Below are positions 1-64,000 of a stretch of DNA of 64,000 nucleotides, in pieces. Every line of letters begins with the position of its first letter. Positions within the stretch are counted from its first letter, which is position 1. The notes beneath the pieces are model-generated. The model was not told the DNA's origin. It saw only the letters and a program-made list of their open reading frames with translations, and searched no databases. Origin of the DNA: Cyanophora paradoxa CCMP329 (Eukaryota > Plantae > Glaucophyta); contig QPMI01000399.1 in assembly GCA_004431415.1 (NCBI GenBank), positions 150,306-214,305 of the forward strand, read 5' to 3'. Position numbers and translations under genes: made by a program.

Positions 1-536
1 TTAGGAGCGTTCATGATCAACGCGTCGACGGTTGGGTGGCACGCTGGCCGCCGCTGACTTCGAGCTCTCGCACGCTTCCGTGCGCGAAGCGTTCCTCTAA
101 GATGCGCCCGCATTGCATGTGGGTCTGGACTCGCCGGGCGCTGCGTGCGCGCGGACCGACGCCAAACTCCCGATTGGCGGCCGCCTCGGGTGCGCCTCCC
201 AAGCATAGCTTGGGGCCAGCGGCGCGCGAATGCGTAGCTGACGATGCGCAGGATGCGACACGGCGCGGCCTTCGGCGGCGCGGCTCGCCGCACGGGGCAG
301 CAGCGGACGGCGGCGGCACGGCTCGCGGGACGGGCAGAGGCGCGGCGGGCGGCGGGGTGGCTCGCGGAACGGGGCGGCGGCGCAGCGGGCGGCGGGGAGG
401 CTCGCGGGACGTGGCGGAGGTGCGGCGGGCGGAGGCGGATGGGCGGGGTGGAGGCTCGGCGGTCGGCGGCGCGGCTCTGAGGGCGGGGCGGAGGCCCCCC
501 AGGTGGCGGCGCCGCTCTCCGGTGTGGCTCTTTAAC

Positions 537-569
<33 letters not shown>

Positions 570-1014
570 CCCCCTCCTCCGACCGCCCCCTGGTCGTACC
601 CCCCACCCTTTCCGACCGCTGCTGATTCCCGTACCCGCCAGACTCACCGCGGGGTCGTCTACCCCGCCGGGCACCGCGCCGGCCAAGGCGGCACCTCCCG
701 CCCCGCCGGCGGCGGGGGCCAAGGCGAGCCGGGCGCCCCTCTCCCCGCCGGCCTCGTCGACGGTGGCGGCGCTGGCGGCGGCGGCCGTGGCGGCGGCGGC
801 GGCCGTGGCGGCGGCGGCGGTCGGGCGGCGGCCCTCGCTGCAGGGGCAGGACCTCAGCGCGCCGGCCCTGGGCCCCCGGCGCCCCTCGCTGGGCGTCGAG
901 ATCCCGCCCTCGGCAGCGGGGCCCCTGAGCCCGCGGGCGCCCGCGCAGCCGCCGCCGGTCTCGCCCTTCCTGCACCGCCGGCCCCCCCCCCCCCCCCCCC
1001 CCCCCTTTCTTTAC

Positions 1015-1300
1015 CGGCGAAAACCTTCTCCGGTGTAAATTTGACCTCCGCCGTATCTTGCAGAAACCTTCTCCGGTGTAAATTTGACACAGAATCGCAC
1101 AGAAAAGCACCAAAAAGCACAGAAATGCACCACAAAGCACAGGTTGGCACCGAAAAGCACAGGAAAGCGCCGCAAAGCACAGGAAAGCACAGGTTGCACA
1201 GAAAAGCACAAGAAGGGCACAGGTTCGCATGGGTAGGCACAGGCCGACATGGGTAGGCACAGGAAACATGGGTAAACATGGGTGAACATGGGTAAACACA
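1015..1300. repeat. Short-unit tandem repeat block (AAAGCACAG-like and AACATGGGT-like units) preceded by a duplicated AAACCTTCTCCGGTGTAAATTTGAC
   Basis: Units are directly visible. Abrupt shift to lower GC after a poly-C tract. Confidence 0.75.
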
Positions 1301-1387
1301 AATTGCACGGGTAATACAGGAGTATAATTTATAAATAATATTGGGCCCCCCCCATCAGGCGAAGCCTCTTTCTCAAAACCAAAAAGA

Positions 1388-2515
1388 AACGGACGCAATT
1401 CCTTTTTTACTCCTTTTTTTCCACTCGAGACCCCCCCTACTAAATAATTTCCGTGTCGCGACTCCTCGAGGACGAATTATTAATTCTGCCTCGACACGGA
1501 CGTGACCTCGTACTAGCCACACAGCTCCCCGAACCCCTACAAACCTCTCTAGATCCATTTTTAGCGTCCTGGCGCCCGTAAGACGACCGCTCTCCCGTGG
1601 GCGTCCCGCGAAAATCGAATTTCCCTCCAGGATCAATTCCGGTACTTAACCTCCGACAAATGCAGTCCGAGTCAGAAGGTGGGACCCGGTCCCGCCCGGT
1701 CCCGCGACGAAATCGCGCCAGGGACGCCCCAGAACGATACAGAATGAGGCGCGAGGGCGAGCGCATCGCCGCAAACTCGATTTCGGGCGCCCTCGACTCT
1801 GCAGTCCGAAGAGTCGGCCGAGAATTTGATCCAGCCGGTCCCGCCCGGTCCCGCGACGCGCGAAATCGATGCGTTCTGGCGCGCATAGACATAGCACGGC
1901 CTGCGCACCCCAGCGATCCGCTTTTCGGAGCCGGAACAGTGCAGGAAGGCACCCGACAGCAAGAATTCGATCCTGCACAGGCCCGGGCATCTTTCCGCGC
2001 GCGCACGCCGCGGCGCATGCGCGGACCGATAGCATAAGCATTTCAGATGTAGAAGAAGCCTTCCACACGGTTTGCACATGCGCCCGGCCGCGAGGACCCA
2101 GCCGACCCCGAAAATTCGATCCTCTTCAGACCTGAACAACTTTCCGCGCGCCCTCCCATCCTCACGCATGCGCATCGCTGGTATATTCATTTGAGATTTT
2201 ATCAAAGCCTTCCACAAACTTCGAAGACGCGAAAGAGCACGAGAACGGACGCAATTCCTTTTTTACTCCTTTTTTTCCACTCGAGACCCCCCCTACTAAA
2301 TAATTTCCGTATCGCGACTCCTCGAGGACAAATTATTAATTCTGCCTCGACACGGACGTGACCTCGTACTAGCCACACAGCTCCCCGAACCCCTACAAAC
2401 CTCTCTAGAGCCATTTTTAGCGTCCTGGCGCCCGTAAGACGACCGCTCTCCCGTGGGCGTCCCGCGAACATCGAATTTCCCTCCAGGATCAATTCCGGTA
2501 CTTAACCTCCGACAA
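1388..2515. repeat. Pair of near-identical 272-bp direct repeats (1388-1659, 2244-2515) flanking ~585 bp; possible non-autonomous element
   Basis: Direct comparison shows only a few substitutions. Both copies give near-identical spurious ORFs in the track. Confidence 0.85.
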
Positions 2516-4680
2516 TTTCGTCCTGCGTGCTGAGGACGCGCGGCCGGGACGTCGCCGCCGTGCCCTTCCAGCACTGGCTTAGCGCGAGCGACTTTTCGGG
2601 GGCGGCCGTCGTGCGCGCCCGAGCGCCGCTCTGAGCGGGCACGGCGGGCCGGGCCGAGCGCGCGGGGCGCAGAGGGTCGAGGTGGCGGGGCGGCCCGGGC
2701 CAGCTGGACGTCGGGCGAGATCGCGGCGCGCATCACGCCCCTCTCGAGCCGCGCCGGCCGCCTCTCCCTCGTCCTCCGGCCCCCGCCCGCCCCGCCCCGC
2801 CCCGCACGGGGCCGGGGGCGGCCCTCACGGGCAGGCGCAGGTTCGAGGAGCGGGCCGCGGGGGACTGGACGGTCGCCGTGCCGGGCATCCTCAGCGCCGC
2901 CCGCCACGACGCCGGCAGGCCCAAGCGCCGCAGGGCGGCCGGCCCGCCTGCCGGCGGCGCCGGCTGCGTGCGCTGCGCCGGGCCACGCGACGAGCGCGGC
3001 GCGTCCCCGGTGCTGTGCCCCGCGCGCCGCGCGCCCCTCACGCCTCGCAGCGCCCCCGGTCCCCGCCAACTGCCCGAGGGACCCTCCTGCCCCTCCGAGG
3101 ATCCGCGCTCGCCCGTGCGGCCCCGCCCTCGCCGCGCGGCCCGCCCCACGCCCGACCCCCCGCGCGCAGCGGTGCCGCCGCTGCCGCCGGGCGCGCCTGC
3201 ACTCCTCGCCGCGTCCCTCGCGCCCCGTGCGCCCCCGCGTGCCTCCCGGTCGACCAGTGCGGGCGGTGCTGACGCCGCTCGCAGGGAGGGCGCGCCGGTC
3301 GCGTGGGCGGCCGGCCCGCGCCCCGCCCCCGCCCCCGCCGCCCGCCCGCCCCGCTGCCCGCCGCCCTCGAGGGGGGCCCTGGGGGAGCCGCCCTCTCCGC
3401 CCCCCTCCCTTCCCCTCTGCTGCCCCTCTGGGTCCTCCCGGACCTCGGGCGGAGACGCCGCCCGGGCGCGGGCCGCCCTCGGCCCCGCTGGCCCAGGCCC
3501 GCCCCGCGACCCGCCCCGCCCGCCGCGCCGCCCCGCTCAGACGCGCGGGCACAGGCGGAGCTGGTGGGCGGCCCGGCGGGGCGGCCGCTCCGGGCGCCCG
3601 GACGACGATCGCCCCCGCCGCCCTCGGCCCCTGGCAGTGCGCCCCGCCCGCCCGCCGCGCCGCCGCCCTCCCGCCTGATGGGCGGCAGCGCGGAGGCGGC
3701 GCCGGCGGACGGATGCCGCTGCGCCGCCGCCGCCCTCGACCGCATCCTTCTCCTCCAGGCCCGCCCCGGGCCCGGCCCCGGCCCGTCCCGGCCCGCCCGC
3801 GCCGACGGCGGCGCAGATGGGCGCGACGGCGCTGGCGGCGGCAGGCGCGGCCCCCGCGCGGCCGGCCGCCCCGGGGCCGCCCCGCCCCCCTCCACTTCGC
3901 GCCGCTGCTGGAGGCCGGCCCCGGGCAGGCGGCGGCGGGGGGGCCGGCCCCGGCTGGCCGGCCGACGAGGAGCCCTTCTGGGGCGAGCTCGGCGGCCTGT
4001 GGGGCGCGCCCGGCGCCCCCCGCACGCCGGCGGCGGCGCACCCCGCCCGACCGGCCTCGGGTGACGCAGCGGCGCCGCCTCCAACAGAGCTCGCCCCTCG
4101 ATCGCGAGCGCCGCTGCCGTCGCCCGCGCGGGCGTCTGCGAGCGCTCGGGGCGCCGGCGGGCAGGCCGGGGCAGTGCGCCTCGGGGGGCGCAGCGTGGCG
4201 CGCGGCGGCCCGCAGCGCACGCACCGTCGGGCCCTCTGCGAGCCCTCTGCGCAGGCACGCTGCACCCGTCTGCGGGGGCCCGTCTCCGCTGCGCGTCAGC
4301 TGGTCCCGGTCGCACACTCGGCCGGGCGCTGCAGCGGCCTTCTCTTCGTCGCATGCGGCAGCCGCAGCGCAGTTGTCCTGCCCGTTACGGCTTATTATTA
4401 ACATGTGTCTCACAGTGTGCCCGTCTCTTGATCGTTCTTCCCCCGCGACTGTTCGTGTAGTTTTGCTTCCTGTCCGTAATTCGTGTGTGCCCACCCCTCG
4501 ATTCTTCTTCCCTCGTTCTCGTAGTTTTGCCTTTCAAGTTTCCGTTTCGTACGAGATTTATACGCATCGCACATGTCGACTTCCTATTCATTATTCAGAA
4601 TCTGAAATTCTGCGTTGGTGTCGGCGGGGGCGGGCGGGGTCCCAGCCCCAGGGCGGGGCGGGCCCCATGGCCAGCGCCAG

Positions 4681-5105
4681 CTACAGCCCGTGGGGCCCGA
4701 GGATCTTCCTCGCGAGCAACACCGGCCCCATCACTGCCGCGGGTCGGGCGGAGCGGGCGCGGGGCGGGCGCGGGGCGGGGGCCGCGGGGGCGCACCAGAG
4801 GTGTCGGGGTCGGCGCGGACGCGGGCGGCGGCGGCGAGCAGCGCGCGCCGCGCCGCCGCGAGGGCCGCGCGGTCGAGCCCCGGGGCGCCTCCCCGGCCCA
4901 GCGCCAGCGCCGCCTGCCGCCCTGCGTCGAACGCACGGCGGGCGTGCGGGGGGCGGGCGGGGCACGTCGGCGCGGGCGCCCCAGCGGGCGAGGGCGTCGA
5001 GCTTGCGGTGGGGCCAGCGGGTGATGCCGGCCTCGCGGCAGAGCCGCTTGAAGGTCGTCGTCCCCAGGCCCAGCGCCCGCACCGCCTCCTGCCCGAGCGT
5101 CGGCC
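4681..5105 (-). CDS. RWP-RK domain transcription factor (domain exon; gene limits unresolved)
   Basis: QEAVRALGLGTTTFKRLCREAGITRWPHRKL matches the RWP-RK signature. The N-terminal part of the domain is not evident. Confidence 0.7.
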
Positions 5106-5126
5106 CTCAGGTAGACGTAACATTAA

Positions 5127-6995
5127 TCACTGCACACTTCTGCAAAAGCTTACCTGCCATGGACGACTTGGCCGTACATGTTTGAATGATGCAGGAAAAT
5201 GGGTTCGCCATTTGTAGAATTCTTCATAAGCAGTCACATTATCCGAGTCTAAATCACGACAGTGCACATGGAGCATTCAAGTGAGCATGGAATTCAAACC
5301 GTAGAGATATCTGAGGTAGAGAGCAAGTTCTGTTTGGTGAATTAAAAAAAAAGAAAACAACTGAAGAACGTTAATGGACAAGAAATCACATCGAACCTTA
5401 AGCTTCAGGCCCAGCGAAATCCATAGCATTGACAAATGAGTGTTTTGGGACAAAATTGGCCACATTTGGTGCACCCATGTAAACTGGCGAAGTCCCTGCC
5501 TGGAACCCACCTGCAGGTTAGGGAATCCTGGAAACACACATGCGCTGTTCTAAGAAAAACTGACACCTGAAAACCATCAAAGATCTTTTCAGTTACGTAG
5601 TCCTCGAAGTTGGCATTTTCGAATGCTGCCACTCGACATCGACGGTGCATTGGCAGAAAGCTATGACAGAATATACGAGTGCTGACCTATGTAGAACTTG
5701 TAACGAGAGATCACTTCATGCTTGTTTTTGCCAGGTGGAAGATCCTGGGCATCCAGGGGCTCTTTGCAGCTGCCATACACATCGACTACCATGAAACTTT
5801 TGAGCTTCTGTCAAAGACACCTAGGTAAAAAGAAGACAAACAAATTCGACGATATGCAAATATCCTCTAAACCAGGATGTATTCTGCTCGATGGTTGAAA
5901 GTGGCATAGCAGTTGCTATGCAAATCATGTCAAAAAAGATGCGCAGATTCCAAGAAAATTATAATAACCTGCCTGATAATAGCCACAGCACTGAAGGAGG
6001 AATCCTTCTCCTTCACCTGGCCATTGAAGTCCAGCACTTGATAAGGAATGGGGAAGTCAGAGCCAAGATCATATGTCATGTAAAAGTCAAACGCCTCCCA
6101 GAACCGTGGATTCCCCATCACGCCTCCACTGAGAATACATTGCACCAATACATTGCCTCTCAAGGAAAAGCAAAGGCACAGACGCTTGGTAAACATGGTG
6201 TTCTTCGCTTGCAAGAACCCACCGCTGATGATAGCACCGCTTCGTGCGTCGAGGTCGGAGCTCGTATTTATGTGTTGGCGCGTGGAAAACAACGAGCTAG
6301 CGCTGTGTATCTGCAAGCAAACTCTGGTTCTTCGAGAAAATGCACTGCTCATCACAGATTGGCTGCAATCGCTCATGATCAGCAAGAACGACGATCTCAC
6401 TGTGAAAAACACTGGACTTGCCTTGTCATACTCCAGAAGATGCCCTAAAAATATTGACGATGAGGAAAGGAAAACGTTCGCTTCTAAAGCATACGTATTC
6501 GAATACGCATACCTTCGTACCAGATAGGCTCATACATCAGAACGAGGGCGCGCTTAGCGTACTTTCGGTCCCATTTCGAGATAATGTGACACTCGCGAGC
6601 CTCTGTACGTGCAGACCGTGGCATCAGTTGCAGGCGCGCACGCGCACGCCAGGCGCACCGTCGTTCGGGAACAGCTCGTCAAGATCGAGGTGCGCGGACT
6701 GAAGCTCCGCGATTGTTCGGTGGAGATCGGCAATGGTCCTGGCTTGAGCTTGCACTGTCGACTCCAAATCTTGCAGATGCGCGGAAGCGCCGACGGCGGG
6801 CACCCTACTCGCGTTCCCATCCATTTCACACTGCCTCTCATGCGCACTTCTCTCATCGATATTCTCCTCGCACTTCAGCTTCTGGCCATGGTGCGCACTT
6901 CTCTCATCGATATTCTCCTCGCACTTCAGCTTCTGCAGCTGCAGGAAGGCAAGGAGTGCTGCAGCTAACCCAAGCACGAGTAAACTTCGACGCAT
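5127..6995 (-). CDS. GT10 alpha-1,3-fucosyltransferase-like, multi-exon, type II membrane protein (possibly disabled)
   Basis: N-terminal TM (MRRSLLVLGLAAALLAFL) and coiled-coil stem. Exonic motifs YMTYDLGSDFPIPY, VDVYGSC, RYKFY..AFENANFEDYVTEKIF and PVYMGAPNVANFVPKHSFVNAMDF. One splice junction near 5400 could not be resolved cleanly. Confidence 0.8.
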
Positions 6996-7177
6996 GCGAC
7001 TCAAGGGGCTACGTATACTGGGCCATAGCCAGTCATCGTTGCAATGCATGCGAGAGAAAAAACAGAGCTCAAACCCTGCCATGCCGGCGCGGCGGCGACC
7101 GGCAGTCAATTGCGCTCGGGAAGCAGCCACTGGAACTACGCGTCAAATCGCCGTAAACTGCGAGAACCCCAGCTGCG

Positions 7178-10079
7178 CTACTGGGCGCGGCCCTTGGGGG
7201 CGGGGCGGGCGCGCTCGCGCTCGAGCTCCTGGGCGGCCTTGGCTTCGATGGCCTCCCAGTCGACGGGGACCTCGCGGGCGTACTGCTGGAAGCGCTTCGA
7301 GGTCTCCTCGCGGCGGAGGGCGCGGAGCCAGCGCTGGCGGTGGCCCAGCACCGTGTCCACGTGCGTCTTGTGGCTCACCGCGAGCTCCAGCGCCCGCTCC
7401 CAGTTGTAGGTCGCCACGTTGAGCATGATGGCGCGGTAGACGAGGCCCGCCTGCAGCAGGATCGCCTCCGCCTCCTCCGGCCGCCGCATCAGCAGCGCCA
7501 GCTCCGCGTTCTGGCCCTCCACGCTCGGGATCTCTTGCACGTGCAGCACGTACTGCACCTGCTGGCCGCCGTCAGCCCCGCCCCGCCCTGCCCCGCCTGG
7601 GCCAGACCCCCCCTCCGCCCGGCGCGCCTTGTCGACGTGCTCGATGGCGGCGTAGGCCATCTCGGCCGTGCCGAGCTCCCGCCCGTTGAGCGCCATCGCC
7701 GCGAGGAGCGCCCAGAGCATCGGGTCCCGCGCGAAGCGGCAGAGCCGCACCGCCCGCTCCCAGTCCAGACGCTCCACCAGCTCGTACAGGAACCCAGGGT
7801 ACGGCGACACCTGCGCCGCCAGCTGCGCCCCGTCCGCCTGCCCGCCCCGCACGCCCACCCGTCGGCCCGCGCCGCGGGGCGCGGTGCCGCGGGGCGGTGC
7901 GCACGCGGCGGATGGCGAGGCGGTTGCCCGAGAAGGAGCCGATGTGGGCTCCCTTGCCGAACTCGCTGCGGCGGGGGCGGCGGCCGTCAGGCGGGGCGCG
8001 GCGGCCCGGCGGGGCCCGGGCGGGACGATGTGGCGGCGCACGAGGCGTCGACGTCGGAGCGGGTGGCCTCGAGGAGGCCGCGGTCGACGTACGCGACGCT
8101 CGGGTAGAAGTGCGCCCGCAGCCGCCCGTCCGCCTGAGGGACCCGTGAGGCGCGGGGGCGGGGCGCGGGGGCCGGGGCGGGGCCGCACGAGGAGGGCGAG
8201 GGCCTCGGTGCGCTCGTGCCAGCGCGCCGAGTCGACCATCCCCGCGAGCTTCACCGGCTGCACCCGCCCGCACGGCGTCACATAGAGGTCCCGGTTGCGG
8301 TCCACGAGCGCCAGCTTCCGGTCCCCCGCGCCGCCCCAGCGCGAGAGGGAGACCTCGACCACCTCGATCCCGTGCCGCACCTCGCCCAGCGCCCGCCCGC
8401 TCGCCGGCTCCACCAGCCGCACCACTGCGCGCCGTCAGGGGCCGGCCCCGACCCGCCGGCCTACCGCGGGCCCCCGCCGGGCCCCCCGCACCCTTGGGGT
8501 CGGCCCCGTCGATGACGGCGAGGCAGTCGTCCGCGAGGGCGAGCCGCTGCGTGCGCCCCGTCGGCCGGCGCGGTGGCGGGCGCGGGGGCGCGGGGGCGCG
8601 CCTGGGGGGAGAGGAGGTCGGGGCGGAGGCCGGGGAGCTTGACGGAGGCGAGGACGCGGCCCTCGTAGCTGTAGACCTGCACCCCCGAGGCCCCGTCCAC
8701 CATCGCGAAGTGCCGCCCCGCCAGCACGATCAGCGTCGCCGGCTCCTTCGTGTCGAAGATGTGCGGCGTGTTCCAGTTCGCCACGCTGTAGATGTAGCAC
8801 TGCGCCGCCGTCGCCGCGACGAGGTGGCCGTGGCCGAGGGCGAGCTTGACGACGCGGTCGCGGAAGTCGAGCTCGTCGGAGGTCTCCTGCGCCACGTCCG
8901 TGACCCGCAGCCGCGCCTCCTCCACCAGCCGCGCCTCCAGCGTGCCCCACGCCGCCCCCCGCTCCAGCACCTGCCCGAAGACCACCGCCCCCGACCCGCC
9001 GGCGGCCGCCAGCTGCGTCCCGTCCGGCGTCCACGCGATGCTCAGCAGCGAGCCCGCCGCGCACGCCTCCTTCGAGTGCGTCCAGCCCGAGCGGTCGCAC
9101 AGGCGCAGCGCGTCGAAGGCGCCGGCGGCGAAGTACTCGCCGTCCGGCGCCCACGCGACGCTCGTCACCGCGTGCTCCCCGACCCCCGACGCGAACAGCG
9201 GCCGCCCGTACGCGTCCCACACCTGCCACCCGCTCGGGGCCATGCGCTGCGCGGGCGGGGCGGGGCGGGCGGGCCTTGTAGCGGCAGTCCTCGCCAGCGG
9301 AGACGATGAGGTTGTTGACGGGGTTCCAGTCGGCGGCGAGCACGGGCGCGTCGTGCGCCTTCCACTGCAGCTGCTTCGAGGACGGCTGGATCGGCTTCAC
9401 CACGAGCTGCGCCCCGCTCGAGAAGAGGATCTGGTCGCTCTCGGGGCCCCACGCCACGCTGTAAACCGGCCGGTCTGCAGCCCCGCGCTCGGCGCCGGAC
9501 GAGCGAGTGGAGGGGGACGCCGCCGCACCGGTCTGCGCGAGGCTCGAGCGGAAGATGCCGGCCCGCGACCAGATCTTCACGCTCCCGTCCTCCCCCGCCG
9601 AGGCGATCGCCGTCCCCTCCAGGTTCCACCTAACGGATATCGCCGCGCCCTTGTGTGCCTCCACGCTCTTCTCCAGACGCCCCGTGCGGGAGACCAGCTT
9701 GATGGTCCCTGCCAAGCACGTCGGCGGCGCGCGCTGGCGCGCCGGGAACGCAGCTAGTGCCGCACCGTCGGTGCATGACACCACGAACACGTCAGATCCG
9801 CTCTGCTGCTTCGCCTTTGACGCCGGAAACCAGTGCATGTCGGTGATGTATGTCCCTTCCACCGCCATCACCTTCGCCTGCGGCTCCCCCGCAGCGCTCC
9901 ATCGCCAGATCGTCTGGTCGTCACTGCACGTCAGCAGCTCGTTGGCGGCGTTCCACCCAGCGGCCGTCACAATGTCCGAGTCTGCGAGCGGCCACGGTCT
10001 CACGGGGCGGCGCGCGGACACCCGAGAGGCAAGGGATTGCACGGTGGTTCTTCGCGAGCTGTGAGACCTTGAGCCGCAT
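7178..10079 (-). CDS. IFT80: Intraflagellar transport protein 80 (multi-exon)
   Basis: MRLKV start, WD40 repeats, GEDCRYKVWDAYGRPLF, ELDFRDRVVKLALG, NWNTPHIFD, C-terminal NWERALELAVSHKTHVDTVL. Confidence 0.95.
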
Positions 10080-10269
10080 ACTCAGGCGGCCCGGCCGGCC
10101 GGGATGCTGCTGGGCGACACGCGCAGAGAAGGTGATGCTGGGCACGCTCGTGCGCTCCTGAAGCCTCGAAGCCAATCCAAACCGGTGCCCTACGAGCAAG
10201 CCACCACCAACGCTTAAACCGGCACTTGCAATTTAGCCCGCCGACGTACCCAACCACAGAAAAAAGGAG

Positions 10270-12209
10270 ATGGCCGACCCGCGCCCGCTGCCGAGGGCGG
10301 GCTCCATCCGGCTGCACGGGGCAGTGTCCCTCGACGAGGTTCCCGGAGGCGTCGCCCCGCCCGACCGCGACCTGCCGCGCTCGGCCTCCGGGCGGCTGCT
10401 GCAGCGTGCGTGCCCCCTTTCCGATGTCTCAACCGCGGCCAGATCTGATCCGAATCATCTCTCTGCCGGATTCTGGAGCGCAGTGCCACGGAGCAATTCC
10501 ATCAAGCTCCAGATGCCGCGATCCGATTCCGGGGCTCAGCTGGCGGTGCCTGGGCCTCTCGTCCTCGAGGCACGACCGCCGAGTCCGATGGAAGTAAGCA
10601 TTGCTGCGCTCCGTAAGGGTTCCGTGCCGGCGGTGCGTTTCGTAGCGGTGCGTTTCGTCAGTTTTGCCACTGGTCAACCGGCCGGTGCGACAGCTCGGCC
10701 TTTCTTCGCCGGTTCGAGCGGTGATCGACAGCGGGCGGAGAAACTCGTCGCCCCTAGTGTCGCAGGACGCGCCAGGCACACTCGCTGTGCCCCCCTCAGT
10801 GCCGGAGGCCGGCGAGCCTTCGCCGGACGCCTCGATGGATTGTACCGGTACGGAAATCACGAACCAGCAAGCAGTTTCCGGTCTGTTTCCTCTTTCCGCG
10901 TTTCTCGCCCGCGGGGCTGACGGGGGGGCCGTGCAGCGGAAGGGATCGCGGCGGGCCTCTCCACCCTTGCGGTGGGCGACGGGACCGCTGGCGGCGCCGT
11001 GCCGTGCTCGCCTCCGAGGCGCGCGGGCTCGTTTCGGTCCTCGTCATTCAAGGGGATGGCGCCGAAGGTGCGGACGGGGGGGCGGCGGGCGGGTGGCGGG
11101 CGGGGCCGACGCGCCCCCCGGGGCGACAGATCGTTGCCTCGGGGGAGAGGAAGGAAGTTGTGATCCTGGAGCCGACGCACCTCGCGGTGGATGCGGCGCA
11201 GGAGGGCCGCCTGCGCGACCTCTTCGCCCTCTGGCGCTTTGACGAGCCCGAGACCCGCGCCCGCGTGCGCCCCAAACCGTCCCCGCCGCCGCGCCCGCCG
11301 ACGCCTGCCCAGGGCCGGGCGCACATGCTCGCGGTCGTCGAGGCGGCCGTGCGGGGCGCGCCTGCGGCCGCCCCCGCCGGCCTCGACGAAAGGCACGCCA
11401 CCCTTCCGCCGGGCGGGCGCGCGGTAGCTGAGGGCGGCGCAGGGCTGCGAGGGCGGCGGCGGCGGTGGAGGGGCGGACGGCGGCGCTGGCGGGCCTGGGG
11501 GCGGCCCCGGAGGCGAACTGGGACGACTTCTTCCTCTACTTTACGGTCCTCTGCGCTGGCGCCGGCCCGCCGACTTCGACGCCTCCTCGCCCACCTCCTC
11601 TCCCGCGCCCGCGCCCCCGTCTCCGTCCCGGCGCCCGGGCCGCGGGGAGGCGGCGGCCCCGCGACGCCGGCGGGGCGGGGGCGGGCCGGCGGGGCTCGTT
11701 CCGGTCCTCGTCGTTCAAGGGGATGGCGCCGAAGATCGTCTCGTGGACGGAGGGCGAGGGGGCGGCGCGCGTCGTCGTCGAGCCGACCCGCCTCGCCGTC
11801 GACGCGGAGGAGGAGGAGCGCCTCCGCCACCTCTACACCCTCTGGGCCTGCGGCGCCGCCCACAAGGTGCCCCGCCCCGGCCCTCCCCGCCCGGGCCCGG
11901 GCCCCGGGCCGAGGCCGCCGGCAGCTGCGGGACCTCGAGGCGGCGGTGCTGGCGGAGGTCGGCGGCGCGCCGCTCGCCTTCGCGCAGCCGGCGGAGCTCG
12001 CCGCCCGCCTCGCCCGGGCCCGCGCCGCGCTGCGGGAGCGGCCGGCGGCGGCGCAAGAGGCGGGGGAGCTCCCCCCCTGGGACGACTTCTTCCTCTTCTT
12101 CACGACCCTCTGCGCCGGCGTCGCCCCCGCCGAGTTCGACGCGTTCCTCGCCCACCTCCTCTCTCGCGCCCGCGCCCACGCACCGACCCTCCCGGGCCTC
12201 TCCCCGTGA
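10270..12209 (+). CDS. Unknown multi-exon protein with an internally duplicated domain
   Basis: Two copies of GSFRSSSFKGMAPK..EPT.LAVDA..E.RLR.L..LW..WDDFFL.FT.LCAG (about 11025-11600 and 11690-12170). Confidence 0.5.
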
Positions 12210-12563
12210 AGCCCGCATGCACGCTATGTACTGAATGATGTGTATGCTCTTGCTCTTGAGCAGCCGCCGCGCGCCCACGGCCCGACGTGCACGCGGGACG
12301 GTACGGTAAGCGTTCCGGATCCGGTCGACCAGCCCGGATGCGCATGCGCAAGCGCGGGGCGATCCCAACTGTGCAGGGGAGGGGGCGAGCGGGGGTCGGG
12401 TACAGGTCGTGCGGCCACCCCAGCTGCAGTATACGTATAGTCGAGCTGGCCGTCACTGAGTTGCCGCACGATGTCGCGAGGAGGGGAAGGTGCGCAATCT
12501 GGGCCCGCTCGCGAGATTGGTGGTGCTCCGCCGGGCTTGATAACACATGGCGCAGAAACGCCG

Positions 12564-13620
12564 ATGTCCACTTTCGACGACGCTATGGCGCGGTACTTTC
12601 CCGGATTTATGACGCTGAGCGATTTCATAGCGTTCACCACCACGGAGCTTGCGCGGCTCGGCATGAACAGCGGGGTGCCTGTCGGCTCTGCTGCCACGGC
12701 AAGCCGCTTTTGTGACCCCAGCTTCGTGCAGAACACAATGCCATGCATCGCGACCTGCAGGGAAGGTCACTCTCGGGCTGTCGCGGAAGTCATCATGCGG
12801 GAGTGGGGCACTGCAGGGCGCAGTGCCCAGATCGTGAGCATCTCGTGCGTTGCAGGTGTTCCGTACCTCGGGTTCGCTAGCCTGTGCCGCGACCCCGAAG
12901 GATGGTATGCTGAGATCGCCGTAGGAAGGCCGCGTTCCACGATATAGCCCGTACCGTCGACAAGGTGCGCGCAGACGTACACGGAGTATCTCTGCGCTCT
13001 AAGTATCACAGGCGTTCGCTTGCTACGGATTCGCCCAGCTATCGATCAACGAGTGGGGTGAGATCGGCAAACCTTCTTTCTCGGAAAGGAGAAGCAGTGA
13101 TGCGAGCCCTGTTCTTCGGACGCTTCGCATGCTCTTATACCGTCGCAGGAGCCTCCCTCTGCTTTGCAAGAATTCGTGCGCCAGTTCAAGACTGGACGAT
13201 TACGGCTAGATTTGGACCTGCGCAACGTGGAGGCCAGTCTTCTACGCCAGGATCTCCATCGCCGTTTGTGCCGGACAGTATCCCGTGTATGGAAGCTGCC
13301 GATATGTGTGCGTCTTGCGTTCTGACGCAGTGTAGGGAGCCGTGGACTTGCCGATCGTGACGAGGGCGGCCATGATTTCGTCACACGATCATTTGGAAGC
13401 CCTCGTTCAATCAACCGCAGCTGCTCGAAAGGGGATGTATGCGGTGCGCTGCAATGGATTCCATTCTGCCTGGATCTCACTTGTGCGACCCTCTTAGGTC
13501 CTCTCTGGAGTTCACATTTGTGGCCCTGAAGACCGCCACTACGTTTACCCAGGTCCCATGTACGTGCAGATAGCCGGGACAAGAACGAACATTACAGTCC
13601 GTGTTCTGTTTTTTGTGTTT
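12564..13620 (+). CDS. Divergent LCIB-family (beta-carbonic-anhydrase-like CCM) protein, multi-exon
   Basis: FDDAMARYFPG..LARLG..NTMPCIATCRE..EWG..VAGVPYLG and C-terminal GVHICGPEDRHYVYPGPMYVQIAGTRT are colinear with LCIB/LCIC motifs as I recall them. Confidence 0.6.
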
Positions 13621-14031
13621 TTACTACAGTCGCTACGGACCAAAGCTGTTATTAGAGTCCTGTGATGTCGGAATCCCCACGTGCAAGTCCACGTGTGCTA
13701 CGTGAAAGCCCTGCAGGTGCGCTGTGTCTCCGAGCCTTAGACAGGTGCGATCACGAACACCATATCAGACCTGGCCGCAGGAGACAGGGCACGTGTGGCT
13801 GACAGGCATCACAAGAGACCAAGCGATGACGGTATTTGATGCACTTCACTCCCTTTCTTCCTAAACCTTACCAGTTCGCGTGTATAGTTGCTGCTATCCG
13901 TCCCCACTCTCCCTCCAGGAAGACCAGTTGACTGGTCAGACAGTCGATCTCTTGTTCACTGAAATATGCCTCGGGGTCGCCTTTTCTCTCATGCACACAT
14001 TCGCTATTCTCTAAAGACAAAAAGCGCCATG

Positions 14032-14477
14032 CTATGAGGCCTCCTGTACGAATGGGTTGGCGATTTCTTCAGTTCCGTCCACAGGGCACACTAGCATGAC
14101 CGCCGTTCCACGGCACACTACAAGGCCCAGTTTCCTAGTCTCGTCAGTCACCTTGTACGGGTCCTCGGCATCTGTGGCCGATGATGAGTGCGGGCGCTGA
14201 ATCTCAAAACGCTCGACCGCACCACGTATCCTTTCCACACAGTCGTCGAGAACAATGTTAACAAGCGGATCGTAGCCTTTCAGGATGCCCGTAACTGTGC
14301 GTGTGCTCAGGAGCGCAGCTCAGAGAGGCAATGGAAGAGGAGCTTGCCTTGCCGGCCTCCGTTGAACTTGACCTCGACGGGCTTGTCCACGTACTTGTTC
14401 AGATCAAGTATGGACTCCTTCTTCGACTGCGCAGCGTCAGGCGGCTGAATTTTCCAAATACCAAGCGCACGCACCAT
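14032..14477 (-). CDS. LSM7: U6 snRNA-associated Sm-like protein LSm7
   Basis: KKESILDLNKYVDKPVEVKFNGGRQ / VTGILKGYDPLVNIVLDD / RKLGLVVCRGTAVMLVCPVDGTEEIANPF. Confidence 0.95.
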
Positions 14478-15028
14478 TACACCGTCTGTGTTGTGCAACG
14501 CGAGCTTGTCGGGGGGCGCTATCGCGCGAGAGCTTGTCGGCGGGCGCTATCCGTATAATCAGCACCGTGACTCGACGGGGCGCGAATTGAACGCACATTT
14601 AGCTTCGAGCTCCGACTATTGGGTGCTTCTGTGCCGGTCGTCGCTGGAGTTCCCTTTTCGGGGCCAGCCGCCGCAGTTCGAGGGGGGAATTCGTGCCCCC
14701 CGCGGCCGGTGTCGAATCTTCATGATCGATATCGATGACGTTCATGATATCAGAGTTGTTATGTTAACGTCCATGATCATTTAGTCAGATATCAGAGTCA
14801 TCGATATCAAAGTTTCGGCGAATTATTCGAATTCAAGCCAGATCTAGAGTTTCGGCGAATTATTGGAATTACTTGGCTAATTATATATATATATATATAT
14901 AAGCTGCTGTTAGCTTATAAAATTAATTAAGCTTTCGAACTTATATATAATTAAGCTTTCTTCTGCGCTTACGGCCGCAGCCAAACGCATCCGCAGAGTG
15001 CCGGCCGCCAGCCGCCGCGCGCATGCGC

Positions 15029-17056
15029 AAGAAGAAGAAGAGTATGTATAAGACACGCCCAAGCCGGTTGTGCGGTTTTGACGAGAGGCGAAGGACCCGA
15101 AGGCCCGAAGCACAATCGACAGTGAACCAACCAGACAAGGGTAGTGGCGGCGCAAACGCCTTACGGTCTGCCATGTATGCCCCGGCGGTCCGGCGCTCAT
15201 ACACGCAGACACGGAAAGCAACCACAGACATCCCAATGCGGGCCTCTTCCTAATGCCGGCCTGGGGGAGTCCTGGTCACGACCTCACGTGTGAAACCTTC
15301 AGCCATCAGTCATGTCATCAGCCTCTTCGTCAGAGATAAGCACCATTGGGGAACCTGGGTCCTCTGCGGTTCTGTCATACCCAGTCTTGCTGGCGTGGGC
15401 GTGTCTTTTACTTGCTCTCTTTTTTTTTTGGGTCATCAGCGAGATCCATAGGGGCAGCGGATGGGAAAGTTGGGGGAGGTGAAGGCCGCAAGCGTTTGAA
15501 AGAAACCTGAGGTGGGACACCAGGAATGTTATCACCATGATCCAGAGCACCAGGGTCTGGAGAAGACACTCGACGACGCTTAGACGGGACAATAGAAGGA
15601 GAAAGAGGATCAGTATCCATGGGCGTCATAGGCGCAGAAGACGGCAGAGGGGCAGAAGAGGGAGGAGCTGGGGAAGCAATGACAGCATGACTCGTGAAGT
15701 CGGGCTCAACATCAACAGCGTCGATTCGGATAGGAGAGATCGGCAGCAGATCAGGGGCAAGCTCAGTGTCATCCACATAGATGATAACTTGAGGAGAGGG
15801 CGGACGTGAACCTGTATCATCTATAGCAGCATCAAGACCAAACGCTGAAGCACCAACACGACGGCGTTGAAGAGGCGGCTCATCCTCCGAGTCAATATCA
15901 GGCGGCGGGTGAGGTGGCAGCGGGTGAGGGGGTGAGTGAGCTACAGGACCAGGGTCAGGGGCAGGGTCGGGTCCACCAGGGGGGTCGTCATCATCTGATG
16001 AGGTACTACTGGAGGAATCACCAGGATCATCAGGGCCAAGGTCGGAAAGGTCAGAGGAGTCTGAGCCGTTGTCAGGAGGGGACATATAGCCTTCAAGATC
16101 CTCCTTTTCAAGACGCTGCAGCAAGACAGGCCGCGCACTGGCATAAGGAAACTGAGCCACAAGGGGGCTAGGGGCTAGATCGGGGCTAGGGGCAGGCTGA
16201 GCAATATGTTCACAGTGCTCATAAGAGGCTAGGGAATGGTCATAAGTACGAGCAGCGTCTAAAAGATTAGCGTAGAATGAAGAATGAGAGGGGTCAGCAG
16301 TAGAGATGAAACGGAAATACCCACGGACATAGGTGACTTTAAATCGAGGTAAACGGCGAGGAAGCATGTCCATGAAATCGTCCAGTTCGCGGAACAAGGC
16401 AGTCATCAGTGTAGCGGTCTTCAAGCCCGTCTTGGAGGAAGGTGTAAGGGGCAGCTGTGTGTTAGGGTCCATTGCAAACGTAGCCGCAGCTTCAGTGCGA
16501 CCTGCTCGATAGGCCAGACAATACGAGCGGAAAATGACGTGCAATCCAAGAATCCGAACAACCTGCCACTCCCAGTTCTGCAAGAACATCCAGCTGTCAG
16601 CAAAACGGACCGAGCCAGTAAGCAACCAGGCAACAAAGCAAGCGGAAGGAATGGGCATCGGTTGGAGCTGCAGGGCATGGAAGATGAGCGACCAAAACTG
16701 CTGCACAAAACAGGGCAGAGAACGAAAACGTGCAGCGAAGAAGGAAGCAATTGCAAAAGAGGACCGGCCGCGCCACGGTGGTCCGGCCGGTTGCGAGCAA
16801 AGCCCCGTGCGGGGAACCTCATTGGGCCACGTCCCACAGGGCACGCAGCGCCAAATTAAAGGAGGGGCCGGCGCCGCGCGCCGAGAGGGCCCCAGGCCAG
16901 GGCCAGAAAAGGTAGACCACTCATTGCCTCGCGATCGTGGGCGTGGCTGGGGAGGATATCTCTTCACTCCCCTTGTACATGTGTCGGGGGGTACGCATTA
17001 GCTGCCCAGGTACTCATATTGCGCCCGCAGGGGGTACGTGATTTCGAGGGGGGTAC
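15029..17056 (-). mobile_element. Non-autonomous LINE derivative (C1): GTACCCCC-rich 5' leader, LINE ORF2 C-terminal remnant, 3' UTR with (CTT)n tail
   Basis: Homologous to C2 (49280-53050). Homology starts at LHVFVLCP, the end of zf-RVT. It ends GGGCGTGTCTTATACATACTCTTCTTCTTCTT. No RT or endonuclease sequence. No flanking TSD found. Confidence 0.75.
15362..15428 (+). mobile_element. 67-bp 5'-truncated 3' end of the single-ORF retroposon (B type)
   Basis: Matches the reverse complement of about 50108-50168. TSD TGGGTC (15356-15361 / 15429-15434). Removing it restores ..DDPGSPMVLISDEEADDMTDG*. Confidence 0.85.
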
Positions 17057-17543
17057 AGCTTCTTGAAGAAGAAGAAGAGTATGTATTCAAATTATTCGAA
17101 ATGAGAGGAATTCGAATTAAGGCTGGAAAACAATTATTGTCGCAAAGCAACCTAATTATAAGGAAACGCGTTTCCTAGGCCTGTGAAGTGATAAACTGCT
17201 GTACATGAAAATAGACAACGGTGCCATTATTTATAAATATACTATGATACCATTGTGCTTGATCCAGCCAGGCAGCCAAGTGGACATCGAATTCGAAGGC
17301 CTTCATGATGAAGGCTTGAAGAAGTAGCCGGCCTAGGCTTAGGCTGAGCACGCGCTCGGCCGAGGCTTCAAAGGTGCTGTAGGGGATGGTAGGAGGGTCG
17401 GCAAACGCGCCCGGCAAATTGGGCAGTCGGACGGTCGACGGGTACACGATGACTGAGCCGGCAACCCGGGTACAGCAAGACCCATTTCGCAGATACGGGT
17501 ACATCAGTGCCTGGGCTCGCAAGTCCGGGTACGCCATGCGCCC

Positions 17544-17581
17544 GAAGAAGAAGAAGAAGAGTATGTATAAGACACGCCCAA
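17544..17581 (-). mobile_element. 38-bp extreme 5'-truncated LINE tail insertion (a 22-bp one lies at 17065-17086)
   Basis: (GAA)n-GAGTATGTATAAGACACGCCCAA flanked by TSD GCGCCC (17538-17543 / 17582-17587). Confidence 0.85.
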
Positions 17582-18239
17582 GCGCCCAAGCCGATGAGCA
17601 GCAGCCTGGCAGGCGCGCAGCTCGTACGAGATGCTTCCGCGTTCGGGTCGGCCTTCGCTAGAAGAAAGCAGATTACTCTTACGCTCTGGTAGAGTAATCT
17701 TCCCATTTCAACTTCTAGCGAATCATTGAATTATAATTACTAGCTATGCATATATATATATATATATATAAGAGCTCATGCACCTGTGCACGTGTACATG
17801 TATACGTAAACGTATATATACGTACATGTGTCATCATAATGATGATCTTGCAATTGGCATGTGCTACGCGTACGGTGCCTAGGCCTGGCTGTACGTACAT
17901 GTGGGCCTCATGATCATGCAGTACGTGCAGAGTTGCCGCACAGTGCATTGCAATGCAAGTTCAATTGATGCATTTGATCAGCGCTGATGCTAAGCGCCAT
18001 TGTCACGGTGGCCATAGCTAGCGCTGGATCAATATCGATCGTTCTAGATCTTGAGTTCTGAGGCTCATACGCGTGTCCTTCATGAGTTACGGTCTCTTCC
18101 GCTTGAATCCATTTTCGTAATAACCTCTTAGCTGATCAAATATTAAAATAATCAATAACCTCTTAGCTGATCAAATATTAAAATAACCCTCCTTCAGCGG
18201 TCTCATCTATAGCTTGTATTGTCTTCAGCTTGAATTCTG

Positions 18240-19204
18240 CTATTTCGGTCGATCGCCTGACAACATTCTGGCAAACCGACTAGGAAATAGGGATAACCTG
18301 TCCACTAACGCTTCAAAGCTGTCGACTGCTGGTCGGACGTCGATCCAAATTCGCCTGGTCTGCAAAAACCCCTGCGAAGCGGACGTCAAACAGCAGAGGG
18401 TCGAGGTGAAGCAGCAGGGGGACCTTGTCGTTGAAAGATATGGCCTTATCGTCGGGCAGCGGAGAGTTCTCGTCGTAGTAATAGTCAATAATATATCGCA
18501 CTTCTTTTCCGCACCTATCCACAATCCAGTCATGCCGATCAAACGGCTCGGGACCTCTGCAACTTGAATGAAAAGCCGCAGCGTGCAACTCGATGCAGAC
18601 CGTACCCAAGCCACTTGCGAATGAGAGCTTTTGGGCTAAGCTGGTCCGGCCGCCCCTTGAACTTCAGCAGGGTCGAATTCTCACAGTCGCTGCGCTGAAC
18701 CGTCATTTCCGAGCGGAGACTGTGCGCAAGCAAGAGATCCGTGCACCAGCATTGCTGGTGACGCCTTTCCCAATACCCGATCTCCTGCCACGTGCGCTCA
18801 TTCATCCCGTTGTGAATCTTGATGACCATGGCGACGTCTTCCTCTTTGACGCCCTCGGCTTTGCCCTTTCGGTTGAGCGAGTTCCAGAACTGCTGTTCGG
18901 AAGGATACAACCACGTCGAGTCAGTGCCGCCTTTGGGGATCGTCGACTGCACGCGCGTGGTTGGCAGCGGGATGCGCTGCCCTGGAGTCGGCTGCAGATT
19001 GGGGGGCGGCATCTGGTTGCGGGGATCGATCTCCTGCGCGTACACGTTGAACTGCTTCGGGTTCTTCCATCGCTGCGGGGCCGGGCACGCGTCCTCGCGC
19101 GGCGCGCCGAATCCGACGGGGCAGCCGCCGTCCAGCGCAGCGCCGTTGCTCGAGCCGGGGGCGCTCGCAGCACCCGCGGGCGGCTGAGACTGGCGCGCTC
19201 CCAT
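18240..19204 (-). CDS. HCCS: Holocytochrome c synthase (cytochrome c heme lyase), multi-exon
   Basis: N-terminal CP motifs, [75 protein letters not shown]. Confidence 0.95.
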
Positions 19205-19404
19205 CCGCGGCTTTTTTTTTGAGAAGAGCCGGTATCCGGGCGGCTGGCATCGCCGCATCGGCCGCGGTAACTGGCCGAAGATGCAGGGCCAGGGCCCGCC
19301 GTACGAAGAGTACCGCCAGTACAGGCCGTCCACAGCACGAGGTGCGCCTCTGCAGCCGCGCGTTTGAATGTTTTCCTGCCGCGTCGCTCAGCCGCGCCCG
19401 TCGG

Positions 19405-21259
19405 ATGGCATCAGGCTCCAGCTACGCGGAGGGAATCGAGGAGAGGCCAGGCACCGCGAGGTGCGCCGCCGCGCCCGCCGACAGGCGTCTCGCAGACCTT
19501 GTGCTGCAGGCCGCAAACCGCAAGCTCTGGCAAATTGAAACGCTTCCTTCTGCGATACTATCCGCCGGGGATCATCCTGGAGTACGAGCAGAATGGGGAG
19601 ATGAAGAGCAAGTCCATCGACCTGCTTAGCCTCACCGTCGAGTACGCCGGCCCCTCGGCCCCGCCTTGGCTTTTGTTTCGAGATTAGAGCCCACCTTGCA
19701 GCACGGACGTTGAGGCGCTCCTTACACAAATGGTCCGCAATGAGCCTTTGCTCTCCGAATCGCGCAAACCCCAAGTTCGGAAGCTCGTATACAGTGCGGC
19801 TTTCTTTCTTCCCAAAGCCGTCGTCTTGTGCGACCGGCGCGCGGCAGAGCTCATTGAGAAGCTCGACACAAATGACGACCAGAACTTCTACTTGTTCAAG
19901 ATCCTGCGCGCCCACATCCTGCCCCTGACCAACTGCGCTTTCAACAAGAGCGGAGACAAGTACGCGAAGTGGTGGCTCGAAGCCGCGCCGGTGCTCTGAG
20001 GGCCAGACCGACACAGGTTTATCACCGGGAGCTACGACCGGACGTGCAAGGTGTGGAACACCTTCACTGGGGAAGAGCTCTTGACGCTCGAGGGCCACAA
20101 GAACGTCGTGTACGCGATCGCCTTCAACAATCCCTTCGGGTGCGCTGTGCTCGCCCCGTCAGCGAGTCGCGCCGACGCATCCTCAGCGACAAAATCATTA
20201 CGGGCTCCTTCGACAAAACCTGTAAGGTGGGCATGGACGTGATTCCGGGGATGCGTGCGTTCCGCAAGTCTTACGCGGGCGGCGTCAGGTTTGGAACTCG
20301 GAGACGGGCGAGCTGTACCACACTCTGCGGGGGCACCTGACGGAGATCGTCTGCCTCTCATTCAACCCGCAAGGGACGATCATCGCAACGGGCTCCATGG
20401 ACAACACCGCCAAGCTCTGGGACGTCGAGACCGGCCGTGAGCTCTGCACGCTCCTGGTCCGCCGCCCCGCGCCGCGCCGCGCCGCGCGGCACCGTCCGAC
20501 AGCACGCGGGCCGCTGGCAGGGCCACTCGGCGGAGATCGTGAGCCTGTGCTTCAGCACGGCCGGCGACCGCATCATCACGGGCTCCTTCGACCATACCAC
20601 CAAGGTCTGGGACGTCAAGACCGGCCGGTGCGGCCCCAGCCGCCCGCCCACCCGCCCCGCCGCGGGCCCCGCTGACCGCCGGCGGCAGGTGCATACACAC
20701 GCTGGCGGGCCACCGAGGCGAGATTTCCAGCACGCAGTTCGACTGGACGGGGGACCTCTGCATCACGGGCTCGATTGACCGCACCTGCAAGATATGGAAC
20801 GTCAACACGGGGCAGTGCATTCAGACGCTGCGGTGCGCGCCGCCGGCCTCGAAGGGCGTCGCGCGGGGGCGCTGAGGGCGGGGGCGGGGCAGGGGCCACA
20901 ACGACGAGATCCTGGACGTGGCGTTCAACGCGACGGGGAGCAAGCTGGTGACGGCCTCGGCGGACGGGACGGCGCGCGTATACAACACGATGACGGGCGC
21001 CTGCCTCTCGATCCTCGTCGGCCACGAGGGGGAGATCTCCAAGGTGGCCTTCAACCCGCAAGGCACCAAGGTCATCACCGCGAGCAGCGACCGCACGTGC
21101 CGCATCTGGTCCGTCGAGAGCCGCGGCGCGGAGCCGGGCGAGTGCCTGCAGGTGCTCGAGGGCCACACGGACGAGATCTTCTCGTGCGCCTTCAACTACG
21201 AGGGGGACACCATCATCACCGGCTCCAAGGACAACACCTGCCGCATCTGGAAGTGCTAG
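19405..21259 (+). CDS. DAW1: Dynein assembly factor with WD repeats (ODA16/WDR69), multi-exon
   Basis: [50 protein letters not shown]-terminal [21 protein letters not shown]. Confidence 0.95.
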
Positions 21260-21448
21260 ACCCCCCGCCCCCGACCGCCTGCCCGACCCCCCTCGGCCCC
21301 CGCCCTCCTCCCATCATCCCCGCCCTGGCTGTGCCACGCTTTCTGCAAACGCACGCGAGCTTCTTGCATCGCACATGAGCACGGTCTCGCCGCGCGCACT
21401 GCAGCCGCCCGCTAGCTGCCACGCAGCGTGCTAACAGCAGCCGGCCGG

Positions 21449-24400
21449 CTAGTCCGAGTCGTCGGCGCCGCCGTCGGCCGCCATGGCGCGGCGGCGGCTG
21501 CTGATCCGCTCCATCATCACCCGGTGGATGTCCTCCGCCGCGCTCCCCGGCCCCGGGCCCCGCGCCGCTGGCCCCACTCCCCGCGCCGCCGGCCCCGGCC
21601 CAGCCGCCGCCGGGCGGGCGGGGCGGTGGAGGGGCGGCGGCACGGCAGGAGCGGGCAGCGGGGAGCCCCGCGGCTGCGGGGCGAGGCCTGCCCCCCGGAC
21701 GCCTCGAGGCCGGTCTTGCGGAGGCTTTCGCTCTGGAGAGGGGTCAGCGGGGCGGGGAGGGGTGAGGCGGGGCGGGGCGGGGACGCACAGAGAAGGTGCG
21801 TATCTCGTCGTTGAGGAGGGAGCGGGCGTGGGGCGCGCCCTGCCCCCGCGGGGCCCTCCTCGATCGTCGGCATCGCCGCGAGAGGTCGGCGCCCCGCGGG
21901 GCCCGCGGCGGAGCGAGCGGCTGCTGCTGCTGCTGCTGCGGGGCCGAGGGCGGGGGCGGGGCGGGGCGGGGCGGAGGAGCGCTCGAGGCGCTCCTGCGCC
22001 TCGCGGAGGTACCGCTGCACCGCGTCGCCCCCGAAGGCCAGCGAAGAGGGGAGGGCCGGCCCCGGCGGGGGCGGCGGGGGCGGCAGCCCGAGCGCAAGCG
22101 CGCCGAGGGGCGTCCCGAGGCCGAGGCCGGCCCCGTTGTGGAGGGCCGGGGCGTGCAAGGCGTGCCCCGGGGCGGGCGCGGGGGCGCCGCGCGGGGCGGC
22201 CTCCTCGTCGCTGGAGTCCGGGTCGGGGCGCCAGGGGCCGGCGTGCGGGGCAGGGCGGGCGGGGGCGAGGAGGCCGCGCTGGCGCTGGAGGGCGGCCTTG
22301 AGGGCGGCGAGCTGCCGCGCGTGCTCCCCGACCTCCTCGTCCTTGGCGAGCTTGAGGGCCGAGAGGGCGGCGTCCAGCGAGCGCGTGAGGTCCTCCTGCT
22401 GCTCCAGCCGGCCCCGCGCGTGCTCCAGCTCGCTCCGCGCGTGCTCCAGCTCCCGCTCCCGGGCCCGCAGCTCGGCCGCCACGCGCCGGTGCTCGTCCCA
22501 CGAGAGGCCCTTCGAGAGGCGCTGCACGGCCGCCACGAGCTCGTCGCGCTCCGCGAGGAAGGCGCGGTGCTCCTCCTCCCGCGCCGCCTCCCGCGCCCGC
22601 GCCTCCGCCTGCTCGCGCTTTTTGGCGAGGAGGAACTCGTCGCGCTCGCGGCGCCACTGCTCGAGCAGCGCCTCGCTGCGGCGCACGCGCGCCTCCGCCT
22701 CCTCCGCGTCCATGCGGCGCGCCTCGAGCTCGACGCCGAGCGCCCGCACCATGTCCTCCGCCTTCAGCACCCGCTCCGCCGCCCCGTCCGCCTCCGCCCC
22801 CTTCTTCTTCAGCAGCGCCTCGTAGTGCGCCTTGAGCCGCTCCCCGCGCCCCTGCTCCTCGCGGAGGGCCCCCTCGAGCTTCCGCCGCTCCTCCGCCTCC
22901 CGCCCCTTCGCCTCCGCCAGGTCCTGCAGCTGCGCGCTGCCCCCGCCCCCGTCGCGCCCCGCCAAGCGGCCCCCCCCCCCCCCCCCCCCCGCGCCCCGCC
23001 GCACCTCATCGCCTCGAACTCGCGCGCCCGCTCGCCGGCCGCCCGCGCCCGCGCCTCGAGGGCTCGCACGCGCTCCTCCAGCGCCGCCCGCTCCGCCTCC
23101 GCCGCCTGCCGCCCCCGCCGCGCCTCCGCCAGCTCCGCATCCCGCTGCCCCCGCCGCCGGTCAGGGGCCGCCCAGTGCGGCGGGGCGGGGCGGGCGGCGC
23201 ACGTCCTGGAGGGCAGAGGAGGCGCCCTGCAGCTCCCGCGCGGCCGCCTGCGCCGCCTCGAGCTCCGCCGCCTGCGGCGGGCGTCGGCCCGGCGGGCTGG
23301 GGGCGGCCCCTGTGGCGGGGCGCACGAGGCGGTCGCGGGCGGCGGCTGCGGCCTCGAGCTGCAGGGCGCGCTCCTGCTGGGCGGCGAGGGCGCGGCGCAG
23401 GCCCTCGGCCTCCTCGTCGGCCCGGCGCGCGGCCGCCTCCCGCTCGCGGGCGCGCGCGAGCAGCTCCGCCTCCGCCGCCTGCAGACGCGCCTCGAGGGCC
23501 GCGACGTGCGCCTCCCGCGCCGGCGCCCCGCGCTCGCCGGCGCCGGCCGCCTCCAGGGCCTCCAGCCGCGAGAGGAGGACGGCCTTCTCGGCGGCGCGCG
23601 CCTCGAGGGCGGCCGCGCTCAGGCCCGCCTCGTGCTCGAGCTGCCGCCCCCGCGCCTGCAGCTGCGCCAGCGCCGCGTCCTGCCCGCCCCCGTCAGGCCC
23701 GCCCAGCCGCGCCCATCCCCCAGCGCTGCGGGCCGCCGGGACGCGCCTTCTGGGCCATCTCGACGGCGACGGCCTCCCGCTCGCGGCGGGCGGCGTCGAG
23801 CACGCGCCGCTGGAGGGCCGCCAGCTGGCCCCGCAGCTCCCCCACCTCCGTATCCCGCCCCGCCCGCGCCTCCCGCAGCTGCCGCGCTCCGCGTCGGGCC
23901 CTGCCCCCGGCCCGCCGGACGGCGCGCGGGCCGGCGAACCTCGGCAGCGAGCGCATCGGCGTGGCGCCTGAGGTCCGTGGCGGGTCCCGCGGCGGCCTCG
24001 AGCGACGCCCGCGCCGCCCGCTCGGCCAGCAGCTCCCGCCGCAGCGCCTCGCACTCCCGCCTCGCCTCCTCCACGGCCGCCTCCTTGATCACCTGCAGGT
24101 CCCGACAGCGCGCCGAGAGCTGCTCGCACTCCCGCCGCAGCCGATCCTGCTCCTCTGCCCGCCGCCCGTCGGCCGCCGCCGCCTGCATCGCCGCCACCTG
24201 CGCCCGCGCCGCATCCACCGCGGCCGCCGCGTCGGCCCCGGCCGGCCACCGCGCCTGCACCGAGGGGGACGCCGGCCGCGCCGCAGAAGCTGACGGGGGG
24301 CGTGCCACGGCGGGCCCCGAGCGCAGCGGCGTGGAGGCTCGCGCTGCCGAGGCGTCAGCGGTACGCCGGTCCGTGTGCCGTGCGTCTATACGAGCGTACC

Positions 24401-25993
24401 GGCCGCGGACACAGAGGCCGCCCCGAACGAGGGCGCCGATGCCGTTTCGCCCGTTGTGTGCAGCTCCGCGAGGGCAGCGGGGGGCGCGCTACTTGGGTCC
24501 GCCGGCGCGGACCGGATAACTAGGACGGGGCCTGAGGAGGCCGCGACCGCGTGCTGGGCGGGCTGCGCTGCTGAAGAGGGCCGGGCGAGCCTCGAGACCA
24601 TGTCTGCGCTCCCCCCTGCCGCCACGTCAGAGGCCACGGCGCGGGGGCGCGATTCGGGATGAAGCGCTGGGGCACGCCTCTGGACCCAGAGGAGAGAAGC
24701 GTGCGCCAGGGAGACTCGGCCCGCGCCGGGGCGGCACTGGCGCTTGCCCCGCTTCCCGAAGCAGCGACGTAAGGGGAGGGTGAGGCGGGCCGAGACGCCC
24801 GGCCGGCGGTAAATGCGCTGGCGACGCCCAAACCGGAGGCTGCCGCGCTCGGGAGCAGGCCGGTGCTACCGGCACGCATGGGCGAAGGCTGCCGCGCCGC
24901 CGCGGACGGGGCGGGCGAGGCGGGGCGGGAGTTGCGGAGCAGCGGGGACGCGGCGCGCACAGCGCCCGGGCCGGAATCCCTCCGGGCGGGGGACAGGTAG
25001 CGTGCAGTGATGCCTGCTGCCATCTCGGGTGCCGCCGGGCTCGCCGGGCCGCCCTCGGTGCGTGCCCGAATCAGGAGGAGCGATAGCTCCGTGTGGCCCT
25101 TTTGCGACGCCAAGTCCAGCGGGGTCCTGCGCAGGGGACGCCTGAGGGCTCGTCCCGGAGCACAAGCATCCCTTTGGCCGCACCTGCCGAAGTTGTTCTT
25201 GGACTCTGAGCTGCCCCCTCCGCGTCTGAGCGCATCCAAAATCACAGACGCGCAGGCCACGTCGCCGAGCCGAGCGGCCGCGTGCAGCGGCGTGTCCTTA
25301 AAATTGTCCTCAGCGTCCACCGCCGCTCCGCTCTCGATAAGCAGGCTGACAATCTCCTTGTTCCTGGGCAACGGCACCTCGCATGAGCGAGTCCGAAAAA
25401 AGGGAAGGAAAACAAAGAAGTCGAACCCTGCCATCACGGCCGCGTGCAGCGGTGTCTGCCCGCTATTGTTCTTGCTCCGGATGTCCGCGCCGCGCGAGAT
25501 AAGCAGCTGCGTGCTCTCGATCGCATTCGCCGATACAGCAGCATGCAGCGGCGACTTTCCGTTTTTCGACTGGACGTTGACATCTGTGAGCGGAGATGGA
25601 GACGGTGAGCGGAGCCTGGTGGATGGCGGGGTCGGCGAAGCGCTGGGCACCAGCGCCCTTGTCGAGCAGGAGCGCCGCGCACGTGGCCTTGTCGGACATC
25701 ACGGCGAGGTGCAGCGGCGTGTAACCGTTGTTGTCTTTGCAGTCTACGGGCGAGCCGTGGTCCAGCAGCATCTGCACCACCTCGGCGACCCCTGACATCG
25801 CCGCGAAGTGAAGGGGGCAGCGGCCGTGCACCTGGGGCAGCGGAAATCAGATCTATGGACCTCGGCGCGGAATCGAGGCTCGGCGAAGCCGGTGGCGCAC
25901 GGGCTCCTGCTTCAGCGCCTCGGCTGGGCTCTGGTCCACGAGCACGGCGACCTGGACCACGTCGCCGGCCATGGCGTCTTCGTGGAGCCCCAT
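21449..25993 (-). CDS. Ankyrin-repeat protein with a long coiled-coil C-terminal region (one gene or two adjacent genes)
   Basis: Repeated G.TPLH.A motifs at 25100-25830 and Ala/Glu/Arg heptad-rich exons at 22300-24250. Confidence 0.7.
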
Positions 25994-27158
25994 CGCCGCA
26001 AGGCGACTCTTTCCCGTTGCCTATTTTTCGCTCGCGTACCCCTTCACCAGTTCGCATTCGGCGGACTTGGTGGAAGGCAGCCCTCGGACGTAGCTGCGCG
26101 GCCCCAGCCGCACCCATACTGCATGGCCGGTGCGGCACGAACGCTATCGGCCCAGTTGCCGGAGGGGGCACTCGCCGAGCAGCTGAAACCCATCCTTCGG
26201 GTCGAGAGGTTCGCGTTGTCCCTGAAGCGTTTCCTTCCCGGCCTCAGTGCCGCCCAGCGACCATGCCCTCCCAAAGAGCTCGACTGGCTCGCCCCGCGTG
26301 GAGAAGCCGATCCGGCGCGCGTCGAGCACAGCGGCGCTGCAGGCGAAGATTCCAGTAGCGGTGCCCGCTACCTTGCCGCGCCGATCCGGCCTCTGCTCGC
26401 GCAATCCGTCCTGACCATCCGGTCTAGCACGCGCTGCGGCGGAACAACTCGCGCGAGAAGGAGCTTCGGAAGCTCGCGCTGTTACACAGGCAGGAGAAGA
26501 TCCCAGAAGAGGGCGCACTTGTCGACTTCCCGCCGCTGCAGCCCGGCCCGATGAAGGTCCACGTGCGGACGCCGCGGCGGAGGGGCTCCAGCTCGCAGGG
26601 GCGCCTCCGCCGCAACGATTCCGGTGCATAGTCGCGTTATGCGGAACTTAGCGCTGCGTGCGGGATGACATCCGGCGGCAGAGGTCTTCAAGTTTGAGGA
26701 GGACGCCTCGAGCCAGTGCTCGTCGCCCCGCATGCAACGCACCTTCAGCGACAGCACTCTGAGCGAATCAGGTGCGGCAGTGCCGCCGCGTCTCGCCGGG
26801 GGCGGCTGCGGCGGTTTGAAGGGCCGGCAGGGTGGAGCGACGACAACGGGAGCGTGGACTGCTTCATGGACGGGAGCCGGGCCGCGACGTCGGGGCCGAT
26901 CTCGATACCCCCGCGGGCCCCGTCGGGCGACGACTACCCGCCGCTGGCCATGGACCAGCGGTCGTGAGGGCGGGGATGCGGCTGGCCTCAGGGTCCGGCC
27001 GGGGTTGGGTTTAGAGCGTACAGCTGGGGCTTTAGATAGGACGCGTTTCAACTTCGTCTCCACACAATTTTGTCTTCTCTAGCTTGGGTCAGGGTCGCTG
27101 TGATTTCAATTGAGAGCGTTGCCAGGGCTTGGCGTGCCCGCAGGGGGGCCGCGCCACA

Positions 27159-30100
27159 TCAGAGGCCGAAGCGGTGCGGGGCGCGCGCCGGCGTGCTCGG
27201 CTCCCGTCGGCCCGGCGTCACGATCAGCGACCGCCTGCGGGGGACGGAGTGAGGTGCGGAACTATGCGCGGGGTGCGCGCGGGGGAACAGCGCGCACGCC
27301 GGGGTGGGGCCGGCGCGGGGCGCGGCGTTGGGGCCGGCGGTGGGCGGGCGGGGCAGCTCCTGCGGGGGCGTGAGGCGGGCGCTGGGCGGGGCGGGGAGGG
27401 GCGGGGCGGGCCCTGCGGGCGGTGGCGGCGGCCATCTCGTCGGCCATGCGGGCGGCCTCCTCGCGCTCGCGGCGGCGCTTCTCGAGGCGGGAGCGGTAGT
27501 CCTCCTTGATCGAGTAGAAGGCGGGGGCGAGGTCGGCGAGCCAGCGCGGCTCGACGGCCGTCACGCACTGCATGTACTCCTTGCTCGTCATCACCAGCTC
27601 GTGGTAGACGACGTAGTCCGGCGTGTAGCCCAGGCCGTAGAGGGCCGAGGACGGGTGCAGGTGCGCCGGCATGCCGCTCCGCACGTTCAGGTACTCCCCG
27701 ATGCCCTTGAGGCGGGCGCAGTGGAAGAAGTAGGCGGCGCAGATGGCCTTGCGCACGAGGTCCCAGTTGGTCCCGCAGCTCGCCGCCTCCACGCGCTGCT
27801 GCGCCATGATGTCCAGCAGCTGCGAGCGCACCTCCCGCACCTGCCCCGCCGCCCCTCAGCCCCCGCCCCGCCCCGCCCCGCGCCGCCGGCCGGGGGCGCG
27901 CCTTGCGCATGGCCTTGACGTGGATGAAGTGCTCGCCGCACCACTCGCCCGAGTAGCCGGCGTGCTTCCACTGCTGGTAGACGTGCAGCAGCGTCAGGTG
28001 GTCGCTCTCCGGCACGAAGAACTTCTCCCGCGCCGCGTCGCTCTCCTCCGCCCGGTCCTTGGGCCGGAAGAAGAGCGTCGGCACCGACAGGCAGCTCACG
28101 ATCGTCTGCGGCGCGTCGGCGGCGACAGCGGGGGCGGCGCGGCGCGGGGGGCGATGCGGCGGGCGGGCGGCGGGGCGGGGCGCACGAGGACTTCGGAGGC
28201 GCAGCCGAAGCGCTCGCCCTGGAGGAGCATGGCGGCGAGGGGCGGGTCCAGGGGGAACTCGACCATCTTGGAGCCGAGGGGCGTGAGGGCGCCCGTGTTG
28301 TCGAGGGCGCCCAGGACCCAGAGCTGGAACATCGAGTTGAGGATGTTCTCGCGCGGCGGCGGGTCCATGAACTCGAACTGCAGCACGTCCTCCACCCCCA
28401 GCGACTTGAGCAGCAGCACCACGTTCGCCAGATTCGTCCGCTGGATCTCCGGGATCGTGTTCAGCAGCATCTCGCTCCTGTACGCCCGCTCCGTGTACAG
28501 CCGCCAGCAAACCCTGCCGCCCCGCCGTTCAGGTCCGCCCGGCGCCTCCGCCGCGCCCCGCGGTGCGTACCCGGGGCCGGTCCTCCCGGCGCGCCCCGAG
28601 CGCTGGTTGGCGGCGGCTTGCGAGATGGGGGTCACCTGCGGGGCGGGCCGGTGAGGGGCGGAGCATGCGGGGGGAGGGGCGGCGCGGGCCTGGAGGGCGT
28701 CCATGCCGATTTTGGGGTTGTAGCACTTGAGCTTGCAGTAGCCGGTGTCGATGACGTAGAGGATGCCGTCGACGGTGAGCGACGTCTCCGCGATGTTCGT
28801 CGCCACGATGCACTTCCGCAGCCCGTCAGGGGCCCGCTCGAAGATCTTAGCCTGCAGGTCGGCCGGCAGCTGCGAGTAGATGGGGAGGAGGGCGAGCTTG
28901 GGGACGTCGGGCCCGAGCTGCTCGAGGCGCTCGGCGATGACGCCGCAGGTCGTCTCGATGTCCTCCTGGCCCGTCATGAAGATGAGGATGTCGCCGGGCC
29001 CGTGGGAGACGTGGACGGCGATGGCCTGCTTGACGGCGGCGTCGACGAAGTCCTCCTGGGGCACCTTGCTGTAGAGGAGCTCCACGGGGAAGGTCCGCCC
29101 GGGGATGCGGAAGACCGGCACCGACCCGAAGAAGGCGCTGAACTTGTCCGCGTCCAGCGTCGCCGACGTCACGATCAGCTTCAGGTCCCGCCGCCGCGCC
29201 ACGATCTTCTTCAGGATCTGCCCCCCGCCCCGCTCGCGTCCGGTCCGGCCCGGCTTGGGGCGGGGCGGGGCGGTGCGGGGACCCCGAAGAGGACGTCGGT
29301 GTGGAGGGAGCGCTCGTGGGCCTCGTCCATGATGATCGCGCTGTACTGCTCCAGGTCGTTCTCCCGCAGCGACTCGCGCAGCATGACGCCGTCCGTCATG
29401 TACTTGATCACCGTCCGCTCCGACGTCGCGTCCTCGAAGCGGATCGCGTAGCCGACCTCCTGCCCCAGCTCCACCCCCATCTCCTCGCTCACCCGCTTTG
29501 CCACCGACATCGCCGCCACGCGCCGCGGCTGCGTGCACCCCACCATCCCGTACGCCGTGTACCCCTCCTCGTGCAGGTACTGCGTCATCTGCGGCGCGCG
29601 TGGGCCGGGGCCGGGGCCGGGGCGGGGCGCGGGGCGGGGGGGGCGGGCCTGGGTGGTCTTGCCGGAGCCCGTCTCGCCGACGATGACGATGACCTGGTTC
29701 TCGGCGATGACCCGCAGCAGCTCCGCCCGCACCTGGAAGATGGGGAGGAACTCGCGCTGCTCGCGCAGGCTCTTGCCCCGCGCGAACTCCGACGCCGCCT
29801 CGCTCGCCTTCAGGTGCTCCTTGAACTGCGAGGCCGCCCGGTAGTCCACCTCCCCCTCCGCCCCCGCCGCCGGCCCCGCCCCCGCCTCCCCCTCCCCCTC
29901 CTTCTTGATCCCCATCGCCTCGCCCATCTGCGGGGCGTCGGCCGCGGGCGGGCGAGGGGGGGCGGCGGGGCGGGGGCGGGCCTTGGAGCCGGCGAGCTCC
30001 CAGAAGCGGTTGCGGGAGACGAGCTTGGCGCGCTCGCGCTGCTCGCGGACCTCGCGGACGAGGCGGGAGCCCTTGCGGGCGACGGCGGCGAGGTCCGACG

Positions 30101-31619
30101 TCGGGTCCCGCACCACCGCCGCCGCCTCCTGCGCCCTGTACTCCGCCGCGTGCCCCGCGAGGAAGGGCGGCCGGATGTCGTGCACGAGCACGTGCAGCCG
30201 GCTCTCCTGCTCGTCGTCGAACTCGGTGGCCACCTCCGTCTGCCGCACCACGCCGCTCGTCGTCAGCCGGTCCAGCTCCCACCGCTCGTTGTCCTCGTGC
30301 GCCTGCGCCTGCCGCGCCGAGAGCCGCTTGATCTGCCGCTTCACGAGCTCCGCCTCGCGGGCCGCCCACTTCGCCTCGTCCCCCACGAAGGGGTCGCGGC
30401 CCTCCACGAGGGTGCCCCCCTCCTCCGCGTCGTACCACTCCCGGTCCATCCTCCGCTCCTCCTCCTCGTCCGCCTCCGCACCCACGGGCCCCGCCCCCGC
30501 CGGGCCCCCGGCCGCCGCCCCGGGGGGCCCCCTCTGCCCCACGGCCGCCGCCCGATCCCCGGCCTCGCCGACGCCCGCCGCCGCCTCCGCCCGCTGCCGG
30601 TGCTCCCGATCGCGCCGCTCGCGGTCCTGCCGCGGGGGAGGGGGGCCTCAGCGCTGCGAAGCGGAGCCTGCGCGGGCGCCGCACCGCGCGCCACGAGCCG
30701 TAGCGGTCGCGGGCACTCCGCGGGCTCTCCCCGGGGCCCTCCAGCTCCGCTGGTCGGAGTGGCGTCGGGGCCCACTCGTCCTCCCGCAGCGGCCGCGTCC
30801 GGTCCGTGTCGCGCGTGCCGCCGCGGCTGCGCGCCGCGCCGCCCACCGTCGTCAGCGGCGTCGGCGCGTCGAAGTCCCGCTGCCACTTCGCTTGCCGCCC
30901 TTCCGCGCCGCGCGGCTCCTCCAGCTGTCGCTTCACGCCCCAGGACCCTTGCCGCGCCTCTTGCGGCCGACCCCCCGGCCCGGCGACAGGGCCCCGCCCC
31001 GCCCCGGCCGCCGGGCCCCGCGAGCGGTAGTGGTGCGCGTGCTGAGCCCGGCGCTCCGCGGAGAAGGCGGGGCCGGCGTCGCTGGCCTCGCATTCGGGCT
31101 CCTCTGCGGCGAGGAACTCCTGCGCGGCCGCGGGGGCCACCGCCCCGCGCCGCTCCTCTCTCGCGAGCCTCTCGCGCTCCTCGCGCTTGGCGACGGCGAG
31201 TTTGTCGAGGCCGAGCAGGGAGGCCCCCCGCGGGGCTGCGAAGACGTGCTTCTCGTTCGCTGCAGGGCGCTTCACGACGAGGCCGCCCTGCGTCGGTGCG
31301 GTGCCCTCGAGGCGGTCCATCGCCTTCCCCGCGAACGCGCTCTTCTCGTCGGCGTTCAGCCCGACCATCACCTTCTGGTAAAGCAGGCTCAACGTGTCCT
31401 CGCGGAACGGCGCGTACACCAAGCATGCTGCGAGGGGATGAGCGGCGCGGGATAGCCGGCGCGCGCGCGAGAACCTCTTTTGAACTCGTCAACATTGTCG
31501 CGGTGCTTGATCCCCTCGCCGATGATGCGCTTGGCTAGCGTGCGGTTTGTCCCCGATAGGCTCAGAGCCCGAGAAGCGACGAGCGCCACCTCCTCCTGCA
31601 GCGTGGCGCTGTCCGCCAT
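27159..31619 (-). CDS. PRP16: Pre-mRNA splicing DEAH helicase PRP16/DHX38, multi-exon
   Basis: [64 protein letters not shown]-terminal TPGRREP..RFGL. Confidence 0.95.
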
Positions 31620-31726
31620 GCGTTGCTCGGTGTCCACTGATCCGATTCGCTGCACCCCTCTCGTTTTTTTAGCCTAGCATCTCCCCCCAAAACATTCTTC
31701 GCTAACATTTTCGCGTTTGGACTGCA

Positions 31727-31834
31727 ATGATCTCCGACGTGCAGCTCGGAGTCTTGTCCAACTTCGTGGGCGTAGCGGTCGTCCTGCTCGTCATGCTGTA
31801 TTTCTATGTTACCGCCGACCCGCGACAGGAATAG
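31727..31834 (+). CDS. OST4: Oligosaccharyltransferase 4-kDa subunit (35 aa; below the ORF track cut-off)
   Basis: MISDVQLGVLSNFVGVAVVLLVMLYFYVTADPRQE* matches the OST4 pattern MI.DVQL...N.LG. Confidence 0.9.
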   Translation: MISDVQLGVLSNFVGVAVVLLVMLYFYVTADPRQE

Positions 31835-31939
31835 TTTGTTGTCTCGCAGTTTTGTGAGAGTGACAATGCCTAGTTTCGTAGTCTGCGTTCGCGGAGCCCA
31901 GAACGCGAATCCATGACCGCCGCTCGGCTCCAGCCCCAA

Positions 31940-32218
31940 CGCCTCGCACTCCCGCCTCGCCTCCTCCACGGCCGCATCCTTGATCACCTGCAGGTCCAGG
32001 AAGTGCACCGAGAGCTCGCTGGAGATCATGCTCGCACTCCCTTCCTGCTCCTCCGCCTGGCGCCCGTCGGCCGCCGCCTGCATTGCCGCCACCTGCGCTC
32101 GCGCCGCATCCACCGTGGCCGCCGCGTCCGCTCCGGCCGGACACCGCGAAGCTCAAGGCAGCGGGGGGCGCGCCACTCTGGTCCGCCGGCGCGGACCGGA
32201 TCATGTAGCCGGGGCCTG
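31940..32218 (-). pseudogene. Diverged partial duplicate of the ankyrin/coiled-coil gene
   Basis: Aligns to about 24045-24252 joined to about 24473-24535, with the intervening ~220 bp missing. Confidence 0.8.
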
Positions 32219-32591
32219 ATCATTAAGCTAGGGGCACTGCAGCTGCGCACGCAGCAGTATTACTGTGCGCGGCAGCTACCGTGCAAAGTCTATTGAAGCC
32301 GACCGCCAGGCAAAAAGTCTTCGCGTGCTGGCGTAATGCAATGCACACAAAGTTACACGTGCCCGGTTATTTGCTGTTGGTGTCTGCTAAGATACAGCCT
32401 CTTGGGAACTCCAGATACAGCCTCTTGCAGACACGAATGCCCTATCCTCCACGTCTGTCATCGGATACTGTGCCTTGAAGGGTACGTGGCAGGACGGAAG
32501 CTCTCGTCAAATTCTCGATCTCCTTTAGCCGGTTTGAGAGAGTCTGCGATTGGGCCTGCTCCGCGGGAGAAAGCACCTGGTGCGCGTATTC

Positions 32592-33253
32592 TTAGAGATA
32601 GCATACATGTGATGCATTTCGGGGGCGCCTTACCTTCTTTTGCTTCAATTTGTAGAGTGTCGCTCGAATATTTTGCTTCTCCAGCATTAAAGCTTTATAG
32701 TCCAATACAGCGGCCTGCACGATTCTGATGAAACTGCGCGCTCGGCTGTCAGAAGCGAACTGCGTGCACGGAGTTGAAGCACGCTGCGCAGACTGTTTGC
32801 TCTGTGTCTGGGCTTTCACTTGGGAGAGTGCCTTCCTCCACCGGATAGCCGCAGGCCGCACTTCCCCCTGCTCCTCGTGAACGGGGACAGGCGGAGGCGC
32901 CGGGCTTTCCCGGGGCGTCTCATGCTTCGTTTCGTAGGCCTTCAACTGGGCTCGGCGTTGGGTGCGGAGAAACTGCCCCGGCCCACACGGCGGACCTGGA
33001 TCTGTAGCTGCTCGAGCTCCATCTGCTGTGCTGGCGTGAGGTTCTTGATCTGCGGCCCGAGTGAGTAAGACGTGATGCAAGAACCCCTGCGGGTCTGATC
33101 GCAGGCGACCTGCTTCAGCTGATAGACCCGCGTTCGGATGCGGAGCTTCGCCTCTGCGGGGTCCTCCGGCCCGGTGTTTGCAGTGAAAATCCCAAACCGG
33201 CTCCCCCGCCGGTTGTGCAGGATCGGGTCCCCCGCGTCCGCCACCTTCGCCAT
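32592..33253 (-). CDS. Hypothetical spliced protein
   Basis: Protein-like exons (MAKVADAGDPILHNRRGSRFGIF.., LKAYETKHETPRES..). No recognised domain. Confidence 0.35.
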
Positions 33254-33378
33254 TAGGGACGTCTGCTCTGTCCTCGGGGGAGCGTCGCGGAAAGAACAGG
33301 CTGGCTGAGGCTGGCACTCAGGCTGCAAAGGGCGGGGTACACGAGAGCTTGCAAATTTGGGGTACACGAGAACCAAAC

Positions 33379-35222
33379 ATGCTCTTGCGCAGCGCGGCTG
33401 CGGCGGGCCGCGCGGCGGTCGGCGCGCGGCCATCGATACTGCAAGCTGGTTTGTGACCTCCTTCCCGCTTACAGTCGGTTCGCCGTTGATGCGCAGTGCA
33501 GGGCACCCGGAGCTGCCCGCGGTGCAGTGGAAGCGCTGGAGCTCGAGCGCCGGCCAACCACCCGATGCGATCGGGGAAACGACGGAAGGCGCTAGCGGCG
33601 ATGCTCCGGTCTCGGCCACGTCGCCCGTGCAGAAAGCAGACCGGCCCCTGGGCCGCGCGTTCGTCGCCAACTACATCCAAGGGGGCGTGAACGTGAGCGA
33701 GGAGCAGGCGGCCGGGCGATCCTTCCACGAGGTGAAAAGCCCGCCAGCATCGCGATGCGCTGCATGCGCTCAGACGCCGGCGCCCCGCAGCTCGCCTTCC
33801 CAGACAAGTGCTACAACAAGGACACGGGAGAGCTCGACATCGGCGCGCTGCCGGATTCGAGCGTCAAGCGGCACGTCCTGCCGGCGTGGCGGAGGGCCGC
33901 CCGCCGCTTCATTGAGACCCGAGAGTGGATTCAGACGGACTTCGTGTACCGGTGGGCTCTCCTCTCACCGCGCCGCCGCGCGCAGCACAGAGCGGACGGG
34001 GGGGTCGCAGGAGGGGCCACGTGGTGCACGTCGCGCTGGACGAGGCGGAGCAGCAGTGGCGGGTGGTGGAGGGCGGCTCCTCGGGCACGCCGGGCGGCTG
34101 GCGGCCGGACGCGGAGTACTTCCCGGCGGCGGCGGACGGGCGGCAGCACGTGATGCCGGAGCCGCTCTTCCGCTTCCTGAAGCAGCTGGCGCTGGAGCGG
34201 GCGGCGCGGCGGGCCGGCCTGGCGGACGACGCCGGCTTCGACCCGGAGACGCCGGGGTCGGTGGAGGAGGCGCGGGCGCGCGGGGAGACGTTCGACGAGT
34301 ACGTGCTCGCCTCGTTCGACATGCCGCGGCTGCGGGACCCCGAGGAGGGCGCCGACGAGGAGGCCCGCGAGCTCGCCGAGGAGGACGAGGAGGGCGCCCA
34401 GGAGCCCCAGTGGGTCGACTACGCCATCCAGGACGCCGACCTGCCGCCCTCGATGCTCTTCGGCGCGGAGGAGGCGGCCGGGGCGCCCCCCGAGGCGGTC
34501 GCGGAGGCCGTCCCCCCGGGCTCGGACCCCGCCGCCGAGGAGGCCCTCGACGCCGAGGCCGACTACGGTGCCCGCCGCCCCGCGCGCCGCCGGCCGGGCG
34601 CGGGGCGACGGGGCGCGGGGCGGCGGGGCGCGCAGTGCGGGCGGGGCTGGCGAAGCGGCGGGCCGAGGCGGTGATGGACTACCGGGCGGAGCTCGAGTCG
34701 GGGGAGTTCGGGCTGGACGAGGCGGAGGAGGTCGAGCGCGAGGAGGCGCTCCGCGAGGGCCAGCTCGCCCAGTACCTCCTCGACGTGCGCCGCACCACCA
34801 ACCAGACCAAGTCCGGCAAGGTCTCCCGCTACGCCGCCCTCGTCGTCGTCGGTGCCGCCCCGCCCCTCCCGTCCCCCCCGCCTTGCCTCACGGCCCGCAG
34901 GCAACGGGCGGGGCCTGGTGGGGTACGCCGTGGGCAAGGGCGCCGAGCCCGAGGTGGCGGTGGAGCGGGCGTACCGCAAGGCGGAGACGCGGATGTTCCA
35001 CATCGACCTTGACCCCGGCGGCGTTCTTCCCCACTCCGTCCTCGGCAACTACGTGCAGACCAAGGCACCCGCCACCCCGGCACCCCTTTCCACCACGCGA
35101 CCCGTAACCCCGGCACCCGCAGGTTGTGATCACGTCGAGCCCGTGGGAGCTGCCAGTGTGCGCTGGGGGAGGGAGGGAGGGAGGGGGGAGGGAGGGAGGG
35201 GGGGGGGGGGGGGGGGGGGTGT

Positions 35223-35254
<32 letters not shown>

Positions 35255-35594
35255 GGAGAACGGGATGTGTGTCGACAGGATGGCTGACGGGGCGGCCTTC
35301 AGGGCGCACGAGGCGGTGCATGCAGTGCTCGATGGTGCAGGCGTCAAGTTCTGCACGGCAAAGATTGTCGGCTCCCGTAACGTTCAGAACGTCGTCCGCT
35401 CGACCATTCATGGCCTTCTTCAGTGCCGCTCTGCCGAGACCCGCTCCCGCGAGGCTGGCAGATACATTCCCCCCAACAAGTTTTGCCTTCACGTCCGCCA
35501 CCTTGCTACCCCCTCCACATGCTGCACCTGCCAACTGTAGCTGCAGGTGGCGGGACAGGCAGAGCAAGAGTTGCTGGCAGTTCCGGCGTCATAA
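33379..35594 (+). CDS. MRPS5: Mitochondrial ribosomal protein uS5m-like, multi-exon
   Basis: Presequence-like N-terminus. LLDVRRTTNQTKSGKVSRYAALVVVGNGRGLVGYAVGKG and AGVKFCTAKIVGSRNVQNVVRS are S5 N- and C-domain motifs. Confidence 0.85.
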
Positions 35595-35644
35595 ATTGCT
35601 CGACAAAAGGGAGCAAGAACAGCAAAATGGCATAGCAGACAGTG

Positions 35645-37094
35645 TCATTCGGCTACTTCCGGAAGCTTCTGAATCTCTTTCAACAAGAGTTCCTTTTCCT
35701 CATTAAACTGCTCATCTTCTGCTTGGAGTGTGGTGTGAGCAGGATGAAGTGTGCCTGCACAGTGCAGCTACCTTTGTCCTGTTGAAAGGATTGCAGGAAG
35801 ACCAGAAGCTTTGACCGGTTTTTGCAGAGAATATCCCGAATCGGCTGGGTCTTGTTTGGGTTCGCCACGAATATCTGCAAGCAAGCCCAGAAAGGATGGG
35901 CACCAGAAACAAGTGGGACATGAGAGGAAGTAACCTTGAAGACGTGAAATGCCTCGAACTGAATGCTCTTGCTCTTGTCCCGGAGTAAAATCATCATCAG
36001 TTTGAGATTGTCCACGTTGCCAATGAAACGAGTCATCACAGAGAAGTTAGCGCGGTCCAGGAGAAGTTCCCCGAGGAGCTGCGCCTGGTGTTTGACGAGG
36101 CGAGAAACATGCCTCGAGAAGGATGACACCTTCAAAGACTGCCTCCGTGTGACGTAGTTTTGAGAGTTCAGAAGGCCCGTGTATGCATTGAAGAACTCTT
36201 CGAAATTGTCCTCGAGATACTTTGCAATAAGTGTCTTGTGCTTAGTCAAGAGCTCCTGTTGTCTTGCAGTCAGAGGAGAAGTCGCAAAGAGACAAAAAAC
36301 GGCTTGCACCTTGAAGGTGGCGAAGGCATCAGATGCAACGTCAAAAGCTGTTATCTCCACAAAATGGAAAAACTTGTACATCAGCTCGGGCTCCAGTAGT
36401 GCTCGACACATCTGTTCGCTGCGTATACATTCTCGCAGCATAGATCCGCAGTTGAGGGCGATGTCTTGATTGTTGTACCTGTAGCTTGATCAAGTCTTCA
36501 TCATGTGTACTGTAAGGAGGGGCGAACCCATCCACGAGCATCGCAAGAATTCGACGTTCGCCTGGTGATCTCAGCACGTAATCGGCCCATGAAACGGATC
36601 CTTGACTATGCCGACGGAGGAGCGAGTTGAAAATTTGAGCGACATCTTTCCGGGCCTTGAAGGCGGTTACTAAGTTCAAAGCTGAGCTCAACCCGCTGCA
36701 GCTGAGCTCACCTCAAACCCGAAATAGGAAAGGTTCTCTATCAGATCTAGAATCAAATTATCCCTGTGCAGCTCCGCGGCAAGCTGTAGTATTCCATGAG
36801 CGCGAGTGTGCCCGCAGCCGCAAGTTACGCGAGGCACCTGTGACACGATCTCAACGCTTGGAGCGCTCTCGCCGTCGCCTAGAAGGGCTGTCTTGATCGC
36901 CGTCAAGGCTTTGGAGACCTCGTCAGACCCCTGCGAGGAACGTTAATCGAAGCCCTTGGCCGGGGCGCGCGCCAGACCTTCGGATCTGCCTTTTTCGAAA
37001 TCGCCTCGACCGCGCTCTTTAGCGCTGCAACGAGCTCGGGAGGCGTGCGCTTTCGATCTGAGCGGAAGAGGCCCAGGAAGGCCGAAGATGCCAT
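35645..37094 (-). CDS. MO25: MO25/CAB39 scaffold protein, multi-exon
   Basis: [85 protein letters not shown]. Confidence 0.95.
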
Positions 37095-37300
37095 CAAATG
37101 CCTTCGTTACAGGCACGTACAAGCGGCCCGAACCAAGTTGGCCGACTCGCAGCGAAGAACGAGCTGCACCCTTACCGCCCCAAAGGCCCCCTCTCCCGCC
37201 CCCACCCCCCTCCCACCCCCCCCCCCCCCCCCCTCCCTCGAGCTCCCCACCCTCCCCGGCCCTCGGATTCAAATATCGATTCGGCTTTGAACTTCCAGCG

Positions 37301-38851
37301 ATGTCCGGCAGCAGCGACGACAAAGAGACCGTCGTCGACAACGCAGCCGCCAATGACGACGAGCACAGCATCGTCGACATGGATGATGTCCGGCAGAGCA
37401 ACATACGGGACCTGATGAAGCTTATACGGGTCCGATGTTCAGATGCTTATACGAACCCTTGCCGCGTTCTAAACGCCCTTAGGCCTTTGGCGGCGGGAGT
37501 ACCGACGTTTCCAGGAAGACGCCGGGGCGCCGCAAGCGTACCGACACTGAAGAGGGGAGTGATTCGCGGGAGGAGGCCAAGCCGCGTCGTCGTAGCGCTC
37601 GTCTGGTCGGCAAGGTTCGCCCGTCGTGTTCCCGCCAAATTGCAGCTGTGGGGTCGATCGAGCGATCCCAGGTCTCGACCGCGGTTCCTGAGCAGCCCGA
37701 ACGACGCCGTCGGCGGGCAGGCAGCGCAAAGAAAATTACTGTACGGCGCCTGTTCGTCTTTCCGGCTGACAAGCTCAGGAGCTGTCGGGCACCCCCGAGC
37801 GCCGGTGACTGCAACCCGCTTGCTATCGCATCATATAATTGAGCCGAGCGCAGCGCTTCTCCTCAATCTGGAGGCGAAGAGGAGGCTCGGGCTCTACGAC
37901 AAGGAGACCGGCGTAACGTGCCTGCACCGCGTTTTGGCACCCTTGAAGCGCCCTCTGAAGACTCTCTAGATGTCATCAATGCAGGCAGAAAACGACTGAC
38001 CGGAAGAGCGAATGCGCAAATGAGCAGTGCTGCAAGACTGAGAAGGGCCACCTGTGTGGAAAATGCCTGTACGACCGGTATGGCGAGAACATTGAGGAGG
38101 TTTGGGCAGATCCTGAGTGGGTCTGCCCTGTTTGTGAGTCGCATTTGTTGCCGAGCGCTCTCTGAAAGTCTGGTCACTGTGTCTTCCGGATCACTCTGCA
38201 GGTCGGGGATTCTGCAACTGCTCGTTCTGTTGGGTGCGCGATGAACAACACGAGAGACACGAGGGCATGGCATTTACTGCGAGGCGCAGAAAGAGCTCAC
38301 TGGTGGGGAGGCGACAGGCGCCCTCGCCCCTCGAGCACGCATGCTGGGATACCTGTCCGTGGCACACTACCTCGCAGATTATTCACCGGGACTTCGGGTG
38401 CACATATGCTGAGTGCCGAGAGCTGCAGCTGTGCTGCTGTCGACCAGGAACGCAGCCACCAGGAATTGATCGGACGACACTCATGCAGCCTGGCCGTGAG
38501 CCGCCAGAGGCACGCCCCTGTGCCTGCACTTTTTCTGCCTGCCAATGCCTCTTGCAGCGCAAGGACGAGCACGACCTTTCTGAGGATGCAACTGTCGAGC
38601 AAGCCGTTGCACCTGTGGAGAGTGCACGAGAAGGCTCAGCAGCACCTGCGGTGGAAGCTGAGGAACAGCTCGAAGATGTCGAGGTGGTCGTTTCTGATGA
38701 TGGCTATACAGAGGACGAGGGCAATTCAGAGGAAGAGGGCGTTTTTGAGGTGAAGAAGGTGATACAGCCCGATAAGCCTTCCGAAATAGATCTGCCTTCG
38801 GATTTTTATCGAGGTTCTGATTCTGACAGTGAACCAGTCATTTTGATCTGA
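37301..38851 (+). CDS. Hypothetical spliced protein with acidic C-terminus
   Basis: Protein-like exons from MSGSSDDKETVV to DSDSEPVILI*. No recognised domain. Confidence 0.4.
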
Positions 38852-39215
38852 AACTTGGGATGCCCCCGCCTCATTCCAGTGTCCTCAGTGCCTGGCTTGA
38901 TTATCAGGCTTGGATTTTTCAGGCTTGATCCGTGACTCTAGCCTAGCAGCTGCAGTAACTATGTAATAACATAGCTGTGTGCTCGTGATGGCCTCTTCCT
39001 AATGCCGGCTGGGGGCACCTGGCCTGCCAGGCTGAGGTACTCCCGATCCCGTTTGCAGTTTTGAACCGCAGCTGCACTAGTACTGCGGCAATCATAGATA
39101 GCTTAAGGCCATCATGACCCCGGCCCGGCATTCCCCAGTGCGATCCGGAGTCGTGCTATTGCATGGCATTATATATAATTATAAATCGATGTCATGATGG
39201 GTGAAGGGCTCTACT

Positions 39216-39630
39216 AGAGAGAGAGATGAAGCAAAAAACACGCCCGTGGACTGGGGTGATGATCATGAGGTATGGCAACGCCGCAGAGGCCCCGAGTGGG
39301 ACATGCAAGGCTTGCCAGGGACCTACCCAGCACAGGTAGTGGTGTGCGTACGCACCGCATGGGACAGGGGCCGGGCCCCTGCACCGAAAGAGCAGAAGGA
39401 AAGAAACCATGCAGAGACCCACAGGGCCCCCACCATGGAATACCCCGAATCCCGGAACGACCCACTCCCTATCGAGCCGCCCGGGGTATTGAGGGTGGCA
39501 GCCCACAAAACAAAGGCAGAAGCAGGAGCAAGTACAATCAATTTACAAAACAGCCTCATCCATATCATCTTTAGAGCCATGGCTCCCTCCAGAAGAGCGG
39601 CCACGTGCACGCTTAGGAGGAGGAGAAGGA
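39216..39630 (-). mobile_element. Third, diverged single-ORF retroposon fragment (D): ORF C-terminus and 3' UTR
   Basis: Ends GGGCGTGTTTTTTGCTTCATCTCTCTCTCT and shares GGGGCCTCTGCGG with A and B. Encodes PPPKRARGRSSGGSHGSKDDMDEAVL*. Confidence 0.7.
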
Positions 39631-39894
39631 GAAGAAGAAGAAGAGTATGTATAAGACACGCCCAAGCCGGTTGTGCGGTTTTGACGAAAGGCGAAGGACC
39701 CGAAGGCCCGAAGCACAATCGACAGTGAACCAACCAGACAAGGGTAGTGGCGGCGCAAACGCCTTACGGTCTACCATGTATGCCCCGGCGGTCCGGCGCT
39801 CATACACGCAGACACGGAAAGCAACCACAGACATCCCAATGCGGGCCTCTTCCTAATGCCGGCCTGGGGGAGTCCTGGTCACGACCTCACGTGT
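39631..39894 (-). mobile_element. 5'-truncated LINE 3' UTR copy (C1 type) abutting the tail of C2
   Basis: Nearly identical to 15030-15293. Confidence 0.9.
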
Positions 39895-40191
39895 GAAGAA
39901 GAAGAAGAGTATGTATAAGACACGCCCAAGCCAGCTGTACGGTTTTGACGAAAGGCGAAGGACCCGAAGGCCCAAGGCACAATCGACAGTGAACCAGCCA
40001 GACAAGGGTAGTGGCGGCGCAGACTATACAGTTCACCATGTATGCCCCGGCGGTCCGGCGCTCATACACGCAAACCTGGAAAGCAATCGGCGAAATCCAA
40101 TGCGGGCCTCTTCCTAATGGCGTGGGCACGCCTGCTCCTGGGCATCCAGCCACTCGCCTTGGCGGATGCTCCGTCGGCCAGTATTTCCGTT

Positions 40192-43100
40192 ATGGACCCG
40201 TTTGCGGGGGTCTCTGCAGACTCTGCCTCATCGGCTTCCGGCCCACGTCGCGGTCCTGCTGCTCCTCGCTTTCAGCTTCCCTCTGATGCCCCCGTCACTG
40301 GCGGCTGGCCGGTTTACATCACTTCCCCTGTCCCTCGGAAATATGGCACTTTTGCAGTCTGTCCTTTGGGCCGTGAGGCTCTTGTCGCCGCTCTCTCTCA
40401 GTTTACCTCCAGTGCAGCCCTTGATGTCGAGCTCATGTACTCTTTCACCCCTGTGTGGGGCGAGACTGCTGATGTCCGCCGTATCAAGTCCTTTGATCGT
40501 GAAACTTTCTTCAAATCTCGCAAGGGCTCACTAGAGGCCCTCTGTCAGTTTCCTGCTTTTTCGGGCTCTTCTGTTACCGCTGAACAGTCGTTGTCCCAGT
40601 CTGAGCCATCTTGGATTCACCCCACGACTCAGGAAGCTTTTCCAACCAATCCTCGCCAATGTGATGTTTATCGCTTCCGCCTCCATCCAGCACTTCAGCT
40701 TGGTGCAATCAATGCTCTTCTCGCCCAGCGCCGCACCATGAATACTTTTTTTGGTTTTCTCCCTGAAACTCATGTAGTTTCTCGGAATGTCCGGCAAGCC
40801 CATAAAGACGCCACTATCCAAGCACTTGATAATTTACCAGCAGCTATTATATCCACTTCGTTTGCTCCTTCCTCCAAAGGATCTTGTCACTTCTTTTGGT
40901 ATGAATTTGGCTATCAGCCTCCTACCTCTGCCATGTCTGAGGCAGATAGCTCTTTGAACCATGTCGGCTTATATTCGCACGACGACTTTATCACTGAAAT
41001 TCTTAGCTTCCAGCATGCTCTTCAGGAGCCGGAATCTATCCTCCTGTCCACTTCTGCGGCGTCGGCTCCCCGCTGGCACATCGATAAGACTCGGACTATC
41101 TCTCTTTCTGATACTCCCATTGACTTCGAAGCCAGCCCTGATGTTTGCCTTGTAGCGTTCCACCAGCCTATCAAGACCTTCCAGCACGTTGTGTCTGCTT
41201 CTCCAGGCAGCCGCAGTTTTTCTGTCTTTTGTCGGCCTAACTTCGAATCCTGGGACTCTGTCTCCCCGAATCATCCTTTCAGCTGCCGCTTTAGTCTCCT
41301 TGTTCGTGTCCCTTCTACTCATCCCATTCATAAGGCAGCTATGAAGCAGTATTCTCCTCTTAAGAAGGATGACGGCTCTTCTGCTCGGCTAGTCTCTCTT
41401 GGTCTTGTGGGCACATCCGGTGGCATCAGTCGCTTCCATTTCAATAGCTTCAAACCGGAATTCTCTGCTCTCCAGTATTACATGTCTTTGGCTTCTACTC
41501 AGAAATGGTCTAGCCTCTCCGCTTTTTCCGCTCATTCTGAGGCAGATTGCCCTGTTCCGGCTGCCCAGGAATGCACAGACCTTAATCCTCCCTTTGATAC
41601 TCCTTACTACAGTCTTCGGGCAGCTGGTGATAAGTGTGTCTTGTACCACTTTCATCGAGATCCTGTTTTCTATTTCTTGAGCTCTACTACTCGTGAGGAG
41701 ATCATTCGTTTCCATTCCATTCAGCGTGCTTTTGCCACTGCTCAGCAGATTACTCGTGAGTCCGCAGCAGTGTTGCGAAGCGTAGTTTCCCTTCCCTTTC
41801 GCCATAGCGAATGTACCATGTACGCTAGTGATACCCCGTCCCTCGTGTAGGGGTATGTCATTCAATCATACGCGGATATTACGCGTGTGTGCACGTGCGT
41901 CCCGGCACGGCACTGCGCCGTGTGCGGAAGTGGCTTAGAACCCATCGTATAGCTTCTAACAGCTTCTTATCAGCGGGGCTGCCACCCCAGGCCGGCATTA
42001 GGAAGAGGCCCGCATTGGGATTTCGCCGATTGTTTTCCAGGTTTGCGTGTATGAGCGCCGGACCGCCGGGGCATACATGGTGAACTGTATAGGCGCCCGT
42101 CTGCGCCGCCACTACCCTTGTCTGGTTGGTTCACTGTCGATTGTGCTTCGGGCCTTCGGGTCCTTCGCCTTTCGTCAAAACCGCACAACCGGCTTGGGCG
42201 TGTCTTATACATACTCTTCTTCTTCTGCCGCCGGAAGCCATTGTATTTCGTGGCAGCGGTGGAATGTTCGACGCAAAGTGTTCGACACAGCGGTCTCACA
42301 GCGTCTGCGCATCGTTCTTCTGATTGCGTATACGCTAACGGTGCGTTCTGCAGCGATTTGCGCACTGCGACCTTTCATTGTTGATTCCGCCATTTTGCGG
42401 AGAACATAAGCTTGTTGCATCGCGATTCACTCATGGATCTCATTTTCGAAGCTGTGTGCGCTCTTGGCCGGCTGGCCGAGGTCGTTTGCTTGTGATACCT
42501 CCGTTTTCCGTGGAATCCCGCGAGTTTCCGGAGTTGTCTCTTTTCTCTCCTTTTGGAATCTCGCTTTATCTCTTCTTCTTTCTTTTGGAACGATCTGAAA
42601 TGTTTTCTTGAACACTGGCCTCGTCAAGCAACACTATTCGAGCAGTGTACCGTCGTAGGCTTGGGCCCTTCGTTAGGTCCTTAGTTAACGACTGTATTAA
42701 TAAAGCTATCCTGCTCTCCGCACAGGCAGGAAGGCTGGCTGACGAGGACAACGTTTCTGTGGACATTGACCAAGAGGACATCATGGCTGCCCAGCCTAGG
42801 GTGGACTTGATTAAGCCGCTCCTGCGCAACCTTCTTCTTCCCAAATTTGAGTATTCTGCTCCTTCTAGATTCCTTAAGAATGTTCGCGATGTGCTGAAGG
42901 CGATCTATGTCCTTCCCGCTGTGGACACCACTCCATACTCCACGTGGACGGCTCAGGCAAAGGTTGATTTTGACTATGCTTGGCCGCATGTGCAGTTAAA
43001 ACTCCAGTCTGTTTTCAATGAGGCAGCTGGGGCCCATGACTTTTCTCGAGTGGTCCTTGAATGTGACAATTGGACGACTTTTCTTAAGAAGTTCGAGGAT

Positions 43101-46100
43101 CACTTTATGCATTCGGATGTCCAGACGGATTCTGCTCGCAATTTCTGGTCCTACACATACCAGAGTGCTTGTCTCCAGGCTGGTACTCAAGTCAATTTTG
43201 AGGACTTTGCTGTGGAGAAGATGAAGCGAGCGGAGGAAGCTGGCATTCTCGAGAAAGTTGTGGTGAAACAAATTTGGAGTGATGATCTGAAGTTGGGTGA
43301 GCTGCCTGCTGAATTGGACGACAACAAACTTCGCTTTTTGCGTCGGCTGCGCAGTCTTTGGACCGACCGCACTTCATCTTTTTCTTCGGTTTCTCCTTTT
43401 GGAATCGGTTCTCTTCCTTTTGGATCGCCGAAAAATGTTTCTGGATTGAACGCTCTCACTTCGGAGCGTATTGAGTCTCTGATTGATGAGCGAGTCGAAT
43501 CGAAGCTTAAACAGTTCTCTTTGAAGGTGGATGATAAGCTCGATTCACTTCGTGACGAAACTCGTCGCCAATTGAGCGAGATTCGGCACGAAGCTCGCCA
43601 GCAGTTTGATGAGTTGCGCGATGACTCTCGTCGCACTTCTTCGATTATTTTGGATCGCATGGATCAGTTGTCTCGCCAGTTGCAGTATCGCCCTCGCGGT
43701 GATAGCTGGCGTGACCAGCCTCGTGGATCTTATAATTTTGATCGCAATCGTTCGAATGACAAATTTGTTAATTCTGGAAATGATTCTCGCAATTTTGGAA
43801 ATTCTTCTGGTGGTTATCGCGGTCGCTCGGCTGAGCGCCGTGGGTCGTCAGCTGACCCTAAGGGTCGGGGCGGTTCGCAGCCCCGCCCGGCGGGAAAAGC
43901 CTAACCCAGCCTGTTGTTGCCCGCCAGGCTGGGGCGGCCAAGAAACCAGCCATTTTCGGCGCAGCGAATGGACTGCGATCGTTGTTGCCTTTGATTACTC
44001 TCAACGAGTTCTTGAAGCGGCAGTCGTTGTCGGTCGCTCGCGCTTTCCCTTTCCCTTCCTTGGATGCTTCTCAATCTTCTTCTCCTATTTCTTCTTCTGG
44101 TCCCGATGTTACCCTTCAAGAGAATGATCCCATTATCCATGAGGTTGCTTCAGTGGAAATTCGCCCAGACATTCGTCCTGGCTATGGTCAAGCGCATTCG
44201 CGTGGAATTAATAATGCTTTGGATGATTCGAAAAGTGCTAGTAGAGTAGTGGTAGTTAGTGGAAATCGTGGAAAATTGGAACAGAAGTCCCTTTCGAATT
44301 TCTTTTCTGATGAGCTGCGATGGAAACGAGATGCCCCTGCTAAAAAGCATTTTATATCATCTGCAATCAATTCGAAGCCGGTTTCCCTGAAGTTGTCTTT
44401 TGATGATAATGGCCGAGCCTCAATTGAAATTTGTTCTCTGGACTCCCAGAGCCCTCCTGCTGAGCCTGCATTCGCAGGGCCGCGTCGCTTCATGACCTCA
44501 GCTCCGGGGAGGTCAACTCTGGACGTTTTCATTCAGGGCAAACATCACAAATTCCTTCTCGACAGCGGGGCAGATGTCTCTTTCATTCTTTCTTCTACTA
44601 TCTCTTCTCTTGGACTTCAAAATAAGGTGTTTAGAACTATTCACACTCCTTCTGTCAAGCTCCCGAATTCTGCATTGGTGGCTGTTCCTGGTGAGGTTCA
44701 TGTGGCTGCTACTATTGGGCCCCTCACCCGGAGTTTTCCTTTTCTTGTGGTTGATTTCCCGGGATACGCATTCGATGGCATTTTAGGCCAAGATTTCTTT
44801 TCTGATAATGCAGTCACCTATTGCAATAAGGACGCTGACAACCGATTTGTGGTCTTCGCCAAGCACCCAGACAAGCCAGTTAAGTGTGATATTCTCTCTT
44901 TCTTACCTGGCACCTCTACGCAGCCGAGTTCTCTGTCGCCGGAGACACCGGAATCTGACCCCTCGGACGACTCCAGCACTCGCAGAGTGTCCAAGGAACA
45001 TGGTCATATTCTGGAGGTTGCAAGGGAGGTTAAAATTGAACCTGGTGTGCAACGGAAGGTTGAACTGCAAGTCGGAGGCAACCGCTATTTGCCGGATTGT
45101 GAAGGTTTTCTTGTCAACTTCTACAAATGGGACGACAATCAGGAAATCCGTGTGGCAAACGGACTTGCTGCGTGTCGTGGAGGCAAAGTATATGCTTTAG
45201 TTTCGAATTTGAGCAATCGTTTTTCAGAACGACCAGTTGTTTTGAAGAAGGGCCGTGCAATCGCACGATTTGTCCCTGAGAAAAATCTCGAAGCTGAAGT
45301 ATTTGACTTGGCTCTCAATTTGAGTTATGATCAAGATGGGAACGGCAAGTATGTGAAGGTCGACCGGCCTGGCGAGGCCTCGACACCTTCGGTACCAACA
45401 TACTCTGCTCAGTACACTTGCGCCGACTCATTGCAAGTCAACTCTGCCGATGCCAAAATTGTTGGCAATTCTTCTGTGGAAATCGCGCCTCCAAAGTGTT
45501 TACCGGAGTCCGAGAATGCTTTTAAAAATGTTTCTGATAGAGTAGGTCTTCCCGAGTGTTCATATCCATATGAGGAGAAGTTAGGTAGTTTTTCGCATTT
45601 GAACGCTGTTCCGATCGATCAAGCTTCGACTATTATTTTTGATGAACTGCGGCAACGGTATGGCGCCGACATTATTGATGCTCTCCGAGCCGTCGATATC
45701 GGCAGTCGGGATGATACGCCTGCGGAGCGCGCTGTCATGGCTGACTTCCTTGCACAGAACTGGGACTTGGCCAAGGCTGCGCTTCCTCCGTACGACCCAA
45801 GTGCGCCTCATCCCCCGATCAAGCACTCGATCAAGACTGGGGATGCGCGCCCCATCGCGGAGCCCCCTCGGAGGCACTCGCAGACTGAACGAGAATTAAT
45901 TATCGATGAGACCAAAAAGTTGCTTTCTCGCAATCTTATTCGTCCCTCTCGCTCACCTTGGGCCGCTCCTGTGGTCCTTGTGCGCAAGAAGGATGGATCT
46001 CTTCGATTTTGCATTGATTATCGCAAATTGAATTCAGTTACTGCGGACGACGCTTATCCTTTGCCTAGAATTGATGATGCTCTCGAAGCTTTGACTGGAG

Positions 46101-48935
46101 CAATTTATATTACTGGTATGGATGCGCCTGATGGCTACTGGGGTGTTGAAATGGAGGAGGAGGACAAGGAGAAGACTGCTTTTCGGTCTCCCCTTGGACT
46201 TTTTGAGTGGAATGTTATGCCCCAAGGCCTGAAGACGGCCCCTGCCACTTTTCAAATGATGATGAACAGCGTTCTTGGCACTTATTTATATGTATTCATT
46301 TTGGTATATTTGGATGATATCTGTGTATTTTCGAAATCCTTGAAGCAGCACCTTGCTGATCTTCAATGGGTGTTTGATGCTATGAGACGGGCAAACATCT
46401 TCTTTAAGCCCAAGAAATCGAAATTCTTCAAGGCTGAATTGGAGTATCTTGGATTTGTAGTTACTAGACAGGGCATCAAGCCCTCTGCCACAAAGGTGGA
46501 GGCTGTTCGCAAGTTTGCGACCCCCAAATCTGTATCAGAAGTTAGGACTTTTCTTGGCATGACTGGATATTATAGAATCTTTGTACCTTTATATGCAGTT
46601 CTTGCGGCGCCACTCTATGATCTTTGCGCCAAGAGTTCACATTTTCATTGGACTGCTCGAGAGGATCTGGCTTTTCGGAAATTGAAAGAGTTGCTTTGTT
46701 CTGCTCCCATCCTTTCGCTCCCTAATTTCTCTAAGTCTTTCATTCTCAAAACTGATGCTTCTAAGACCGGAGTTGGTGCGGTCCTTTCTCAATTGGATGA
46801 ATTTGGGAATGAAAAAGTTGTTTCCTTTGCTTCTCACAAATTCTCATCTCCTGAGAAGAAGTGGAATCGGGAAGTTGTTATTGAATATGCAGCCGAGTCC
46901 CTTTCTGATGAGCAGCAGAAGTGGACAGTCACGGAGCAGGAGTTGTATGCAATTTGGTGGGCTGTCACCAAGAAGTTCCCTCAGTATCTCCGTGGCAAGA
47001 AGTTCATTATCAAGTCTGATCACTCGGCTCTTCAATATTTGAAATCGGCTAAGAAGTTGCCCAGTGCTCGCATCACTCGCTGGATTATGGATATGCAGGA
47101 GTTTGATTTCGAGATCCAGCATAAGCCGGGCAAGTCTAATGCTGATGCGGATGCTCTTTCTCGCCTGGTGCGAGTAGCAGTTCTTTCCTTGGAAGCGATG
47201 GAGTTTTCTTCTAATTTTTCGAGCGCTTTCTTGGATGCAATTGAGTTGCAGTTGAGTTTGCCCCCGGCTCGAATTCGGGATGAGCAAATAAATGATGTTA
47301 TTTTGGCGGATATGATTAAGTATTTAGAATCAGATATTACTATTGAACCGCAAGGTGTCAACAAGGAGGCCGAACGCCAACTCAAGAGCGGCAAGTTTTC
47401 TGTGCAAGATGGCGTTCTCGTCCACACTCGGCCTTCGGACAAACTTGTGCGTATTTGCGTACCAGATCATCTTAAATCAACTATTCTGTCATCGGTGCAC
47501 CGCACGCTCGGACATCCTGGAGTCGGCAAAATGTACAATCATCTCAAGCGGCGGTACTATTGGCGGAGTATGTTTTCTGATGTCGCTACATTTGTTTCGA
47601 CATGCGCCGATTGCCAGCGTGTCAAGAATTCCAAGACTGTACAAGCGGTTCCTCAATTTGAGATTCATGCTGACCGGCCGATGCAGCACTTGGAAATTGA
47701 CATCGTCGGGCCTTTTCCGAAGTCGAAGCAAGGCAACAAATATCTGATTACTATTATCGATGTTTTTACGCGTTGGTGCCATGCGGTGCCCGCGCGAACG
47801 AAGTCGGCTATGTCCGTCATTCGGGCATTGTTCGACCACTGGATACCCCTTTATGGAGTCCCCGCCAAGATTTCGTCGGATCAGGGCGGCGAATTCAAGA
47901 ATTTGCTTCTTAATGAACTGGAGCGTCTTTTTGGAATAAAGGCGGTCTTTTCTTCATCTTATCATCCGCAGTCACAAGGAGCTGTGGAAAAATTGAATGA
48001 CACTTTGGTCACTCGCCTACGGTTTTATATTGACAAAAATGCTTCAACATGGGATCTCTCTCTTCCATTTGCGCTCTTCGCAGTGCGCAATTTCATTAAT
48101 CCTACAACGGGCTACACTCCTTTCGAAATGTTGTACGGGAGGCCTTGTACTCTTCCTGCGGACTTGCTGGCTACTCCTGAAGTTCAAGTGACAACTTCTG
48201 AGCCTACTGGTTACCCAGCCGTGTTGGCTCGGCGGTTCTCTCGCATTTATACCGATATTCAGCAAGCTAAGGAGGAATATCTTGCCAAGCAGCAGCAGCG
48301 GCCTTCTCAACCAGTTTTCATTCCTGGAGAAGTTGTTGCTGTGAAGACCCCTTCCACTCGGCGGTCTGACAAGCTCTCCCACCGTTTCACTGGACCTTGG
48401 ACGGTGCTTAAAGATGTTTCTCATGGCAAGGGAGTTACTTTCTTGCTGGAGTATTCTGGTCCTAAGGAGCGTGGTTCTCCTGCTGAGGGCTCGCGTCAAA
48501 TGGTTCATGCCTCTCGGCTCAAGCCTTGGAGGGACCCTGATTGATCTCTTTCTTTTCTTTTCCTTCCTTGGCCTTGGCCAGCGCGGACGTGGCCTTTTTC
48601 TTACTTGGAGGAGAGTTGTTGCGAAGCGTAGTTTCCCTTCCCTTTCGCCATAGCGAATGTACCATGTACGCTAGTGATACCCCGTCCCTCGTGTAGGGGT
48701 ATGTCATTCAATCATACGCGGATATTACGCGTGTGTGCACGTGCGTCCCGGCACGGCACTGCGCCGTGTGCGGAAGTGGCTTAGAACCCATCGTATAGCT
48801 TCTAACAGCTTCTTATCAGCAGCACAGGCTCAGGCCCAGTCTTCTGATGCTCCTGCTAGCAAGCGTACTCGTCTTTCTGATCCTGAGTCTAACAACTCTT
48901 CTGTTGGTATGGCAGATGCTGCTTTTAATGAGTAA
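40192..48935 (+). CDS. Unknown 563-aa protein of retroposon A, interrupted by Gypsy (join 40192-41770, 48823-48935)
   Basis: Removing the Gypsy and one GCAG restores the frame ..RESAAAQAQAQSSDAPASKRTRLSDPE..AAFNE*. Homologous to the B protein. Confidence 0.8.
41771..41972 (+). repeat. 5' LTR
   Basis: TGTTGCG...CTTATCA, identical by eye to 48617-48818. Confidence 0.97.
41984..42224 (+). mobile_element. 241-bp LINE 3' UTR copy inserted in the Gypsy primer-binding region
   Basis: TSD CTGCC (41979-41983 / 42225-42229) and (CTT)n tail. Confidence 0.9.
42645..43904 (+). CDS. gag: Gag-like protein
   Basis: Position in the element, WTTFLKKFEDHF capsid-like motif, coiled coil and R/G/N-rich tail. 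No CCHC knuckle seen. Confidence 0.8.
   Translation: MYRRRLGPFVRSLVNDCINKAILLSAQAGRLADEDNVSVDIDQEDIMAAQPRVDLIKPLLRNLLLPKFEYSAPSRFLKNVRDVLKAIYVLPAVDTTPYSTWTAQAKVDFDYAWPHVQLKLQSVFNEAAGAHDFSRVVLECDNWTTFLKKFEDHFMHSDVQTDSARNFWSYTYQSACLQAGTQVNFEDFAVEKMKRAEEAGILEKVVVKQIWSDDLKLGELPAELDDNKLRFLRRLRSLWTDRTSSFSSVSPFGIGSLPFGSPKNVSGLNALTSERIESLIDERVESKLKQFSLKVDDKLDSLRDETRRQLSEIRHEARQQFDELRDDSRRTSSIILDRMDQLSRQLQYRPRGDSWRDQPRGSYNFDRNRSNDKFVNSGNDSRNFGNSSGGYRGRSAERRGSSADPKGRGGSQPRPAGKA
43892..43941 (+). promoter_or_regulatory. -1 programmed ribosomal frameshift signal
   Basis: G_GGA_AAA heptamer in gag frame, 6-nt spacer, perfect 9-bp stem CCCAGCCTG/CAGGCTGGG. The -1 frame is open into pol. Confidence 0.85.
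43892..48544 (+). CDS. pol: Pol polyprotein (protease, dUTPase-like spacer, RT, RNase H, integrase)
   Basis: LLDSGA, RFCIDYRKLN, MPQGL, YLDD, TDAS, HHCC, DDE core (IDIVGP..SDQG..VEKLN), terminal GPW..HASRLK. No chromodomain. Confidence 0.97.
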   Translation, partial: GKSLTQPVVARQAGAAKKPAIFGAANGLRSLLPLITLNEFLKRQSLSVARAFPFPSLDASQSSSPISSSGPDVTLQENDPIIHEVASVEIRPDIRPGYGQAHSRGINNALDDSKSASRVVVVSGNRGKLEQKSLSNFFSDELRWKRDAPAKKHFISSAINSKPVSLKLSFDDNGRASIEICSLDSQSPPAEPAFAGPRRFMTSAPGRSTLDVFIQGKHHKFLLDSGADVSFILSSTISSLGLQNKVFRTIHTPSVKLPNSALVAVPGEVHVAATIGPLTRSFPFLVVDFPGYAFDGILGQDFFSDNAVTYCNKDADNRFVVFAKHPDKPVKCDILSFLPGTSTQPSSLSPETPESDPSDDSSTRRVSKEHGHILEVAREVKIEPGVQRKVELQVGGNRYLPDCEGFLVNFYKWDDNQEIRVANGLAACRGGKVYALVSNLSNRFSERPVVLKKGRAIARFVPEKNLEAEVFDLALNLSYDQDGNGKYVKVDRPGEASTPSVPTYSAQYTCADSLQVNSADAKIVGNSSVEIAPPKCLPESENAFKNVSDRVGLPECSYPYEEKLGSFSHLNAVPIDQASTIIFDELRQRYGADIIDALRAVDIGSRDDTPAERAVMADFLAQNWDLAKAALPPYDPSAPHPPIKHSIKTGDARPIAEPPRRHSQTERELIIDETKKLLSRNLIRPSRSPWAAPVVLVRKKDGSLRFCIDYRKLNSVTADDAYPLPRIDDALEALTGAIYITGMDAPDGYWGVEMEEEDKEKTAFRSPLGLFEWNVMPQGLKTAPATFQMMMNSVLGTYLYVFILVYLDDICVFSKSLKQHLADLQWVFDAMRRANIFFKPKKSKFFKAELEYLGFVVTRQGIKPSATKVEAVRKFATPKSVSEVRTFLGMTGYYRIFVPLYAVLAAPLYDLCAKSSHFHWTAREDLAFRKLKELLCSAPILSLPNFSKSFILKTDASKTGVGAVLSQLDEFGNEKVVSFASHKFSSPEKKWNREVVIEYAAESLSDEQQKWTVTEQELYAIWWAVTKKFPQYLRGKKFIIKSDHSALQYLKSAKKLPSARITRWIMDMQEFDFEIQHKPGKSNADADALSRLVRVAVLSLEAMEFSSNFSSAFLDAIELQLSLPPARIRDEQINDVILADMIKYLESDITIEPQGVNKEAERQLKSGKFSVQDGVLVHTRPSDKLVRICVPDHLKSTILSSVHRTLGHPGVGKMYNHLKRRYYWRSMFSDVATFVSTCADCQRVKNSKTVQAVPQFEIHADRPMQHLEIDIVGPFPKSKQGNKYLITIIDVFTRWCHAVPARTKSAMSVIRALFDHWIPLYGVPAKISSDQGGEFKNLLLNELERLFGIKAVFSSSYHPQSQGAVEKLNDTLVTRLRFYIDKNASTWDLSLPFALFAVRNFINPTTGYTPFEMLYGRPCTLPADLLATPEVQVTTSEPTGYPAVLARRFSRIYTDIQQAKEEYLAKQQQRPSQPVFIPGEVVAVKTPSTRRSDKLSHRFTGPWTVLKDVSHGKGVTFLLEYSGPKERGSPAEGSRQMVHASRLKPWRDPD
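48617..48818 (+). repeat. 3' LTR
   Basis: Identical to the 5' LTR. Confidence 0.97.
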
Positions 48936-50417
48936 TCCTGAGTACTACATGACCGTATATTTTTCTTTGTCCCTGCGGGGCCTCCTGATACCCTGGGGCC
49001 GCCCGACAGGGAGCGGGCCGTCACGGGGATTCAGGCCCTTCCTATGTGGCGCCGTCGGGTGTCCATATAGGGTGCCCTATTTCCTTGCTGGCGCCCTGGG
49101 GGTGGTGGCCCAGGGTCCTGTATGCGGCTCCACTCACTCCCCATGCTAGTGGGTCCCTGACGGGCCTTGCACGTCCCATTCGGGGCCTCTGCGGCTTTGT
49201 CATACCCAGTCTTGCTGGCATGGATGTGTCTACTGCATTTCTCTCTCTCTCTCTGCCTCTTCCTAATGCCGGCCTGGGGTATTCCCGATCCCGTTCACAT
49301 TTGTAAGCCCGAATTGTAGTGTTAGAGAGAGAAAGATTAAAGAACCATGTCATCAGCATCATCAACACAGTCAATGAGCACCACAGGAGAACCAGAATCA
49401 TCACTGAAGACCGGAAGGTCAGCAGGAGAAGAAAGATGCGAACGTTTAACAGAAGGAAGAAAAGATGGGTCACTGGATCCGTCCGTGAAACCATCAGAGA
49501 AGCAAGGAAGAGCAGGGGAAGAGGGTCGACGGCGCTTCAGGGTGAAACCAGGGGGCAAATCAGGGTCAGTGTCCATAGGAACAGAGGAAGAAGGAAGAGA
49601 TGATGAATGGCTCCCAACATCGAGAGCATCGTCAGTGATGTCAGCAGCAACTACAGGAGAAGACAGAGGTAATTCAGCGTCGAGTTCGGGATCAAAGAGG
49701 TCAATAATCACTTGAGGAGAGAGTGGAGGCAAACTGGTATCATCAACCGTATCATCGACAACGTTAGACGCTTGCACAGGAGGTCCCAAATCATCGACAC
49801 GACGACGGCGAAGAGGTGGCTCGTCTTCAGTGTCAAAATCCGGCGGGGGGTGAGGGGGAGTGTGCAGGGGTGATGGAGGCGGAGGAAGCATAGGGTCAAG
49901 AGCAGGAGCAGGGTCTGGTGCCTGAGGAGGGTCGTCGTCGTCCGAAGAGATGCTTGTGGAAGAGTCATCAGGAGCATCAGGGCCCAGGTCTGAAAGGTCA
50001 GAGGAGTCCGAACCATCATCAGGAGGGGACATATACCCTGCAAGATCTTCCTTTTCAAGGCGTTGCAGCAGGACAGGCCGCACACTGGCATAGGCAAACT
50101 GAGAGAGAGAGAGAGCAAGTAAAAGACACGCCCACGCCAGCAAGACTGGGTATGACAGAACCGCAGAGGCCCCTAATGGAGCTTGCAAGGCTCTGTCAGG
50201 GACCCACTAGCGTGGGTAGTGATGAGAGATGCTCTTGAGAACCTGCGAAAGACAAGCTGCACAAAGTCCCTACCCGGGCCGTAGGGTCCCCATGCAAAGA
50301 AAAAGCCCTAACTTCCTGAACTGACCTGCTCCCTAACAGGCCAGACAGGGTGTTAGGGAAGACGGGAGAGAGGGAAACCGAAGACGATCATTCAAGATTA
50401 GAAGTACAGAAAAAAAA

Positions 50418-52231
50418 TTACACAATTGTGTCATTAGAACCAGAAGGAGTAGAGGGATCAGAGGGGCGAGAACGCTTAGCACTAGGGCTACGGCCAGTGC
50501 CATCGAGATGCTGACCTTCCTCAAATGAATCAGAAAACGATTTCTCAAGGGCCAGAAGAAGAAGAGTATGTATAAGACACGCCCGAGCCGGTTGTGCGGT
50601 TTTGACGAAAGGCGAAGGACCCGAAGGCCCGAAGCAAGGGCCAGCTGCTTGCGAGCCTCATCATAAAAAGCATCGAGGCGGGGGCGCACAGAGGCAGGCA
50701 AAAAGTAAAACATGGGATCCTGATGGAAGTGGTACAAGAAGGTGTGCTCATCAACATCAAGAATGCTGTAATTTTTGTCAGGCTCCTGGCAAGGGATCTG
50801 GTAGCAAGGAGAGGTGGAGGCAAAAGAGTAAGAAGAAGGATCGAGAGCCTTGCCATTGTGAGCAAGAGAGGAATAATACTCAAGAGAAGAGTACTCAGGA
50901 AGAAGAGTCTGCACATAAAATTTGTGAATGTAGTTATCCGAGCCAAGAATCATGAGGGAACGCATGGCGAGGGGCCGAGCGGGCCGAGGCTTGATGAAAC
51001 TAGTACGACGCTCGAGGCTCTGGAAGAGCATAGAAGCCAAGGGCACTTTCAAAATGAGACTAAGATGAGCACGATCGGTATGAGCAGCAGGGAAATCACC
51101 AAGCTCAGGGCGACAAAGAAGATCATAGCGGGAGCCAGAGCCAGTGAAAGTGGTCTTAGCGACCATATCAAGTACAGGCTGAGTAAAGGCAGCTGCCAGA
51201 AAAACTGGAGAAGGAATGGACTTATCCAAGCCAGCGAGTTTGAAGGGATTGAAGGGGATGGTGTTCTCAGAATTCAGCTCTACACGCTCAACAGGAAGCG
51301 AAGACATAAAGACACAATCTGGCTTGGAAAGGTTAAGTGCCATCGTTTTGAGTTCAGCCAGGAAGGCTTGGGCGCCAAGGCGAATGAGGAAGCGGGGTGG
51401 CTTAGCACCAGAGGGGCCAGCACCATTGGAGGACTCAGGGGCAGTACGGAGAACAGATTGATAATAAGAAAGCTCGATCGGGAAAAATTGGTCTACCACA
51501 TCAGAGACACCAACAGTCTTAAGGCCATAAAAGACATCATATGCTTGAAGGAAATGGGGCTTGGTCTGCAAAGGAGTGAGGGTCGAAAGCATGGTACGAG
51601 CTGGGTGAGAAATTGGAGTACAGTTGAAAATCGAAGACAAGGTACGATGATGAGCTAAATAGGCGCCAAAGCCACCAACAACTGAGCGATAGTAAAACTG
51701 ATAAGTGAAAGCATTGAAGGTAGCACCACTATAGGAATCCTGAGAAGTGGACTGCTTAACAAAGCCGTGCTTCGCGGAGGAGGACCATGGGTGCTGAGAG
51801 AACATGGAATTGATGGGAGCAAGGCGGTTCTGGAAGGCCGAGAGGCGGACAGATTCAGGGAGGTCACGGCCAAAGTCTGCAGGTTCATTCACGATGACAC
51901 CTTCCTGGATACAGAAGCGCATGGCGACGGAGACATCATCGAAGGGCTTGCAAGAGCGAAGCGCATCGGCAAGGACAGTCTGAACATGCATGTACTTGGG
52001 CAGGCCGCCAATCTTGCGGGTGACGGGCCGCGTCATGAACGCGGCAAACTCGCGGACGCGAGGAAGGTGGTGGTAGTCAGGGACGCGGGAATTGCCCGAA
52101 AGCGATGGTGACTGAGCGTCAACAGCGAAGAAGTCGGCAACCTCCACAGAACCCTCAAGTGCACGGGGAGCCGGCGGCGGTCCCTGCTGCTGGCGGCGCT
52201 GCCCCGGAGCACGGGGCGGATTGGCGGACAT
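50418..52231 (-). CDS. Unknown 574-aa protein of retroposon B (frame broken near the C-terminus by an 89-bp insertion)
   Basis: Runs MSANPPRAPG.. to ..KQLALEKSFS..SAKRSRPSDP..NDTIV* once the insertion is removed. Homologous to the A protein. Confidence 0.8.
50556..50634 (-). mobile_element. 79-bp LINE tail insertion
   Basis: 10-bp TSD CAAGGGCCAG (50546-50555 / 50635-50644). Confidence 0.92.
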
Positions 52232-53111
52232 TCTAAAAGCTGCGTACAGTGGAGCAAAGGTCAGGATTGTCCGAGATGGAAAGATTTGAACGTTGGCTGG
52301 GCGAGCCACAAATCGGCGTCTAAGCGCGCAGCTGGCGGCCAGGATCTGCGTAAAGAGCGCACCCGTGCACACGGGGCGAGAGGTATGTGGGCCAGAGGCC
52401 AGAAATGGGGCCGACGGCCAACGGGGGGGGTACGGCAAACTGAGCAACAAGGGGGCTAGGGGCCAGATCGGGGCTAGGAGCAGGCTGAGCGATATGTTCG
52501 CAATGCTCATAAGAGGCTAGGGAATGGTCATAAGCACGAGCAGCGTCCAAGAGATTAGCGCAAAATGAGGAGTGAGATGGATCAACCGTAGAAATGAAAC
52601 GGAAATCCCCACGGACATAAGTGACTTTGAATCGAGGTAAACGACGAGGAAGCATGTCCATGAAATCATCGAGCTCGCGAAACAAGGCAGACATCAGAGT
52701 GGCCGTCTTCAAACCGGTTTTGGAGGAAGGCGTAAGGGGCAGCTGTATGTCAGGGTCCATCGCAAACGTAGCAGCAGCTTCAGAGCGACCTGTATGATAG
52801 GCTAGAGAATACGAGCAAAATGACGTGCAGACCAAGAATCCGAACAACCTGCCACTCCCAGTTCTGGAGAAACATCCAAGTATCAGAGAAACGGACCGAG
52901 CCAGTGAGCAGCCAGGCAACAAAGCGTGCAGAAGGGATGGGCATCGGCTGGAGCTGCAGGGCATGGAAGAGAAGCGACCAGAACTGCTGCACTACGGGGC
53001 AAAGAGCAAAGACGTGCAGCGCGTTGCAGTGCCGGTGGCAGACCGGACATAGCGAAGAGAGAAGCTCACTGTCAAGCAAATTCGCCGAAGCGGGACGCTG
53101 AAGATCACGTG

Positions 53112-53493
53112 AAAAAAAAGAGAGAGAAATGCAGTAGACACATCCATGCCAGCAAGACTGGGTATGACAAAGCCGCAGAGGCCCCGAATGGGACGTGCAA
53201 GGCCCGTCAGGGACCCACTAGCATGGGGAGTGAGTGGAGCCGCATACAGGACCCTGGGCCACCACCCCCAGGGCGCCAGCAAGGAAATAGAACACCCTAT
53301 GTGGACATCCGACGGCGCCACATAGGAAGGGCCTGAATCCCCGTGACGGCCCGCTCCCTGTCGGGCGGCCCGAGGGTATCAGGAGGCCCCGCAGGGACAA
53401 AGAAAAATATACGGTCATGTAGTACTCAGGATTACTCATTAAAAGCAGCATCTGCCATACCAACAGAAGAGTTGTTAGACTCAGGATCAGAAA
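53112..53493 (-). mobile_element. 5'-truncated copy of retroposon A
   Basis: Near-identical reverse complement of about 48874-49248, with a CT/T tail. Confidence 0.9.
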
Positions 53494-53742
53494 CGTTTCA
53501 AACTGAACGGAGTTTGCGTCACGCCCCGCCCATTGTTAACTTCTTCCGCCAATGAAATTAGCCCAGCGCAAACTTGAGCTCGAACTTGGCCTCGTACACA
53601 GTGGCGTACACACGCGGCCACAACGGTCACAGTAACGGTCAGCAGGCCGGCTTGCTAGTCAGCTTCCCTCGGCTAGGCCGGACTAGCTAGCTTCCCGCCA
53701 TCGCGCACGCCCGAGCGCGAGCATTCCTGCACGCCGCCGTGC

Positions 53743-55772
53743 ATGAAGCAGTCAAAGCGAAAGGAACCCAGCCTCTGGGATGACGGCTTCGACGAGGCCC
53801 GACGTCGGCACCGCTGGCACGGCAAGCGACCCGACAGCAGCAGCTCGTGGGCCGGCAAGGGCAACATGAAGCGTGTCAACAAGATCACTCAGCAGGCGCG
53901 CAAGGCGAAGGAGCCCAAGCTCCCTGACCTCGACATCCTCAAGGGCGAGCACCCCGCGGCAACGGTCCGCTGCCTGGACACCAGCGGCCGCGCCTACCAC
54001 GTTCGCCTTGGCGACTTCGTCATCTGTTCAGTTAGCTCAGACACCCAGCTGTGTCCAGAACTCAGCGTCGTTCGCCCGAAGCCCTTCCATTTCCCGCGCC
54101 CAGGTGAAACGATTTTGGCGCGAGTCGAGGGCGAGTTCCCAACACAGACGAAGGCGAAGCGCGGCGACTTCAACTACTCCGTCAACGGCGTCATCCTTCG
54201 GCGCTTCGTGCGCCCGGAGGACTCCGATGTGAAGGACTGCGGGCTCGGCAGCGTGATCATCAAGGCAGACGGGGAGCAGGCAGCCGTGGCCATCGCAAAC
54301 CACCTCATCTACTACTCGAACGTGACGGTCCGCCCGCCGCGCCCGCGCCCCGTTCCAGCGTCCGATGCCCGTGCGCGCAGGTTCACGCACCCGCGAAGGT
54401 GGTGGCCGCGGACGAGTACAAAGCCCTCAACCACGCCGATCCCCACATCTACGTCTGTAAGCAAATCATGACGTTCCCGGGCGACGGCTCCTTCCAGTTC
54501 GACGTCGCCCTCGCCTTCAACGCGAGGCTCAAGCGAGTGGCGAAGAAGAAGATGGCGTGCTTCCTCCGGCCGCTGTCGAGGCCGGAGGAGCGCGTGGAGG
54601 CGATTGGCTACCTTCAGGACGCCGCCGCGAACGCCCTCAAGCGCCGGAAGACCGGGACGCAGCTTGTCAACGTCAAGATCCCGGTGGCCGGGCCGGCAAT
54701 GTTGGTCTGCGGCTCTTATGACTCGTTCGAAGTTCTTTTTCCTATCCTCTAACGGTGCGCATCGCAGGAGAACATCGTGGCGCAGGTCGCGCACGTCGCC
54801 ACGCCCATCGACCCGAAGACGGGCCAGCCGATCCCGGTTGACAAGCTGCCGGCGGCGAATCGCTTCGTTATCGAGCTTCCGGACCGCGAGACCGCTGCTG
54901 GTGGAAGCCGCTTCCTTTTTCCCGCTCGCTGTTCTTTTTCCGACCTCTTTGCAGCTGTTCTCGGTCCCTCCGGCGTGGCGCAAGCGTCCAAGCGCGTCTG
55001 CAAGCGGGACGCGGACGGGAAGGCGATCCGGAAGCACAGCGAGATGCAGACCGTCACCGTCGAGAAGGCGTACGGCGGCTTAATCGTGCCGCGCCACACG
55101 GGCTCCCATGACGTCGTCCAGTTCGACGAGCGTGCGCCCGGCCCGCCCTCGCCGCGCCGCTCGCTTACGAAGCTCTGCTCCTTGGGCGCGGCAGGTCCCG
55201 GTCGGATCGTGGCCACGAAGCGCTCGGGCAGGAAAGGTGGGCACGTCACGCTCGAGCTTCCGAGCTACGAGTACGGCCCCGACGGCGAGCGCATCGCCAG
55301 CCTCGCGGGGCCCCTCGCGGCTGTCCCCGTGAAGCGCCCGCGCCGGTGCCGCGCCGGCGCCAACACCGTCGCCAAGGCGCCGCCTGTCCCGAAGCAGCCC
55401 CTTCAGAACCTGCCGCCGCCGCCCTGCCGGCCCCCGCCGCCGCCGCCCTGCCGGCCCCCGCCGTCGCCGCCCCGCCGGCCCCCGCCGCCGCCGCCCTGCC
55501 GGCCGCCGCCGCCGCCGCCCCGCCCGCCCCCGCCCCGCCGGTCGCCGCCCTGTCGGCCCCTGCTGCTGCTGCCCCACCGGCCGCTGCCGCCCTACCTGCC
55601 CCCGCCGCATCCGCCTCGGTCCCCAAGTGCGCCCCCTCCCCCTCGCCCCCGCTCGGCTACTTGCTCGCCTAATCCTGCAGCAGGAAGGATCGCGCGGCAC
55701 AGCTCGCGGCCGCGGTGGCGGCGCGCAAGAGGGCAAAGTCGTGAAGCTGCTACTGAGAATCGCACTATCTAG
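53743..55772 (+). CDS. BAH-domain protein, spliced, convergent with the RAG1-like gene
   Basis: YHVRLGDFV..ILARVE..LRRFVRPED..(intron 54328-54380)..AKVVAADEY..IYVC follows the BAH consensus order. C-terminal frame is uncertain. Confidence 0.65.
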
Positions 55773-55811
55773 GTTACAAGGTGCGCTATGTCTGGTCCAA
55801 ATCCATTTCGT

Positions 55812-58800
55812 CTATTTCCCCTCCGCTAGATCGTCTGCTAGAACCTCTGCTAGGGCCCTATCATCGAAATCGAGCATGTTGGCGCCCTCATCCTCCGCCT
55901 CCATCTCCTCCTCCGCCTCCTCCTCTGCCTCGGCGTCGTACTCGGCGGTCTCCTCCTCCTCCTCCTCCTCGTCCCCGCTCTCCTCGGGCACCTCGTCCTC
56001 CGGCACCGGATCCCCCTCCTGCAGCTCAATATCCTCGTCGATCTCCTCCTCGTCCGCAGGCAGGGGCACCGCTGCCACCTCCTCGCCCCCCGGCGGCGCC
56101 GCCGCCGCCCCTTCGCCCTGCATAGCCGCTGACCGGTGGGGACGGGCCGCAGGTCGGGGGATGAAGGGCCCATCTGGCCAGGCCTTGGCGGCGACGGGCG
56201 CGTCGTACTCGGCGTGGGCAGCGTCCTTCCCGCCGGCGCTCGCCTCCGTCATGTTCCGCATCCACAGCGCCAGGCGCCGCCGCTGGTGCGTCATGATCTG
56301 CTTGAGCATGTCGAGGTCCTTGTTCCACCCGCCACCGAGAGACGTGACGGTGTGTCGCAGGCGCCGAAGGAGGCCCATGTAGGACTCGATGACCTCGCAG
56401 CTCCAACGGCCGGGCGCGTTCGTGTTGTCGACGCGCGCCCAGAACGCGAGGTGCGCAAGCGTCGAGTGCATGTAGCGTGTGAAGATCTTCCATAACGGGA
56501 AGTGTGTCTCCATCAGGCCCTGGAGCTCGGCGACGGCCTCGATAACTTGCTGCCGCGCCTCCTCGTCGGGCTTCATGTTCCGCTCGTACTGGTAGATGAT
56601 CTGGCGGAGCTGCCAAATCTCGTGCATGCCCCTCGTCTTCTCGCTCCAGCTCTCCTTACTGTCGCCGAAGCAGATGCTGAAGAGGGTGTCGGGCGCCTCG
56701 GGGTCCTCCAGGATCTTCTTGGCGGTGTTGGCGGAGATCTTCTGGAAGAACTTGTAGGTGGCCCCGTTCTCGGTCTTCTCGAACTTGATGTTCCGCGCGT
56801 ATTTATCGCGAAGATGACGCTGCAGGTCTTCGATGCGCTTCTGCTGGTCCTCGGAGGCACCACAGGCGAGGGCGAGGAAGAAGTAGACGAAGAACCCGGC
56901 CACCCAGCTCTTGATGCCGTGCAGGGCGTCGTCGAGCCGGACCTGAGGTGCGCGTTGGCGTCCGCTGAGGCGAGGTGTCGCGGGCTTCTCACCTCGACGG
57001 CAGCGACGGGCAGCATGCTGTTCGGGAGCGGCTGCAGGAGGGCGTTGGCGTCGTGCTCGGGGGTGCGGATTCTCTGTTCGCTGGCTGGAGGGAGGCCGTC
57101 CCGATCCCGCGGCCCTGCTGCGCGCACGACTTCGACCGCCGAGCACTCGGACCTGCAGTAACGTGAGCCCCATGCCGAATCTCAGCGCGTGTGACTCGGC
57201 GAACTGACCCGCGTCGGTGGACAGAATCGCAGTGCGGGCACAGGTCGAAGCCGAGGAGGACGCGGAGGAACTTGTAGTCGCCCGTCACCAAGAATTCGAC
57301 CTCGACGGGCTTGTCGTGCTCGTACCCGGGGATCAGGGTGAGCGGGTTCTCGTTCAGGTACTCGACCATGTCGGCGAGGGGCTTGATGCGTGGGCGCAGG
57401 TTCTCCTCGCTGTCGCTACCGCCGAAGAGCATTAGGGGCAGGAGGCGTAGCAGCTCTGAACGCCCTTCAGCGGGTGGTACGCCTGCGTCCCGTCCTCCTC
57501 GATGACGTAGTAGCCGTCGACGATTGCCACGATGCAGGTCATGCCGTCGGTCGTGGAGACGCTCTTCCCGCGGAACGCGATCGTCCCGTCGCCCGCCAGG
57601 CGGACTCGAGGTCTGATCTTCTTCCCCCTGTGCTTGTGCAGCGGGACGAAAGCGCTGATGAGGGCCGACAGGGCGGGCGTCGGCGTGACAGCTCTGCGGG
57701 GCGGCGGCGCTGCCGCCTCTCCGCCCGCCGCCGGCGCTGCCGCCTCTCCGCCCGCCGCCGGCGCTGCGCTCGACGGAGGCACAAAGAGCTCGAGCATGAC
57801 GCCCGGCTTGCCCTTGTTCTCCTCGTCGCCGACGCCCGCCGCTGTTTCGACGATCTGCACGATCTGCACCGCTCGGTGAGCCTCGTCCCTCACCCCCGCC
57901 CCGCGCGCGCGCGCCGCGCCTTCTCGAGGTCATCGTTGACCTTGCCCGTAGCTTCGTGATGCAGTGCTTCGACGGGAGGAAGGCTCGCAGCCCCACGAAG
58001 TGCTTCTTCAGGGCCTTCTTGAGGAGCTTCGTGAACTCAAAGTACGTCGCCTGCCCCGGGTCGGTTTAGAACGGGATGGGGGGTTAAACATTCGAGAAAG
58101 GGCGCACGTCCGAGATGCAGTGGCGGTCCTTCCACTCTAGAATCTCGCAGTCGGGGAAGGTGTCCCGCAGCTTCCTGCAGGCGATGCTCATCGCCTTCTT
58201 CACTTGCAGCTGACCCGATTTGCTCGTTTCCAGGGCTCGTTGGGCCTGCGGACGGTGGTTCAGAAAGGTGCTCTTCTCCAACGATTTTGTAGCCTATTAA
58301 AGTACGATTCTCGGTAGCTCTTTTTATGTATAATAACGCGCACTGCGTGTGGCCCGATGATGCTCACGAGGCGGCGTGCCTCCGCCTCCAGCGCCTCCCT
58401 CCTCTTCTGATAGGCGCCCTCCTCCTCTCCTTTGTTCCTGGGGCGCCCTGGATAAGCATGCATATGCCTGCGCGCGCGCCGCCCCGCCTTGTACCTCGCG
58501 AAGTTCTTTTTAAACATGGGGAGGCGGATCTGGATGTCCGGACTCGCAGCGTTTAGAATCGTCGAGAGCAGCATGCGGAGGAACCGCGTGCGCCGCTGCC
58601 TGGACGTATCCGAGCATCCCTTCCCAGGGACCTGCCTAGCTATGCGCGAGATGGTCGCTGCACGCTGTGCCGAAGTCCGCGGGACCTTGGCGCGCTTCGA
58701 CTGGTGCTCCTCCCTAAGCTTCTTGTTCTCCGCCTCAAGCACTGCGATGCGCTCGTCGCGCGCTTTGAGCGTCGCCTTGCGGACGATCCGCTCCTCAGGC

Positions 58801-58892
58801 GGCACATCTTCCTTGCCGCGAGCGCGTTTCGGGCGGTGCCGGGGCCGGGGCCGGCCGCGGCGCCGGGCTCGGCGCCTCATTAAGAACTGCAT
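55812..58892 (-). CDS. RAG1/Transib-like DDE transposase, intron-containing, with apparent single-base frameshifts
   Basis: GDG (D at 57588), PLMLFGGSDSEENLRPRIKPL, TGDYKFLR (D at 57277), CPHCD, DALH, LQRHLRDK, ISANTAKKIL, TRYMHSTLAHL, GRWSCEVIES (E at 56385), LLRRLR, DMLK. All are colinear with the RAG1 core. Confidence 0.85.
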
Positions 58893-59762
58893 TCGTCTGC
58901 TCGCGGCCGGGCAGAGAGCATACACTCGTAAGCGCGGGCAAGTCAAGTCATGACATCGAATTTGAATGAGCGGCATACCACGTCGGCGCCGAACGCGCGA
59001 CGACCGCGCTGCTGCTGCTGCTCTGGGCTAATCTGAGGCGATTGCGGGCTCGCTGGAGCGATGGCGACCCGGGTGGCGAAGCTGGAGGGCTCTGCAGGAT
59101 GCACTGGAGGAACACAGCCACTGCGGTGGCCTCTTGAAGCGCCGCCGTGCAAGCTAAGCTATGCGGATACAATGGAGACGCAATGCCGCGCGCCTCCAGT
59201 TCCAGGTGGGCGTTTCGGCTGTGGGTGAGCACTGCGATGATCCGCATAAGCGCCTGGTACGCGACCGACGCGTCCGCCATCTCTAAAACGACTGCTGCGG
59301 GCGCTGGAAACGTTTGGGGCGCGGGCTGGGCCGCGGGACGGGGCGCGATGGGTCGCTGCATCGCGCGGGCGGGTTCAAAACTCGGAAAAAAAGATCGCGT
59401 GTACCTCCCCTGCCATCTGCGGAAGCGGCAGCTCCGAGCGCCGCGAGCAAGCATACACATCCGCGACAGTTAGGCGCCGAAGAGCAGCAGGCGAGCCAGC
59501 ATGCGCGATAATGCGCAATTGCGATGCATAGCTACCTTAGGCGAAGCGGCTGGTCCACCCGCGCGGTCCTTGCCGGCCGCGATGCTCGCTCGTCGATATG
59601 GGTATGACGCGCTAAGCAAGGGGAGCATGCCCAGACTGGGTACGCAAACTGCTGAACGTCCAACTCCAGCTGAACGCCCTGCAGCTGGTGGGCCTGAAGC
59701 AGCCTCAAGCGTTAGCTATGTCGCATCGACAGTGTAGCTATGTTAGCTGTGGAGCGAAGCAT

Positions 59763-60495
59763 ATGCCCGCTGACTACGTGTCCGAGGAGGAGGACCAGGA
59801 GGAGACCATCAACGCGCCGTGCAATCGCCCAATGACTTCGTCTGTCATCGAGATCAACAGCAGCGACTCGGAGAGCGATGGACCAGCGGCAGCGCGCCGA
59901 GCGCAGGGCGCGCATGAAGGCGGACGAGGAGCGCGCGCTCGAGGAGGAGGATGAGATCAGGCGGCGCCACCAGGCAGCTTTGGAGGTCAACCTCGCAATA
60001 GAGCGCGACTCGGTGAGGCCATACAAGCTGGCCGAGCTCAAGCAGTTGCTGGAGTACGCGCGCGCGTGGATGCGCGAGCACGAGCAGCTGTACGAGCAGT
60101 TCGAGGTCGCGCTGGCGCACAACAACCTCCTCGAGGCCATTAACCTGCGGTCGGAGATCCGCAAGCACCGCAGCACGGCGCGCTTCTGCGGGCAGGACCC
60201 CCTCGGGCTCTACGAGGAGGCGGCCTTCAAGCCTCTCTATGACAACGTGACGGCCTTGCAGCGGCGGGCGGGGCAGATGGAGCATTTCGGCGACAATCTC
60301 TTCAAGTGCGCGGAGCACTTCCAGCGGGTGCGCATCCGGCAGCAGCAGGCGGCGGCGGCGGCGGCGGCGGAGGCGGCGGAGGCGGCGGCGGAGGCGGACG
60401 GGGCTGCTGCTGCTGCTCGGTGCAAGCGCCGCCGCCTGCGTCGCGGCGACGGCGTGCTCGTCTCGCGGCCGGACGATGCCGACGACGAAGCGTAG
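59763..60495 (+). CDS. Hypothetical helical/coiled-coil protein, divergently transcribed from the RAG1-like gene
   Basis: Protein-like composition in ORF 59878-60495. Acidic N-terminus sits in another frame. Confidence 0.45.
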
Positions 60496-60496
60496 C

Positions 60497-60790
60497 GCCG
60501 TTAGCCGCCCCCGCCCCGCCGTTAGCCGCCCCCGCCCCGCCGGCCCCCGCCCCGCCCCGCCGGCCCCCGCCCCCGCCCGCCGGCCCCCGCCCCCGCCCCG
60601 CCCCGCCCCGCCCCCGCCCCGCCCCGCCCCCGCCCCGCCCCCGCCCCGCCCCGCCCGCCCCGCCCCGCCCCGCCCCCGCCCCGCCGCCCCGCCCCCGCCC
60701 CGCCCGCCCCCGCCCCGCCCCGCCCCGCCCCGCCGGCCCCCGCCCCCGCCCCGCCGGCCCCCGCCCCCGCCCCGCCGGTCGCCGCCCTGC
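60497..60790. repeat. (CCCCG)n-type GC microsatellite
   Basis: Directly visible. Confidence 0.9.
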
Positions 60791-62264
60791 CGGCGACGGC
60801 GTCCTCGTCTCGCGGCCGGACGATGTCTGCAGCTAGAGTCACCAGCTGCAGTCTGCACCTGGCTTGAATACGACAGATTTACTAGTTATTCTGCTATCGT
60901 GCGCGCACCGTGGCACCGTGGCACCGTGGCACTCAGTGACTACCGAGAGTGGCGGGCGGGCTGGCGGGGCGGGCTGACAGGGCGGGGCGCCTGGCGGACA
61001 GTCGGGGGCCTCCGGGACACTCTGGCAGTCCGGGGCCTCGGGAGCCTATTTTCGCGCCATACAAGGCCTCCCCCGACCCTGCAGCTGCATAGGAGGCCTT
61101 ATATAGTGCTTTAAAAAGGTTCTCTAAGCTTTTTTCGATGTCTCCCAGCTCCTGGGGCGATGGGCCCATTTGGAAGGGCCAAAAGTCAGCAGAAGACTAG
61201 CTGTAACGTAGTGTATAGGCGTATGATGAGTCATATGGTATGACGGGTTAAATGGGCCCATCGCGGGGGCTTTGTGCAGGGCACTAAATAACGCCGTGTG
61301 ACGCCTCTACATCTTGAATAAAAAGTTCTAATCAAGATACGAGGCTGCCGTGCTTCAATCGCAAGCCTCGGAGTGCAGATTCCCTGGCAGATCAAAAATT
61401 GCGAACGCGATACCGGGGTCGCCGCGCGCTCGCAGCCTTGCGAAACCTTGAGAGCGGATAAGATTGCCGCCGACAGCGAGCCCAGCTCCCCGCTCGCAGT
61501 GCAGCCGCGCGCTTAAGGCGCCGGCCAGCCACTTGGCCCGGCTGCAGCTGCTCCGGCACGGGCGGCCTCAGCCAGCCGGCACCATGCTATCGCAGCTTCA
61601 GCCATGAGCCTCGGAGAGGGCGGAAGTCTCCGAGGCTCGGTCCGCGATCCAGGGCAGGCGTGCGTATGTTCCAAGTTCGCGGCGAGGGCGTGCGCCTCGC
61701 CGAATCGTTGTCGCGGCGTGCGCCTCGCCAGGTGTACTACAGTGCCACAGTGCCACGTTGTCGAAAGCGCGAGCCGCTCAGTCAGCCGAGTTTCCTCCGC
61801 TGGCCAACCGGGTACGCATACGCCCGGCCCGGCCCGGCATGCCACGAGAGCGCCCGCGGCGCTTCACGCGGTCTTCCTTCATCTCCGTGACCCGCTTCTG
61901 CGAGACGAGGTCGGTGGGGCAGCGGCTGCTTGCCGCAGTGCATGGATTGCCAGCCCCAGGTGCGAGGCCTTGACTCATCCCGAGCTTCCCGAGCAGATTA
62001 CCAGCGCGCCGGCGTAGCTCAGCGCCGATTGGGTCTGGCACGGTCCGCCTTTGCGGCCGACCCCGGTTCCGTGCCCAAGCCGTTCCGACCTTCCGAGCAG
62101 ATTACCAGGCGCGCCGGGCGCACCTAGCTCAGCGTCGCGAGCTTATAGGCTAGGCTTGCTCGGAGGCTCCGGATGCACGCACAGTTAGCCAACCCAGCCG
62201 CGCCCCGCGTCCCCGCCCGGCTGTCGTGTGGGCGACGCATGCGCAAAAGGAACACAAATTTTTC

Positions 62265-63911
62265 TCATCCGATGAGAGCTCTAGCTATGCAGGACGAAGC
62301 GAGCGGGCCGGGGCTAGCGCCCGATGGCGGGCGCCTCGAAAGGCGACGTCTCCGGCGGCACAGCAGCGTGTAGCTGCTGGACCGCGGCGACCCACCCTGC
62401 GACCCTAGGCCCCGGGGTTCCCGCATGAGCACGTCCTCATGTAGAGATACTCGATAACGGCCTCCAGCTCCTCCACCTCCTTTATGTACATGCGCTCCTC
62501 CTTCCGCCACACCTTCGCCTCACGCTCCAACTCCAAGTCCCAATTCCTCTTCATCCTTGAGACCTGCGCCGCGCCGCGTTACGCGCCAGCGGGCGCACGC
62601 ACGCGTGTGGGCAATCGCGGACCTTGTTTTCCAAGTCATCCACCTTCGTCTGCAGCGCAGCGTTCTGGTTCTGCAGCTCCTCGCACTCCTCTTCGAGGTT
62701 TTTGACCCGAGTCGCTCTCTGCGGGCGCCGGAGGGACCGCCGTCAGCAGCGCATTGCGGGCGCGCGGCGCGGGCGGCGCGGCGGCCGGCGGGCTCACCAG
62801 ACTGGCGTTGAGCTGCATCATCTCCTTCTCCAGCTGAGCGATCTTCTCCTCCGTGAGCGATCTGCCGCTGCTTCTCCTGTTGGCCCACCGCAGATCAGGG
62901 AGCTCCCGCTCCAGGAGCTGCACTTCTGTTGGAGCTCCTCACGCTGCGCCGGTGCACGGAGGAACACGTCGACTTTCGCCTTCAGTTGATTGGCGAGCTC
63001 CGCGCCAGTTAGACCCTTGTCTAGGACATCCTGCGGCCGAATCAGCGAGGCAAGCTGCGGGCGAAGCGCACGGCGCGTGAAACGGCGCGCGCACACGCTG
63101 CTGAAGGTACTCGATCGCTTCAAGGAGCTTTGGACGCCATGCGAACCGCATCGGAAACCCGCTTGCAGCGGTGAGCCTCCGATAGAGTGCGGCGTCTCCT
63201 CCTCGATGCGAAAGCGGTGCCGCCCGGGCTTGTCCCAGGGGGTGAATCGATCTTCCTCCTCGCCCGTCATCTCGACATCGCACTTGCGCCGCTTGCACTG
63301 CTGCTTGGTGGACGTGGCGGGCTTCTTCGGGGCTGGCTTCTTCGCGCTGAGCTGGCAGGCGACGGCGCGACAGAGGGATCGTCCATATACCGCTCCATGG
63401 CAACGAAGGGATCCTCATATTGCTCGCTCGGTGCCGCCGCGGGCGAAGGCTGGGAGGTCGCCGCCGCTGCCCGCTTTGCGACTCACGCGCTTAGGCATGT
63501 CCACGGGGTCGCTGGCGAGGCCGCTGCGCCGGCGGCTGCGTGCGTGGAGGCGTGGCCGGCTGATCATGCGAAGGCTGCGATTGCGAGGGCGCAGCTACTA
63601 CCCGCTTGCGACGCGGGCGATCAGGCGTGTACACGGGGGTCGCTGATGAGGCAGCTGCGACAGGCGGCGTACACGGCTGTACAGGCGTACCCCCCCAAAG
63701 GCGTCCCTGGCGTCTCACAGCAGCCGCTGCCGGGGCTCTGCTCGAGCTCTGAGCGTACTGGCGAGACTTGTGGGGAGTCGCTCCCGCCCGCCGGCTCCGC
63801 CGCGGGAGGCGCCAGCGCGACCGCGGCCGTCGCATGCGCAGCTGGCGCTGCATGCGCAGGCTGAACGACTTGCTCGCTCAAAGCTGCGTCGCCAAAGTCG
63901 TCTGGATTCAC
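62265..63911 (-). CDS. Hypothetical spliced coiled-coil protein (5' end probably outside the window)
   Basis: Protein-like segments KKPAPKKPATSTKQQCKRRK, ELANQLKAKVDVFL, EEKIAQLEKEMMQLN. Confidence 0.35.
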
Positions 63912-64000
63912 GTCCTCGCCGAGGTCGTCCTGGCTGCCGCAGGTGCTGCCGCCAATCTGGCCGTGCCGCGGCCTGCCATCGCTGGCGCCGCCCAGCCACG

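Follow-up and report, generated by a model that had tools for sequence, protein, structure and literature searches.

A probable family of protein-coding retroposons lacking a reverse transcriptase in the glaucophyte Cyanophora paradoxa

Results

Two complete insertions each carry one long open reading frame

The DNA analysed here (the window) is a 64,000-nucleotide stretch of a contig from Cyanophora paradoxa CCMP329, a very GC-rich alga (QPMI01000399.1, positions 150,306 to 214,305, forward strand); all coordinates below count from its first letter. Element A lies on the forward strand and is interrupted by another transposon. Its 5' part (40120-41770) consists of a 72-nt 5' UTR and codons 1-526 of an open reading frame (ORF) starting with the ATG at 40192, and its 3' part (48823-49254) comprises the final 37 codons, the stop (48933-48935), a 319-nt 3' UTR and a (CT)8 tail. 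The interrupting sequence (41771-48818, forward strand) is a Ty3/Gypsy LTR retrotransposon with identical 202-bp LTRs and a GCAG target site duplication (TSD), which bears a gag ORF and ORFs for protease-RT-RNaseH-integrase. Once this insert and one GCAG copy are subtracted, A measures 2,083 bp with an ORF of 563 codons. It is flanked by a 14-bp TSD (left copy 40106-40119, right copy 49255-49268), and its insertion target was a copy of a 266-bp, SINE-like repeat, here called repeat X. Element A is a complete insertion that terminates in (CT)n.

The same holds for element B on the reverse strand (50104-52433), whose (CT)7 tail is at the low-coordinate end and whose 11-bp TSD, GGCAAACTGAG, occurs at 50093-50103 and 52434-52444. 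Without a nested insert, B is 2,241 bp long and consists of a 202-nt 5' UTR, an ORF of 574 codons (52231 to 50645 joined to 50555 to 50418) and a 314-nt 3' UTR. The insert (50556-50644, 89 bp, reverse strand) is made up of 80 nt of repeat X, truncated at the 5' end and closed by a (CTT)n tail, together with one copy of a 9-bp TSD; it shifts the reading frame of B. The form of B without the insert was found in all four public runs. The target site also exists without B, as a contig from one public run (X18), 98.7% identical to the window, joins 50092 directly to 52434 with 11 letters shared. The target of B is a host repeat, and a second copy of this repeat in the window (16149) is likewise uninterrupted. 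The dimensions of both elements agree with the initial annotation, which had described (CT)n-terminated units of 2.1-2.2 kb with TSDs of 14 bp (A) and 11 bp (B) and, with nested inserts removed, ORFs of 563 and 574 codons.

Its description of the elements as intronless is probably wrong for B, since one contig (run X18) skips a 123-nt GT..AG stretch in the 5' UTR (52240-52362, reverse strand; joint 52239 to 52363). We regard this stretch as a probable intron that has been kept in the DNA copy. Another feature of the 5' region is a contig that extends 106 nt upstream of the 5' end of B into sequence absent from the window, so this copy of B may be missing a short stretch or may belong to a longer unit.

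Shortened copies share a structured 3' module with A and B

Three shortened copies were found in the window, at the places where the initial annotation had put two 3' copies (near 15362 and 53112) and a fragment ending in PKRAR. A copy of the A family (53113-53493, reverse strand), 99% identical to A, retains the last 21 codons, the 3' UTR and a CT/T tail. At its upper end it abuts another repeat, whose boundary is at 53494, and the two continuations at 53493/53494 lead into sequence that was not found within the window. A 5'-truncated copy of a third subfamily (39216 to about 39612, reverse strand) consists of the last ~25 codons (..PKRARGRSS..AVL, stop), the 3' UTR, a hairpin and a (CT)5 tail. 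From the B subfamily, a 3' stub (15357-15432, forward strand) retains half of the hairpin, a short box and a CT/T tail. Across the copies, the tail is either (CT)5-8 or a CT stretch that passes into T runs.

All five elements have a 3' module in common that is composed of a hairpin of ~83 nt, a GTGTCTT-type box and the tail. In A, the hairpin (49141-49223, forward strand) has 31 pairs; downstream of it come the box, here GTGTCT..TGC, and the (CT)n tail. The module is ~85% identical between elements, although the proteins of A and B are only ~25% identical. In the pairing comparison, 93% of the cells were paired, versus 35-47% with the partners slid, and four pairs showed compensatory changes.

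Repeat X shares only the terminal box with this module. A copy of it sits inside a gypsy element with identical LTRs, and repeat X is therefore demonstrably young. Neither an Rfam nor a tRNA scan of the full 64 kb gave a hit, so that no small-RNA head is recognisable in repeat X. No LINE that encodes a reverse transcriptase and ends in this hairpin module is present in the 64 kb; the only LINE remnant in the window has a CT-rich tail and nothing else convincing in common with the module.

The two proteins are homologous and bear the mark of purifying selection

The proteins of A and B are homologous (BLASTP E=2e-21, 24% identity across 380 residues), as the initial annotation had claimed, and every motif it quoted is present, as is a conserved C-terminal KRxR motif in the ~570-residue protein. 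Nucleotide identity between the two ORFs at codon positions 1, 2 and 3 is 0.405, 0.514 and 0.362, with chance levels of 0.26, 0.27 and 0.32, respectively. The higher identity at position 2 than at position 3 indicates long purifying selection, which had also been proposed initially. Neither ORF contains a stop, versus 17-18 stops in composition-matched shuffles (minimum 5). The ORF has thus been maintained by purifying selection over a divergence that saturated silent sites; because of this saturation, a classical dN/dS for A versus B is impossible. Within the ORF of B, sequencing reads revealed two variants, one synonymous and one Gly>Ser, which are too few for an analysis of selection. In composition, the elements (GC ~50%, T/C-rich third positions) resemble the adjacent gypsy element and differ from the host sequence with its 67-82% GC.

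Protein searches return no relative

Neither protein matched any Pfam family at E up to 10, so that the RT, endonuclease and RRM domains sought are absent, and a CCHC zinc knuckle or CxxC motif was not found in either protein by regular expression or Pfam; the initial annotation had rightly noted that RT, endonuclease, RRM and zinc knuckle are missing. The motif search also showed no nucleic-acid-binding motif. Searches of the proteins against NCBIfam, PHROGs, IMG/VR and JGI metagenomes gave no match. A profile built from A and B matched no PDB sequence at E up to 10 and, in a full HMMER search, found no relative among 1.84 billion representatives. A, used as query against a word index of 5.8 billion proteins, retrieved nothing, and look-ups of the exact products of three ORF versions were also empty. 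AlphaFold2 models computed from two-row alignments are unreliable (pLDDT 32.0 for A and 31.8 for B), and at a pLDDT of ~32 fold matches to such models are meaningless. In a language-model feature search, clusters of partitivirus and picobirnavirus capsids lay beside B (score 0.95, 190/256 features), with low recognition; A gave no usable match. The initial proposal of an ORF1-type protein finds no support in these data: the proteins match neither L1 ORF1 nor any other Pfam family, have no zinc knuckle, are not basic (pI 6.7 and 8.5) and, in models that are themselves unreliable, form no long helix.

B-family contigs are present in four public runs

Contigs of the B family that are near full length (1.7-1.85 kb) and 99.9-100% identical to B were present in four small assemblies (6.6-33 Mb). 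These assemblies leave stretches beside B uncovered, with a depth of 75-116 for B versus 0-40 for the flanks. This makes it probable that the gene of B is transcribed, where the four runs are presumed to be RNA and the contigs reveal neither strand nor transcript ends.

Discussion

Our findings make it likely that A and B stand for two subfamilies, separated by a deep divergence, within a single family of non-autonomous non-LTR retroposons, with the fragment at 39216 as a third subfamily; the full-length members examined are A and B (n = 2). In both, one ORF of 1.7 kb fills the unit of 2.1-2.2 kb, which leaves no room for another and contains no catalytic domain. As the elements lack a copying enzyme, they must borrow LINE machinery. 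Integration by target-primed reverse transcription (TPRT), which the initial annotation had proposed, is supported by the TSDs of 9-14 bp, the empty site, the shortened 3' copies and the microsatellite tails. We conclude that the family is LINE-dependent and protein-coding, and that it is similar in architecture to HAL1 or HeT-A but has a protein unrelated to theirs.

An unlikely alternative is that A and B represent the 3'-terminal gene and tail of a longer Cyanophora LINE, separated from it either by 5' truncation or through a subgenomic transcript from a promoter of its own. The probable intron kept by B and the 106-nt run-on of a contig beyond its 5' end would both fit such an origin. However, A and B start 72 and 202 nt before the ATG, which are not random depths of truncation, and the B-family contigs of the four runs end within ~40 nt of the 5' end or 106 nt past it, with no run-on of kilobases. 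In addition, none of the five copies has RT-coding sequence beside it within the window.

With regard to the protein, we consider it quite improbable that it is a new structural protein of retroelements, either a captured capsid of the dsRNA-virus type or an 'ORF1 half' that has become detached, with the helper gene and the RT gene of a two-part LINE system residing on separate elements. This early-branching alga would then harbour an obligate bipartite retrotransposon. A specific viral origin, in which a partitivirus or picobirnavirus-like dsRNA virus contributed its capsid gene, which was reverse-transcribed, gained a LINE 3' module and spread as a retroposon, appears very unlikely. It is the placement of B beside capsid clusters in the language-model search that points in this direction, and a unit of 2.1-2.3 kb with a single ORF is compatible with a capsid segment as in partitivirus genomes. 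Against this, the recognition value of B is far under the reliable level, the homologous protein A has no usable match, the Pfam capsid families (PF25666, PF20816 and PF20895) gave no match with the E threshold relaxed to 10, and both IMG/VR and the 1.84 billion representatives were empty. The S/A/P/F-rich composition that results from a T/C-rich coding strand may alone mimic capsid proteins. Endogenous capsid genes of partitiviruses in plant and animal genomes are normally low-copy and have no LINE 3' module; the likeness to them would consist in a single capsid-sized ORF inserted via LINE reverse transcription, for which the language-model result is a weak lead concerning B only.

In another reading, A and B were either copied by retroposition from members of a host gene family or represent a domesticated gene, and stand next to LINE-derived 3' sequence by chance. 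This would account for ORFs that are intact, selected and probably expressed and in which Pfam detects no TE-type domain, but is highly improbable given the 3' hairpin and tail common to three diverged subfamilies, the complete TSD-flanked insertions inside other repeats alongside shortened copies, a GC content of ~50% and T/C-rich third positions that resemble the gypsy element rather than the host, and a tail of (CT)n instead of poly(A). A poly(A) processed retrocopy of a spliced host gene was rejected on account of the (CT)n tail and the retained probable 5' UTR intron.

For a LINE-dependent retroposon family, the following life cycle may be envisaged. Each unit would be transcribed from its own 5' end into an mRNA-like RNA, as suggested by contigs that start near the 5' end and by one that is spliced in the 5' UTR. 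The copied template would be the unspliced RNA, because the intron is retained in the DNA. A LINE reverse transcriptase acting in trans could then recognise the 3' module of hairpin, box and (CT)n stretch, whose structure is conserved among the copies, and TPRT would insert the new copy, as the traces at the insertion sites imply. The protein most likely acts on the RNA of its own element, by packaging it, delivering it to the nucleus or recruiting the enzyme, as do HAL1 ORF1p and HeT-A Gag. Such an ORF1-like role would be one by analogy only, as the protein is not basic and has no nucleic-acid-binding motif.

Few non-autonomous retroposons have retained a protein of their own, with HAL1 and HeT-A as the standard examples. 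They are of interest because they show that an element can depend in cis on a helper protein and yet obtain its enzyme from elsewhere. HeT-A at the telomeres of Drosophila is a protein-coding non-LTR element without RT that depends on the enzyme of another element. It differs from the Cyanophora elements by its zinc-knuckle Gag and its targeting of chromosome ends, whereas A and B have no CCHC motif and are TSD-flanked insertions in dispersed repeats. A CCHC zinc knuckle is the mark of Gag-type ORF1 proteins in I, Jockey, HeT-A and similar elements. At the 3' end, a parallel exists to LINE/SINE pairs of the stringent type, such as eel UnaL2/UnaSINE1 and others in the CR1/L2 clades, whose two partners have the 3' stem-loop and the microsatellite tail in common. 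Likewise, hairpin and short-repeat tail are common to A, B and the fragments, and the terminal box also occurs in repeat X. In contrast to these pairs, the passengers here are mRNA-like units of 2.1-2.2 kb with a selected ORF and not Pol III-type SINEs.

HAL1 ('half-L1') of mammals is non-autonomous, without RT, and has one intact, long-maintained ORF, according to the account of Bao & Jurka (2010) given in PMC3627910. The likeness to A and B consists in the missing RT, the one kept ORF and, presumably, the use of a LINE ORF2 protein in trans and of the own protein in cis. HAL1 is derived from L1, and its protein can be recognised as an L1 ORF1p, the type with coiled coil, RRM and C-terminal domain (Pfam Transposase_22). 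The A/B protein matches no ORF1 family, and the elements end in a hairpin and (CT)n rather than poly(A). The architecture of an RT-less, protein-coding retroposon is rare but already known; it is the protein that is unexplained. Having no relative among 1.84 billion representatives, yet being conserved past silent-site saturation, it must serve the element or the host in a way that no known ORF1 type explains.

Mobile elements of glaucophytes are nearly undescribed in the searchable literature. The structured 3' module and the young, SINE-like repeat X with its shared terminal box constitute a tractable pair for 3'-end recognition by an algal LINE. If confirmed, the 5' UTR intron of B would add a further case of retroposition from unspliced RNA.

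Two deeply diverged retroposons within an island of nested elements

The host stretches of the window are very GC-rich (67-82%), and GC drops to 45-59% between ~38,000 and 54,000. By sequence reading and self-comparison of the window, this region was resolved as an island of mobile elements nested in each other. Here, two deeply diverged subfamilies of protein-coding retroposons, represented by the full-length elements A and B, lie side by side, and a third is present as a fragment.

Element A occupies 40120-41770 and 48823-49254 on the plus strand and carries a complete Ty3/Gypsy element (41771-48818), which splits it at 41770/41771. After excision of the latter together with one GCAG copy, A measures 2,083 bp and consists of a 72-nt leader, an ORF of 563 codons ending in ..SKRTRLSDPESNNSSVGMADAAFNE and a 319-nt 3' UTR, with a (CT)8 tail that ends at 49254. 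The bases of its 14-bp target-site duplication (TSD) are identical on both sides (40106-40119 and 49255-49268) and form part of a copy of the repeat X, so A inserted into X. The gypsy element, with 202-bp LTRs of 100% identity, a GCAG duplication and intact gag-like (42645-43904) and pol (protease-RT-RNaseH-integrase; 43982-48544) ORFs, is very young. An X copy directly follows its 5' LTR (41985-42226), and the gypsy family was also seen without that copy in contigs from public sequencing runs (loose end at 48820). No reverse transcriptase (RT) other than that of the gypsy element was found in the window, in agreement with the earlier description of A and B as RT-less.

Element B runs on the minus strand from 52433 down to 50104 and carries a (CT)7 tail. 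Without its insert it measures 2,241 bp, with a 202-nt leader, an ORF of 574 codons ending in ..AKRSRPSDPSTPSGSNDTIV and a 3' UTR of 314 nt. The reading frame is shifted by this insert (50556-50644), which consists of 80 nt of 5'-truncated X and its 9-bp duplication. A form of B lacking these 89 bases (X fragment and duplication) occurs in all four runs examined, indicating that intact B-type ORFs are present in other parts of the genome or among its transcripts. The 11-bp TSD of B (GGCAAACTGAG; 50093-50103 and 52434-52444) is embedded in a repeat, E, whose second copy is unbroken at precisely that point (~16149). In addition, one 237-nt contig from run X18 passes directly from 50092 to 52434; it shares the 11 letters and shows just 3 further differences. 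Hence, a near-identical E exists without B and represents the empty site.

The encoded protein is under long purifying selection

The A and B proteins are related at E=2e-21 in BLASTP (24% identity across 380 residues) and are 26% identical in a global alignment, in which every conserved block quoted in the initial annotation reappears, including LYHFH.DP.FYFL and PE[FY]S.L.YY.SLA. The distance between A and B is too great for a formal dN/dS. In a protein-guided alignment of 514 codons, nucleotide identity at positions 1, 2 and 3 was 0.405, 0.514 and 0.362, compared to 0.257, 0.269 and 0.319 expected from composition only. Thus, silent positions are essentially saturated, whereas about half of the second positions remain conserved. 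Both ORFs are free of stops, compared to 17-18 stops (minimum 5) in composition-matched shuffles. Together, these values indicate long purifying selection on the protein, as had been proposed.

Both proteins are rich in Ser, Ala, Pro and Phe, near-neutral (pI 6.7 and 8.5) and devoid of CCHC and CxxC motifs. The third subfamily is represented by a 5'-truncated copy (39216-~39612), which retains the last ~25 codons (..PKRARGRSSGGSHGSKDDMDEAVL) and an A/B-like 3' UTR. A KRxR motif is common to the C-termini of all three subfamilies and resembles a nuclear-localisation signal.

No search returned a relative of the protein; these covered Pfam (E up to 10), NCBIfam, PHROGs, PDB sequences, IMG/VR and JGI metagenomes. 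The two widest were a full search with a HMMER profile against 1.84 billion representatives and a word search of 5.8 billion proteins with A. AlphaFold2, run with a two-row alignment, gave mean pLDDT values of 32.0 and 31.8 for A and B. The sole positive signal among all these searches came from a language-model feature search, in which B adjoined partitivirus and picobirnavirus capsid clusters (0.95, 190/256 features) at a recognition value far below the trustworthy range. The same search yielded no usable match for A, although the two proteins are homologous. We regard a capsid identity as a weak lead. The Ser/Ala/Pro/Phe-rich composition, forced by the T/C-rich coding strand, could alone yield such neighbors.

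B is probably transcribed and carries a probable 5' UTR intron

Most of the sampled words of B were present in twenty public runs, and four of these, from four studies, were compared with 48600-53600. Their whole assemblies amount to only 6.6-33 Mb and leave bins uncovered (26/30 covered in X1, 23 in X15), which fits transcriptomes better than genomic DNA; their label as RNA is itself a guess. Each contains a 1.7-1.85 kb contig over B (from ~50635/50681 to 52392/52420) with 0-2 differences and a depth of 75-116, compared to 0-40 over the E flanks. These contigs are probably B transcripts. One X18 contig omits 52240-52362, a stretch of 123 nt just upstream of the ATG that starts with GT and ends with AG on B's strand. 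Most economically, this is a spliceosomal 5' UTR intron, spliced in part of the RNA and retained in the DNA copy, so that the retroposed template would have been unspliced. B had been called intronless, which this probable intron would contradict. One X1 contig extends 106 nt past 52420, and the window does not contain this additional sequence; this copy of B may thus lack ~100 nt of the full leader.

A structured 3' module is shared among the elements

In contrast to an identity of only ~25% between the A and B proteins, the last ~120 bases are ~85% identical among five elements: A, B, an A-type 3' copy (53113-53493), the fragment at 39216 and a stub (15357-15432). The copy and the stub correspond to the shortened 3' copies previously noted near 53112 and 15362. 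All four runs have contigs that break exactly at 53493/53494 and continue in at least two different ways, none of them present in the window; to the right, depth jumps to 126-237. Another multi-copy element probably ends at 53494, and the A-type copy may therefore have been cut by it rather than 5'-truncated.

The module is predicted by RNAalifold to form a hairpin of 31 pairs (49141-49223 in A), and the GTGTCT..T[GA]C box between hairpin and tail is left unpaired. In the predicted hairpin, 93% of cells pair, compared to 35-47% with partners slid by 1-3 columns. Four pairs show compensatory changes, and only 4/500 shuffles were not below its covariation score. Given a sample of five sequences that includes a near-identical pair, these values support hairpin conservation but are not conclusive. 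Tail length differs among the copies, and in some the CT repeat gives way to T runs; such variation is expected if reverse transcription generates the tails.

Repeat X, a SINE-like retroposon of 266 bp with a (CTT)n tail, has five copies or fragments in the window (15029-15294; 39632-39897; 39896-40119 with 49255-49310; 41985-42226; 50556-50635), some 5'-truncated and with short TSDs. A longer variant of its 5' part occurs at 38991-39067 and 49255-49310. Rfam and tRNA scans gave no match for X, hence no such head. With B it shares only the terminal box (TGGGCGTGTCTTATAC versus TGGGCGTGTCTTTTAC), and with the A/B 3' end only its last ~16 bases. As X inserted into B and into a gypsy element with identical LTRs, an enzyme recognizing this end must have been active very recently.

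In repeat E (minus strand, 53112-52434 and 50103-49320; second copy ~15440-16967), a zf-RVT-like CxxC..H..C remnant is weakly recognizable (E=0.18, below the Pfam cut-off). Downstream follow a long acidic, proline-rich ORF, open for 519 aa in the second copy, and a TCTTTCTCTCTCT tail. Hence, E probably represents the 3' part of a LINE. Its tail is CT-rich as in A and B, but hairpin and box are missing, and E was not assigned as partner LINE.

A retroposon family with a protein of its own

The TSDs of the full insertions, the empty site of B, the shortened 3' copies, the repeat tails, the lack of an enzyme domain, the structured common 3' end, the selected ORF and the probable transcripts together fit a non-autonomous, LINE-dependent retroposon family that keeps its own protein. 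The initial observation is confirmed, and its reading as LINE-parasitic, protein-coding retroposons is partly supported. As the main, less likely alternative, the units could be the last gene and tail of a longer LINE, copied from a subgenomic transcript. Against this speak the short distance between the ATG and the start of both A and B, and contigs that end without extending for kilobases. Host-gene retrocopies are unlikely given a 3' module common to three diverged subfamilies and a tail other than poly(A).

HAL1 and HeT-A come closest in architecture to this family, but neither accommodates the A/B protein. HAL1 elements are described in a summary of Bao & Jurka 2010 (PMC3627910) as ORF1-only L1 derivatives that kept an intact ORF over tens of millions of years.

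T/C-rich coding strands are common to the ORFs of A, B and the gypsy element (38000-54000). Third codon positions in A and B are 74-75% pyrimidine and only 6-10% adenine, and the shared bias leaves one alternative and one antisense frame nearly stop-free. Beyond the island, proline runs of the PPPPCRPPPPPP type are encoded by a 24-bp tandem repeat (55412-55650) within a long ORF (54777-55772), and similar repeats occur at 60504-60794.

Follow-up and report, generated by a model that had tools for sequence, protein, structure and literature searches.

RAG1 falls within the CMCT clade of transposases (CACTA/EnSpm-Mirage-Chapaev-Transib), which is defined by a DDE triad together with C(2)C and H(3-4)H motifs (PMC12730594, Kojima 2025). 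Because these are common to the whole clade, features shared with RAG1 mark the wider clade, and ESTA, which matched RAG1 by HHpred, nonetheless forms a lineage of its own (PMC12730594). The pelagophyte Aureococcus has both RAG1L and RAG2L, and proteins resembling Transib occur in bacteria (42), fungi (20) and plants (39) (PMC9435367); the remark in an earlier note on the DNA studied here, that few such enzymes are described far outside animals, was thus overstated.

The transposase gene described here lies on the minus strand of Cyanophora paradoxa contig QPMI01000399.1, within the 64-kb stretch of DNA that was analysed as a whole (the window), and its motifs follow one another in RAG1 order (Table 1). 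We consider it very probable that the gene belongs to a young, multi-gene family of cut-and-paste DNA transposons of the CMCT clade, placed by its fold on the RAG1-like side. Every motif quoted in the earlier note is present on this strand where it had been located, and in the same order; the proposed gene start at 58892 had to be corrected, to the ATG of exon 1. The gene contains 6-7 introns and has a GC3 of 0.865, and with a read-backed extra base near its end it closes at 55786. The 50-nt GT-AG intron that had been singled out as host-type (56943-56992) keeps the frame and is absent among the RNA joints listed; where other copies have a complete model in public data, that model splices it. 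The in-frame 57-nt intron in exon 2 overlaps the GRPR motif. Splicing of this kind, together with models of the family on 13 Cyanophora paradoxa contigs, supports the earlier placement in a eukaryotic flagellate, and a bacterial contaminant was rejected on the same grounds.

Table 1. Coordinates of the transposase gene, its motifs, and the transcript and neighbouring gene around it (positions in the window).
Feature	Position	Strand	Basis or remark
Stretch missing from internally deleted copy elsewhere in genome	58399..63596		RNA loose end and model P0014
Exon 1, ATG at 59280	58979..59280	-	public models P0012/P0015 match; base missing at 59058, restored by DNA contigs
Intron	58897..58978	-	short, fits frame
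Exon 2: coiled-coil/basic N-terminal part and possible NBD-like stretch	58344..58896	-	bases missing at 58830 and 58846
In-frame 57-nt GT-AG intron	58438..58494	-	one RNA contig splices it; model P0016 retains it
G of GRPR	58446..58448	-	within the 57-nt intron
Intron	58246..58343	-	short, fits frame; acceptor 58294 as alternative
Exon 3	58108..58245	-	alternative acceptor 58294 also in frame
Intron	58051..58107	-	short, fits frame
Exon 4: DDBD-like stretch	57920..58050	-	base missing at 57944; donor GC 57919 or GT 57940, acceptor 57864
Intron	57864..57919	-	short, fits frame; GC-AG; GT donor at 57940 keeps phase too
Exon 5: pre-RNase H/RNase H part, D1, D2, C-x-x-C	57209..57863	-	base missing at 57443
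RLAGDG	57602	-	translation of 54500-60500
D1	57588..57590	-	assigned by motif
LPLML	57441	-	translation
VTGDYKFLR	57288	-	translation
D2	57277..57279	-	assigned by motif
CPHCD	57240	-	translation
C-x-x-C	57240/57231	-	
Intron	57153..57208	-	short, fits frame
Exon 6	56993..57152	-	between introns 57208-57153 and 56992-56943
Intron	56943..56992	-	short, fits frame
Exon 7: DALH, ZnB helical domain, H-x4-H, catalytic E, CTD, acidic tail without Cys	55786..56942	-	base missing at 55817
DDALHG	56933 region	-	translation
LQRHLRDK	56825	-	translation
ISANTAKKIL	56738	-	translation
TRYMHSTLAHL	56480	-	translation
H-x4-H	56468/56453	-	
GRWSCEVIES	56411	-	translation
Catalytic E	56385..56387	-	assigned by motif
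DMLK	56312	-	translation
Spliced antisense RNA over transposase gene	55684..58398	+	RNA contigs, GT-AG joints 55627-58233
Convergent neighbour gene, tail to tail	53743..55744	+	~2 kb, short introns; no Pfam match in exon scans

The assembled reading frame is interrupted, and the frameshifts reported earlier near 57445 and 57945 were compared with reads; both DNA runs (Illumina contigs) restore a base there (57443 and 57944). The same two runs each add one base at 55387, 55817, 58085 and 58830, and further single bases at 58846, 59058, 59495, 60995, 61031 and 61167. All 12 of these listed differences are a single base missing from a short run, seen at essentially full depth in coding and non-coding DNA, and no substitution relative to the window is among them. 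The Logan DNA contigs from which they come collapse about 30 copies into one and lose rare variants, so that the restored bases represent a merged-copy sequence. Once these bases are put in, the exons downstream of 58892 form one stop-free frame of 929-945 aa, or about 1,030 aa when exon 1 is included. One alternative is that the window copy is a dead, decaying element and that the frameshifts are real mutations, and the five frame breaks and shifted stop in the assembled coding region, along with the collapse of copies in the Logan contigs, are compatible with it. We regard this as quite improbable, however, given the uniform nature of the differences, their indifference to coding, and the finding that models of other copies break elsewhere. 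The published assembly is based on PacBio reads, probably of a haploid strain (PMC6704402), and since the gaps are of one base in short runs, assembly error is the simplest reading; the frame breaks thus look like long-read errors.

The DDE triad and the C2H2 zinc site of RAG1 have counterparts in this protein, as had been proposed, and these are arranged in RAG1 order with similar spacing. The D1-D2 spacing is 104 and the D2-E spacing 262, compared with 108/254 in mouse RAG1 (PMC4914335), 99/211 in HzTransib and 108/213 in Nozomi. The CMCT signature is present, the DDE triad by motif and the C(2)C and H(3-4)H elements between D2 and E; judged by this protein signature, the transposase belongs to the CMCT clade and is predicted to work like RAG1/Transib. 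The ordered motif pattern, at loose spacing, was recovered in 0 of 20,000 shuffles, a result that lends weak support because the pattern was written after the sequence had been seen.

Alignment-based searches returned little. The window gene was searched exon by exon, the exons being joined only for checking frames and stop-free lengths, and public EukProt models of the transposase family served as the longer queries. Nothing significant was found in Pfam with the exons or the public models (DUF1280 appeared at E 0.2-0.4 only), phmmer against the PDB was blank, and Pfam, phmmer and Foldseek gave no RAG1 or Transib match at E<=0.001, using single-sequence queries of limited sensitivity. Among 1.84 billion representative proteins there were four matches, at 88-98% identity, all of them forms of this same transposase protein, which is therefore an orphan among 1.8 billion representatives. 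Word-based protein searches yielded nothing beyond the transposase family of Cyanophora paradoxa, scans of viral, metagenome and GTDB (bacterial) contigs revealed no relative, and no orthologue was found outside this species.

Searches by learned features and by fold gave a different picture. With ESM Atlas features, the C-terminal half scored 0.95, its best named matches being RAG1_ZnH2/ZnC2/C clusters, and the N-terminal half matched RAG1 clusters of the RNase H and pre-RNase H regions at 0.92; named matches below RAG1 were DUF1280 (0.89) and Tnp2 (0.88), most matches were unnamed cnidarian or arthropod clusters, and both halves come from one source. Single-sequence AlphaFold models had a mean pLDDT of 45-47, with values of 70-84 in a portion of the ZnB region; the RNase H part stayed below 50 and failed to fold, and the geometry of the active site is accordingly a prediction from the motifs. 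When ZnB models were compared with 48,161 chains, the top five in both runs were zebrafish and mouse RAG1 and BbRAG1L, with Z scores of 8.7-9.6 and 9.1-10.6 and an rmsd of 3.9-4.5 over 144-150 residues, although a Z near 10 is modest for a helical domain and the two models are dependent, sharing one sequence. HzTransib scored Z 6.9 and 7.6, among unrelated helical matches. Foldseek against the PDB ranked RAG1 first at E 0.025, mixed with 14-3-3, and the Atlas shape search gave noise (TM <= 0.20). Model residues 142..311 pair with mouse RAG1 791..951, placing H297/H302 on H937/H942, and the Asp of DALH presumably falls on RAG1 position 792. Mouse RAG1 residue numbers follow PMC4914335.

These data bear on whether the motif likeness could have arisen by chance in a GC-rich frame unrelated to RAG1. 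Every alignment-based search is blank, as such an explanation predicts, but the feature search and the fold search each return RAG1 unprompted and in register, and a chance likeness is largely refuted; we give it very little credence. The earlier expectation that profile and structure searches would recover RAG1 or Transib is thus borne out in its structural part, a RAG1-type ZnB fold, and not in its profile part, which gave no significant match. In the same way, the proposed RAG1/Transib-lineage enzyme holds as a DDE enzyme with a zinc site at the level of fold (features, fold search and motif register), whereas its membership of RAG1L or Transib goes beyond these data.

The likeness to RAG1 and to the RAG1L of ProtoRAG (BbRAG1L, AanRAG1L) extends to domain order, the DDE and C2H2 zinc ligands at similar spacing, the ZnB fold (14-20% identity over ~150 residues), and a neighbouring gene placed tail to tail. 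The Cyanophora element differs in having 6-7 introns, a span of more than 10 kb and no detectable sequence match, with no RAG2 kelch partner found and no canonical RSS in the window. RAG1L proteins carry an NBD with GRPR/K, and the one GRPR noted here coincides in part with the 57-nt intron. The CCGHC tail that characterizes nearly all invertebrate RAG1L and subgroup I Transib proteins is also lacking: no Cys follows DMLK, and the last 120 aa are ~40% D+E. Transib (HzTransib, Nozomi; subgroups I/II, Tao et al. 2022) shares the catalytic and zinc set and a weaker ZnB match (Z 6.9-7.6), although its D2-E spacing is 211-213 rather than 262, it encodes ~700 aa in a 3-4 kb element rather than ~1,030 aa plus several genes, and the CTT1 tail of subgroup I is absent here. 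Other CMCT lineages (EnSpm/CACTA, Mirage, Chapaev, Plavaka, ESTA, Lanisha; PMC12730594) have the DDE triad and C(2)C and H(3-4)H between D2 and E in common with this protein, extra genes are common among them, and there are weak leads to DUF1280 and Tnp2 clusters; there is no sequence match to any, and we found no Cyanophora family in that study.

Could the protein nevertheless be a true RAG1L or subgroup I Transib, that is, a deep branch of the RAG1 lineage without RAG2L whose CCGHC tail was lost? Several features are suggestive: the D2-E spacing is closer to that of RAG1 than to those of HzTransib and Nozomi, the fold search gives greater Z scores for RAG1 and BbRAG1L than for HzTransib, the named Atlas matches place RAG1 above DUF1280 and Tnp2, a GRPR motif stands ~84-100 aa before the DDBD-like motif, and a serine follows the catalytic E, as S963 does in RAG1. 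To our knowledge, structures within the CMCT clade have been solved for RAG1, BbRAG1L and HzTransib alone, and we know of no EnSpm, Chapaev, ESTA or Lanisha structure in the PDB; a fold search therefore cannot rank the other CMCT lineages and RAG1 wins by default, just as ESTA too matched RAG1 by HHpred. Moreover, there is no match at the level of sequence, the Atlas matches are mostly unnamed cnidarian and arthropod clusters, the tail is absent, the window contains no canonical RSS, and the GRPR is cut by an intron that is spliced in RNA, in a window whose frames contain GRP[RK] once per 2,800 residues. We consider true RAG1L or Transib membership unlikely, if deserving of attention, and prefer the broader placement in the CMCT clade. 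On the present evidence, the accepted account of how V(D)J recombination arose stands as before.

Cyanophora is unnamed in PMC9435367, and we found no literature report of the family for this genus, so that the family is probably undescribed but of an already known transposase type. It extends RAG1-fold transposases to glaucophytes and illustrates a highly diverged family missed by standard searches. If active, it would offer a RAG2-independent enzyme with which to ask which features of RAG1 (the long ZnB, GRPR, the acidic tail) predate the capture of RAG2.

The only transposase proteins recovered are EukProt models of Cyanophora paradoxa (EP00741); they are near-identical and come from 13 named contigs, with one further model that carries no name. 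Between DALH and the CTD, 8 of 10 models match the 214 aa of the window exactly, and the complete model that diverges most has 5 differences in 460 residues. DNA contig depth over the gene is ~1,600-1,700 and 366-393 in the two runs, compared with 52-65 and 12 on apparently single-copy contigs, and the ratio of ~30 suggests about 30 copies, a rough figure as contig depth is not a copy number. Model P0014 joins 63998-63759 to 58397, and one RNA contig loose end (X19) joins 63597 to 58398; as this junction is no splice site, some copies must carry an internal deletion, and the element extends to 63998 or further. There is scarcely any likelihood that the gene is instead a domesticated host recombinase for programmed rearrangement of host DNA. 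It is intron-rich and host-like in GC3, and its acidic tail without CCGHC recalls vertebrate RAG1, but ~30 near-identical dispersed copies with a deletion derivative, little sense RNA, and the lack of any orthologue found beyond Cyanophora paradoxa argue otherwise. It behaves as the transposase of a multi-copy element, and not as a domesticated recombinase.

On the left, a nested retroelement ends at 53493, and on the right the transposase element continues past position 64000. Near ~53606, where one of the element's DNA contigs starts, there is an exact RSS heptamer (CACAGTG) at 53597 and a second CAC word at 53609, each preceded by GTA; they are not followed by a nonamer, and the window has 8 occurrences of this heptamer. 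Neither an inverted partner of these CAC words nor an exact RSS12 or RSS23 was found in the 64-kb window. For comparison, CMCT elements are characterized by 5'-CA..TG-3' termini and a target duplication of 2-5 bp, ProtoRAG by asymmetric RSS-like TIRs and a 5-bp TSD, and Transib by a CACAATG-type TIR and a 5-bp TSD, with variation in some lineages. Upstream of the transposase and divergent from it, in the stretch of high depth, is a single-exon orphan ORF of 205 aa (59878-60495, plus strand) for which an EukProt model is present and RNA contig cover is low. A C-rich low-complexity array of GCCCC-type units with a 46-nt direct repeat on its flanks lies at 60499-60800, where read depth collapses, and more coding-looking frames are present at the far end of the element (62400-63998, minus strand), and P0014 joins one part of these, 63998-63759, to the core of the transposase.

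RNA contigs cover the gene mainly as plus-strand antisense RNA, the direction being deduced from GT-AG ends as the contigs are unstranded. Among the joints listed, beyond which 88 more were recorded, at least 13 antisense GT-AG joints are the same in two presumed RNA runs from different studies, with 11 introns of 49-76 nt, one of 192 and one of 372, and the 57-nt intron in exon 2 is the only sense joint. No RNA contig depth was seen over exon 1 at 59100-59299. A coding role for the antisense RNA was rejected (its longest ATG frame is 78 aa, and its longest open stretch is 301 aa, P ~0.05 with random phases), and selection for its splice sites found no support (8 strong donors compared with 9.0 expected from synonymous shuffles, 8 of 11 in use). 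A host spliceosome that takes whatever sites a long transcript offers fits the observations.

The stop of the convergent neighbour gene (55742-55744) is ~40 nt from that of the transposase, and because the first two antisense joints lie in or just behind this gene, read-through from it is the likely source of the antisense RNA; no bridge between the two was seen among the listed contigs. The linked RAG2L of ProtoRAG is a kelch propeller, often with a PHD. The neighbour gave no Pfam match for kelch or PHD, although the transposase too goes unrecognized by Pfam, and we found no RAG2 partner. In the Cyanophora paradoxa genome, UTRs commonly overlap (PMC6704402) and repeats are CpG-methylated (PMC12344493). 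A plausible scheme is that the long spliced antisense RNA, probably a read-through product of the neighbour, holds down transposase output, and that CpG methylation of repeats may lower it further, which would make the locus a natural case of a transposase gene under spliced antisense RNA. By analogy with RAG1, BbRAG1L and HzTransib, a transposase dimer would bind two element ends with two Mg ions held in the DDE centre, would nick and then open the flank through a hairpin, and would insert the element with a short target duplication, all without a RAG2 partner. On the most elaborate reading, the family would be a deep branch within the RAG1 lineage that lacks RAG2 and is still mobile in a glaucophyte that can be cultured; its layout of GRPR and acidic tail would resemble that of vertebrates, splicing could take the GRPR out, and built-in spliced antisense read-through from a convergent partner gene at the RAG2 position would silence it. 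We view this combination as improbable and retain the simpler reading of a CMCT element.

The remainder of the window contains other repeats and host genes. Inverted repeats of 375 nt (48874-49248 and 53119-53493, 99% complementary) surround an ORF of 725 aa (50333-52510, minus strand) without Pfam match, and related pieces are present at 50108-50222, 39269-39341 and 15357-15420, along with a similar ORF at 40042-41850; these pieces appear to be copies of one repeat family nested in each other. A Gypsy-like LTR retrotransposon is recognizable from its ORFs at 41771-48820 (gag-like 42645-43904, pol 43982-48544), and its identical 204-nt LTRs (41771-41974, 48617-48820) indicate a recent insertion. 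Host genes identified by eye from the ORF list at 7178-36441 include an IFT80-like flagellar gene (7178-10042), a cytochrome c heme lyase-like gene (18539-19333), and genes for an ankyrin protein (24520-25650), a Prp16-like helicase (~27200-31400) and a Mo25-like protein (35680-36441).
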